A stretch of 59,056 nucleotides of DNA, counting the filler, from Sphacelaria rigidula (taxonomy: Eukaryota): assembly GCA_964200075.2 (NCBI GenBank). It is 10 parts of 10 records of this genome, joined end to end, with 100 filler letters (N's around TTAATTAATTAA, not from the genome) between each part and the next. Parts side by side here need not be neighbours in the genome. Positions count along the whole stretch, not along the records: positions 11,833 to 17,648 come from CAXNAA020024240.1; positions 17,749 to 23,564 come from CAXNAA020024241.1; 8 more parts are not named here. The stretch is one strand, 5' to 3'. The notes beneath the pieces are model-generated. The model did no database searches and was not told where the DNA came from. It was given only the letters and a program-made list of their open reading frames with translations. How positions within the stretch are numbered: the first letter of the stretch is position 1; every line of letters begins with the position of its first letter. This document shows positions 1-59,056 of the stretch, piece after piece. The position numbers and the translations under genes are program-made.

Positions 1-904
1 AATCGGAGAATTGATCTGGTTTACTCACAGCTAGCCGAAAAACATTGCCCTACGGACTGGGGTCCGAAAAATCAATCCCCGGGAGGAAATCGCCTGTAGA
101 CGGGCTGAAATCCCCATATTTGTACCAATCGAGATTCATTGCCATAAAAGTGGGTCTGACTCGCAAAACGAGGAATAAATGACACGCTCTCTGTGGAAGA
201 CGAGGTCGAAGCGAGGATTTTCAACACCGAGGTTCAGGGTGGAAACGAGGTTTGACCCCAAAGCAGCGCTTGCCCTCGCCCGAAACTTTATGTCTTCAAT
301 GACTATTTATTCCGAGCTAAGGCGCCTCGATCGCGAGAGTTATTTTCTTATTATAGCGGCTGTCAACTTTACAGGCCCACAGCGCTGGGGGAAAGTTACG
401 TCCTATCAGTTCAACGGGCGTAGTATGTATGGCGACGGTTTGGCTTTTATTTGATTGATTGTCGCACTTTCACTGACCCCCCAGGGGTCATGATCCAGCC
501 GTAGTCACATGATACGGTGAAAGCCGCCAAAGAACACTCACGTCACCGAAGGGCATGAGATCGGAAAAAAATATCACTGGTCAGTCATGATAAGTTCTTG
601 GTTTGTCCAGCATGACTGACCCCTTACCCTCGAGAAATCAAGCGTATGAGTGCTGAGAGGCATCTCTCGGGGGTCGAGACACGATCTCTCAGCGCCGAGA
701 TAGGCACCAAGTAGTCGTTGGGGTTGTGGCCTCTCATTGCTGGGGAATGAAGCTTGTGCGTATGTAGGGGCACCTCTCCGCGTTGAGATACGGCAATTCA
801 GAGTCGAGAGTGGGAAAAGAGCCATGGCGCTTCCACATAAATGTCATGACACTGTCATGGCACAACGCGGCAGTGTCATGGTACCTTGCGTCAGGATATC
901 ACAA

Positions 905-1015
905 TGACAGCACGCGTGTACCGGGGGAGAGAGATGGGCTGATCCCTCGACACCACGGACTCGTCCCGAGGAAGGGGAGGGGTTCAAAGTGCGACATATA
1001 TATATATATATATAT
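905..1015 (+). repeat. Probable retroposon 3' end with (TA)n tail, inside a CATGGC/CATGAC-rich repeat
   Basis: GC-rich stretch ending in GCGAC(AT)n at about 995-1015; flanks at 820-900 and 1040-1065 are rich in catggc/catgac. Confidence 0.35.
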
Positions 1016-1156
1016 TTAAATAATGAAAACATAGCACAGCCCTGTGATGGCACTTTCACGGCATCCTTCTGAAGGTATTACGGATGGACTGGCCCGCCAA
1101 TAGTATTTTGTAGGTACAATACACCACTATGGTCGTAGGGCCAACCATTCCGTCGT

Positions 1157-1400
1157 CGGACGAATCGTCGCTCGGGCTCGAATCACCAAATCTACGATTT
1201 CTGCGGCCCGATTGCTCGAAAGAGCGAAACAAATATTGATTCGCTGGTGACATGAGTCTCGACGCAATTTTTGCGTTATTTCACGTGCCTGGGATGGGCG
1301 TACCTTGACCTACGGTACAACGCTGAAAACAAACCTCAGGAGATGATTGATTCGTACGATACGAACCAATCACGCTAAACGCTAGTATTTTTCAGTGATG
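1157..1400 (+). repeat. Dispersed non-coding repeat family, probably the end of a DNA transposon
   Basis: Aligns by eye with 56445-56690 and 25230-25380; its start (GGACAAATCATC..AATCACCAA..ACGAT) recurs at 29413-29475 and 53080-53141. Confidence 0.7.
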
Positions 1401-1654
1401 AAAAGTAATTCGTGCGACCCTCGCGACCAAGAACCGGCGGAAGCTAGCACTTCTTCTCCTCCCTAATCGCCACAACCCTTTGACCCTCTAATCCTGTCAA
1501 ACTATTGAAATCAATCTACAGATCGAGTACGGGTGCAGAAGTCCCGGCCACGCCTACCAAGTTCTTCGTGAAGTAGTCAGCATCAGAAGTTTTCATTATT
1601 CGTACTTGTTGTAGTCGTCGAATTTTTCTCGATTATTATTCTTCATTACTACTT

Positions 1655-2135
1655 AAAAGTGCTAGCGCCGGTAGATCTAGGGGGAAAGCGTAGGCCGCGC
1701 TCAAACTGCAGTGCCCAAGTCGGTGTCTTTGGCGCGATACGGACCAGGTACGCCATTTGTCAGGAGGGTGTTATTGACCACTTTTGGTCCAACAAAAACA
1801 GTTTTCCGGCTCTTCCGTAACAAAACGGTAAATATTCACATAATTAATACGTGTTCAATTCTGAACGATAACGATCGAGATCATGTTTCCTTCCTATGCT
1901 GCACAGACCTCAGTCAAGCATTTTCTGAGGATGGCCTCTTTCCGTTTTTTTGTCGCATAATATTTTCCATGAGCACTCGAAAGTGCTAGCGTCGATAGTT
2001 TCGACAAAATTAGTAGACCGTGCTCAAATCACAATCCCCAAGTTGGTGTTGTGGGGGCGATACGGAGCAAAGACCCCGTTCATCAGGAGGGTGTTATTGA
2101 CCGTGAATGGTCCAAGAAAAATATTTTTCCCGATT
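1655..2135 (+). repeat. Diverged direct repeat of about 150 bp (1655-1805 vs 1980-2130)
   Basis: Shared blocks aaagtgctagcg, gctcaaa, cccaagt, gcgatacgga, tcaggagggtgttattgacc, tggtccaa. Confidence 0.7.
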
Positions 2136-2622
2136 TAGCGCAGTGAAGAAATAGGTAGTAATTCAAAAATATATTCATTTTTGAGTCTTCACTTTTTTTA
2201 TCGGGATCGAGTCGGTCCACCCAAAATACCGGACAGCTACAAGCTAGGGTTGCACTTTCGCAGGACCCCCGAAGATCGGTCAAGCCCGTAAGTCATTAAT
2301 ATTGATCGCCGATATTTTTTCCTTCAATATTTGTCAAGAAGATAACAATATCTCCAGATGCCCGTTTTTTGGCATCCAACAGTCACCGTGATGAGCGGTG
2401 GCAAGCGCAACAAATTTGGAAAATCTTTGAGAAGCTGGGAATTACGAATTCTGCATACTTCTGACGCTGACTACTGTACGACATAGTCAGACCTTAGATG
2501 AGGGTGAACACCGCAGGTTTCGTTTGTTGTTTGTCGCGGTGGGGTTTACCTCCCCTCCCATCCCCCAACCTCCACCTCCTACCACGCACCACCCATTTGC
2601 CCGTCACTCAATCGATACATGC

Positions 2623-2988
2623 GACACATTCTACGATAGCCCCCCTCAAAAACAGGGCTGGCTTGGGGAGGCAAAATCTACACGTAAATCGGAATGGAAA
2701 AAGCCGAGCACGACGAGCAGTTGGGAATTCCCACGCTTGGGTTCGTTTTCGCCACTGTTGCCTATATGAAGCACTTCATGCAGCCTGGACCCAAACATCA
2801 GGCGCTGTATAAACATATTTTTTGTGAAAATTTGGGGCTGGTTTCGGGGGGGGGGGGGGGGAAGGGCTATTGGAGGAAGGTTTTTGTTTGGTTTTTTACC
2901 CAGGGCGGGGGCACCACCCGCGGGTGGCTGCCTAGNNNNNNNNNNACAGCCACAAAGGTGGGGGTTTTTTTTTGTTTTTTGGGGGGGT

Positions 2989-3023
<35 letters not shown>

Positions 3024-3043
3024 AGGGCTATCGGAGTAAGTGT
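2623..3043. mobile_element. MITE with terminal inverted repeat (TIR) GACACWTTCTACGATAGCCC followed by a C-run
   Basis: Left GACACATTCTACGATAGCCC at 2623; right GGGCTATCGGAGTAAGTGT ending 3043. Same end at 35288-35396, 23704-23726 and 53385-53411. Length is inflated by a gap artefact. Confidence 0.7.
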
Positions 3044-3276
3044 TATGCTTGATCTTTGATCCATGGCGTCGGCAGCATCCGCCGGTGGCTGACTTCAACG
3101 CATTCCCATTTCTGTACGACCCGCCTCAAGCCCCACTCTCACTCCACCACCTGTAGCGGTGAGCAACAGCTCAAAAAGCACGCCCCCTAATGTGGACAAC
3201 CGACTGCAGAACGTCGAAACCCACAAAAAAACATCTCCGACGACGACACCATCAAACAACCTCCACTATCAATCAC

Positions 3277-4314
3277 CCTTGTTTCGCCCGTCGTCCCGCC
3301 TGCCCACCACCGCTTCCACGAACACTGTCCCTTAACCGCTGACTCTCTCTCCTCACAAAGCCCCGTACATCTTCAAGATCAAACACTCCACTATCCTCCT
3401 CCTGCTGGTTCTCGCCGCCGTCTCCGCCTACCGCCGCCTGCGCCCCTCGCCGCACCCCACCCCCCTCCCGGACATCGCCAACGCCGGTATCATCGAAATT
3501 TCCGCGCCACTGACCGCTACCCACACCCCCGACGCCGCCACCGTCCCGCGGGTTACCACCCGATCTCCGGAGCGATGCCGCTGCAGCAGCGGCGACAACG
3601 CGAGGGTGCTCCCATCGCTGCGAATTTGTCTTCTCTTCCTCTTCTCCATCCTGCTCTTGTCGCCCAGACAACGCGCTATCATTGTTGCCATCGGTATCAC
3701 CGACCACGACACCATCTTCACCACCGTCGGCGCTCATGACGAAATTCGAAAAAGAACGGCCGCTGCTAGCCATACTAACTTCACCCCGGCCGCCGCTGCC
3801 GCCGCCTCCCCTACCAGCGACTCGCGTACCCTCGCGGCCTCCACCCGACGTTGCCGCTGCCCCTACCGCCGACCCAAACCGCGAGTCATCGAAGCTAAAG
3901 CCTAGCGGCGACCCTCGGCCGGCCTCGTCGATCCCGCCATGCGATGCCGAAGTATTGGCGGTGTTGTCTTGAATGTGGCGGCTCACATCGCCGTCGCCGC
4001 TCGAGCCGCTGCCGCGGCGGCCGGTAGCGGCGGGAATTCGACGGTTCCAGGCGGCGGCGGTGGCGCGCGCGGCAGCCGCTGCTGCAGCGGACGTGTCCGT
4101 TAGAGCCCCCGGTGAGTTTCCGCTTCCCGCTGGACTATCATTGTTGTTGATGTGGTGGCTGTGGGTGGTGTTGTCATTGTTGGCCGGGCTGCGTGTCCCG
4201 GGAGCGGCAAATAAAGGCAGAGGGCCTTGGTGTGAAGAGGATACCGAAACGCGAGAGGATAGGTCGGCTAGGCATTCTCTCGCTTGCGCCAGCTCTTCCG
4301 AAAGGCGCGCCGCC
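3277..4314 (-). CDS. Large internal exon of an unknown Gly/Ser/Ala-rich low-complexity protein with a short coiled-coil-like start
   Basis: Open frame of about 345 codons (AARLSEELAQARECLADLSSR...FDLEDVRGFVRRESQRLRD); high GC; pyrimidine tract then AG upstream, GTGATT donor downstream; boundaries approximate. Confidence 0.6.
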
Positions 4315-5709
4315 TTCAGTTTTGCGTAGAGATTATATTGGGGGGGGACGGGACGGGACGAAACGGGGGGGGGGGTGGGCGGGGGGGGGGGGGTGCAGCG
4401 TGACGTGACAGGCGGAAGGAAATGATGGCGGCCACATGAGTGTTATATAATTGATACATTGAGGACGACACGTTCCGTATCGGGCCTCGAAAGACAAATG
4501 GAGACATGTGAATATTTGCTGTTGAAGAATATTGCATGCGTCACAGGCACGGGACCACGAGACACACGGAATGTTGTCTCTGGAGGTGGTTCTCACGACC
4601 AGAGGGATGCTGCTCAGCTACAGCATCGGGGTCGCCGATGTTGACAATTTACTTGTGACCTTCCACACCTCCGACAGAGTGGAACAAATTCTGCGTGTTT
4701 TTTTTACATTTATTTCAGAGTACGCCTCGTTCTTCGCGGATGACGACGTTCGGCCAGTCGATCTGAACTCAATGCAGTATCTGACAACCTTCGAAAAATC
4801 GTGTTTTTAGAGCTCAAAATGCGATATCTGACAGCCTTTTTCGAAAAGTGTTCCAAACTTCATGCAAGATCTGACAACGCTCGAAATGAAACAGATACTC
4901 GACAACTATTGGGAAGCTGTGTCTGTCCACATCTCGTTGTTTTCGGCACCCGGGAATACAAGTGGGCTGCCGTGTGTCCACATCACCATGAAAAGAGCTT
5001 GCCCCATACAACGTATTCAAGGAGTAATCTGAGGATACACACTGCACATACGCATCTACATTCATTCCACATGTCCCACGTACACACATACACACGCGGA
5101 CACCTGAACATCTGCCTTCCGCTTGAGAATTTTACGCCCGAAGCAACTTGCTTATACCAAAGCTGAGGATGCGCACAACCACTATTCATGGTACTAGTAC
5201 TATTACTAGGACTATGATACTTCAGCAACGTTTCGGCTTTTTTTTACGATGGCTCGCCTGATGGCTCGCCGTACAGGATCCGAAAATGTCTCCACCGAGT
5301 AGTTTACCTGGCAGAGAGCTCGATCAACTCGCTCATCTGATGAAAAACGGTCAACTTTCAAAAACGGCATTTCATGCATGTCCCGAACGTTTATTGCGCA
5401 TTCACATGCACAGGTATCTGGATATTTGCCCATATCTGCCCGCCGCATCTCAACATGTATGCGCACGTAGGCTGCCACGGCGGGGCTTCGTTAATTCTTG
5501 GAGTAGTGAAACACACACGAATGTTTCTACAGCACCGACAGACTTCAAAACGACTGAGGCATGTCAGACCAACTATTTGGTGAAGGTGTACCGGTTTACT
5601 CGTGTGATGAGCTCATCTGTATCCCAAAGAAAAACAAGGGAACAGCAGCACCTGTGAAAAAAATGAAAAGAAAACAGTTTTGCCCGTTCAGTTCCTTTCC
5701 CCCCCCCCG

Positions 5710-5816
5710 TGGTTTTAAGCCTGGTCCGGCGAGAACCCGGCGTGCTCCGTCCCGGCTTTGTAGGGGCGGACCCCCGATGGGGTTGGCGTCGGTTGGCGGT
5801 GGCGCTGTGAAACACG
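5710..5816 (+). repeat. SINE-like repeat, variant with alternative 3' segment
   Basis: Core GCCTGGTCCGGCGAGAACCCGGCGTGCTCCGTCCCGGCTTTGTAGGG, then GGGGTTGGCGTCGGTTGGC..GCTGTGAAACA; related copies at 37697-37797 (-) and 46968-47005 (+). Confidence 0.65.
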
Positions 5817-5916
5817 NNNNNNNNNNNNNNNNNNNNNNNNNNNNNNNNNNNNNNNNNNNNTTAATTAATTAANNNNNNNNNNNNNNNNNNNNNNNNNNNN
5901 NNNNNNNNNNNNNNNN
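5817..5916. other. Artificial contig linker (N44-TTAATTAATTAA-N44), repeated at 11733-11832, 17649-17748, 23565-23664, 29481-29580, 35397-35496, 41312-41411, 47227-47326 and 53142-53241
   Basis: Identical 100-nt spacer with stops in all six frames; it separates six segments of 5816 bp and four of 5815 bp, as expected for size-sorted contigs. Confidence 0.98.
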
Positions 5917-5996
5917 TGAATTTAGTTCAGGGAAAGCACGACTTTTGAATTGAACCTCATTTGTTTTTTCAACCCCATTTTCGAAAATTGGCTGTT
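5917..5996 (-). mobile_element. Terminus of an AACAG-ended foldback/MITE family
   Basis: Reverse complement matches 23412-23480 and resembles the arms of 19911-20324. Confidence 0.65.
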
Positions 5997-7090
5997 TGTT
6001 GCTATTGTGTGCTTGAGAAGAGTCTTAAGCCTGCTTCACGAGCTGAGTTCAAGACAAGCTTGCTATCATCCCTTCTTTGGGGGTGTGGCTTGCTATATTA
6101 CTGCAACACTGCTTCAGCTGGGGCTTCAGAGTGGTTTGTTCTACATAAGCTGTCGGGTTTTCTCACTCGTACACTTGCGACGCTGTCTTCACATAAGCCT
6201 ACATTTTTTTCAAGTAGTATATTTTTCGGTCCTTTTTGTTCTTCACTAGAAATTTATGTGGAAGTTTCCTTGGCGTGTTTGACATTGCATACTCGCGTGA
6301 TCAGCTGACTCTTTGGTGGCAGCTGTCTTCCTTTCTACTTGGAATTTGACCGACATTCCGACTCTGGTATATCTGCAGGTCTACGATGTCTCGTGCAGTA
6401 CCCACAACCGTTTCGGGCAACGACGAACGGACCACAACACGCTTGCGGTGCGCGCGCACACGTGAGCTCTCTCTTGCCACACAACCCATTGTTCCCCCAT
6501 CCGCAGGCCATAACCACGGTGCACCCCAACCTACCGTGGTGGATTCGCTCTCTTTTACACCGTTATACACGGCACAGAGAACTAAAAACGTTTTTTTCAT
6601 GCAAACCTGTTCCGAACTGCTTTTCCCTTTTTCATCCACAGGCGGGTCTCTAAAAACAGAGTCGCTCACATTTTCCTCGTTTCTAATACGCCCCTTCCGG
6701 GCCCGTGGCTTTTTCAACGTTTCTCCGACCACGTGTTCGCGACCACGTGTCCCCGCAAGCTCCCCCGCTCCCCGCCCGTCGATCCTGTATCAACCAAACC
6801 GGCCGACATGTACAAAACACCCGCCAATCTATACTTACAGGCAGGGAGATCGCAGGCTAGTTCAACCTCCGCCCGCTGTACAGACAATAATTTCTTTTTT
6901 CCAAACACGGAACGTTGCGCCCACCATGTACACCGATGTTGCATCGACCTTACATTTAGATCAGTAAAATGAGATTCCGCCTGTACACAAGCATGATTGA
7001 ACACGGGCGAGGTTCATAATGTTAGAAAATGAGGCTGCGGAGCCATGCTCTTAAAACGCTTCGTATGGTATTGACTTTATATATATGTAG

Positions 7091-7346
7091 TGTTGAGATC
7101 GCAGGTACCAGTCACGAAGGTTTGGTCTGATGTGTGGGCGTATCATGTGGGGTATCAGCTGTTATACTACTCTTCCCTTTGACCGTGTACGCCGGTGGGT
7201 TGTTTGTATTGCCTTGCCCTCAAGCGGCACCTTGAGCACTATCTTCTGTCTACACTCCGAAGCAGCCTGTCTGCTTGCTTGGCTTAACCGCCATTGCGCC
7301 AACTCTAGCGACCACGACAAAGGGGTTCCGAGTGAATCCTCCAACA
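7091..7346 (+). repeat. Copia 5' LTR (256 bp), followed by a degenerate GGTTAT-like primer-binding site (PBS)
   Basis: Inverted termini TGTTG/CAACA; 3' part repeated at 11271-11377; followed by GGTTTATTGAACC. The left boundary is inferred. Confidence 0.75.
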
Positions 7347-7872
7347 GGTTTATTGAACCTCGATTCGTGTTGGTGCCGACGGAGCGGACGTTGGACGTTG
7401 GAAGGAAGGAAGGGCAGCAGCAGAAGGACAGATCTTTGCTGGAAAACAACGCGAGTTGAGCCAAAGTAAGACGAAACTGTGTGTGTCTGGCACTACAACA
7501 ATGCGTGCGTTACGATTGAGGACGGCACTTACTTTGTGCGCACCTGGCATCATCGCAGTACGGAGGCATCGCTGCGGTACGAAGTGATAATTTTTGAAAA
7601 AGCGGGACAACCGCAGGTGGACAAGAGTAGCTCTGCAACTGTGACGACACGCATCTACTCTCGACTGGCGCTACAGCAGGGTACCACAATCTGAACCGAG
7701 TAGGGCGTGTGATCTATTCTTTGAGAAGACAACGACAGCGTGCGCAGCACCACGGCTGATCTGTGGAAACAGAAACAGTCAGTAGTCGGATCCTTTTTTT
7801 GGAAATAAATCTTTCCACGCCTACTACAGAAGTGCACAACCTTGCGCAGAATTTGTAACATCTTGTACACTG

Positions 7873-10800
7873 ATGATACTACGGGTGATCCTCCCCCTCC
7901 ACCATAATGCGGCCGCCGAAATTCTGCAGGGGCGGCAGAGACCCGCACGCACCGTAATTGGTGATGAACCGTCAACCCGTGATACGGCACCTTCACTGGC
8001 TTGGAATCGCGCAAACAGTGGCCTGTTCAGCATCTTATTTTTCACCACCGAAAAATCAGCGAACAATACCGTGAGACGTTTCATGGGGAAAACCCAGCAG
8101 GACGGGGTTGGTAATGGCCAAGCAGCGTGAGCAGCGCTGCAAGAAAAATATGTAGGCAACACAAAAGAGGCATGCAGGGAATTCCATGATAAACTCCACA
8201 ATACGACGATGCAGTCAGGGCATGATCCGGAAGATTTTTGTTTGTCATGAATGACTACCGTGATCGCCTGGAGGAAATGGGGCAGTCCGTACCTGACGAA
8301 CGATTTGAGGACATTATGCTTCGAGGCTTACCTGCCGAGTACGACAGGGTCCGCATTGCCAGCTGCAAGAGGCGCGATTTTCATTTCTCGGACCTCAGAT
8401 ACATGGTCAGCACCATGTATGCTGACTGCCTTTCACGACCGGACGCCACCAACTCGGTCGCAGGCCGCGGGGTTGCTATGCAGGCTAGTGGGCGGAATGA
8501 TGGCAGGAAAAGAAATCAAGTAACATGCTACCACTGCGGAAAGCAAGGTCACGTTAGGAGAAATTGCCCCGCCCGAAGTGCGACCCGAGCACTGACAGGG
8601 GGAGACGGTCAGGACGGGGAAAACAATGGGAATGTAGGCAAGCGGTGCTCTTTTCACAACTCAACAACTCACAGCGAAGAAGAGTGCCGTTCCTTACAAC
8701 AGCGCAACCAGCAGACAGCCAATTTCGCACAGTGGTCGGGGTATCCACCAGCCGCCGGTACAAGGGAGCACCCTCCCGCCATCTCCTCTAATGTCCTAGA
8801 AGCGCCCAAAGCGAACCATCCCCAAGCGGACAACCTTTGGCCTTTCGCTCGAACAAACAAACCCGTTGCTTCTTTTAACAGCAGCGGTCTCTTCGGCGCC
8901 TTCGAAGGGGCCGACGGAGAGGAGGCCGGGGGTCCGGGGTTCTGGCGCAGAGCTTGCAACCTACTGTGGGGAATCAGGGGGGCACTGCCCCCACTATTGC
9001 GCGCCCCAGCCATAATGGCCGTAGTCCACTACGTCTGGTTGATGTTCGGGAACTCATTATACCCCCGGGCCACGTCGAACCTCGACGACACCGCTGAAAC
9101 ATTTGGCGGAATCATCGGTGCTGATGATGGGACGGCTCTCGCGGCAGAACCCGCTCTTGACAAGTGGGCTGAGGGTAGCAATAGCCATATCAGTGTCATG
9201 GTAGACAGTGGTGCGTCAGGACATTACTTCGACGATACCCTCATCCCGGGGCTACGGTATAAACTCCACAACTACCAGAAACTGACGACCCCGCGTACGA
9301 TCACCACCGCAGGGGGGCACAAACTGGTAGGGGTTGGTAAAGGACTGCTCCGCGGACACATCCAAGACGGCGAAGGGGTCAAACGCCTGGTTCAGATTTC
9401 GTATTTGGTCGTGCCTGGCTTTGGGCGGAAGTTGTTCTCCGTCAAACAAGCGACACAAAATGGCGTTGTATCTATTTTTGAAATGAACAGCCCAAGACTC
9501 GAGACAAACAACTTCACCGTTCCGCTCCAGGAACTGGAGAGCGACCTGTATTTCTTCTCTCTGGAACTAAGCAGCGGCAACGACGCATCTGGACTGGCCA
9601 TACAAGCTGCAGGCGCCGCCACGCTGTGGCATCGGAGGATGGAACACTTGAACAGCAATAGTTTGAATCTTCTCAAAAACATCGGAAGCAACGAGGTGGA
9701 TTTCGGTGGAGCCGTTCCGGACTGTGATTTTTGTGCTATTGGGAAACGTCATCAACTGGCCCACCCGAAGACAGCCAACGACGAAGTGCAACGCGCTTTT
9801 CAACTAGTCATAACCGATTTGATGGGACCGATCATGCCGGAGGCGCTGGGAGGCTTCAAGTACGTCTGCAAGATCTCCGATGAGTATACCAGATGGACAG
9901 AGATTTACCTCCAAAAAGCCAAGGACGACAGTCTTCATGCATTACAGTCCTACGTACAGTCAAATGGTCATTCCTGGCGGTGTTCGGGTCGAACGACTAA
10001 AGGTAGACAACGGCGGTGAGTTCATTGGCAACGAGTTCAAGTCGTATTGCCGACAGACAGGCATATTGCTAGAGCTTGCAAGCACCAATACACCACAACA
10101 AATCGGCCTGGCAGAACGCGTAGGAAGGACGCTTGCAGCCATGGTCCGGTGCATGCTTGCTGACTGTGGTTTGCCGATTTTTCTCTGGGGGAAATTGATG
10201 TTCACAGCGGCCTACCTTGGAAACAGATCACCGCATTCGGCGCTTGACATGCAGTTGCCTAGTAAGATGCTGAAGGGGACAGAACCGGATCTTAAACACC
10301 TTGTCGGAGCCAGGGTTTCCGTACATATCGAGCGGCATACTTCGAAACATGCTCTCAAAGCAATTGAAGGACGACTAGTCGGGTACAGTAATGACAGTAA
10401 GAGCTATCAAGTCTACAACCCGGCCACGCGACTTATCATTGAGAGCAGGAACGTCGTCTTCACCGAGACTCCGACACACCTGTCCAGTGGGGGAGAAAAC
10501 CGAAAGAATCCCAAACACGTTCAATGAGGCCATGAGTCTCCCCGAAAAGGAACAATGGAAGGCGGCATCAGATAAGGAGATGAATAGCCTGAGAGGAAAT
10601 AACGCGTATACTCTAGTGCCGTTAAGTTCCGTCCCAACTGGATACAAGTTAATCGGGTCCCGATGGGTGTACAAGAACAAAGCGGAGTTCTCGCACAAGG
10701 CCCGCGTCGTCGTGTAGGGTTGGGGACAAAGAGGTCCCTGGCGTCGACTGTGGCAGCACTTTCGCACTGGTCTGCAGGATCAAAAGCATCCGCATGGTAT

Positions 10801-11270
10801 TAGCTGTAGCGGCGGAGTATGACTTGGAGTGTTGGCAATTGACTATAACACCGCCTTTCTGAGCGCTGAACTCAAGGAAGGAGTTTACGTGAAAATGGCG
10901 CCAGGATACGAGGAGTTTGACGCCAATGGAACTCCGATGGTAATGCGGCTCCACAAAAGTCTCTATGGCCTCCGTCAAAGTCCAAATTCCTGGTGGGGAA
11001 CGGTCGACACACACCTGGCGGAGATTGGATACAAGAGCCTTAAGTCGGACCCTTGCGTGTACATATACCAAGAGAGCGGCGACGTCTACATTTCGACTTT
11101 ATACGTCGATGACATCCCACTGCTTGGGAAAGATGTCAAAGTGCTGGGAAGGATCAAGCATAAGCTGATGGGACGTTCCTCGATGACGGACATAGGAGAT
11201 GTATCGTTAGTGCTGGGAATGGAGGTTGTTCGTGATCGCATTAGGAAGACAGTCACCATCAGCCAGAAAA
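7873..11270 (+). pseudogene. Copia gag-pol polyprotein with frameshifts and stops
   Basis: Zn knuckle CYHCGKQGHVRRNC; protease VDSGAS; LWHRRMEH..CDFC HHCC motif; integrase DLMGP, DNGGEF and LAER; RT KARVV, KSLYGLRQSP and YVDD. Stops at 8128 and 10715; frameshifts near 8237, 9960, 10500, 10730 and 10838. Confidence 0.95.
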
Positions 11271-11538
11271 TATCTTCTGTCTACACTCCGAAGGAGCCTG
11301 TCTGCTTGCTTGGCTTAACCGCCATTGCGCCAACTCTAGCAACCACGTCGAAGGGGTTCCGAGTGAATCCTCCAACACATACTACTTGTACACAAGCTCC
11401 CATTTCTGTACCCTTTGTCTCCCTGACGCAGTACCAGTGTGCACAACATTTTGCTCATGATTACTCACAAACACGGGCACTACAGTAGTGGATAGTCTAA
11501 CTATTCATTTCATGGCATCTTGTGTTTTTTTCGTAATT

Positions 11539-11732
11539 AACAACAAATTGTGCGAATTGAGGTTTAACTTTGAGATGAGGTTCAAGCCTAAAACAGTGCG
11601 ATCCCCACACTTTCAGCGATGGTGCCCGATGACGTTTTTGTCGGCCTATTGCCCCTCGATCGCGTAGATACTTTTTCAGCGCAATTCGCCGACTCCGTGA
11701 GCCTACAGTTCTGATCGAATCCGCCATTTTCC
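11539..11732 (+). mobile_element. One arm of the AACAG foldback MITE family, cut by the contig end
   Basis: Closely similar to 19911-20100 (ccacactttcagcgatggtgcccgat..gcccctcgatcgc..gactc.gtgagc.tacag). Confidence 0.8.
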
Positions 11733-12493
11733 NNNNNNNNNNNNNNNNNNNNNNNNNNNNNNNNNNNNNNNNNNNNTTAATTAATTAANNNNNNNNNNNN
11801 NNNNNNNNNNNNNNNNNNNNNNNNNNNNNNNNGAGGCCAGCGCGGCGGCGGCGTTGCCGGTGGAGTGCGCGCGCCGGAACTACAGGCGAGCTGTGGCGGT
11901 GGGGGAAGCCCATATCATTTTGAGAATTATTCTTGCGGCTCCGAGATCCATGTCACGTCTTCTGCCAACGTTGAACGAGCGGTTTGTTGAATCTTCATCG
12001 CCCACAACTTACACAAGTACTGCCATTTTTTCGAAAAGGGCAAAAGGGTCATGTAACCTCGGTCATCGACCATGCCCCGTGAAGAATTCGAGTATGGAGA
12101 AGAAAATCCTTGTTCCCCCCTCCCGTTTTGTTTGTCCCCGAGAAGCGGTCGGTAGGCGGTTCGTTTTTAATCTTGATGTAGATGAACGTGTGATGGTTTT
12201 ACGTACGGGATCAGAGGGTGATTTGGGCACGAGCCGTCGTTGGCTTGAAGGAGCGAAGTTTGTACCTGACTCTAGGGATAACGGTCTTGAAGTCTTCCTC
12301 AAGGGGTTGCTTTGCTCAAGTAGACAGGTGTTTGTTGGATGTTGGGTGTCTTGCCATGGTTGCAGCGATTTCGGCCAGAAGCTAGCCCTACAATAACTGT
12401 GTAACTTGTTCCAACTCTCAACTGTGCCGATAATAAACAAAACAGGATTTTGTTCTACGAGGCAGCACGCTGCGGCCCGAAGATACGTCGCTG

Positions 12494-13270
12494 TTGCCGA
12501 ACGAGTTTCTTTCTGCCGCGTCAAGCAGTCCGTATCATCACAGCACCTGGTGCCAGCACGTTTGTCAAGCGGGAGCGGACGATGACAACGACAACGACAA
12601 GGTGTGCCTCTGGGCCACGGACCGCGGGTCAGTTTGCGCAACTGCGGGCAACGAGCCCGACACGAACGCCGCGCCTTTATGGGAAGCGGGCGGTTCCGGC
12701 GCGGACTACGCGAAGGAGGGCGGTCTCGCTTGGAGAGTGTTCAAGGGCTGGGGCAGCGGTCGCAAGACCACCGTAACACGTAGAGGTGGAAGCAACAGCG
12801 CCGGCAACCGCGCCGGGAGGGGTTTCAAGGGCTGGCGGGGTAGGCGCAACCACGGCGACAACCCAAAGAGCGGAAACGCCGGCACGACCGAGGACAAATA
12901 TTCAGAGTCCGGTGGTGATGGCGGCAGTGAAGATACGGACACGCCTCCCCTCGGAGAAGAACAAGCACACGACGTGACTCGTTCCGCTAAGACTTTCATG
13001 GAGAGAGGCCGGATTAAGGTTGAAACGGAGACGACTACCGTCACCCCTGACGAGGTCACCAAGGTGACCGAAATCACCTGGCAGTCTCCGCGCCCCAAGG
13101 GTGCGTGGAAGGCACGGCTCGGCCTGTTCTTCGAGGAAGGGCGGCAAATCCGAGACTCGAGTCTGACTATCACCCCTACCGGGGAGGTCGAGGTGCAGAC
13201 CCCTGACGGCAGGCAGCTATGGAGTATCCCCTTGTCGAATGAGTCGGCTGACAAGGACAGCGGGCGATGA
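12494..13270 (+). CDS. Uninterrupted 258-codon reading frame of unknown function, possibly TE-borne; true start unknown
   Basis: High GC, purine-rich codons, an antisense shadow ORF in register, and an ordered-looking C-terminus (RIKVETETTTV...LTITPTGEVEVQTPDGRQLWSIP). Confidence 0.4.
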   Translation: MPNEFLSAASSSPYHHSTWCQHVCQAGADDDNDNDKVCLWATDRGSVCATAGNEPDTNAAPLWEAGGSGADYAKEGGLAWRVFKGWGSGRKTTVTRRGGSNSAGNRAGRGFKGWRGRRNHGDNPKSGNAGTTEDKYSESGGDGGSEDTDTPPLGEEQAHDVTRSAKTFMERGRIKVETETTTVTPDEVTKVTEITWQSPRPKGAWKARLGLFFEEGRQIRDSSLTITPTGEVEVQTPDGRQLWSIPLSNESADKDSGR

Positions 13271-16200
13271 CTGGGATGAAACTCGTCAGCTAGGAAGTGG
13301 TGCCCTCTTTGTGGTGGATTCCGTTGTCAGGGCATGTTTAACCTCTTGAGGTCTGCAATCTGTTGTTGATGTTGGCTCGTGTCGTGTCTGTTGGAGGTCG
13401 TTGAAGGAAGTGTCTTGCTCGCTTGTTATGTTTTTGTTATTATTGGCCCTTGTCCTTGTTGGGTTGTTGTTTAGCGGTGGTTGAGTTCTATCTTGTGAAG
13501 GCGCATACTGGGCAGCAAGTCTGGACGCATTTATTTTGCTCGTAGCCTTGTGTGCAGTGAACCTGGTGAGCTGGTATGGTATACCCGCGCGAGCCAATCA
13601 CGCCGCGCCACACATCTAAACGTATGTCTTTTTGCTCGTGGTGTTGACGAGGATCAAGTTTTCAGATTGTTCGTGCATATAGTTGGTGACTAGCTGTCCT
13701 CGACCCTTGAGGGCCTTCTTTGTGTGTACTAAGTCGCCGTCTTACGGAGGTGCTTACGTAGGTGCTGTGCTTGCAAAGTGGAGTTTGCGGTCTTGTCGCC
13801 GCTGTGCTGCCATGTTTTCCCGTCGCCGTGCTGCGTAGGGTTAATTCCCGAGCATCAGTTTGACAGCCGTCATTTTGTTTTTGTTGTCTGCTATCCAGGA
13901 ATCTACTGTGTATGTGCCGGTGTGTACTGCAGCCGTTGTTGTTGCGGGGAAGCGTGAAAGTTATTCAGCGTAGAGGGTAAATCCTGGTAGACTCACTCCT
14001 CCAGTAGGCGACAAATCAGTGGGTTTCGGTGCATGGCGCACTTGACGAGTTGAGTGTTGCAGTTCATGTTGATGAGATCTCTGTAAAATTGATTCGTACC
14101 TCCAGTTGTAGTCGCGGTGATGGCTATGTCGGGGCGGATGCACCACTATAAGGGTTGCCGGCGGAGGGCAATCTTCATGTGCCATGGTCTATTCTTGAGC
14201 TGCCATGGTACCGTTGTTGACACTGTAGGTGGAGCTGCGTGTTGTTTGCTCTGTTTGAAGTGCTGTTCGAGCTCCCCACATTACATGCACAAGCTCCCCA
14301 TGAATGCACTCTGTCTCGTTGCCTTTCTCTAGATGGTGTCAAGAGGTTTTCGCCTCTGGTTGTTTCTGTGGTGGCAAGGTGGGGATTTTGAAAATACGAT
14401 TGACTTGGTCTTGGCCAAGCGAAGCTGATTACCAACAGCTGTTCTATGACAAAGTGGAACTGAACCCTCCTGGCGTCTTTATTCCACACGTGGATGAATA
14501 CGGTCCCTGAAGGATGGGTCCCAACTCGAACCGTTCCATCAGCTAGCCTTGGTCTAGTCTCTTGAGAGAAAAACTAATGGGCGGAGTAGTGGCATCAGCG
14601 AACTTTGTCGCAGTTGTCACTGTGGCAGTGGTCGTTCATGACTCCGGTGCACTTATTCGACCTACATGCATGAGAAGGTTCATACGTCATGAACCAAGAT
14701 TACATATTTCCCACCGAACAATGTTCTCGCGAGTTTGAGGGTAGAGGATACGATTGAGAGTGAAGATCGCTCAATTAGTAAATGAATCGTTTCAGTTCCG
14801 AAATGCCCCTCCACGAGGCCCGATATGCTTTCTGTAGTAGCTTGCCGCTGAGGCCCTTGATATCAGTGAGTAGGATGGCGACGTGTAGCTGTAAGCACAC
14901 GCCAGTGATGAGGGCCAAGAGAGGCACACACGGAATAAAAAAATGGCTAAGTAAAAACGTACTTCCTCTCGGTCATTAGATTAGCTCACTTTCAGGTTTT
15001 GCGGTTTAACTCGTGCTTATCTTCGACTTTGTCAAACGTTCTGTTTTTGCTCCACGCGTAGAGTTTTGGAGAAGAGCCAAAAACGAGGTCTGTGCTGAGT
15101 CCCCAGGAGATATTCACCTACACCCACGGCAACCAGAGGGTGTCGGTCGCGCAAAACGAAAATCTGCCGGTTGAGAGCCTTCCCATCAATTTTTGGAAAA
15201 ACGGTTTTGGTAATGCTTTTATAGGCGTTTCGGAGAATCTCCCCCAAACCGTTGTTTTTGAAAATCAGACCACCACAGCCTTACTTCAGCGCACAGCAGT
15301 CAGCATACCATTAGGCGGCAGCCGTCAGCAAGCGTTGCACTACCGCTGTTGTGTGACAACGCGCCTACCGCTGCCGTATTTTGGCGACAAATTCATTATT
15401 TTCTCACTAAACCGTCGTGACCGTGTTTTAAACCGAAAGTGTCCTGCTTTGGGTTGATCACTTTCGTTAAACGGCCGTGCACCTCCGAATTTGAGGTATA
15501 ATTACGCATCTCGGGGGGCAATATCTATGTTGTCCCAGGGTATCCAAGGTTCCTTTTTTGTCATACACGTTCCCAATTACTTTAAAACACACTACGTGGG
15601 TCTGAACATCGACAAAAGAGGTTTTCTGCACCCGCCGTATCGCACATTGGCGCAAATTTCTGCGAAAACCGGTGTCCTCCTGCGGGAAGGTCCATTAGAT
15701 AAGCTCACTTCGTGCTGTTTCCACGCCGGGGACGATAACTCGTCATCCCCGTATCAATTTGTTCTTTCAATGTGATGCCAGCTATATGTGGAACATATGT
15801 TGACGGTTGGACGGTCAAACACATCTGTTTGGCTGAGTTATCGCAATACAACCAAGTGAGCTTATCTTATGGTCTTTTGAAAGTGAGCTTATCTAATGAC
15901 CGAGAGGAAGTATATAATCAAAGCCACTCTCAATCAGCGCTCTACTCTCAACCTCACGAAAACGCTGTTACCGGCGATTCATGTCCTGATCAATTTTACG
16001 GAAGGAGTTGCACTTTTTGTTTTTGCGTCTCTTTTTTGTAGGAGCCCAAATATATGGGGCTTACTGTTCAATCAAAGTCTCCGCGGACCGGACTCCCAGG
16101 AATGTGGTGTTTTGCAGGGGCTTTCTCGTAAATCGGCATCATTTTCATTATATTTCAAGTAAAAGTGATGCCGATTTTCAAAATCATCCATTCAACACGC

Positions 16201-16591
16201 CGAGCAGCCCCGAGAAACGTTTTCGCTAAAAAAGTGCAACCCCTACCGTAACATTGGTTCCCTATGAATCATACGCACGTTGTTTTCACCCGCTAGTCAT
16301 ACGACATGAAGAGAGCATACATATTTTTTGAACGGAATAAATCCGGCGCACATGATCTCAGCCCGCGATTTGTACGAGATGAATCAAGCGTACGTCTTGC
16401 CCACGTCAGATTCATACGACGAGAATCGAGTGTTTAGCATATTCTTCTCAGCCGCGACTTGTACGGGAACAACCAAACCGATACTTGGTGATGTTTCTGT
16501 CTTTCGTCAGAGTGTACTCTTTGATATTATGTTTCTATGCGATACTTCCATTTTGGGCTATTTTAGACGAAAATCAGAGCGGAAACGGAGA

Positions 16592-16800
16592 TATCACTTC
16601 AGGTACTCTTCCTCGTCTATTTTTCGTCTGAACGTTCCTTTTCCCATAATTTTCACCGTGTCTCTTATTTTTGTCTTGTACCCACCACATTCACCTATGA
16701 GCATTATCGCCTCTTTGTTTCCTCCCATGTCCTTCCATGCTTTCTCGACTACGCTGTCCCGCCTTATTCTCCTGTGGGATGATGAAACATTCCAATCGTT
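16592..16800 (-). mobile_element. LINE ORF2 fragment
   Basis: VVEKAWKDMGGNKEAIM..YKTKIRD..RRKIDEEEYLK, homologous to 18760-18930 and 47540-47700. Confidence 0.85.
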
Positions 16801-16819
16801 CTCGTGAAATTTGCAACGG

Positions 16820-17155
16820 CAGGTCGAGTAGAGTGTGTACTTTTGAGTACTCGAGAAAAATACTCGAATATTTACTGTACTCAAAGCTTGATTAGGTCGA
16901 GTACGGCCTCAAATACTACACTCAAATTTTGAGTAGGTCGAGTACGGCCTGGAACACTCTACTCAAATATTGAGTAAGCACTTCCAGTAATACTTGAGTA
17001 TAGAGTAGCGCTGGAGTATGACCTCAATACTCAATCTTTAAGTAGGTCGAGTACGGCCTCACATATTCTACTCAAATTTTCGAGTAGATTGAGTACGACC
17101 TCCAACACTCTACTCAAATAGTGAGTAAGCACTCTCAGTAATACTTGAGTGTAAG
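16820..17155. repeat. Array of GAGTA/TACTC motifs with about 39-bp subunits and an about 149-bp higher-order period
   Basis: TAGGTCGAGTACGGCCT near 16893, 16934 and 17043; ACTCTACTCAAATA.TGAGTAAGCACT..CAGTAATACTTGAGT occurs twice. Confidence 0.8.
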
Positions 17156-17921
17156 GTATTACCTGGGTATGGTGAGTATCCGTGACTGTCGGCGACTTCG
17201 TGACGTCACTTCGCTGACTATGTTGAATACATGGGCGAACGATGGCCATCAATTAGATGAGTGGCGTTACGTTACAGGCTACGAGGAGTATGAGCGAATG
17301 ATGGCCACAAAAAAATAAAGAAAGTCTGCCGATGAATGAATATAGCGAACCTACCCGCCCCAGCGCCCCACCTTACCAGCCCCCACCCACGGCAGTACAT
17401 ACTCGATACCTCGCAACACTTTCGATGTCACTTCCAGTACAGAGCGCTACTCGTCATCATTGAGTAATCGAGTTGACGGGTAGTCGAGTAGGTATCAACA
17501 GTGGATCCTGGAAAATGGGGTCCATCCCAAAACTGAGATGGAAGTGGCATTTCTCTTTGGCAGGGATGACGCGAAACACTTGCGACCGAGCGAAGCCATC
17601 TTCCCGCCCAAATGTCCGCAGCAGTTAAGCAGCTGTGGCTAGGTGCACNNNNNNNNNNNNNNNNNNNNNNNNNNNNNNNNNNNNNNNNNNNNTTAATTAA
17701 TTAANNNNNNNNNNNNNNNNNNNNNNNNNNNNNNNNNNNNNNNNNNNNTCCAAACAAAAAAAAAAAAAAAAGAACAATAATATAAAAAAAAAAACAGAAG
17801 GGGGGGTGGGGGGGGGCTGCCATGCGAGGTGGAGGCAGCTGGACAACGCCATACGGAGGGAGAAATACAAGAAGCATCAGGGCTCGCCTTCCTTCCATGA
17901 GCCATCCCACGACAGGGGGGG

Positions 17922-18220
17922 TGTACTCATGATTATGCATGCCAGAGCCATAAAACCATAGGACCATAAACCTCGCATCCCTACAAAGCCGGGACGGAGC
18001 ACGCCGGGTTTTCGCCGGACCAGGCTCGCACTCAAACCACCAAGCGCGAAGCGCCGTGGTGTGTTCGGCGAGTCGCATCAAGGGTGAGCTGCATCCTGCT
18101 AAGATTGTTCGGCCTATCTTGCATTTGAATGACAGCCTACGATGAGTTGCTTTATTGTTTGGTGTCGCTACTAGCCAGAGACAGTCACGGCTTATACACT
18201 ACCTCATGGGTGCGTCACCG
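17922..18220 (-). mobile_element. SINE-like element of about 300 bp with a 13-bp TSD
   Basis: Flanked by ACGACAGGGGGGG at 17909-17921 and 18221-18233; same 5' and 3' ends as the copy at 37239-37540. Confidence 0.8.
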
Positions 18221-18236
18221 ACGACAGGGGGGGGGG

Positions 18237-19751
18237 TAGGGCATACTCATTTGTTGCTTGCCTTAGTCGTTTGGCCATTGACCACGCATCCCTTTCGAGA
18301 TGGAGCATCGTTCCTACTACTAATATAGACACCTTTAACATTCCGGCGCTCATTACGTTTATTCCATACGTCACATAAAACCTTTTAGATACCGTACCCC
18401 CATCCCGTTTCACCGTCTCTGGCCGTCATTTATCTCCTAGTATGGCCATCGTTTTCTCGCCAGTGTCAAACGATTTTATCTCACCTTCGTCAACGTCCCA
18501 CATTTCCCCCTCTAGCACATCCCGTTCCTCCTTGTCTAGTTCACATTCTACCACTATATGACTGCTGCTCTCTATTGCTTCACGACAGAGGCAGTTCTGT
18601 CCATCTACTTCCTGCTCCTTTCGACTACTGGTATATCTCTTTCTTCTTTCTGGCAGGTCTAGGTCCCCCACCCGAAATCGCTGTTTAATACTTTTCGCCG
18701 CGTCCATCGGACCATGCAGATATGCTTTCATTCCGATCCCTTCTCTCAACCACCCGTATATCTCCAGGTGTTCTTCCTTGTCTGCTTCGCTCATTTTCCC
18801 CTTATTTCTATCGTATCTCTTATTTTCGCCGTGTACCTCGCGTCTTCATCTATGGACAGTATTTCGTCTTGGTTCCTTCCCATCTCCTTCCACATTTTCT
18901 CGACTTTTCTATCCCACCTTATAGCACATCCTTTCGTACTTTTCTTCCGTACAGCCCTGTCAACTACAGCTGGAAATCTCTTCCTCTGCATGTTCTTCAC
19001 GCTATATTGCCATCGCAATTTCCTTATATCTCTGTTTGTTTCAAGTGAGTACCTTCCCGGCTCTGCTCTCAAAACTGCATCACTCATCGTTTTCGAGCAT
19101 CCACGTATTTCCTTACCTGCTGTGATTTGTACTGTTTCCAACCCTTCCACCAACGTCACGTTCCCCTCCCGTACCTCTCCTGCATATTCCAGCGTTGGTA
19201 CAATCACGGTCATCAGGATACATCTCTTAATCCTAGTGTCTTGGCGCGGGTCTCTGAGGATCACGTCCATTCTGCCTATCTGTGTCTTACCCTTTTCTAT
19301 TACTTTGTTCATGTGTGCATCCCAAGAACAGTTTTTTGATACCTCTACGCCAAGGTANNNNNNNNNNCAAGGTATGTATGCTGGTCTACAATTGGCAGTT
19401 CTTCTTTTCCCCACTTCCATTTGAACGCTACCGGATTTTCTTATCTTCGTTACGGACGAGTGCCGCCCATTTGTTGACGTTCGCTGTCACTCTCCATTTC
19501 CTTGTGCGTATTCTAGCGCCTTGTCTATCTGTGTCTGTAATCCTTCCGGTGCCTCTGAAATCCCCACAAAATCATCCGCGAACATCAATCCTGATACCGT
19601 ATCTTCACCAACCTTGACCCCTTGCTTTGCTGCTTCTATTGCTATCATCAAATTATTGATAAATACCTCGAACAAAGTGGATGATAACGTACATCCTTGC
19701 GCAACTTCTTGTAAGATATCGAAAAAGCTCGACATTTCCCCGTCTAGAATC
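18237..19751 (-). mobile_element. Non-LTR retrotransposon (LINE), 3' half of ORF2, decayed; includes the natural 3' end
   Basis: RT motifs VAQGCTLS, GLMFADDFVG and YLGV; C-terminal CLC..HIVVEC knuckle; ends GCVVNGQTTKASNK-stop directly before a C-run. Confidence 0.95.
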
Positions 19752-20428
19752 TGTGACGAAATCACGCCGTCACGTTGAGTAAATAGTGATGATGTGAATG
19801 ATGACTTGAGATTTATAGTGATGATACGGATGATGACATGGACACAGGGGTGATACTCTGATGTGGTTTATGGAGCGTGTGTGCCTGCGTGGCACTCCAG
19901 GATAATAAAGAACAGAGGATTCTATAAAATGGGGTTCATCAATGAAATGAGGTTCGAGCCCAAAACAGTACCTTCTCCACACTTTCAGCGATGGTGCCCG
20001 ATGGTTTTTTGTCGGCCTAATGCCCCTCGATCGCATAGATACTCTTTCAGCGCATTTTACCGACTCTGTGAGCTTACAGCGCTTACCGAAACTGCTATTT
20101 CCCCTGATATCACCCCCCCTAAAAAATAAGTAGAAATGACGATTTCGGACAGCACTGTAAGCTCACAGAGTCGATAAAATGCGCTGAAGAAGTATCTACG
20201 CGATCGAGGGGCATGAGGCCGACAAGGAAGTCATTGGGCACCATCGCTGAAAGCGTGGAAAAAGTACTGTTTTGAGCTCGAATCTCATTTCATTGATGAA
20301 CCTCATTTTATAGAATCATCTGTTAAAAGGTGTTGTGAAGGCTAACAACTGAAACCTGAGGCCAGTGAAACTGGGGAGTCCCTCACCGACATTTGACGCT
20401 GCAGGACTAGCAACCTCCGGGCGTCACA
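19752..20428 (+). repeat. Gypsy 5' LTR containing a MITE insertion
   Basis: Perfect 7-bp inverted termini TGTGACG...CGTCACA; starts exactly where the LINE RT is cut; gag-pol follows. Confidence 0.75.
19911..20324. mobile_element. Complete 414-bp foldback MITE
   Basis: Inverted arms of about 190 bp, AACAGAGGATTCTATAAAATG...CATTTTATAGAATCATCTGTT; TSD not clear. Confidence 0.9.
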
Positions 20429-23411
20429 ATATCGATATTAGTGCTAGTCATGCTAGTAGTGCTATCGGTAGTAACTGCTGGAAATTCTTCAGTAGTAGAG
20501 GGGAGTCCAGACAGCTTCGGACATATTGCTTCATGGACGCGCGAGGAGGGTTCAAGCTGAGGTAGCTGCAAAGGCGGCTGGCCCGTGATTGATCCAGACT
20601 AGAGACGTACTGGAGCTGCGTGCAGCGGGAGTTTATAGGATCCCACGGCTGTGTGGTGCGGCGACGAAGGCAGGTGTGAGCTGTGGAGTTCGAGAAGGTT
20701 CACAAGCCTTCGATCAGGTCCGCTCGGAAATGTCGACTATAGAGGTACCGGCCGAAGAGCCAGCGGAGACGACCGTAACCCAAGTTGTTCTGAGAGAAGA
20801 GTTGCGGCCTCCCAGTTATGCGAATTTGAATTCTGAGTGTGCTTCTCGTTCGTTTTATACGAAATGCGTGGAATACAAGGAACGGGTGGGGCATGCGAAT
20901 GCGGGGGGGTGCGGTAAGGCATCAGGTGGTATCCATGGCGCAACTCGTGCCTACCCCCCTTCAACGAGTTTTTGCGAGATAATTCCAAGGGAAGAACACA
21001 ATAACGCCGGTGCAATTTGCTGCAGCGATCAAGACGCATGCAGGGCATGCGATGGGCGCTGAGGCAGAGCTAACCCAGGCGTCCGCGGCCATGGCGAAGG
21101 CTGTCGCCATGAACCACAAGGGGAAGACCATGCGTGAGAGGGTGGAGCCAATCATGGGAAAGTTGGAGACATATTTCTCGGAAAATCTCATCGTCAAGAT
21201 GGTTTATCGTTCTTCCGATGGGAAATTCCGTCCAGGGCTCACTGAGGTGATCACAAAAGCGATGGTGGGGGGTCTTACACCGGCGGAATTCAAACAGGCC
21301 GTGTTTGTGACATCACAGCACGAAACCAATTGGAAGTCAGACCCGTCCTTAGTTATGGATACCGTGGTGGCAGAGACTCAGGCAGGACGGGAGATTGAAG
21401 TATTCTGGAAATCATCCACTTCGTCGCCGCAGTCTTCGAGCTCGCGTAACCGCGCATCAAAACCCGCCGGCAGTGCCGCCGCCAACATCACTACGCACGT
21501 AAGTGCTCAACGCCTTCCGAGGGGGAGTCTGGGCAGACGAGTGCCGCGCGCCCTCGCAATCACAAAGGAGGGAAACGTAATCAGGGGGGGGGGGTGGCGG
21601 AGGCGGATCCTCCAGCGGTGGAGGTGTGCAATCGAATTCCCAGCAGCAGCAGCAGGGGTCCGATTCTGGGTCCGGCTCAGCCGCAGGGGCTGCCGCTCCG
21701 TAACGGACGGTGCAGATAGGACCAACCACTCAAGTGTCGGGCTCGGTGCCGGCGCCGCCGGCAGCAGAGCAAGGCGAGACGCCTGATGCTGAGCCGGCCG
21801 GATTTCAGCTGAAATTTGGATCCGCTGCTGCGTCGGCCGGAGTACCGCTGCAACTTGCTTCTGCGGGCGGGGCTTCGTACCTGCCGGCGGTGCGGGTTAT
21901 CCCAACGGGGGCGTCTATTTCTGCCCCGCACGCGAAGCCGTGGCGCCAAGTGAGGATCACGACAAATCAGTCGGCGGAGCAGGTGCCGGTCGAGGATCAA
22001 GAAATATATATTCCTGTCGAGTTATATATCCCAAATCAACGGACGCGGGGAGCCATATTGGTCAACGCTGTGTTGGATTCAGCCGCCCATTTCACGAGCG
22101 TGTCGGTGCTGATTGTGGAGATTCTGGAGCGTCAACTCCCTGGTGAGAAAATCCGCATTCCGTTCTCGCTCAGGGCGCGGCAGGCCATCACCGCATCGGG
22201 GCAACGTGTAAATGTCACGGAGCGTAGGGATTCTCCTACAGTTGGCGTTCAGGACTACCTGGGGGCCAGCGAAATTACCCACGATATCGTTTGCGATCAT
22301 TCCAGGGACGGATGGCGTCGCCCGGTTCGAGTGTCGAGACGCCTGCTTTTCTGGCCAGTCGCAGAGTGAGCTTGTCGGTTGATGCTTTCCAGGAGGCGGG
22401 GGGGCAGGTGTCCGAGGAGCGTGATGAGGCGGTGGAACGCTTGGTGGAGCGTGGCCCCGATATGTTTGCGGAGCCGGCAGAAGAAGAGTCCGCGCGAATG
22501 GCTGCGCTGGAGGAAAGCGTGACGGATGCTGTGGCAAATGGCCTCAACGTCTCAAAAGCGGAGCGCTTGTATGACATATTGTATCGCCACGTTGACGCGT
22601 TTCGTCGTGCGCTGATCGGTGATTCCCCTGCGCGCGTAGAACCCATGAGGGTTACTCTGAAGCCAGGGGCGGCCGCGGTGAAGGCAAAACCGAGGAGGTA
22701 TGATCCAGTAAAGTCCAGTTGGCTAGCTTCTGGCATGGGAGCTCTTGTGGCGTTTGGGTTGGTGTTCAGGAATCTACAGGCAGTGTGGTCCAGTCCAGCG
22801 ATGGCGGTCGCGAAGAAGGACTCTTTCCGTCTTGTCAGCGATTACGGAGCCACCAATGATCAAGTGGAGAAGTCGCCGGGTGTCATGCCCAGTCAGGAAT
22901 CCGACATGATAGACCTGTCGAGTGCGCGATGCTTCGGTAAGTCCGACCTCCTACAGGGGAACTCGCAGATAGATGCCGTTGGCCAAAGAGGCGCAAGAGA
23001 TATTCACCATCACAACTATGTTTGGCATGTTTACCCCGCAACGAGTACCGCAAGGCGTGTTGAATGCTACTTCCTATTTTCAAGGTGTCATGGTAGACCT
23101 TTGAGATGGCTTGAAATGCAAAATTTTGGTGGATGATATATTTTCTTCACGGACACGGAAGACGAACCGTGTCTGTTTGCAGCTGCTCACAAGTGTACCT
23201 GTGTTGCTAGTGAACTAGTGTGGTGAGGGAAAGTATATTCACACGGCCGCGTCTCGCATGACCCGGCCCGCTTGCAAGGTTTGTCTGACATGGGGCGTCC
23301 AGAAACAGCAGCAGAACTTATGCAATTCCTGCACGCAATGAACTGGTTGCGTACCTCGTTGCCACGTACGGCCGAAGTAGCGGCGCCCTTGCGCGTTTTC
23401 CTAAAATAATT

Positions 23412-23564
23412 AACAGCCGATTTTCGGAAGTGGGGTTGAAAAAAAAATGAGGTTCAACTCAAAAGCCGTGCTTTCCCTGTCCCCAAAATTAAAAGCACGA
23501 TTTTGGGGACAAAAAACGTCCTTTTTTCACCCCGAAATCAAGGCGAAAGTGTGCTTTCGCACAT
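23412..23564 (+). mobile_element. AACAG-family MITE end inserted in the Gypsy pol
   Basis: Matches 5917-5996 (reverse complement); Gypsy coding similarity stops just before it. Confidence 0.65.
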
Positions 23565-24921
23565 NNNNNNNNNNNNNNNNNNNNNNNNNNNNNNNNNNNN
23601 NNNNNNNNTTAATTAATTAANNNNNNNNNNNNNNNNNNNNNNNNNNNNNNNNNNNNNNNNNNNNCTGTTTGTTTTGAGTGAGTACATTGGGGGGGGGGAG
23701 GGGAGGGCGCTATCGTAGAATGTGTCAAATGTACCAAGTACAGTATCGACAATTGCGTCTATTGCAGTAGACAATATATTCCATAGTGTACGCAGTATAC
23801 TTTTTGACAATGTAATATTTTGTCATTATCCAGGGTGCGATCGCTTCGAGAATTTTTGGGGGGGAACTTCAATACGACGTGACTTAACAATGTACGACGT
23901 GTGCCCTAGTGCGCTTTTCGACGATATAATCTTTTCTCCAGGGTGCAATTGCTTATAACATTTTTTCGGGCACTTCGACACGACGTGACTTCACCTACAA
24001 CTTGCGCCCTAAGGCGGGGCGGGAAGAGGAGATTTCGAAGTACTGTTGAATTATACTTGCGACATTCTCAAGAATCCACTCGAAATCATATGTTGGGAAT
24101 TTGAATCACGGGTACCTGTCGGATGATATAAGAAATCGAATCTACTTGAAGAGGGAAGGAATCTAGCAGTTCTCCCCTCGCCGTCAAGGGCTCGCCGATG
24201 AGGACCTGTTTCGGAAAAAGGGTCGAAATCTTATGGTGAAGATTGCCGTGAGCACATGATCTTGTACGACCATTCTCCACATTACCGCAAGCGGTACATC
24301 CGGTCAAGTCCAACATGTTCTCTGTTTCTCGCCTTGAAGCAGCGATGAGATCCCTTCGCATAATACCTCTCAGTTCTCTGACACTTTTTTTTTAATTATA
24401 ATTTCTTCACTAGGGCAACATGTGGCAACTCCCCCCACCCCGGCAGAACTTGGTGACTGCGGGAATGGTCCGGCGAAAACTTGGCGAGATCAATGACCTC
24501 ATGAGCATCGCATGCAATAAATATCATGAGTACATCCCCCGACAGTACTGAGCGTGCCGTGGGCCAATACGTGCTCCAGAGTTGGTCACTACAGACAGTA
24601 ACGCACAGGAATAAAATGAACGAAAAAGAGAATCATCCCGCTTTTCCCTTCATGTCGTTCTTAAAGATCGCGGCGCGTCTTCAAGACATCTGCACTCGGA
24701 CGAACGCTACGAGATGCACACTCGGCCAATGAAGGCGTGTTGGGTACTATTGCAAAGCTGGGGATTGAATCCCATCCCATATCGTGCAATTTGGGTTCCC
24801 ACCGCCAAGTGCCGCGCTCGTGGCGGATGAATCCAAAACGAGAAAGCCCACAACAGCGAACCAAAAAGAAATACAAGATCTTCCGCGATCGTCTGTTTGA
24901 TGAGCCTCGCCGTTTGGGGGG

Positions 24922-24938
24922 CGTACTCATTTGTTGCT
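24922..24938 (-). mobile_element. 17-nt LINE 3' terminus inside a C-run
   Basis: Minus strand reads C11-AGCAACAAATGAGTACG-C6, identical to the LINE end at 39979-39995. Confidence 0.65.
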
Positions 24939-25802
24939 GGGGGGGGGGGCGGGCAAAACGAACAGCTACGGAAACGATTCAAATATATCACTCACGCCAG
25001 CAGCAAAGCATGATGGGCGTTTTGGAGCGAAATGAAGTGGACTGGGACGAGAGGAGGTGAAGTTTGTCGATGCTTTGGCATCTATTTACCGCCCGCCCTG
25101 ATCATCCCCATGGTACTGCTGCAGATTTCTACTCGCGCAAGATATCGTCCCCTACGTCCCTAACTCAACGCACATGATCTCCGAATCATCGCTAGTTCGT
25201 ATCAACAACTCTACTAACATTTCTGAGACCTGACTGCTCGAGAGAGGAAGAAAAAAAAATCTCAACGCGAATGTTTGCGCTACTACACTTCCCTGGGGTG
25301 GGTGCAATTCAACGCTGAAAACGAAGCCGAAGGAATTGATTTGTACGCACCAGAAGCAAGTAATTTTCAGACGAATTACTATTCTTCCGACCCTCCAAAT
25401 ATTTGACAAGTTCATTTCAAATTTCCCCAGCCAAAAGCTTGGCAGGGACGTGCTGAATACCGCTGTGCTGATATCAGATGGGGAGAAACCTCCGGCGCTG
25501 TCTGAGTTCATCTTGACTAGAAAAAGGAAAATATGCACGTAATCTGCAGACTACTATAAACTAAATCCGTTGCGAAAGGGGAGTTGGTCGATGCCGTGAG
25601 CTAAGCAGAGCTTTCGTCGGAATTTTTCCCTCGCCGTAATCTCCCCGCGGTTTATTGCATATTGTGGAATCACAAAAGTTTCGCACAATTTTTGCAAATT
25701 CCAACACCGTGCCTATTCCGGTATCGCAAAATGATGATTACATTAACTTGGAATAGTATGCCGCAATACCTTGGTACCGTACCGTGTACCGCAGACCACC
25801 CG

Positions 25803-25915
25803 TACCGTGCCGCACATCCCGTACACTGCAAATACCGTACCGTACGTCCCGTGAACTGTAAGTACCGTACCGTGCGTCCCGTAAACTGTAAGTACCGTAC
25901 CGTACGTCCCGTGAA
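25803..25915. repeat. 30-bp tandem repeat, about 3.8 copies
   Basis: Unit TACCGTACCGTACGTCCCGTGAACTGTAAG. Confidence 0.9.
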
Positions 25916-28281
25916 GTGAAAATATCTTGCTTCAAATATAAATCTCGCGCAGGACACCGCACTTCTTGTGAAGTGTGGCTGAGAGGTATGCATGGCGTTC
26001 TGACGATGCGACGGACAGCATTTCGAATCCCCCGCTTACATTATCTTCGTCACACTTTTTTTGCCTTCAGAATTGATGAGAAGTATTGTGCTAACGGCGA
26101 CACTGCCGGGTGAAAATTATACATACTTTTATATCGTTTTGGGAGAAGAGTATGTGGCGTCGGTTTTTAGTTTATAACGCGGTGAGATATGTGATCGATA
26201 ACCTTGATGTTTTTTTTCAGATCGTGCTTGCTAGTTATTGTGTCGGTTAACGGGGCACTTGGTATGTGCTATTCGTGCGTGTGTTGCGTGACCATCCCAT
26301 TTATTTCTGCACGCCAGTCTATGCCTTTCGGTGTGTGTGTGTGCGCAATAGCCGGGGTCGCACAAGAGGAAGGTCAACAACACAGCACTTTTTCCCATCT
26401 TGTTTGTAGTCCTCCACCTTCCATCTGTGATGCCCACCCTTCACTTTTATCGCGAGAAGGGTTCACCAGTCCCTCTCGACCGTGGAGTCATTATAGATAT
26501 TGTCGCGGGTCGATAGGCGGACTGCCTCCGGCACGAGAAGGTGAAGAAGCAGTAGCATTAGCAGCAGCAGCAGCAGAAACAACAACAGCATCTGTACCAT
26601 CAGCAGATGTGTACATTTGGGGGTGGGGTTGAGGCAACCATTGCCGATACTGCTGCTGCTGCTCTTCCTCGTGCGAGAGACGGTGCGCGTTTCGACCGTG
26701 CGACAACGCCCACGCACTTCGCGCGTGACTGCCAACCTACTGGGAATCGCTGGTCCGCGTTACCCACCGATGGATCCATGCTTGCTCACTCGGCGAAGTG
26801 CTGAGGCGTAGCTGTGCGCATCTCTCAGAGAGAGCTGCGCAAGTCGAGTGTGTACCCCACGCGTGGCTACTGCTGGTGATGAGAAAGCGAGCTGTGCGCT
26901 CCATGAAGGGCCGAGCAACCAACGCCTTGCAACCATGTGACGCTCCTCTCCGCATTCTCGCGCGCATATTCATCCGATCTCACGGGAATCAATTCTCGAA
27001 GTATTACTTCTCGCGAGAGTGATTTCGGGGGAGATGATAATCCGGCATGAACTCACGCGCAATCGGAAACACACACAAAAAGAAACTCCAAAATCATTGT
27101 CACACTCACGTCGCGTTCTTACTTTTCTGATCTCATCAAAACGGGCTCTTGAAACAACCCGACGCAAGTTGGATTACCTTACAAAAATAGGGACGTTAAA
27201 AGCGTTCTTGGGTTCGCTTGGGTACGCACAGCCCGTATCCACACAGTCTGTACAGTAGCATTGTACTGGCCTTCAAACACAAAGAGGGGCACATTGGCAA
27301 TCGGCGTGGTCACGTTCTGAGAATTTCGAGGTAGACACGTTAGAAAAATTATAAAGATCCAAAATTTTAATAGATGGCACACAATAGTGTATAAACAGCA
27401 TGGGTCAACTCGGGTTTCGGCGGCGCGCGCGGGGGGGGTGAATAGTGGCGAAGGGGACGAGAAAATGGCCGTCCCCGAGGGATGGTTCTCACCGTGAAAT
27501 GGGGGTGATATCCACCGTTTCGGCACAGTAGCGTGCGATCGACAGAATTTTTGGATCATATGAAGTAATTCTTTGGATACATTCAATAAGGAATAAACTG
27601 AAAAATGAAAAACGTTCCTTTACCCGGGGGTTTTATGCATGCATCCTCCGGAAGAACATTGTCACACGGGTGGTGTCCACCGTTTTGGCGTGTGACATGC
27701 GAATGATGATGCACCTAGACACAAGAACGCATCGTCGATATTACGTGAGATTAGCGAAATACTCTTTTCCGATACCCCGTTTTTCCCCATCGGGAAATGA
27801 AATCGCCCTACTTCCTCCCCCAACACGATGAGGGTGCTATCTACAGTCCTGGTCACTTACAGGGTCATTTACAGACGAACGACGATGACCCCGAACACGT
27901 GGGAGGCGTTACTAGAACGTGCTCACCGTAGCCTACTACTTCTCGACCTCTTCCTGCACCCGTTCCCTTTCTCAGGGACATAATCAGTGTACCCCTTCCC
28001 GAACAATTTCAGCGGTAAGAACAGCCGATAATCGAAATTGAGGATGGAGCTTCTCATAGAGGATGAGAACCCGGGGGAGGTGTTGTTGCCACTCCTTCCT
28101 CATTACGCGCAGGGGTTAAAATATGAATGCCGATGGCCCTGAACACGCGAGTACTCACTAGAACGTATACTTCTTACATGCTGATTCGATATCACTCTCC
28201 CCCCTCTCCCCGACAATGGAAATGGCGATACCATAAAATTAAGCGACTCATTGGAGGCTATCATCCAAATGNNNNNNNNNN

Positions 28282-28356
28282 AGCGTGCTCCGTCCCGGCT
28301 TCGTAGGGGTGCGAGTTCAATGGTCTCATGACTATGGCATGCATGATCATGGGTAT
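28282..28356 (+). repeat. 3' part of the SINE-like element
   Basis: GCGTGCTCCGTCCCGGCTTCGTAGGG..ATGACTATGGCATGCATGATCATGGGTATA followed by a C-run. Confidence 0.75.
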
Positions 28357-28379
28357 ACCCCCTTCTCCGCGACGATGAC

Positions 28380-28760
28380 ATGAGCATATTTCTCTCATTT
28401 TTCTCTTATTTTTCTCTCATTTTTTTCATGTTTCTCCTTTTTGTTTCTGATTACGAGCTGGAGTCTTACAATCAGCTACGTAATGCACGATCATCATCCT
28501 TTTCTTCTTTGTTCGTGCTTGTGTTTGTCTTCGTGTTTGTCGTTATTTTGTTGTCACTGCTGTTGTTTGTTCCTGTTGTTGTTTGTCGTTGTTATCGCTG
28601 CCCCCTTTCTTTCCTTTCTGAGGCCGTTTCTTCTGTCGTTTTTCTGTTCCTTCCTTTCTTTATTGATTTTTATTTTATTATTCTGTTCTATTTTTCTATT
28701 TTTGCTGCTCCTGACCACGGGCTGGATTGTTGCAATCAACTAATGTGAGATAATCAATCG

Positions 28761-28806
<46 letters not shown>
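28380..28806 (+). repeat. T-rich retroposon 3' UTR ending in an (AATC)n microsatellite tail, RTE-like
   Basis: T-rich segment, then CCTGACCACGGGCTGGA..ATGTGAGA, then (AATC)n at about 28753-28806. The tail is seen directly; the RTE assignment is inferred. Confidence 0.6.
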
Positions 28807-28807
<1 letters not shown>

Positions 28808-31644
28808 TCCCCTTCAAACACCCTCACCCGGGGATGGGGTTATTACACGCAATAGCCGTTTGCGGGAGAACTATAAGATGCTTCTGAACGCATGAGAGGT
28901 ATCGTTAAACATCACCCCTCTTCTGTATCTCTAGGATAGTCGGCGGTGCCGCTGTTCGTTTGCGATAAAACAGAACAGAGGATACCACTGATGGGATTTT
29001 CTAAGATAACTACTCTCGTATCTCTGGAAAATCCATGGGCAATATCTCTACATGAGACATCACAAATACATTGAAGGTGTTTTCGAAAAATAGCCGTGCG
29101 TGCCATGCTCTACATTATCCACCCTTGATGAGGTCTTGAATGTACCACCAGTAACACGGCCGACACAAAAGCTGGGCACCATTAGCCTACAAATTGGTGT
29201 ACATTCAAATGAAATGATCAGGACCGGTCGGTCCAAGTGCTGCAACTTCCTTTGGGGTCTGCGAAGCCGGACTTCACCTGATTAGGCCGCAAGGTTATTC
29301 CTACCCTCACTGATCCCACAGTGTAGATGAGATTTCCGGGTTGCCTTCTTGATGTTTTGTCTTGAGTACACCGAGTTGAAATTTTCGACTATAAAATGAC
29401 TATTTTCCACGGTTAGGACAAATCATCACGACTCAAAATCACCAAGTTCACGATTTCTTCTGCCTGCTTGCCTGAAAGGGNNNNNNNNNNNNNNNNNNNN
29501 NNNNNNNNNNNNNNNNNNNNNNNNTTAATTAATTAANNNNNNNNNNNNNNNNNNNNNNNNNNNNNNNNNNNNNNNNNNNNCGTCATTTGTTCTCCCCCTA
29601 TCCCGTGGCGCAGCCTGGTCAGCTGGCGACACGGGTGTGTTCTCTTGTGTCGTTCCGTTGCGCGTGGTCCAGTGTTCCACCGGGAATGACCACTTATACC
29701 GCCCTAGTTGTAGGCCGTATTTTCGCCGGACGATTGCTTTGAGTTGGGTATTGCGCTCTGACGAATTGAATTGTTTTTTTTTTACTTGGCACTACGTTTT
29801 CGCTCATATCACGTGATAGTTGATCCGCCGCGCTGAACGACAAGTTCTCCCCAACGACCTTTGGCTCCTTGCCCTGAGTGTCGTCTTGGATGGGCTAGTA
29901 CCCACCCCCGCAGAGGTTTTGAATTCGCACTTCGGGCACACCAAACCTGAACATCGGCTGCATCCCGGCTTTTATTTCCCTATTGCTGCGTAGCCCCCCC
30001 CATTGCATTGTACTCCACGCTGCACGCCTTTTTCGAGGCAGGTTTGCCACTTCAAACGCCCTGCCAAGGAAACGGGCGGGATGCCACTCTCGCTATACGC
30101 GACGGATGTGTCGGGACGGAGTCGAACAAAGATGTGGAGCTCACTTGGATCTACGTTCGACCAGAGCAGTTGCCGCGATGCTATGCCGCAACTGCGTTTT
30201 CCCTCCCCTTTTCCCGGATTGTCTGGCATTCCGTCCTTGTTCCGTTGGTGAATGAAGTCTACGCGTGCGTACCATTTAGTGCTTTACTTTGTAGATGGAC
30301 TTGCGTGTGTGTTGTCTTGTTCAACATAGGTGCGTCAGTGTCACGTATATACAACGTTCTCCTTCTTGTGGATTGAACGTTTGATGATGTGTTGGATCGC
30401 AGCGATGCTCGCCTTTTGAAGGTGTGGGAGAGGGATTATTTTTTCTTCGCTTCATGCTTTTGTACGAGTGTTGTGTAGAAGAGCCCTTTCTCGTTGAATT
30501 ATGAAATTCCTCGGCGCAATTACATTGTGCCGAGGTGATGTAATTCAACTGCATAAGGACTCGTCTAGGATGGGCTAGTGTGATGAAGCTCAGAGGCGTT
30601 GCAAGATATACTCTGTGCGGGTCTGCTCGTAGACCCTGGATTCTGTGACGCGTTGTTATCGCGTTTGCTACTGTCATAAGTTAGGGCTGTTTAGCCGCGG
30701 CCCCACGCAGCGCCCCTTCTTGATCAGTTGCTGCCCTTGCCGTGGTCTACCCTGGGCCATCACTACGCTCTGCTCCTATGGCTGCCCTGCGGCTGTACTG
30801 AGTAAGGGAGGCTTGTAGATAAAACATGATGCTAAGCAAACACGTGAGTTCCTTATCAAGAGTCTGAACATGAATGAATCTACTTGTGATAAGTCAAGGA
30901 TGGATAGCTAGGTCTGTGTGAGTTTGCCCACGTGGGAGCTTGGTGAGGCTGACACCATGGTACCTCCTGGCACTCATACTGAGGGACCCCAGCCACTGCA
31001 TCAGCTACTTTCCATATGACAATATATCTAAATCTAGACTGATAGACACCCACATTATATATCCATACGTATAGCGCATGCCGCCGAGCTAACTCTGCAG
31101 TATATAGGCCACCACACGAATCTGCACGGTGTGGTGTTGTCCTGGACGGTATGGTAGAGTCCAGTACAGCACCATACCGCGTTCGTATTGTTGTGGTGAT
31201 ATCCCTGCTATATCTCGTTGTTGTTGTTGTTTTTGGTCAACACGGGACTACGAGGTTTCAGGACTATCATGTACACACGACGAAGGTATATGCCGTTGTC
31301 GCACCATTACCACAGCTGAGCTCAGCCGCGTAGACATACACTTGCAATCAGTGTATGGGATTTGCAAGCAGCACATTCTGTTGAAAAATCCCTTACTTCC
31401 CCAAGTGACATGTGAATCGGGGGGCAACAGGATGGGTTTTCAACAATTTCTTGTGCCTCTTGAAACTTATACTACGTCGATCACGGTACAGTGTAAGGGA
31501 CGTGCACAGCTGAGACTGTCTGCAATATGTTCTCTTTCAGCCCAATGTCTGGATAAATTGGCGGGCAAAATGAGGATTTATTTCGGCGCAGCTTCTGTTG
31601 TACAAGTTCCAAATCTGCCAGTGTATGTATATAGGTTCGGATGC

Positions 31645-34600
31645 AGAAAGGCGGCTGGCCCGTGATTGATCCAGACAGGAGACTTGCTGAAGCTGCGTGC
31701 AGTGGGAGTTTAAAGGCTCCAATAACTGTGTGGTGCGATGACGAAGCAAGGAAGTGTGCAGTTCGCAAAAGTCCGCTGGCCTGCGAAAGATTCGCAGGTA
31801 GCCAGTTGCAGCTATGGCGACCGGCTAGCGTGGTACGTCCAGCGTGACGCCCGTGGTCATGGGGAAATAGTTGCGACCTCCCCAATACGGGGATATGTAC
31901 TCCAACAGTGCATCTCGCACTTTTGAAACCAAGAGCTCTGAGGACAGAAAGCGTGTGAAGCACGCTAACGCAGGGGATGCAGTGCGATACCAGTTGGTGT
32001 CGATGGCTCAAAAAATACCGACGTATGTGCAAAGAGTGCTTGCGCGTGTGGAACATAAAAAAAAAACTACAATCATCACGCCGCCGTTGGTTGCGGCGAT
32101 CAAAAGCATGCTTGGCATGCGGCGGGCACTTGCCACTGCTGTGGCCAGATCGGCCAATACGCGCGCGATTGCCCAACGTCTTCCGGTGGAGAGTGTGGGC
32201 AGTCTCATGCCACGCGCAATCAGCATCGTCAGCACAAAGGTAAATGACGAGATAATCGGGGTGGTGGTGGCGGCGGCGGATCCTCCAGCGGTGGAGGGTC
32301 GCAGCCGAGTCCTCAGCAGCAGCAGCAGCAGCAGCATGGATCTGGTTCTGGGTCCGGCGCCGCCGTAGGCGCTGCTGCTCCGCAACGGGCGGAGCAGGTG
32401 CGACCGACTTCTACATTGTCGAACACTGCATCGGCGCCCATGGTGGCGCCGGTGGTGGCGCCGGTGGCGACACCGGCAGCAGCGCTAGGCGCGACGCCTG
32501 CTGATGCGCTGGTCGGAGTTTCGCTATAACCTTGGTCTGCTGGCTGGGGGTTGTACCCGCCGGCGGTGCCGTTTCAACCTGCCGGGGTGTCTTTGCCTGC
32601 GGAGCTTGCGGAGCTTGCGGAGCTTGCGCAGCCGTGGCGTCAAGTGGGTTCAGCGGCGCATCGGTCGGCGAATGAAGTGCCAGTGGGGTTTGCGGACAAG
32701 TACGTATCTGCGGAGCGGTGTTTTCCAAATCAACGGGAGCGTGGAGCCATTGCGGTTCGGGCTGTGTCGAATTCTGGCGCCCACTTCACGAGTTTGTCGG
32801 TGCAGATTGTAGACATGTTGGAGTGTTCGCTCCCGAGTGTGCCGTTGCGCACTCCGTTTTCGCTCGGGGCGGGGCAGGTCGTCACCGCGTCGGGTGAGCG
32901 TGTTTACGTCACGGAGCGTACTGTCCCACTGCAACTGGCTTTCATGACTGCCTGGGGGCCGGTGCCGTTGCCTCCGATTTCGTTTGCGATCATGCCGGGG
33001 TCGGATGGCGCCATTCCTCTGGGGTTGCCGACGCTTCAGGATCTTGGAATCGGTCCGTATGCGTGGTTGTGGAACTCCATGAAGACGCGGATGTCTCCGT
33101 CTAGTCCGCGCTTGGAGGCGCCCACCTTGTTGGGCAGTCGTCGTGTGAGCTTGTCGGTGGATGCTTTTCAGGAGGCTGGGGGGCAGGTGACCGAGGAGAG
33201 GGATGAGATAGTGCAACGCTTGGTGGAGCGCGGCCCGGAGAAGTTTATGGATCCGGCGGAAGAGTATTCCGCTCGGAACCTCGCGCTGTAGGAGAGCGTG
33301 ACGGATGCTATGGCGAAAGGCCTCAGCGTCTCAAAAGCGGAGCGCCTGCGCGGCATATTGCATCGCCGCGTCAACGCGTTTCGCCGTGCGCTGCGGGGTG
33401 ATCACCCTGCGTGAGTGGAGCCCATGCGTGTTCAGCCAAAACCTGAGGCGTCCGCGGTGAAAACAAAGCCGCGGCGGTACGATCCGGTGAAGTCGAGTTG
33501 GTTGGCGTCGTGCATGGCGGCTCTTTTGGCGCTGGGTTTGGTGTTCCGCAACTTGCAGGCGGTGTGGTCCAGTCCAGATATGGCGGTTATGAAGACGGAT
33601 TCGTTTCGTCTAGTAGGCGGTAGGCGACTACAAGGCTGTGAATGAACAGGTTGAGAAGTCGCCGGGTGTGATGCCCAATCAAGGGTCGGACATGCGTGAT
33701 CTGTTGAGTGCTCGTTTTGTTTGGCAAGTTGGACCTCCTCCAAGGTTTTTGGCAGATGCCATCGGCGGAGGAGGCGCAGGAGATTTTAAAATCACGACTC
33801 CGTTTGGCCTGCTTACCTCTAAGCGAGTGCCGCAAGGTATGATGAATGCCACGGCATGTTTTCAAGGCATCATGACAGAACTTCTCGTCGGCTTAAAATG
33901 CAAGATGTGGGTGGATGATGTGTTTTTGGAGGGGGACACGGGAAACGAACGTTTAGACACGCTTGATGCTATCTTGGCCCGTTTAGAAAGTGTTGGTTTG
34001 TTTGCGGCTGCACACAAGTATACCTTTTTCGCCAGTAAACTCGTGTGGTGTGGGAAAGTGTACTCACACGGACGCGTATCCCATGACCCTGTTTGACATG
34101 CGGCGCCCGGAGACGGCCGCAGAACTCATGCAATTCCTTCAGGCCGTGAAGCGGCTGCGTACCTCGTTGCTGCGTATGGCAGAAATCGTATGTCCCTTTC
34201 GTTTTTTCCTCGAAGAACTCATGGCGGATGCTGCGAGGCGGACGAAGCGTGTGGCAAAAAATTGTGCTATTCCGCCTGAATCGTGGACGGAGGGCAGGCT
34301 ACAGGCGTGGGCGGCAGCGAAGGATCTGGTGGCTCATGCCGTGACACTGTTCCATCCTCGTCCTGATTATCAGGTGTTGATGTTTCCTGATGCATCTGAG
34401 TGCCATTGGGGTGGTTTTGTCACACAGGTTCCTGAAGTTGAAATGCAACAACGCTTGCCGGTCGAGGTTATGACGCATGAACCGCTGGCTTTCCTCACTG
34501 GTAGTTTCAAGAGCTTACAGTTGCGTTGGAGCACAAATGACAAGGAAGCTTTTGCTATCGTGAGCACGTTTCGTTGTTTGGAGCATATTTTGTGGGATGG

Positions 34601-35287
34601 CGTGCACATTTTCACGGATCACCGAACTCTCGTGTTTATTTTCAACCCGGAAGCGCGCGTTACGTCTGTGTCGAAGGCGTTGAAACAACGTTTGGAGGGT
34701 TGGAAAGGTGTTCTTGGCCAGTATCGCTACTTGATTTGCCATTTTTCGGGTGACCGTAACGCGTAGGGTGGCTTGCTTTCGCGTCGGGTGAATACTCCGG
34801 CTTTGCCCGTGCGCGCTGTGGCTGTGTATAGCCCGTGTGAACCTGATGACTGGATGCCGTCCAAATCTGTTGTCCGCCAAGCGCAACGAAAAGACCTTGG
34901 GGCCGAAAATGTAGATCTACAATCTTTCGAGTCGGATGTTGGTACTGCTATCTTGGACAATGAAAGTCTGTTTCGTGTGCATGTGCGTGGGTATGTGCGT
35001 GGCCGAAACGTTTTGTGGATTTCGAGTACTGACAAGCAGTTGCAGGTACGTCTGATGATTTGCGCGCACGTGCGCAACGCCGGGCATCGTGGTGTGGCTG
35101 CGATGCTCGTGCGCTTGCAAGAGCTTTGTGTTTGGCACGGGATAGAAACTCATGTGCGCGAATTTGTCCGCCAGTGTCTTCGTTGTGCTGGCTCGAAGGC
35201 GGGCGATGTTGTTCTCCGCCCGCTCGGCGAAATGGTCCATGGGACCATGCCGAATGACGTCGTTCATTTTGACTTCTTGTACGTGGG
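31645..35287 (+). mobile_element. Ty3/Gypsy gag-pol, decayed (gag, protease, RT, RNase H, start of integrase)
   Basis: Protease-like AVSNSGAHF; RT PQGMMNA and WVDD; RNase H FPDAS, KEAFAIV and FTDHR; integrase AH..GHRG..CLRC and HFDFL; order PR-RT-RH-IN; stops and frameshifts. Confidence 0.95.
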
Positions 35288-35396
35288 GACACTTTCTACG
35301 ATAGCCCCCCCCACAAAAGTGCATGGTTTTGGGAGGCAAAATCTTCACGTAAATCCAAATGGGCAAAGCCGAGCACAGCGAGAAGCTGGGAACTCC
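35288..35396 (+). mobile_element. MITE end inserted in the Gypsy integrase
   Basis: Matches 2623-2731; integrase similarity ends at FDFLYVG. Confidence 0.8.
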
Positions 35397-35752
35397 NNNN
35401 NNNNNNNNNNNNNNNNNNNNNNNNNNNNNNNNNNNNNNNNTTAATTAATTAANNNNNNNNNNNNNNNNNNNNNNNNNNNNNNNNNNNNNNNNNNNNCGAC
35501 TATGGCCACAGACAAATGAGTACGCCCCCCCCCCCCACCGATCACTCCCCACACCGTGACACGCTCGATCTCCCCCTGGGCGCACATCGTTCAAAACCTT
35601 GCCTCACTGCTCATGCAAGCATACCCCCTCCACATGATTCAACATGGATGTTGCCACCACAAATTGCAATCATGTGATCTCCAAGATACTACAACTAGCC
35701 AAAGGGATCTTCGACACCAGTATGTTCAGTGTGTATGACTGTATCAACGGCC

Positions 35753-35786
<34 letters not shown>

Positions 35787-35954
35787 CCCCCGCCCCCGCC
35801 CCCCCGCCCTCGCGTGCCCCCGGCACGCCCCGACCCCGCCTCCGGCNNNNNNNNNNAGCTGAATGTAGCCGACAAATCAAAACCACCCCCCCCCCCCCCC
35901 CCCCCCCCCCGCTTCCCCCCGGCAAGGCCTGCTTCATTCGCACGTCCCGAGCAC

Positions 35955-36262
35955 CTATCGTCCGTCGCCTGGCAGCTTTCAACACCTGGACCACAAACAG
36001 ACACGACTCTATCGCCACCGCTCGCTCCCCGAGAGCCATCCACTCCGCGGTGCTCTCGACGTCTATCGCTCCCCTGCCCCCCCCCGTCCCCCCTCCACCG
36101 CCGCCGCCACCGGCTCCTGTACCCCACAATACGTCACCGGCATTCAACAGGCCTTCTAAGCCGGGGCCGTCCCCACCCTTCCCCGCAGCCGCCGCCGTGT
36201 CTTCCTTCATGCACGCCGGCAGCGGTATCGGAGCGTGGGGTGTTGGATGTCGTCGTTGTCGC
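35955..36262 (-). CDS. VPS50: VPS50/syndetin-like exon (last visible; donor position uncertain)
   Basis: IDVESTAEWMALGERAVAIESCLFV resembles the VPS50 motif LYGLAERVVATESLVFL; ttcttcag acceptor; phase fits the previous exon. Confidence 0.7.
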
Positions 36263-36802
36263 CTGAAGAATGACCACACATGGGGGCAAGCGAACGCGCG
36301 GGGGTGGGAAAGTGCTTCGCAAAAAGAAGGAAAAAGAGAAAAAAAGAGGAAGACGGAGCAGATTTTCAGGTGTGACGAGAACAAAACGGGTGAGGGTAGC
36401 ACACAAAACAAAAAAAACGTGGTCTTAAACAAAAAAGGACAAGGAGACACAATTTATCAACCTTGCCGAAAAATAAACGTCGTACCAGCTATGTTATCAC
36501 GTAACGTTTCTCAGGCAGCTTGGGTTGACACAAACTACCATTTCGACAGGCAATCACGCCAACAAATAGAATACGCGCCCTTTCCAACAATCTTCCAACG
36601 CCCACCAGCGTTTCGACACAGTCATCACGCCAACAATCGAACGCACACACACCATTTTCAACAGTCTTCTAGACGGGAAAGCATCCGTAAGCGCTCGACG
36701 CCCCAAGCTCAGACCCTCCGAACAGCCAACCCAATCCGTACACTGTCCGTCTCAACCAAACCCTTGTACCCCAAGACAAACCAGGCAAGCCGTAGTAGTT
36801 AC

Positions 36803-37147
36803 CGGGAGAAGATCCCTTGGTTCATCGTGGTCGATCCGGCCGGCGACCGTGACGGCGAATCCGTCCCCCCGCCAGCGCTCCTGAAGGGCCACAAATCTCC
36901 TACCAGATCACTCTCCCGCACACCCCCAGGACCGCTCGCGCCACCGCCGCCACCACCAGGAGTGGAGTCCAGGCTTGATCGCCCCCCGCGATCCCGGTTG
37001 GGCTTCGTACCCGATGAGGGTGCGGCAGGGGAAGCGCCCGATAGGGTCAGGGCTAGGCCTAACGGATCGCTCCAGTGGGGCACTTCGGCATCGACATCCT
37101 TTGTTGGTGGTGGCGTCGCGGACGCTGGAGATCGACTTGGAGGTCGT
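36803..37147 (-). CDS. VPS50: VPS50-like low-complexity exon
   Basis: ctcccag acceptor, GTAACT donor, open frame, phase 2 at both ends matching its neighbours. Confidence 0.6.
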
Positions 37148-37238
37148 CTGGGAGGAGGGCATTGACGTGTGAGGAAGTGAAGCAGAATAGGAGAGGGGGC
37201 ATGTTGTAGGAGGATAGGAGGGAGGGCGGGAGGGGGGG

Positions 37239-37540
37239 TGTACTCATGATCTTGCGTGCAATGGCCGCATGACTATTGACCTCGCATCCCTACAAAGTCG
37301 GGACAAAGCACACGGGGTTTTCGCCAGATCAAGTTCGCAATCGATCACGAATCGCGAAGCTCCGTTATGTGTCCGGCGAGTCGCATGAAGCGCAAGCTGC
37401 ATCCTGCCAAGATTATTTGGCCCGAAGCGCACTAACTATCTTGAATTTGGACGACAGCTCCCAATGAGTTGCTTCATTTTCTGGTATCGCCACTTCCAGA
37501 GACAGCCACGGCTTACACACTACCTAATGGGTGTCTCGCC
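37239..37540 (-). mobile_element. Second full-length SINE-like copy, intronic
   Basis: Colinear with 17922-18220 with the same 5' start; ends ATGAGTACA plus C-run; no TSD visible. Confidence 0.8.
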
Positions 37541-38065
37541 ATGTAAATATTACGTAGTATGATCATCTCCTTCGCGCAGAATTGTGGTTCTCCCACCCCG
37601 CACGATATGATCTAGCTCGACCACCACCATGGCTACCGCAAAAAAAAGCGCAAAAATAATAGCAACCTAGTAGCCTAGCTTACACAGTGAGTAGCATGTT
37701 TTACAGTGCCAGTGCCAACCGACGCTAATCCCACAGGGGGCGATCCGTCCCTACGAAGACGGGACGGCGCACGCCGGGTTCTCGGCGGACCAGGCTGAGG
37801 AGGAGAGGGAGGGGGGGGGGGGGGGGGGGGGCAAAAAAAACCCCCCGATCAGCTCGGGGGGGAGGGGAAAGCGAACAACCAATAAAAAACAGCAGCTGCA
37901 ACAACAGCAACCATCGACAAAACACCGCCAACACCAACAACAACCAAAAATCACAATCGGCAGCGACAACAGCAGCAGCACGAACACACCCGAACAAACG
38001 AAGAGCCACCTTGAAAACAATATGGTCCCCAGCTCACTGAACAGCTCGATCAACTTGGTACTCAC

Positions 38066-38220
38066 CGCCTGCCACTTCCTCCACCCCCACCCCCGCCGGT
38101 GCTATGCCGCTCTCGAACCCGATCGGGACTACGCGAAAGCGATCGCTCCCGGCTCTCCGGGACGGTCGGGTTGAGATCTTGGCTTACACGCGACATGAAC
38201 GACTTCAGGGTGCCAAAGGC
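38066..38220 (-). CDS. VPS50: VPS50-like exon
   Basis: cgcgtag acceptor, GTGAGT donor; AFGTLKSFMSRVSQDL resembles the VPS50 helix RLRTTLNRIQESL. Confidence 0.6.
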
Positions 38221-38370
38221 CTACGCGTAGACATCAGCAAGTGAACCGAGCGGAGATAGGTAAAATACGTACACAGGAGCGGTGAAGATACACACAAGAT
38301 AGGTAAAATACAGATGCTGCGGATCAACAGTGGGCGACGGCGGTGTCTGGGGGTCTGGGGGGGGGTGCGG

Positions 38371-38497
38371 GGTACTCATGATCATGCATGCCATGATCAT
38401 AACACCATTGACCTCACATCCCTAAAAAGCCGGGACGGAGCACGCCGGGTTTTCGCCCGACCAGGCTCGCACTCAGTTACCAAGCGCGAAGCGCCGT
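38371..38497 (-). repeat. 5'-truncated SINE-like copy with C-rich sequence on both sides
   Basis: Matches 17922-18058; G-rich flanks on the + strand at 38357-38371 and 38498-38521. Confidence 0.8.
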
Positions 38498-39317
38498 GGG
38501 GGGCGGGAAAGGGGAAGGGGGATGCAGAAAACTGCAGTCTTAAAAGCGTTAGTTGTTACACCGTGAGAAAACGAGTCGTGGAAAGAATGGTGCATCGCCA
38601 CTTGCGCCTTCCCACTTTGAGGAGATTGGAATGACGGAGGGGAAATGTAGCCGACAAGAAAAGACCTTGCATATTGAAAAGCAATCTCTCTGATCCACGA
38701 CTCTCCTATATACAACTCACTTCTCTCTGTCATATGTTTTCGCCATACTCTCGCCAGAGAATGACCCTATTTCCTTGGGACTAGTCCATACTCTCCAAAG
38801 ACCACAACCCACATCTCCCCCCGGTGTGCGCCCGACATTTTGGCGTCGATAGTGGATCGGCACTCCGGCACCGCGTCGACCGTCGCCCAGTCGAGTATTA
38901 TTTTGCTACTATGCGCACTCCCTTACGCCTTCAACGGCGAGAACTCGATACATTTCTCGCTTGCCCGAATAACTACGTAGGCTGCCCGACTTTCCAGCTA
39001 CTTCGGTGATCGAGGAACGCAACCCTCCCGCGGTTTGGACTACAAGTACAACATTGCCGGCGCCTATCACTGCCAAACTGTATCGTGCACCTCCTGCTCC
39101 TCAGGCGGCGGCACCAGTTCTTCATCGCCAAATCCATACAGAGCTGGAGGTCAGTCCACAGAGAATGACGATCACGTGCGGGCCGAGGGGAAGGGGTAGG
39201 CGAGGTAAGGCGATCTCAGCTTCTCCAAAAATACTGGAGATTATGACTTTTCTTCCGACAGGATCGGAGTTGATGAATGTATGCGTCATGGCCTCGAACA
39301 CACCCCGAGTGCTGCAC

Positions 39318-39370
39318 CCTCCCTCCCTCAGGGGACAAGGGGCCGATAAGTTTGAGAGCACCAAAACGAG
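39318..39370 (-). CDS. VPS50: Candidate 53-nt VPS50-like exon
   Basis: caccctcag acceptor, GTGCAG donor; supplies the phase 1 to phase 0 change needed between flanking exons. Confidence 0.4.
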
Positions 39371-39547
39371 CTGAGGGTGAAAACCGAAGACTTGTGGGGG
39401 GGGGGGGGGGGGGGGGGGGGATCGTATGGGAGGAGGGGTTGGGGGAAAGGGGGCAAGATTTACGATTCAAACAGAAAAGCGTGTTTTTNNNNNNNNNNGG
39501 GAAGGGGGGGCATATGAGGGGAGAGAACAAAGGAGGGGGGGGGGGAA

Positions 39548-39579
<32 letters not shown>

Positions 39580-39898
39580 AGGTGGCTGATCGTATCGTAG
39601 TAGAGGTTGTGGGAAAGAGGGCATGATTTACGATTCACACATGAGATCGTTGTTTTTGAGGTGTATAGGAATCGAAACACGACATACCTTGAGCAGGGAA
39701 AGTATCGAGAAAGAAAAATAGCAAAGGCCATCAGGCAAAGGCCACCACAGTAAAGAAACCTCAAAATTCTCGACCGTTACTGATACTTCACTCTGTAGCA
39801 GCGTAAAATGCACTATAGTGACCACGGGTTCGCGAGATCGGACTAATGTGCGGAAATAATAATAAAATCGTAATAAAAGCCGCAGCGCCTGCCTCCTT

Positions 39899-40028
39899 CG
39901 GTCTTATGACTATGGCATGCATGATCATGAGTACACCCCCCCCCCCCTGTTAGGGTCAATGGTCAAACGACTAAGGCAAGCAACAAATGAGTACGCCCCC
40001 CCCCCTCCCCCTCCCCCCCCCTGTAGGG
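39899..40028 (+). mobile_element. Stacked very short SINE and LINE 3' ends in a C-run, with TSD
   Basis: SINE end (39899-39935), C12-TGTTAGGG, LINE end (39956-39995), C-run-TGTAGGG. Confidence 0.8.
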
Positions 40029-40163
40029 AACGAAGCAAGCAGATGATCAAGAAGTGGGAGCGGGAGGAAGGTTCTGTAGTCGAAACGAGGCATGTAAAAA
40101 ATATTTCCTCAACACACGCATACGCATACCATTCCAGCAAACTCTGCTGCACAAATAGCTTAC

Positions 40164-40351
40164 CATCGATGGTCCACTGCGGACAGAAGAGGGTAAACGC
40201 ACAGTACATGTACATGTCCACCAGCTGCCGTAGGCCCTCGAAGGCAGAGGGTGCCGCAGGGCGCACCAGCGCCATGATCTGCAGTGCGTGACCCGCATAT
40301 CGTGCTACGCCGTTCAGTGCCGCCTGTGTCACCACCCACCCAGAGCCATAT
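40164..40351 (-). CDS. VPS50: VPS50/syndetin-like exon (EARP complex subunit), first visible
   Basis: VVTQAALNGVARYAGHALQIMALVRPAAPSAFEGLRQLVDMYMYCAFTLF resembles VPS50 [49 protein letters not shown] (recalled, not searched); GTAAGC donor. Confidence 0.72.
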
Positions 40352-40575
40352 CTTTGTGCCGCCGTACATACGAAAAGAGGGGGGGGGGGGACAGAGGGTA
40401 CACCTTCGACATTTATTCAGTAGAGTACATTACATAACTGCAGATAAGTATACAGTAGCCATAGCATGAACAGTTGACACGTGTCATTGTGATGTACTCA
40501 GGCGTCAAAACAAGTGCAGACATGTGGGTGACTTTCAACAAGACTTTTTCATCAACTTAGTAGCAGTTGCGTGGC

Positions 40576-40577
<2 letters not shown>

Positions 40578-40615
<38 letters not shown>
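40578..40615. repeat. (GT)n microsatellite
   Basis: Perfect dinucleotide run. Confidence 0.95.
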
Positions 40616-40617
<2 letters not shown>

Positions 40618-41484
40618 GGGGACAGAAACAAAAAACAAAAAAGCATTTCGTGTTATCTGCGGTCACATAAGATATGTTTACTAGAGACCCATGCTTTTAC
40701 AACGTCACCCGAACACGGTCAAGCATCTGATGACATTGTTCGTGGTTGAGTGGGTCATTCCCATGCTCCGCGAATACCTTCGCAACTGACGGGTTTGCAC
40801 ATGATGCTATAACCAACCCGGAGGAAGAAAACGGCCGTCCACAAAGGCAACCAAATAATGTACGTCACCCACAAAGCACCCTCTCACGCCACCCACACAA
40901 GCACATCACCGGTAACGCGCACGTCAGCTGAACACCACTTGAAAACACACAACCACGCACACACACCGCGTTTCAAGACACCGTGTTCGGTGACCAAGCC
41001 GAAGGCCAAATTTTCACCACACAAGGAAAATCCAGTCGGAGCACAACGAGGACCAGCCCAACCCCGACGTGCCGGGGGATAAAAACAGCAACACTGGAAC
41101 ATGACCACAAACCAGACCACACAACCACACAGCCACGCAACCACCCACCCGCGCACTACTTACTAGAGTAGGTCGGCGTGTACACTGCTCGAAGGGACAG
41201 GGGTTTTTATTGGGGCGGACCCGCACATTGCCTTGAGCAAAGAAGTGATGCTACGGTAGGGGTACAGAAATATTTTCCGAGATTCGAATTGTTAGGAGCC
41301 CCTTATCTCATNNNNNNNNNNNNNNNNNNNNNNNNNNNNNNNNNNNNNNNNNNNNTTAATTAATTAANNNNNNNNNNNNNNNNNNNNNNNNNNNNNNNNN
41401 NNNNNNNNNNNCTTCCCACCTCTAGCCTACAGACATCACAATACGATGGATTTGCCCGCGAGTCCCCCCCCCCCCCCCCGCGCG

Positions 41485-41517
41485 CTTATGACTATGGCAT
41501 GCATGATTATGAGTACA
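41485..41517 (+). repeat. 33-nt SINE 3' end between C-runs
   Basis: C16-GCGCG-CTTATGACTATGGCATGCATGATTATGAGTACA-G-C7. Confidence 0.7.
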
Positions 41518-44322
41518 GCCCCCCCTCGCCGAACGAATGGTGAGCTACAATTGGGTCGCCGCTATGTGAATGCGATGGAGGTTGGGCTCGCTCTCCCACC
41601 GAGCAAGGTGATGGTGCCCAAGGGCTCGCTGGGGCCAATCTTTTTCCCCTGAGGAAGGGGCGAAACACGGCCACTTCGGGGCCGACTGATTTTTTTGCGG
41701 CCGTTCGATCGCGTCGTTCAACAGCGAGCTGGAAAGAAAAAAATATGCTTCTAACTAAAAAAACAGCGGAGAGCTCGAAAACAAAATAAAAAATCTGATC
41801 GGACACGGGTAAGGGCTCGTACAAACATAACCGACGGGATTTATGGGACAGAGGAAGTATGCCTGTAGTCGAGGGCACTGTATATTCTTATTGTTGGCGA
41901 GGAAAAAGAAGCTACCGTGCCGTACCTCCGAGAAAGGATGCAAATTGCTAGCTGCGGATCCCCTTTGTCACGTGTGACACGAGAAAGAGGTGGCGAAACT
42001 ACTGTACACATCGACGAGTGTCATTACATGATATTGAATTTCCGACCGCAACGCGATCCGTCTGTGATCTATTGGTGAGCCTTGTCCCTGTGGATCGAGC
42101 GCCAACAGCGTTACTGCGTTCGAATGGTTAATTTTCCACCGCGCATGAAACTCTGTGCAACAATCCGTGCGTTCACGGCTCCACTCACGTACGATACGCT
42201 GAGAAACACTACATTCAAACACCACCATATGTCAATCGCTCCGTCGGACAGCATACTTTTAGTTTTTTTTCACAAAAGCGTATCGAAGATTCGTTTTGAA
42301 AATCGAAATTTCGACTGCAGGGTTTCAAAGCTTAGAGCCAGGGTGCAAGTTTTGAACGTTCAACTTTGAACCTTTATCGTGAAGATTGGACCTCTACATC
42401 GGCAGTTTTTTTTTTTTAGCTCACAGAAGTTTACATTGGCGAAGGTCGGCTCTCAAAGTGAAGGTTCGCTTTCGGAAGCAAAAATCAACGTGAACATTTA
42501 GCTTGGATCTACCGTTGAATACTCGACTCGAAACCGGAAATGTCTTATCAAAGTCCCGCGTTCGTATAAAGCATTCAACTCGAAGTCGGTGTTCAGCGTG
42601 CCAGAGACAAATCGAAGCAGGCATGGTTTTTACTTGACAGTCTCTACCGCGCGCATTGCCTTTGCTGCACGCTGCAATCTAGTGCCACCTGCGTAGACTG
42701 CCAGTGGCCACTACGCTTGGCACCTTCATTCTCGACCGATAGCTAGCCACAGCTCAAACCCTACCTCCAACGCATTCTAGGTGTTCCTTATTACGATCAG
42801 GGTTCGAGTCAGCGAAACGTCAGTGTTCTTGAAGGTATTTTGAAAATCGGTATGTTGGCTCCACTATCGGCTAGGTGCTGTGGCTATCTTGTTAGCTAGC
42901 CCCACTATCCAACGTGCTCTTGGGGTCCTTCGGCGGGGAATGGGTCAGGGGTAGCTCTAAAATTAGCGAAAAAAAGCATCCCCCGATAATTTTCAACGTT
43001 CAAGAGTACTGAATTCGACGGTGCATCTAACGTTGTCGGGGAGCACGTTGAACACTGACAGCTACGTGGTGAACGCATTGCCACCTCACGCCGTTTAGGT
43101 TTAGGATGGTACCGAACTTTCACCGTCAAAGGTTCTTATCATGAACTTACAATTTCCGACTGGAACCTTCGGCTTGCAGTGTGAGGTCCAACCTGAGCCT
43201 TCTTCTGTAAGCGTAGTGCACGTTCGAAAAATGATATGGTATCGCAATGGTAACTCTGGCCACCAGTTGCTATAAACGAGCGTCAACATCACGCTACACG
43301 GTCTGCTCAAATCTTGCGGGTGAGCCCTCGCAATGAATCTGAATCTTCGGGCGAAGTGTTGATGTTAGTATTTAAACACCCAGGATCATTTAAAAAGATT
43401 CTCTCAAAAATCTAAATCCCCGGACCTTGTGCGTTGAGGTTTCCCATGAAAATCCGACTTCAAAGACGAATGTTTTATTTTCCTCCAGTCTTCATGCGTG
43501 ATACTGTAATGGCAAACACTCGAGGATTTACTTTGCTATGATGTACCTCTCCTGTGGAAGTTGTTCTTGACTTGCCCATGTTCACGTACTTGTCTTAGGC
43601 GGTGTTATGTATACACACAGCAGCGACTCGTTGGCAGGGAAAGCTCACTGCACGCGAGGGTCGAAACCGACCGATTGGCTTGTCACGAGGCAACACACCG
43701 GCTAAGAACACATGTAGATGATGCCTGTGAATGTAGCGCATGTCCTTGTCAGCATCGCCTTACTCGCACATGGTTGTGCTGCTGTCGGACTCCCTGTCTC
43801 GCCGTGCGTGGTGGGTACACTCCGCTGCTGATTGAAACCACGGGGTACCTCAGGACGCTAGTAAAGACGTCGTCAGATCGCGATCGATTCGATAGCGCCG
43901 CGCTGATAGCGGACATGAAGTTGTGGCCTGCCGCGAAGGAATTTTCTAAACAACCACGACTTGCGTTCTCTCGTAGCCAACAGCTGCAAAAAATCGTTTC
44001 TCGATACACGTTAATTTTCCGTGTCTCGGCGCACGTAGAAGGCGCGGAGGAAGCAAGGAGTACGTCAGAAAGCCATTGAAGTCGCGGTCAGATGGCGGTC
44101 GATTCGGTGATGCTGTGTTGCATAGCGGTCGTAGGTTTCTCTAGGCAGCGACAGGCACAGATACACAGAACGGGGAGCTTTTATCAACCCCTTTGATGCA
44201 TAGTGTTTTATACCTTCAGTGTTTTCATCATGATCGGGAATATAAACATCATTTCGCCCGGTTTTACCCCTTCACTACACACACGGCTACATCGGCGTAG
44301 AGACGGTGCTGCCCGCTCTTGT

Positions 44323-44652
44323 TCACCTCTCGCTCAATATTCCCGCTTCTCCTGGAAACCACCCGCAATCTAACCTATGCCCCACAGAACCATCCCCGTC
44401 GCTACTGGCCCACCCCTTGAAGCACACACACTCGCCGACTGCAGGATCACAGTGACCATGCCCCGAGCACTCTATGTCCAGCTTTGTGCCCTCTATATCT
44501 TCTGTTACTTGTACCACAACGCCTGATTCAGTTACCATAGAGAGGAGGGGGATATTGCCAAGCTCTGTTTTGAATAAGATCGACGCCGGCGGGCTCCCGG
44601 ATGCACTGCAAAGTAGTGCCGTGGATGCGTCTTCTTCTCCCCACATGGTTAC
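44323..44652 (-). CDS. EGF-like/tenascin-type protein, terminal exon
   Basis: ECSGHGHCDPAVGECVCFKGWASSDG..RLDCG EGF module; ctcgcag acceptor; TGA stop. Confidence 0.85.
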   Translation of the reverse strand, partial: VTMWGEEDASTALLCSASGSPPASILFKTELGNIPLLSMVTESGVVVQVTEDIEGTKLDIECSGHGHCDPAVGECVCFKGWASSDGDGSVGHRLDCGWFPGEAGILSER

Positions 44653-45257
44653 CTGCGAGGAGCGCGGCAGGCATATGATATGGGGGGCAAGTCTCGACAA
44701 CGAAGCTGGATGATATTTCCACGAAAAATACCAGCCGAAGAACATTTCTGAACCTGAGATTAAAGTGTGAATGGGGTGCATGAAATGATGTGTGTCGTGT
44801 ACTGTAGCTGGAGAAAACTGTTTGACACCCACGCATATCGCCGACAAAGGTGAGTAGTTGGATAACGGTCATCATCCACGTCAGCCATATTTTCTGTACA
44901 CAGCCATACAGACAAAATCGCCGTGCAGATGTGCTACCTGGTGATTATGTCAGCGTAGTTTTCGACGACAATTGACAGGAGATGCTATTTTATCTAAAAG
45001 CAATCCAAGCAACCCGTGCGACAACCAACTGAAGGGGTGGAAAATGCGCTTGATACATGCAGACAAATCTTGTGGGTCATAAGTGATGGTAAACTGTGGA
45101 GCTTTGAATGCCATCACACTGCCCGTACAACTCTGGGCGCAATGCCACCCCCCGGCGGTCCACGCAGTCGTCAACGGTCACGGCTAGGCGGCATTTTGTA
45201 TCTCTGTGGCTGAACGCAGTGCAAGCCATGAAGGAAATGGCCGCGTTGTCACGATAC

Positions 45258-45444
45258 CTCGACGTCCCCAATCGTGGCCATGCTCTCCAAGGCTTCCTCA
45301 AACTCCAACAGTGAAGCGTTTCCGGAAATGAGGTCAGTGGTTCCCTGCCTGAAAGCCATCGAAAAGGACGAATCCTCCGCGCTACCGATCAGCGTACAAC
45401 TGACGTTCTGGAGCTCGAACATGGTGGTGTTAAACTGAGCCAGC
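45258..45444 (-). CDS. EGF-like protein exon
   Basis: FELQNVSC..FSMAFRQGTTDLISGNASLLEFEEALESMATIGDVE; acgcag acceptor, GTATCG donor; phases consistent. Confidence 0.82.
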
Positions 45445-45880
45445 CTGCGTTTCAGACGTAAAGAAGAGCGGGGGGGGGGCGACATTATGCAAATAACCTC
45501 CGTGATGTATCCGCTCAACGTGTAGCTGCGACACAACGACAGGGAGTACGGCGCAATTTTGACACTTCGACGAGAAAGGCGCGCTTTGGATCTGCACAGG
45601 CATAACGATAAAGGTGCAGCTCTGCCATGCAATCACGAAATCATCTTGTCTCCTGTCTTCGGCCCACTGCAGCGTGGTGTTCGTTCACGTCCGGAGAATG
45701 TTTGCTGAACCGGATGCACGTCTGTTCGACGCAAAAGAGTATCACGGGGTAGCGCGATACGCATAGTTGTCTCTCACATTTTGCGACGTGCTAACCAACT
45801 AACCCCTATGGGAGACCTTCAAACTTTTGGTTCCAACGCCACGGATTACCAGCGACCTAGACGACAGTGTCTTTGCTTAC

Positions 45881-45975
45881 TTGCTGTCATCACCGGTCGG
45901 GCACGTTCTTTTGCTGCAGTCGTAGCTTGTCCAGTCCGACGCGTTAGTGTATGAAGGACCACCCCCTTGATACCC
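45881..45975 (-). CDS. EGF-like protein exon (95 nt; absent from the ORF track)
   Basis: GYQGGGPSYTNASDWTSYDCSKRTCPTGDDS; ttcttcag acceptor, GTAAGC donor. Confidence 0.85.
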
Positions 45976-46496
45976 CTGAAGAACAGTATAAAAATAAGCA
46001 AGTGCAGGTAATCACTTCTCGTAGCCGGAGTGTAAAGTACTCGAGGTTGCGCGTCAGAAACCTACCCCCACACGCGTGCGCGATGTACAGTAGCAGCAGT
46101 AACCCGTGTTCTGTACGCTAGAGCGCGACGGAGGAAACGTGAAACACCTTTGCGTGTGTTTGTATGGTGGCCTTGCTTCCCGGCGTTGCCACGGTGACGT
46201 ATAGCACACGGTAGCAGCAGCAACAACCGTCCCGTGCGCTGGAGCCGGGCGAAATGAAACGTGGAATGAAGTCAAAGGACTATTGATAGCGACGTTTTCA
46301 TTGCGATATATCGCTACGCACGATCCGCCGACACGTGGAGCTGGGCATAGAGTAGTCCTTTCAAACTACTCAGTAGTAGCTCCCGGCAGGTTCTGGGTCG
46401 CGCTTACAACCGAAAGTTAGAGGTCGATGTTCTTCGACGTGCAAGAGATACACAGTTGGGCAGACTTCGTGAATATGATCCCTACCACTTTCTTAC

Positions 46497-46673
46497 CATC
46501 CAATCACAGTAGCACCCGAAAACAGAGTCGGCGTCCCAAGTTGATATATTTCCAGCCGCGGACCCATAGACTACCGCACTGGGCACGAGATCCGTGTCTG
46601 TGGTCAGGAGCGCCAACTGCCGCATGGATAGACACTTGCCATTACCGGAGCAATCGTTCGGGCACTCCATGCG
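46497..46673 (-). CDS. EGF-like protein exon, mastigoneme/SIG-family-like motifs
   Basis: RMECPNDCSGNGKCLSMRQLA..TWDADSVFGCYCDW; aagcag acceptor, GTAAGA donor. Confidence 0.85.
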
Positions 46674-47040
46674 CTGCTTGTTAGGTTTAGTATATAGGTG
46701 ACGAAACAGGTGAAACAAGGAATGTGTGTTAAAATGCTCAAGGTGTTGTCCAATCAGGTGTACATACTTGTAGGAACCGTGTTTCGACAGCCATCAGTCT
46801 GGACACTGCTCTCCTTGGTATGGCGCAACGGTGGTGATCTGTCGGGAACTCTGAATGCAGCCGTACATCAACGTGATCGACGCCACCGTTCGCTCACCCT
46901 TGACTTTGAAACACAAGCCATTGTATTTTCGTCGCACGTTCACCCCCCCCCCTCACCTCTAGACTCTTGGGGTTGGCGTCGAGTGGCAACGGCGCTGTAA
47001 AACAAGCCACCAAAACCTAGACAAATGTACAGACTGTCAC

Positions 47041-47226
47041 GAAATAGAGAGGCTAACCCTCCTTTATATTTAACCTACCACAACACAGCCCGGACATAGA
47101 CATGGAGTAGAGAAGGTAACCCTCCTTATATTCAACCTACCATAACACAGCCCGGACATAGACAGGAAATAGAGAAGCTAACCCTCCTTTTTATCTACCC
47201 TACCATAACACAGCCCGGACATAGAC
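47041..47226. repeat. About 62-bp tandem repeat, 3 copies, running into the contig end
   Basis: Unit GAAATAGAGAAGCTAACCCTCCTTTATATTTAACCTACCATAACACAGCCCGGACATAGACA. Confidence 0.9.
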
Positions 47227-47326
47227 NNNNNNNNNNNNNNNNNNNNNNNNNNNNNNNNNNNNNNNNNNNNTTAATTAATTAANNNNNNNNNNNNNNNNNN
47301 NNNNNNNNNNNNNNNNNNNNNNNNNN

Positions 47327-47980
47327 CACTATATGACTTCTGCTCTCTATTGCTTTGCCACAGAGGCAGTTCTGTCCATCTACCTCCTCCTCCTTTCGAC
47401 GGCTGGTATATCTCTTTCTTCTTTCTGGCACGTCCAGGTCCCCCACCCGAAATCGCAGTTTCAATTTTCTCGCCGCGTCCATGGGACCATGCACATATGT
47501 TTTCATTCCGATCCCTTCTCTCAACCCCCCGTAAACCTCCAGGTGTTCTTCCTCGTCTACTTTGCGTCTAAGCGCTCCTTTTTCCCTTACTTCTATCAGG
47601 TCTCTTACTGTTGTCCTGTACCCCGCGCCTTCACCTATGGACAGTATTTCGTCTTGATTTCCTCCCATCTCCTTCCATACTTTCTCGACTTCTCTATCCC
47701 CCCTATAGCATGCCCTTCCGTACTATTCTTCCCTACAACCTTATCAACTACAACTGGTAATCTCCTTCTCTGCATGTTCTCTACGCTATATTGCCATCTT
47801 AATTTCCTTATGTCTCTGTTTGTTTCAAGTGAGTACATCCCCAACTCTGCTCTCAGTGCTGTATTACTCGTCGTTTTCGAGCATCCAAGTATCTTCTTAG
47901 CTGCTGTCATCTATACTGTCTCTAACTTCTTCACCAATTTCACGTTCCCCTCCCATACTTCTCCTACATATTCCAGCTTT
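47327..47980 (-). mobile_element. 5'-truncated LINE ORF2 fragment
   Basis: KLEYVGEVWEGN..LRAELGMYSLETNRD..HGPMDAARKLKLRFRVGDLD..CLCGKAIESRSHIV; same family as 18237-19751. Confidence 0.92.
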
Positions 47981-48498
47981 AAGGGGAAGGGGGGGGGGGG
48001 GTACAGGTATACAGAATGGCATAACCCCCCATGGAATCTCGAACATTTTTCACGTACAAGTTGCGGAATACTATGGAGCCAATTACTTTCCAATTTCAGG
48101 ATGACCTCCCGAAAAATCTCCAAAAAAGGATGGCATTGAACGACCGCTGCTCGCCACAACGAAGCGCGATGCGAATCTGACCGGAACCGACAAAATAGTA
48201 TTACGCTGCACACGACAGGTCCAGCGAACAGAGCGGACGTGTACACCTCCACGGCAGATCCTTCGAGAAGACGGATTTTTGGCTGGCACCAGTTGTACGC
48301 AGCAAGTAGATTTTGACTTGCGCGAGAAGGGTCCCGACGGACAGATTTGAAACGGTGAAAAGCAAGGAGGGATTTTACGAAGGGCCATTCGAACAATGGG
48401 CGTGTCAGTCACATGAGTACTTGACCGCGACGGCAGTGGTCGAAAATGTCATCATTTTCACTCATTTCATTTTTTACACCTTATTTTGGGTAGTTGCC

Positions 48499-48640
48499 CT
48501 GTGAGGACGGAAGGCGTCCGCATCAGATGCCTATCAATAGTACTACAGAGTACTGTGCAGATCTCGGGACGGTTTTTGATGTGAAGACAATAACAACAAC
48601 AGCAACAACAGCAACAGCAGCAACAACAACAACAACAACA
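48499..48640 (+). repeat. Retroposon 3' end with (AAC)n tail; second copy at 54006-54104
   Basis: ACGGAAGGCGTCCGCATCAGATGCCT..CAGAT.TCGGGACGGTTTTT.ATGTGAAGAC(AAC)n in both copies. Confidence 0.8.
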
Positions 48641-49775
48641 TTCTTTCCTGCCCTCTTCTTTTTTGTCTCTTTTACCCCTCCCCCCCCATTCTTCCATGTT
48701 ATTCCGATGGGGTTTTGTCTCTAGCCTCTGTTCATTTTACCATCTTTGTTCCATCTTTCTCCACGTTTTCCCCTTCTCGGGTTTCCCTTGTTGATTTTCA
48801 ACGTTATTGTTTGCTTCGGGCACGTCTACGTTGTGGATAATGACTACGGCGAGGCCCCTCGGGGATCACTTAATGTACAACGATCAATCACGTATGCACC
48901 GTCAGCACCTCAGCAACGCATTGAAAGGCGGGTGGGTATAATCAATCAACCAATCAGTCAACTATGCATGCATGTTACTTCTGTCACATGGGAGGTGTGC
49001 AGTCGGAAGAGAAACTTCAGTATGGTGGTAAGTTATATGACATACTGTGCTAGGAGAGGCGCAGGCTACGGAAAAAATAGAAGGCAGGCTCGCGAAAGGG
49101 CGCTGGCTGTCCACGATCTTGCCCTACACGCTTCCTCCCCTCCCTCCACCACAGTTTAGAAATCGTCCGAAAGCTTCGTTGGACACAGCGTAAATATACT
49201 CACAGGTGATTTGCGCAGGGAGTCAGAGATCCTCGTAATGATATTGCCATTTTTTTAGGTTGGAGTTGGAGTTGCGGTTAGTAGGGCTAATCATGCATGT
49301 GGCTTTGTATGTCTCAACCATTATTTTCGGCTGTTTCCTGCACACTTCGCTCTTATGATGTTGTTCGGGTCAGTGAGACGGCGAAATTTGGGGGGGACGT
49401 AAAACCCCCACCCGGGTGTCGATGCAAGACCAAGACTATCGACGCCCCTGGATGATGACCATGCTAGATAAGTTTGAGATTTTCGACGGACCTCCTACCG
49501 CCGTGTGTCACTTCCCGTCATGCACCGTCTGGGTCAGATTAATACTCCATCTATGGACACAGCGGCGCAGATGATTGGTTTACATTATCAATGCACAAAG
49601 CCCATGTTTACGTCCTACCAGCGTTCAGCTCAGATTTTTCGGCGAATTATGATCTGGCTTTGCGTTGTATAACCTTGACCCAGTGGCGGTTTTAGAAAAT
49701 ACGCTCGAGCGAGACGCCCACCCGCGGTCTTTTATGTACTGTTCTCTGTATATATACATGTAAACCACCGGTTAA

Positions 49776-52761
49776 CCGTTAGACCGCGAGATTAGTCTTG
49801 CTGGATCATGCATACTTTGTTTCACTTGAAAATTGATGCCGATTCAACAGAAGACTAACCTCGCGGTCTAATGGTCAACTTTGATATCACACGTGTTCGG
49901 TTTTTGAGTTTTCCTTCGCCTCCAAGCATTAAATTTGTGGATTTTATTATTGTGTGTTGGTTCTTTTTAGTTTATTATCTGATCATCCCCGCTTCCGGTA
50001 TTACTGTACAGACTGTGGAAATTCAAATTTCAAATGTTCAAATATTGAATATTTAAACGCCACCTTTAAATAGCTCAGCGTTTCACATCATGGAGCATTA
50101 GTATTAGTCCAAACGCGCTGAAGACTTTCGCAAACGCGCGGCCGGTATAGCACGCACCTGTAGCACTGAAGAGTGAGCCGTGTCTATCGTAGCGATGCAA
50201 GTTTCCCTGGCACGATTCTCCACGATAGCACAGATCTTGAACGAAGCATTGTTGCTGCTGGTGCGCCTGGAAGCACCAGCTGCGGCATGTTCAGTGCCGT
50301 CGTCTGGTGATAATCTCTTTCGCGATTTTCTAGCTGGCAACGAGCCGACAAATCGACGCTCAGGGTTCATATCGTGAGCGAAACTATTGTGTGGATCGAG
50401 ACACGGTCTGCATCGCACAAGAGAACGCGTGCAAGGCTAGAGAAACTTCGCCGCCGTACCCTCACAGGTGCAGAGAAGGGTCCTCGTGTGCCTTCCCTGT
50501 TTATGTAATTTATATGATCAAGAGTAAATTGGAAAAAAAAAAAACGCACACCGACACTATGATTTCATAGAGTATGACTCCTCGAAAGGTATATTAGAGT
50601 ACAACATTTAGTGCATTAGAACACGACATTATTTTGTTCACGGAAGTGGGAGAGCTTCGCGCGAACAGTTCATTTCTGCATCTCACTCATCATCGGGCTG
50701 CCCCACGTGAGCTTACCGCCTCACCATCCATCCTTGACAAGCACAGGGTGGGAATCAACGCCAACGTGAAGACTATCACCTACAGTTTCCTGTGGCTTCT
50801 TTGCCGGTCAAACTCCAGGCAACGTAAAGAACAAGAGCGGAAATACCAAAGACGGTGGCAACTACAACTTCGCGCGAAACGCTCCGCTTTGTTTGATATT
50901 ACCTCTAGTACTGACTGTTGTACCGGTCTGACTGTTGTACTGCAACAACAGTACAACAGTACATTAGCCACAACACCGTCGCAAGGTAATGGAGCGTACC
51001 GCTGCAGCAAAAGCTCAGGGTGGCAGCGGTGAAATGTCGAGGAGAAACGAGGGTGCGACGACGGCAGCGGCGGCAGCGGTTTCATCCTCCCGACCACCGT
51101 GCCGATTTTTCCTGCTTGTGAGTTTCGAGGATTGATTTTCGAGAGGTTTCGTTTTGCGTTCATGTACCCCTACGAGTAGATGGTAGTACGATATTTTCCA
51201 TTATATGTTGTTGCCGTTCTGTGAATTGGGGCAGCCGCTCTCGTGACTGACAGCTGATGTCGGACAGTACTTTTGTCGTTCAATCGTAAAGTCGTGCCCA
51301 CGCCGTCCATTCTGCCTGACGGAATGATGTGTAGCTGGATAACCCTTTTCAAAGCTGCTATATGAAGAGAGTCGATGAGAACGTGAAAAAAGAGACCCCG
51401 TGTTTGCGCGTGGCTCACGCAAAGAATAAAAATGAGGCACGAGTATTTGAAGGAAGTCCCGATATTGTTCTTGTAATATTCTTGTCGAATCGCGATGAAA
51501 AGTCATACGAGCCGTATTGGGGTTGTCCGTCGTACCATGCAGAGGGGTCGACCTCTGAGATTACCCTTTGGATTTCCATTTGTTCATCCCCAATACGAGC
51601 TCTTGCTCCAACTCATACCAGGGCTACGGCACTATGTTCCGTTGTCGTGGTCGAGATCGTACTTGCGATGCTGCGCCGTCTACACTGCACTGTGCTGTAC
51701 TGAACTGTTATACTATTACATAGCACTCAACATGATGCCAACGGTTTGACTTTTTCGCATGGTGGTGAGGCCGCGGCTCAACGGGACGAAATTGTTGTAT
51801 TCACGGGTGATCGGTAGATTCCATTACGGTTACAGTACAGCCCACAGCGATCAGTGTTGAGTTCACTCGGCTACCCCACGTTCATCCAGCTCTACAAGAT
51901 CTGGACAAGAAAGAGATGTCTCAACCGCGACGAAAGTGCACAACAGAGTCTCCATCGAACACGCAGACACCTCCAGCAGAAGCACACCGTTAGATCGAGG
52001 TGACGCTAGGTCATTCATGGAGCAGGTACACAGGTGTGATGTTGTACTGTACGGGAATCTGGTCAGTCTTGGACGAGGGGCGGCCGCGTGCGGGCCAAAA
52101 GCGTTGCCGAGAATACAAGTTGGCGGTTTGTGTGTGTTTTATGCTGGACGCATCTGACATGGATCGCGTTGTCTCCCTAAATTTGAAACATGGATTCGAT
52201 ACCAACCGAGAACGTCCTACTTCGCCCGTCAATGGCTGTAGCTTGAGTTTTGCCCTATAAATATTGAGGCAACGGAGGGTCTCCCAAAGCTGAGCTGTCG
52301 TTGTGCCTTAGGTAAATCTGTATCACATGTGTGCAGGCGACACCCCTGGTGGCTACTTTTATATCCCGTTGCCTCGGAGCAATGTGCAGAACAACAGCAC
52401 AATAGTCCATGGCGATTTTGACGAGTCCGAAGACGTTTCTTGACTTCACGAAGAGTAGTATTTTTTCGCGCTCAAAGGTTTGCCCGCGATTCTCCCAGTA
52501 TCGGGTAGGGTTAGGGTTCGGCATGGCTAGAGGAGAGGTGACCTGGAGGGCTTAGTATCAATAATAGTGTTCATCTTTCACAGACAGCGAAAAATCGCGG
52601 AGAAAAAAAATCAAGATCAAATCTGGTGGATATACGAGTACGATCATTTATGTTCTTCGTTGACCCTTAGACCGCGAGGTTAGTCTTCTGTTGAATCGGC
52701 ATCAATTTCAAGTGAAAAAAAGTATGCATGATCCAGAAAGAGTAATCTCGCTGTCTGAGGG
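49776..52761 (+). mobile_element. Candidate decayed piggyBac-like DNA transposon (2986 bp) with TIRs of about 100 bp
   Basis: 49776-49874 and 52664-52761 are inverted copies; TTAA on both outer sides; possible Cys-rich C-terminal remnant near 52024-52145. Confidence 0.55.
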
Positions 52762-53241
52762 TTAATATTAGCTTCTGTTCCAAAATATCAAATATCCACT
52801 GTCGAAAGGGTCCGAAACGAAAAAAAATAGGAGCAATTTCCAGCGAAAACGCGGCGCGAAAAGGCAAAACATTAAGGGAGGGGAAGTTTTTGTCCGCCTC
52901 TGCCCTCAAATGTCATGAGCACGTTGTTTTGTGCCAAACTCGAAGGCTAACTCTAGCCCCCACTCGCAGAACGTCGAGAACTCTCAGCCTAGAGAGTTGC
53001 GTCGAAGTGCATTAGGCAAAGTGTTCGGTGGCAAATATCAACAATGCTCCGGCGGCGCCGAGTTGAGAACCAATCACGTTTAGGACAAATCATCATGACT
53101 CAAAATCACCAAATTCACGATCTCTTCGGCATGACTGCCCANNNNNNNNNNNNNNNNNNNNNNNNNNNNNNNNNNNNNNNNNNNNTTAATTAATTAANNN
53201 NNNNNNNNNNNNNNNNNNNNNNNNNNNNNNNNNNNNNNNNN

Positions 53242-53377
53242 ATATTCCAGCTTTGGTACGATCACGTTCATCAGGATACATCTCTTAACCCTAGCGTTTA
53301 GGCGCGGGTCTCTGAGAATCACGCCCAACCTCCCTATCTGTGCCTTACCCTTTTCTATTACTTTTTTTTATGTGTGC
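53242..53377 (-). mobile_element. LINE ORF2 fragment (5'-truncated end)
   Basis: KVIEKGKAQIGRLGVILRDPRLNARVKRCILMNVIVPKLEY, homologous to 19183-19320. Confidence 0.88.
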
Positions 53378-53766
53378 TGTTTCCGGGGGGGGGGGTATTG
53401 TAGAAAGTGTCGGTTGGGTTTAGGGTTAGGGTTAGTGTTGGGGTTAGAGTCAGGGGCGTAGTCCCTACAGGGACTGGCTCGACTGGGTTCGAAAATCGTT
53501 GATCCTGAGGTGTTTCGAACTGTGACGCGGTCCTCTAAGCCCGCGGTCCCCTCACGCATTACACCATACACCAACGAGTGCCCAAAATCTCGAGAGACCG
53601 GTCAAGGTACTACGGAGTGGATCACGTCCACCTTGTCGACTCTGCTCGGCCAGAGGTCACCCAGTGATGATGTCGTGGGAAGCAGCGTATCAAACGTTCC
53701 AGACAGTGCTTCTGTGTCGCCCGGTTGTCGGGTGTTCCGTTTGCGTGTGTTTTTCTGTTCTGTCAG

Positions 53767-53927
53767 GTGTTATCTGCGTCGCCAGGTCCGGAGATAGACT
53801 GGCCGTGCTCCCTCGCGAACATGGACACGATCTTGAAGTCTGACGAGGCTAGGGCGTCCCCCTGTGGCCTTGTAATCACAGGCTTCATCGCATCCACCAA
53901 GAAGGGTGTTGCCACAACTCTGCGCAG
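53767..53927 (+). CDS. thrA: Aspartate kinase (bifunctional AK-HSDH type) exon
   Basis: LVITGFIASTKKGVATTLR; ctgtcag acceptor, GTACGG donor. Confidence 0.9.
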
Positions 53928-54389
53928 GTACGGAGTAAGGTCGCGTGTGGATTTTTGCCGTCAACTTTTGTTTAATGTAGTGACCCGGAATAACTGGTAC
54001 AATAGTACTGTGACCACGGAAGGCGTCCGCATCAGATGCCTTGAACGAATGTACCGCGCAGATATCGGGACGGTTTTTAATGTGAAGACAACAACAACAA
54101 CAACGATAGTCGGGGGCGTCGTTTTGTTGACTTGCGAGGCTATCATGTCACAAATCGTGCAAGCGCGAGGTCTTCTGAAGCCAGTGTATCCGTGTTGTAT
54201 GCGAGCACTCCTAATTTTGGCCCATGAACGTGAGTGTGTCTTGTCATGACGTGGAAAGCTTGGCCGGTACCAAACGATGAACGTTGACAAGTGCCGGTAC
54301 AGTAACTCCGGCAAGTTGTGTGGTGATTCAGTATTTTGTGAACGTATATGTATTGTCTGTTTTCACCGATGTATGGTTTTCTCCACCAG

Positions 54390-54522
54390 AGATGGTAGCG
54401 ATTACTCGGCCAGCATATTCGGGAAGCTGCTGGGCGCAGAGGCAGTTAATATTTGGACCGACGTAGACGGCGTCCTCAGCGCCGATCCAAGGAAAGTTCC
54501 CGAGGCCAAGGTTCTGTCGGAG
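54390..54522 (+). CDS. thrA: Aspartate kinase exon
   Basis: RDGSDYSASIFG..IWTDVDGVLSADPRKVPEA aspartokinase signatures; phases consistent. Confidence 0.95.
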
Positions 54523-54948
54523 GTGCGTATTTTCTGTCAGAGCGGCTGGTGCAGTAATGCATGAAGGTGCGATGGCCAAAGCTCATAACGAATACGTGAA
54601 GGTGGAGTAGATATACTCAGCATCAACAGTGTGGCTCTGCTCCCCTTTCTCGGGTGCAAGCAAAGCAGTTCGCGGTGTTGCGACCCACACCTCCGTCGAC
54701 CACACCTTACTCCGAGAATGGCCCAACCGCTGCCCGAGATTTGTGGGCCAATACATGCACGAATATGCAGCAATATGCTTGACGACTGGACTTCGCGGAA
54801 ACAAGCTTCAACTCACCAGTCCTCTTGAGAGAATGTGCTGCTTCCCCTCTGGGCTCTTATGGACGTACTCGAAGCATCTTGTTGGCGTGGCGATCCCTGA
54901 CCCGCGCATGCTGAGTGCATCAACGCGTGATCTGTTCGAAACCGGCAG

Positions 54949-55125
54949 GTGTCTTTCAACGAAGCCATGGAGCTAGCGTTCTTCGGGGCAAAGGTCATAC
55001 ACCCCAAGACCATGCAGCCCGCCGTATCTGCAGGAATTCCTCTCTTCATTAAGAACACCTTCAACCCTGATTTTCCGGGGACGAGGATATTTACGTCAAG
55101 CACTGCCACGAAGGACAGGAGAACG
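54949..55125 (+). CDS. thrA: Aspartate kinase exon
   Basis: SFNEAMELAFFGAKVIHPKTMQP..IKNTFNPDFPGTRI; GTGAGA donor. Confidence 0.95.
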
Positions 55126-55323
55126 GTGAGATGTCGACCGTGTACGCTCACAATATACCGCCTCGCCTAGTCTTGGAGTATTAGTATTCCCATTCAATCA
55201 TAGAACGCTCAACGGATGTTGCTGCTGTCGAGTATATGGCCGTTGTCGCACAAGATGAAATAGAGATCGATTTGTATCGTCACCCGTCATTTCCCGCACT
55301 GCTGCACCCTCGCCCCCCGCTAG

Positions 55324-55464
55324 TGCGTCTGCGGGTTCAGCACGATGGACAACATCGCGTTGCTGAATTTGGAGGGCATGGGCATGGCGGGCACCCCGGG
55401 GGTTGCCGCGAGGGTGTTTGGCGCCCTGTACCGCGTCGGGATATCGGTGATTCTCATCTCGAAG
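55324..55464 (+). CDS. thrA: Aspartate kinase ACT-domain exon
   Basis: GFSTMDNIALLNLEGMGMAGTPGVAARVFGAL..ISVILISK; ccgctag acceptor. Confidence 0.92.
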
Positions 55465-56233
55465 GTGGGCGTCAAAACGGTCGTGGTGACGTACGCAGTT
55501 TGTTTCTTTTTGCCCGAGAAGGCGTGTCTATTTTGCTGTGGAGATACTCAAGTGTCGTGTTGGAACAAGAGGCGCGTTCACCGCATACAGAGGTACATAA
55601 TTTAGGCTCTGAAAATTGTCGCGTGTGTACTCTTGTAGAAAAAAGGAGGCACGTCCGCTGATGAAACGGAAGGTGTCGCTCGAAGAGATCTCGACTGTCG
55701 GGGCTTCGGATGTACGAGTAGCGTCGCTGGATGCACATACGGAGCATGATTATTCGAAAGGATGGGTGACACAATCTCCTTTGGGTTGATTTTTTCGCAA
55801 AATCGACCCAGGGTTGCTTAGATTAGAAGCCAACTACGTGTACTTGATAAGCACGCGGAAGCAACCCTCTCCTGGGCGCTTGTGTGTGGTTAGTCTTGTA
55901 CAAGGTGTGCCATCACAACGTGGACTGAATTATGATATTCCTGCGAGCTTCAGCAGTGCCGAGCGCCGCAGAGTGTTGAGGTCGTAGGGATGCATAGCGT
56001 GGTGTGACACGCAGGGTTTGAAAGCCCATGCTATGAGTATGTCCTGTGCGGATTACCTGAGCCCATTTGTGCTACTCAGGAGTGAGCTCCATTCAGCCAT
56101 GCAGGCGGATACAGCGAATCAGCCAGCCAGATAATCACTGCCATACTTCTTTCACCCCACTGTTTTTGCCAACATGAGAAATGTGGTTTGGGGGGGGGGC
56201 GCGTTATTTTCTGAAAAATATAACCTCAAACAG

Positions 56234-56358
56234 GCGTCATCGGAGCACAGCATATCGGTGGCGATCGACGCTGCTGGTGCAGCGGCGGCAAAAAAAGTGA
56301 CATCCGAAGCCTTCGCGATTGAGATCGGACTGGGAACTGTTGCTATTGACGTCATCAG
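56234..56358 (+). CDS. thrA: Aspartate kinase ACT-domain exon (last visible; the HSDH part is not in this contig)
   Basis: ASSEHSISVAID..EAFAIEI; aaacag acceptor, GTACTT donor. Confidence 0.88.
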
Positions 56359-57583
56359 GTACTTGGAATGTTGCAGCGATGTTGTATGCCTCCACTAAAT
56401 AAATTGAAAAAAATGCGGAATGTGCACATGTGAAGAGAGCACGGTTCGGACAAGCATCGCCGGTTCAAATCACCGAACCCACGATTTTTCAGGCCTGATT
56501 GCTCGAAAGAGAGAAAAAAAAGTCGACCGATGATCTAAAGGTTCCCACGCAACTTTTGCGCCATTTCGCGTGCCTGGTCAGCTGCGCGTACCTGGGTTGC
56601 AACGCTGAAAACAAAGCCCAAGGATTGATTCGTGCTGTACGAATCAATCACACTAAAATCAAGTAATTTCCACACGAATAATTCATTCGTCCGACCCGTG
56701 GAAGAGAGTCTTTGACCAAGAGAGTGACTCTCCGCGGTGCCTCCAAATCATCCTGGCCAAAGGGTTACCAAGTTTGCGATAACGTTCTAGGATTTGGGTT
56801 TTCGTGTGCCCGAACGTTTATATCACCACTGCACTGAACGGAGTTCCACGGGCCGAAAATTCTCATACTAACGTTTGACTCCAACCCAAACTGTTGCTTG
56901 GTTTTCTCTAGCACCGGGTGGTTGTCTTTTCATATTCCCCGTCGCGCTCGTCGCCATCTTGCCGGAGTCGCACGTTTTGCGGTGTTCCAGTCTGTGCTTC
57001 GCCGTAACACCGAGGTGCTTTGTCGCCCCATTTTCTGTCGTCTCACACGATGTCCCATCGTACGTTTTGGGGGCAATGGCCTAGAAAAGGTATACCTTCT
57101 CGTATCTTGCCCAAGAAAAGGCACGAAAAATGACCACAAACGCGAACACAGCAAAACACAAAATCTACACCGATTTCGCTCCGAATTTTTTACGCACAGC
57201 AATCGGGGGGCTCCTCGGCAGCCGGGTCTCGAACAAAACAAATCCAGAAAAAACATGTTACTCGCAAGAAATGGTCATGCGCAGAAGGACGCCTTGCCTC
57301 CAGAAATCACTTACCCTTTCTAGGCCACATTTCGGCTAGGTTTACCTGATCTAGGAATTATTTTTCAATCGTACCTTATTTGGGTCACCAGTCGGCCCAG
57401 AAAGTACTCGTCCTGGGCCATCGCTTCCCACACTGTACCTGAGGCGGCACACTGCGCTCAAGGGAATCTACGCGCCAACTCCAAGCATGGCGTCCACATG
57501 TATTCGACTCTTTTCCTGCCCATTTGCCGTTCACGAACACCACAGCGATCACATGTGACTAACCCTAACGCCACAACTATCAA

Positions 57584-57811
57584 CCCTTCTGAAAATGGAC
57601 TCCCCACGACGCTACATGTTTGTGGCACTTTTCCCCACTTTCCCCCGACAATAATCGTGTCTTAGTGGCGGGTGTCAATGAGCTTCGTTCTCAAGTCAAA
57701 ATGATGCCATTTCACACCTTTTTGTGAAATGGCATCATTTTGACTTGAGAACAAAGCTCATTGACACCTGCCATCAACATAAGATTGTGGGGGGAAAGTG
57801 TTCCAGAAGGG
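57584..57811. mobile_element. piggyBac-type foldback MITE
   Basis: TCAA-CCCTTCTG...CAGAAGGG-TTAA; near-perfect hairpin centred at about 57720. Confidence 0.75.
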
Positions 57812-57815
57812 TTAA

Positions 57816-58001
57816 CCCTTTCACCGCGAGGGTAGGTCACCTGCTGAATCGGCATCACTATTCACTGAAAAAAGTATGCATGATCCGGATGGACTACCCG
57901 CCCCGCCGGTTCAGTGCGGGTAGTCCATCTGGACCGTGCATACTTTTTTCAGTGAAGAATAGTATGCATGATCCAGAAAATCTAGTCTCGCGGTCTAAGG
58001 G
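57816..58001. mobile_element. piggyBac-type MITE related to the TIRs of 49776-52761
   Basis: TTAA-CCCTTTCACCGCGAG...CTCGCGGTCTAAGGG-TTAA; internal palindrome at 57861-57957. Confidence 0.8.
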
Positions 58002-59056
58002 TTAATACGGAAAATGACACCAGCCTCAGATCGCAACGACACGATGATACGTAACCATCCGCAAGCGCAAAAGACCGAAGCGTTGTGAGTTGTGAGTCCA
58101 GTTCTTGTGTCGATGCGGAGAGATTCAGTAACCGTTTCCGGGGAGAAAAGCATGTGGTCGTGGTGGCGTTCGTGAACGGCAAATGGGCGGGAAAAGAGTC
58201 GAATATATGTGGACGCCATGCCTGGAGTTGGCGCGTAGGTTCCCTTGCGCGCAGTGTGCCGCCTCAGGTACAGTGTGGGAAGCGATGGCCCAGGACAAGT
58301 ACTTTCCAGGCCGGCTGGTGGCCCAGATAAGGTACGATTGAAAGATAATTCCTATAATAGATCAGGTATACCTGGCCGAAATTTGGCCTAGAAGTGGAAC
58401 TGGTTTCTGAAGGCGAGACGTCCTTCTGCGTATGGCCATATATATCGCGAGTAGTATCTTTTTTGTTTCTTTTTTTTTTTGTTCGAAACCCGGCTGCCGA
58501 GGAGCCCCCCGATTGCTGTGCGTAAAAAAAATTGGATCGAAATCGGTGTAGATTGTGTGTTTTGCTGTGTTCGCGTTTGTGGTCATTTTTCGTGCCTTTT
58601 CTTAGGCAAAATACGAGAAGGCACACCTTTTCTAGCCCATTGTGCTATTTTTTGTCACACTTTTGAGCCTTCCCATGCCTTCCTCAGGACCAGTCCGTGG
58701 TCTCAAGGGATAAACTCACCATCACCACCTCGGTACACGCCCTGAATCTTAATATCGCGGGTTGGGTCATGACCAACGCTCCCGTACCGCATCGGCTCTC
58801 GTCAAATTAGCTTCCTTGGCTACTCTACGAGCTGGGCCAGCCTAGAGGCGGGTTTGAAGTTTGCAGGCCCATGCTCCCGCCAACATTTAGAGTTGGACCC
58901 TGAAATTTGGTATTATTTTTTCATGAGTTGAAGGCATTTTACTGATACCTGAAAACTGATTATTGCTCTCAACCCTTTTGGGACCGGACCCTCACTAACA
59001 CAGGGCTGACCCTGTGTTAAGGAAATAGTAAAAAATAAGTCCTTGAGCGACCTACC

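Follow-up and report, generated by a model that had tools for sequence, protein, structure and literature searches.

Copies of a LINE with a single ORF and an APE-type endonuclease, most likely one of the RTE-X group of brown algae, and the non-autonomous (NA) elements that accompany them in the genome of Sphacelaria rigidula (GenBank assembly GCA_964200075.2) appear to have been inserted by target-primed reverse transcription (TPRT) at oligo(dC):oligo(dG) tracts, a reading to which we assign a probability of roughly three in four. By the window we mean the whole stretch of DNA analysed, 59,056 nucleotides in ten parts of ten records, filler included. Two observations carry the argument: C-runs are strongly enriched immediately upstream of the 5' junctions of the elements, and the target-site duplications (TSDs) begin with a C-run. 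Taken together, they indicate that the C-run is a component of the target and not a tail alone.

Results

LINE copies in the window and their relatives

The following LINE copies were recognised in the window:

18237–19772, minus strand: LINE-A, 5'-truncated and decayed, with the C-terminal half of the reverse transcriptase (RT), a Cys/His motif and the stop codon
24922–24938, minus strand: LINE-E, a 17-nt 3'-end remnant between C11 (24939–24949) and C6 (24916–24921)
35497–35524, plus strand: LINE-F, the 3' end of a LINE with C12 (35525–35536) behind it, its body hidden by N
39954–39995, plus strand: LINE-D, a 42-nt 3'-end remnant with a C-run and TGT(T)AGG on both flanks
47327–47988, minus strand: LINE-B, a fragment corresponding to aa 1038–1256 of the homologue P0002
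53242–53377, minus strand: LINE-C, a fragment corresponding to aa 1001–1041

LINE-A, which carries one stop and one frameshift in translation, corresponds to aa 856–1360 of P0002 (tblastn), and its 19490–19795 piece was matched by Pfam RVT_1. Two homologues of full length, P0002 (1360 aa) and P0004 (1328 aa), which are 58–60% identical to the decayed window copy, combine an Exo_endo_phos-type endonuclease (PF03372/PF14529) and RVT_1 (PF00078) in one protein. The single-ORF APE and RT architecture is therefore read from the homologues, the window copy being the C-terminal half of the RT only, and the name 'ORF2' that the first-pass annotation had given to the reading frame has to be dropped. 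Four homologues from outside the window share the C-terminus ...KASNK, and the Ectocarpus homologue P0006 ends in ...TASNK. Among named relatives the best are proteins of Ectocarpus sp., with 57–71% identity to P0002; on these named homologues and a published Ectocarpus table discussed below, the window LINE is most likely RTE-X. A dinoflagellate source had been entertained earlier and was abandoned in view of these Ectocarpus relatives; a scan for the spliced-leader motif had given zero matches. Compared with solved structures, the RT resembled L1 ORF2p and R2 to about the same degree, and a search of a protein atlas returned generic endonuclease and RT clusters only, with no taxa attached.

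The 3' ends are followed by C-runs

Of the 12 element 3' ends that can be read in the window, 11 have at least five C's within the next 7 nt; the exception, at 56033–56041, is not followed by a C-run. Poly(A) or an A-run followed none of the 12 window copies and none of the three LINE copies found in outside metagenome contigs (L001–L003, represented by their 3' junctions only), which bears out the earlier claim that the family has no poly(A) tail; the 3' ends of all three outside copies are followed by C8, C10 or CCTC7. The terminal motif ATGAGTAYR occurs 11 times in the window, against 1.16 occurrences expected and a maximum of five in 100 shuffles, and a C-run stands behind nine of the 11. 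The TGA stop lies inside this motif of the LINE, 5 nt from the element end, and the frame preceding it reads ...KASNK.

The first-pass annotation had described just such an arrangement, with the stop about 5 nt from an end placed at a C-run, and all of its coordinates were confirmed. On the minus strand, 18242–18250 is ATGAGTATG, followed by CCCTA and then by C10 (18227–18236), and 24922–24930 is ATGAGTACG followed by C6; on the plus strand, ATGAGTACG is found at 35516–35524 with C12 and at 39987–39995 with C10 behind it. A third 'tail family' (...CTACGATAG and a C-run) was considered as a LINE tail and rejected, the motif being the start of another repeat, one which interrupts the frame of a Gypsy integrase at 35288.

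Non-autonomous elements share the LINE 3' end

The NA elements and the features associated with them are:

5709–5816, plus strand: family-4 NA copy, with C10 abutting the 5' end and only the central module of NA-1 in common
17909–17921, minus strand: 3' copy of the NA-1 duplication, C7 and TGTCGT (5' copy at 18221–18236)
17922–18220, minus strand: NA-1, full-length, 299 bp, ending ...ATCATGAGTACA, directly behind the C-run of LINE-A
18227–18236, minus strand: C10 run, both the 'tail' of LINE-A and the start of the 5' TSD of NA-1
24449–24534, plus strand: NA-7, 5'-truncated, with C6ACCCC 8–14 nt upstream and T and C5 after the 3' end
28218–28357, plus strand: NA-4, 5'-truncated and internally deleted, with a 19-nt flanking duplication that starts with a C-run
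37239–37541, minus strand: NA-2, a second full-length copy, 75% identical to NA-1
37640–37796, minus strand: family-4 NA copy, with C21 14 nt upstream
38373–38497, minus strand: NA-3, 5'-truncated, with CCCGCCCCCC abutting the 5' end and CCCCGCAC9 after the 3' end
39894–39935, plus strand: NA-5, a 42-nt remnant followed by C12
41485–41517, plus strand: NA-6, a 33-nt remnant with C16 and GCGCG upstream and G, C7 and TCGCC downstream
46968–47010, plus strand: family-4 NA copy, with C10 15 nt upstream

In an alignment of nine LINE and NA sequences, the last ~70 nt of NA-1 show homology to the 3' end of the LINE. Regarded as a possible SINE, the 299-bp partner thus has the 3' end shared with a LINE, and a tRNA, 5S or 7SL head was not recognised: at the gathering score Rfam reported no family in the window, no tRNA was found, and within 17880–18330 there were only two chance-level matches (E 0.6 and 0.93). 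The consensus fold of the shared 3' module, compared between LINE and NA copies, is weak (−5.2 kcal/mol, one compensatory pair), and a recognition hairpin in this module was set aside because the fold is too weak to count as evidence. Outside the window, the NA element had no match in a viral collection and a single one in a prokaryote genome collection, on a Pseudomonas contig, which we took as chance.

C-runs mark most 5' junctions

A C-run of at least six, ending no more than 15 nt upstream, was found at 12 of the 15 assessable 5' junctions, as compared with 1.26% of window positions. The junctions with a C-run comprise nine of the 12 elements with an ATGAGTAY end and all three family-4 copies, and the binomial P is 7e-21 overall and 1.7e-15 when only the 12 elements are counted, keeping in mind that 5' boundaries were placed where homology ends, to within a few nt, and that the test was designed post hoc. 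The enrichment that the first-pass annotation had anticipated is thus present within the window, and the C-runs that it had noted at two LINE truncation points are there as well. LINE-B, whose 3' part is hidden or lost, is truncated at a point that abuts C13 (47989–48001; G13 on the plus strand), and the 5' end of LINE-C lies ~7 nt behind C11 (53385–53395; G11 on the plus strand), a run that is itself part of a different repeat.

The remaining three junctions lack both C-run and duplication. In LINE-A, the copy covered by the range of the first-pass annotation, the 5' boundary falls at ~19759–19775 and both a C-run and a recognisable duplication are absent there; the same holds for the 5' side of NA-2, which has C7 after its 3' end, and NA-5 likewise has no C-run on its 5' side.

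Target-site duplications begin with the C-run

In five elements the flanking duplication consists of a C-run and then unique sequence, with identities of 13/13 for NA-1, 16/19 for NA-4, 14/15 for LINE-D, 10/11 for NA-6 and 9/10 for NA-3; the duplication of NA-7 is ambiguous. Support for each comes from a short unique part, 3–13 nt in length, and in a stricter control with C-runs on both flanks a single duplication scores only at about the 91st–95th percentile. The duplication of LINE-D, a C-run and TGT(T)AGG, is located around 39936–39953 and 40013–40028. The first-pass annotation had proposed TSDs of this composition for the LINE at two places; both duplications exist, and the one at 17909/18221 flanks NA-1 and not a LINE. 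Its more general suggestion, that the C-run belongs to the duplicated target, agrees with the position of the run upstream of the unique part in all five elements. From this layout we deduce that the C-run would have been present before insertion. The lengths of the C-runs on the 5' and 3' sides were 10/7, 6/5, 16/7, 6/9 and 11/6; on the whole the 3' run is not the longer one, which fits a 'tail' derived from the target.

These data bear directly on the simplest alternative, namely that the C-run is only a 3' tail, which the RNA brings with it or the RT adds, that targets are random and that 5' C-runs reflect chance or the crowding of elements. Such tails have parallels in other RTE and RTE-X families, which end in simple repeats such as (CA)n or (CAA)n and for which no target preference is given (PMC3747384 Table 3; Ectocarpus RTE rows), and the three 5' junctions without a C-run would also be in keeping with it. 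A tail, however, cannot explain a 5' C-run upstream of the unique part of a duplication, nor does this alternative sit well with the excess of C-runs at 5' junctions over background or with 3' runs that are not longer than their 5' counterparts. Moreover, only two of the 12 junction C-runs are tails of recognisable older copies, the other ten being no such tails. We consider this explanation highly improbable.

A different possibility is that the target bias is real and not made by the endonuclease, arising from microhomology selection, if nicking is fairly unspecific and extension is confined to G-ended primers that anneal to C's at the RNA 3' end, or from the use of pre-existing nicks or breaks at fragile G/C homopolymers. 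The C-run-first geometry of the duplications would fit this equally well as it fits a specific nickase, and duplications that are absent or made of C only (LINE-A, NA-2, LINE-E) are what break-associated insertion would produce. Stringent LINEs with 3' repeats initiate reverse transcription inside the repeats, which we count on the same side. None of our observations counts against it; the regular stagger of 0–13 nt and the intact APE in full-length relatives suggest ordinary endonuclease-dependent TPRT and do not in themselves locate the specificity. On balance we hold a bias of non-endonuclease origin to be unlikely, and retain TPRT at oligo(dC):oligo(dG) tracts as the preferred reading.

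Insertions stack tail-to-head

In two cases in the window a new insertion lies behind the C-run of an older copy: NA-1 behind LINE-A, and LINE-D, inserted 6–7 nt behind the C12 of NA-5. In four public runs, 94,000–176,000 contigs matched the window and tail-to-head joints were recurrent. Among the 15 joints listed of more than 1,400, called at 80% likeness, a setting at which repeats yield false joints, 18026->18239 was seen in 11–21 contigs per run and 18307->17915 in 25–41 contigs per run; the linkers are short and often C-rich in the 12 rows listed of ~800. No joint skipping NA-1, as an empty site would, was among the 15 listed. The loose contig ends hold 3' sequence of the commoner subfamily only, with no flanks.

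Such arrays could in principle arise in one event, by template switching, if the RT on reaching the 5' end of an RNA moved on to the 3' end of a second RNA, the C-runs then being joined tails. The frequency of tail-to-head joints with short linkers would suit this scenario, as would the remark 'can be present in tandem' in the Ectocarpus table. In both nested window cases, however, the linker (TGTCGT and TGT(T)AGG, respectively) recurs behind the downstream element, which points to a separate insertion with its own duplication, and for ten of the 12 junction C-runs no element 3' end lies in front of the run. Template switching thus seems to us a very remote explanation, and successive TPRT events at C-runs a better one. 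The first-pass idea that insertions serve as new targets gains support from the two nested cases and the recurrent joints in the public runs. Its corollary, that insertions explain the many G/C homopolymers of the window, was overstated: of 77 C/G runs of at least six, only 20 lie next to recognisable copies, and there is an enrichment of A/T runs too.

Discussion

Proposed mechanism and its implications

In the mechanism that we propose, the target would be, on the sense strand of the element, a C-run followed by 0–13 nt of any sequence. The bottom (G) strand would be nicked at or within the G-run, and the G-ended 3'-OH would prime cDNA synthesis on an RNA ending in ...AUGAGUAC(R), probably with a few C's, which might derive from transcription into the C-run behind the donor copy. 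The top strand would then be cut 0–13 nt downstream of the C-run, and repair would duplicate the C-run together with the short unique stretch, in such a way that the '(C)n tail' would be largely duplicated target. As each insertion would turn one C-run into two, later copies could stack tail-to-head. The geometry is compatible with a G-strand nick and priming on a C-ended RNA; the strand nicked first, the G:C pairing and the seat of the specificity, in the endonuclease or in primer-template annealing, are points that we infer from sequence.

A stronger version can be formulated, in which the RNA is tail-less, the whole '(C)n tail' is target that has been duplicated, the enzyme is a nickase truly specific for oligo(dG):oligo(dC) and insertions self-amplify C/G homopolymers and arrays across brown-alga genomes. 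This version is possible, although we find it somewhat doubtful; if it were true, the nickase would represent a homopolymer-specific LINE endonuclease of an uncharacterised kind. The more general implication is that the choice of homopolymer in TPRT would not be fixed to A/T, and that an APE-type LINE could use G:C tracts and thereby multiply its own targets. The elements may offer a natural setting in which to ask whether a LINE's target is chosen by the endonuclease or by primer-template pairing, and insertion at C-runs may contribute to the long C/G homopolymers and to the very high element copy number of brown-alga-like genomes.

Comparison with known systems

The closest system is found in Ectocarpus, for which a supplementary table (PMC12477816, Genome Biol 2025) lists RTEX-1/2_Ec32 and RTEX-N1/N2_Ec32 with the entries '(C)n 3'' and '(C)n termini/TSD' and with TSDs given as 'C-rich'. 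The trait is recorded in that table, and the main-text passages available from the paper are silent on it. By table description, RTEX-1/2 resemble the window LINE in having a single EN-RT ORF, a (C)n 3' end and C-rich TSDs, and differ in belonging to another genome, the closest proteins being only 58–60% identical to the window copy. The Ectocarpus NA partners are described there as sharing 60–100 bp of 3' end and having an unknown head; the sizes given for them are 188 and ~605 bp, as against ~300 bp for the partner here. RTEX-1 has also been reported from the kelp Saccharina. The statement in the first-pass annotation that no description of this specificity was known has therefore to be withdrawn, the Ectocarpus RTE-X rows having already documented the trait in large part. 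Our literature search brought up no account of a LINE that targets poly-C or C-rich DNA. The basic trait is thus already on record for Ectocarpus RTE-X, and what is new here is a further genome and an analysis at the level of the junctions, with no new principle.

With RTE-X and RTE elements in general, the window LINE shares a single ORF with APE ahead of RT, a 3' UTR that is very short and a simple 3' repeat in place of poly(A). The 3' repeats of green-alga RTEX elements are (CA)n, (CAA)n and (CCAT)n (PMC3747384 Table 3), and that of the Ectocarpus RTE is listed as (CAA)n (PMC12477816). Here, in contrast, the repeat is a mononucleotide one and is also found on the 5' side, within the duplication.

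A likeness to L1 is that the duplication begins with a homopolymer matching the 3' end of the element, as if a homopolymer-ended primer paired with the RNA. L1 has the target TT/AAAA and a poly(A) tail. The elements described here differ in using C for A and in having no poly(A) signal or tail, and, the 3' run not being longer, their run may be mostly target; their NA partners, moreover, need shared 3' sequence, as in the stringent type, beyond a mere tail. In vertebrate L1, poly-C tracts occur inside the 3' UTR, with poly(A) behind them.

Finally, Kojima and Fujiwara reportedly described in 2004 R1-clade LINEs of insects that are specific for the microsatellites (TAA)n, (AC)n, (TC)n and (ACAY)n. 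In these elements, as in those of the window, a simple repeat is both target and element flank, whereas the clade and the hosts are different and the targets are di- to tetranucleotide repeats and not a homopolymer.

A decayed LINE copy and its protein relatives

The window is eukaryotic, with a G+C content of ~50%, many retroelements and masked N blocks. One LINE copy in it (LINE-A, 18237-19772, minus strand) is decayed and 5'-truncated; the 19490-19795 piece matched RVT_1 (Pfam), and by tblastn the copy covers aa 856-1360 of a full-length relative, with one stop and one frameshift. The frame has the C-terminus ...KASNK followed by TGA, and the element ends in ATGAGTATG, 5 nt past the stop, beyond which come CCCTA and then C10. 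Relatives of 1328 and 1360 aa, found in a large protein collection, carry an APE endonuclease and a reverse transcriptase (RT) within one ORF and share an identical C-terminus with the window LINE. Of the named relatives, Ectocarpus sp. proteins match best, one with C-terminal ...TASNK. Among solved structures, L1 ORF2p and R2 resembled the RT to about the same degree, and the structures therefore do not place the clade.

The LINE fragments have their 3' end in common with a second kind of element, ~300 bp long and non-autonomous (NA), represented by two full-length copies (NA-1, 17922-18220, and NA-2, 37239-37541; 75% alike) and several further, 5'-truncated ones. The final ~70 nt of this element and of the LINE align with each other, on the LINE side within the coding region, and NA-1 is located 6-7 nt behind C10 of LINE-A. 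No tRNA, 5S or 7SL head was recognised in it, as neither a tRNA nor any Rfam family reaching gathering score turned up. A string ...GCVVNG... is conserved a few residues before the stop in protein relatives down to 40% identity (P0002-P0012), and since the codons for it fall on the nucleotide module common to both kinds of element (18260-18290, minus strand), conservation there may act on RNA as well as protein. Three further copies, termed family 4, have only the central module (~50 nt) in common with the ~300-bp element and continue past it into a different 3' part:

5709-5816 (+), family-4 copy
37640-37796 (-), family-4 copy
46968-47010 (+), family-4 copy

Elements end at C-runs

The window has 11 occurrences of the terminal motif ATGAGTAYR vs 1.16 expected (maximum of 5 in 100 shuffles), and a C-run, read on the element's strand, follows nine of them. 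Among the 12 readable 3' ends with the terminal motif, 11 have at least five C's within 7 nt and none is followed by A's, which bears out the view of the first-pass annotation that the elements end at C-runs without poly(A). All of its coordinates were confirmed as well. Three more LINE copies (L001-L003), retrieved from a metagenome collection by an exact 21-nt search, all end ...ACAAATGAGTACG, then C8, C10 or CCTC7. The sole 3' end lacking a C-run (56033-56041) belongs to a copy of the shared 3' module at about 55975-56041 (+), which ends ATGAGTATG, then TCCTGTGCGG.

C-runs at 5' junctions and in target-site duplications

By blastn, tblastn or terminal motif, 18 elements were collected, three of which were left out before the 5' count: LINE-F (35497-35524, +), in which N masks the 5' side, and an old fragment (16561-16788) and the copy at 56033, both without a definable 5' boundary. 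A run of at least six C's, read on the element's strand and with its end no more than 15 nt upstream of the 5' boundary, was present in 12 of the 15 elements (9/12 with an ATGAGTAY end and 3/3 of family 4, where the run is of 10 or more C's, 0-15 nt upstream) vs only 1.26% of window positions; the binomial P of 7e-21 (1.7e-15 for the 12 ATGAGTAY elements alone) refers to boundaries taken from homology ends and to a test designed post hoc. Only two of the 12 5' C-runs are tails of recognisable older copies. LINE-A, NA-2 and NA-5 (39894-39935, +) had neither C-run nor duplication at the 5' side, which counts against a C-run target.

Five elements are flanked by duplications that start with the C-run and run on into unique sequence:

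Target-site duplications led by a C-run, with identity
17922-18220 (-), NA-1, 13/13
28218-28357 (+), NA-4, 16/19
39954-39995 (+), LINE-D, 14/15
41485-41517 (+), NA-6, 10/11
38373-38497 (-), NA-3, 9/10

The first of these (17909-17921/18221-18233) had been ascribed to the LINE; it is present but flanks NA-1. Also counting against a C-run target, the duplication of LINE-E (24922-24938, -) consists of C's only, and that of NA-7 (24449-24534, +) is ambiguous. Single duplication scores reached only the ~91st-95th percentile vs a control with C-runs already on both flanks. The position of the 5' C-run, upstream of the duplication's unique part, is one where neither a tail nor untemplated addition can place it, so the target must already have contained it. 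Further, the 3' run does not on the whole exceed the 5' run in length (10/7, 6/5, 16/7, 6/9 and 11/6 for 5'/3'), so much of the "tail" may be duplicated target. At the level of anatomy, the proposal that the C-run serves as target site is thus well supported by the 5' junctions and the duplications.

The simplest reading of this layout is a four-step mechanism, in which a nick would fall in the G strand, at or within the G-run, and the G-ended primer would pair with C's that end the RNA, probably acquired when transcription of the donor copy reads on into its C-run. Target choice may lie with the endonuclease or with this primer-template pairing; the latter is the main rival explanation, to which we give a low probability. 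In the nick-and-priming scheme, the C strand would then be cut 0-13 nt downstream, and repair would duplicate the C-run together with a short stretch.

Homopolymers and neighbouring repeats

The window contains 77 C/G runs of at least six, where composition predicts about 24; A/T runs are also enriched (90 vs about 19, about five times), and C/G stands out only at runs of ten or more (25 vs 7). As 20 of the 77 adjoin recognisable copies, the element family, put forward earlier as a possible explanation of the many G/C homopolymers, accounts for part of them, not all. Several of 25-34 nt have no recognisable LINE or NA end alongside (2989-3022, 35754-35785, 35886-35910, 39396-39420, 39551-39579).

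C-runs of 6 to 34 are repeatedly preceded, without a gap, by a 17-nt motif (GACACWTTCTACGATAG and similar forms):

2623-2645 (+), motif and C-run
35288-35312 (+), motif and C-run
2846-2880 (-), motif and C-run
2989-3040 (-), motif and C-run
23689-23725 (-), motif and C-run
53385-53412 (-), motif and C-run

We rejected it as a LINE tail: at 35288 it is the point at which a Gypsy integrase reading frame is interrupted, and it therefore seems to be the end of some other repeat, one whose C-run varies in length. An Ectocarpus table lists "unknown7-N1" with "C-rich termini / insertion sites" (PMC12477816). LINE-C (53242-53377, -) lies about 7 nt behind the C-run of one motif copy, and CCCTAA/CCCTAAA-type telomere-like repeats (about 53400-53445, -) lie just upstream of C11 at 53385-53395; CCCTA is also what separates the LINE-A end from C10. 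Other repeats are:

8226-11488 (+), Ty1/Copia-type element with zinc knuckle, Pol beta-barrel and pre-integrase domains
20983-23136 and 32530-35444 (+), two related Gypsy-like stretches, about 75% alike
47038-47226 and 16873-17150, tandemly repeated units of about 63 and about 42-110 nt beside LINE fragments

Abundance and tail-to-head joints in public runs

Four public runs contain part of the stretch, three with one organism label and one labelled alga metagenome. At 80% likeness, 93,857-176,206 contigs per run matched, with the deepest bin over the core of the ~300-bp NA element, so the family is extremely abundant in those runs. Recurrent joints connect the 3' end of one element, with its C-run, to the following copy's 5' end (18026 to 18239 in 11-21 contigs per run, 18307 to 17915 in 25-41, 18307 to 18239 in 10-15; at 80% likeness such joints may be false), with short, often C-rich linkers among the 12 of about 800 rows listed. 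Tail-to-head stacking is backed only qualitatively by these joints; the joint rows listed included no empty site.

Comparison with known elements

The insertion layout is like that of L1, where the duplication likewise starts with the homopolymer abutting the element's 3' end, but A there is C here. Searches of open-access text yielded no experiments addressing a C-run target. The trait, of which the first-pass annotation knew no description, is already on record: the Ectocarpus TE table, in the part available, gives RTEX-1_Ec32 as "single EN-RT ORF; (C)n 3'" and RTEX-2_Ec32 as "(C)n termini/TSD", enters "C-rich" as the TSD of both and of the non-autonomous RTEX-N1/N2, which have 60-100 bp of 3' end in common and "can be present in tandem", and gives, in contrast, (CAA)n for the Ectocarpus RTE families and (CA)n for CRE; these C-runs are recorded in the supplementary table, without discussion in the available main text (PMC12477816). 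A recent RTEX-1 is reported in the available part of a kelp genome paper, and a review tabulates green-alga RTEX elements whose 3' repeats include (CA)n and (CAA)n (PMC3747384). By tabulated description rather than by consensus sequences, the window LINE resembles RTEX-1/2_Ec32 (PMC12477816), and it most likely adds one more member to the RTE-X group for which the Ectocarpus table records (C)n ends and C-rich duplications.
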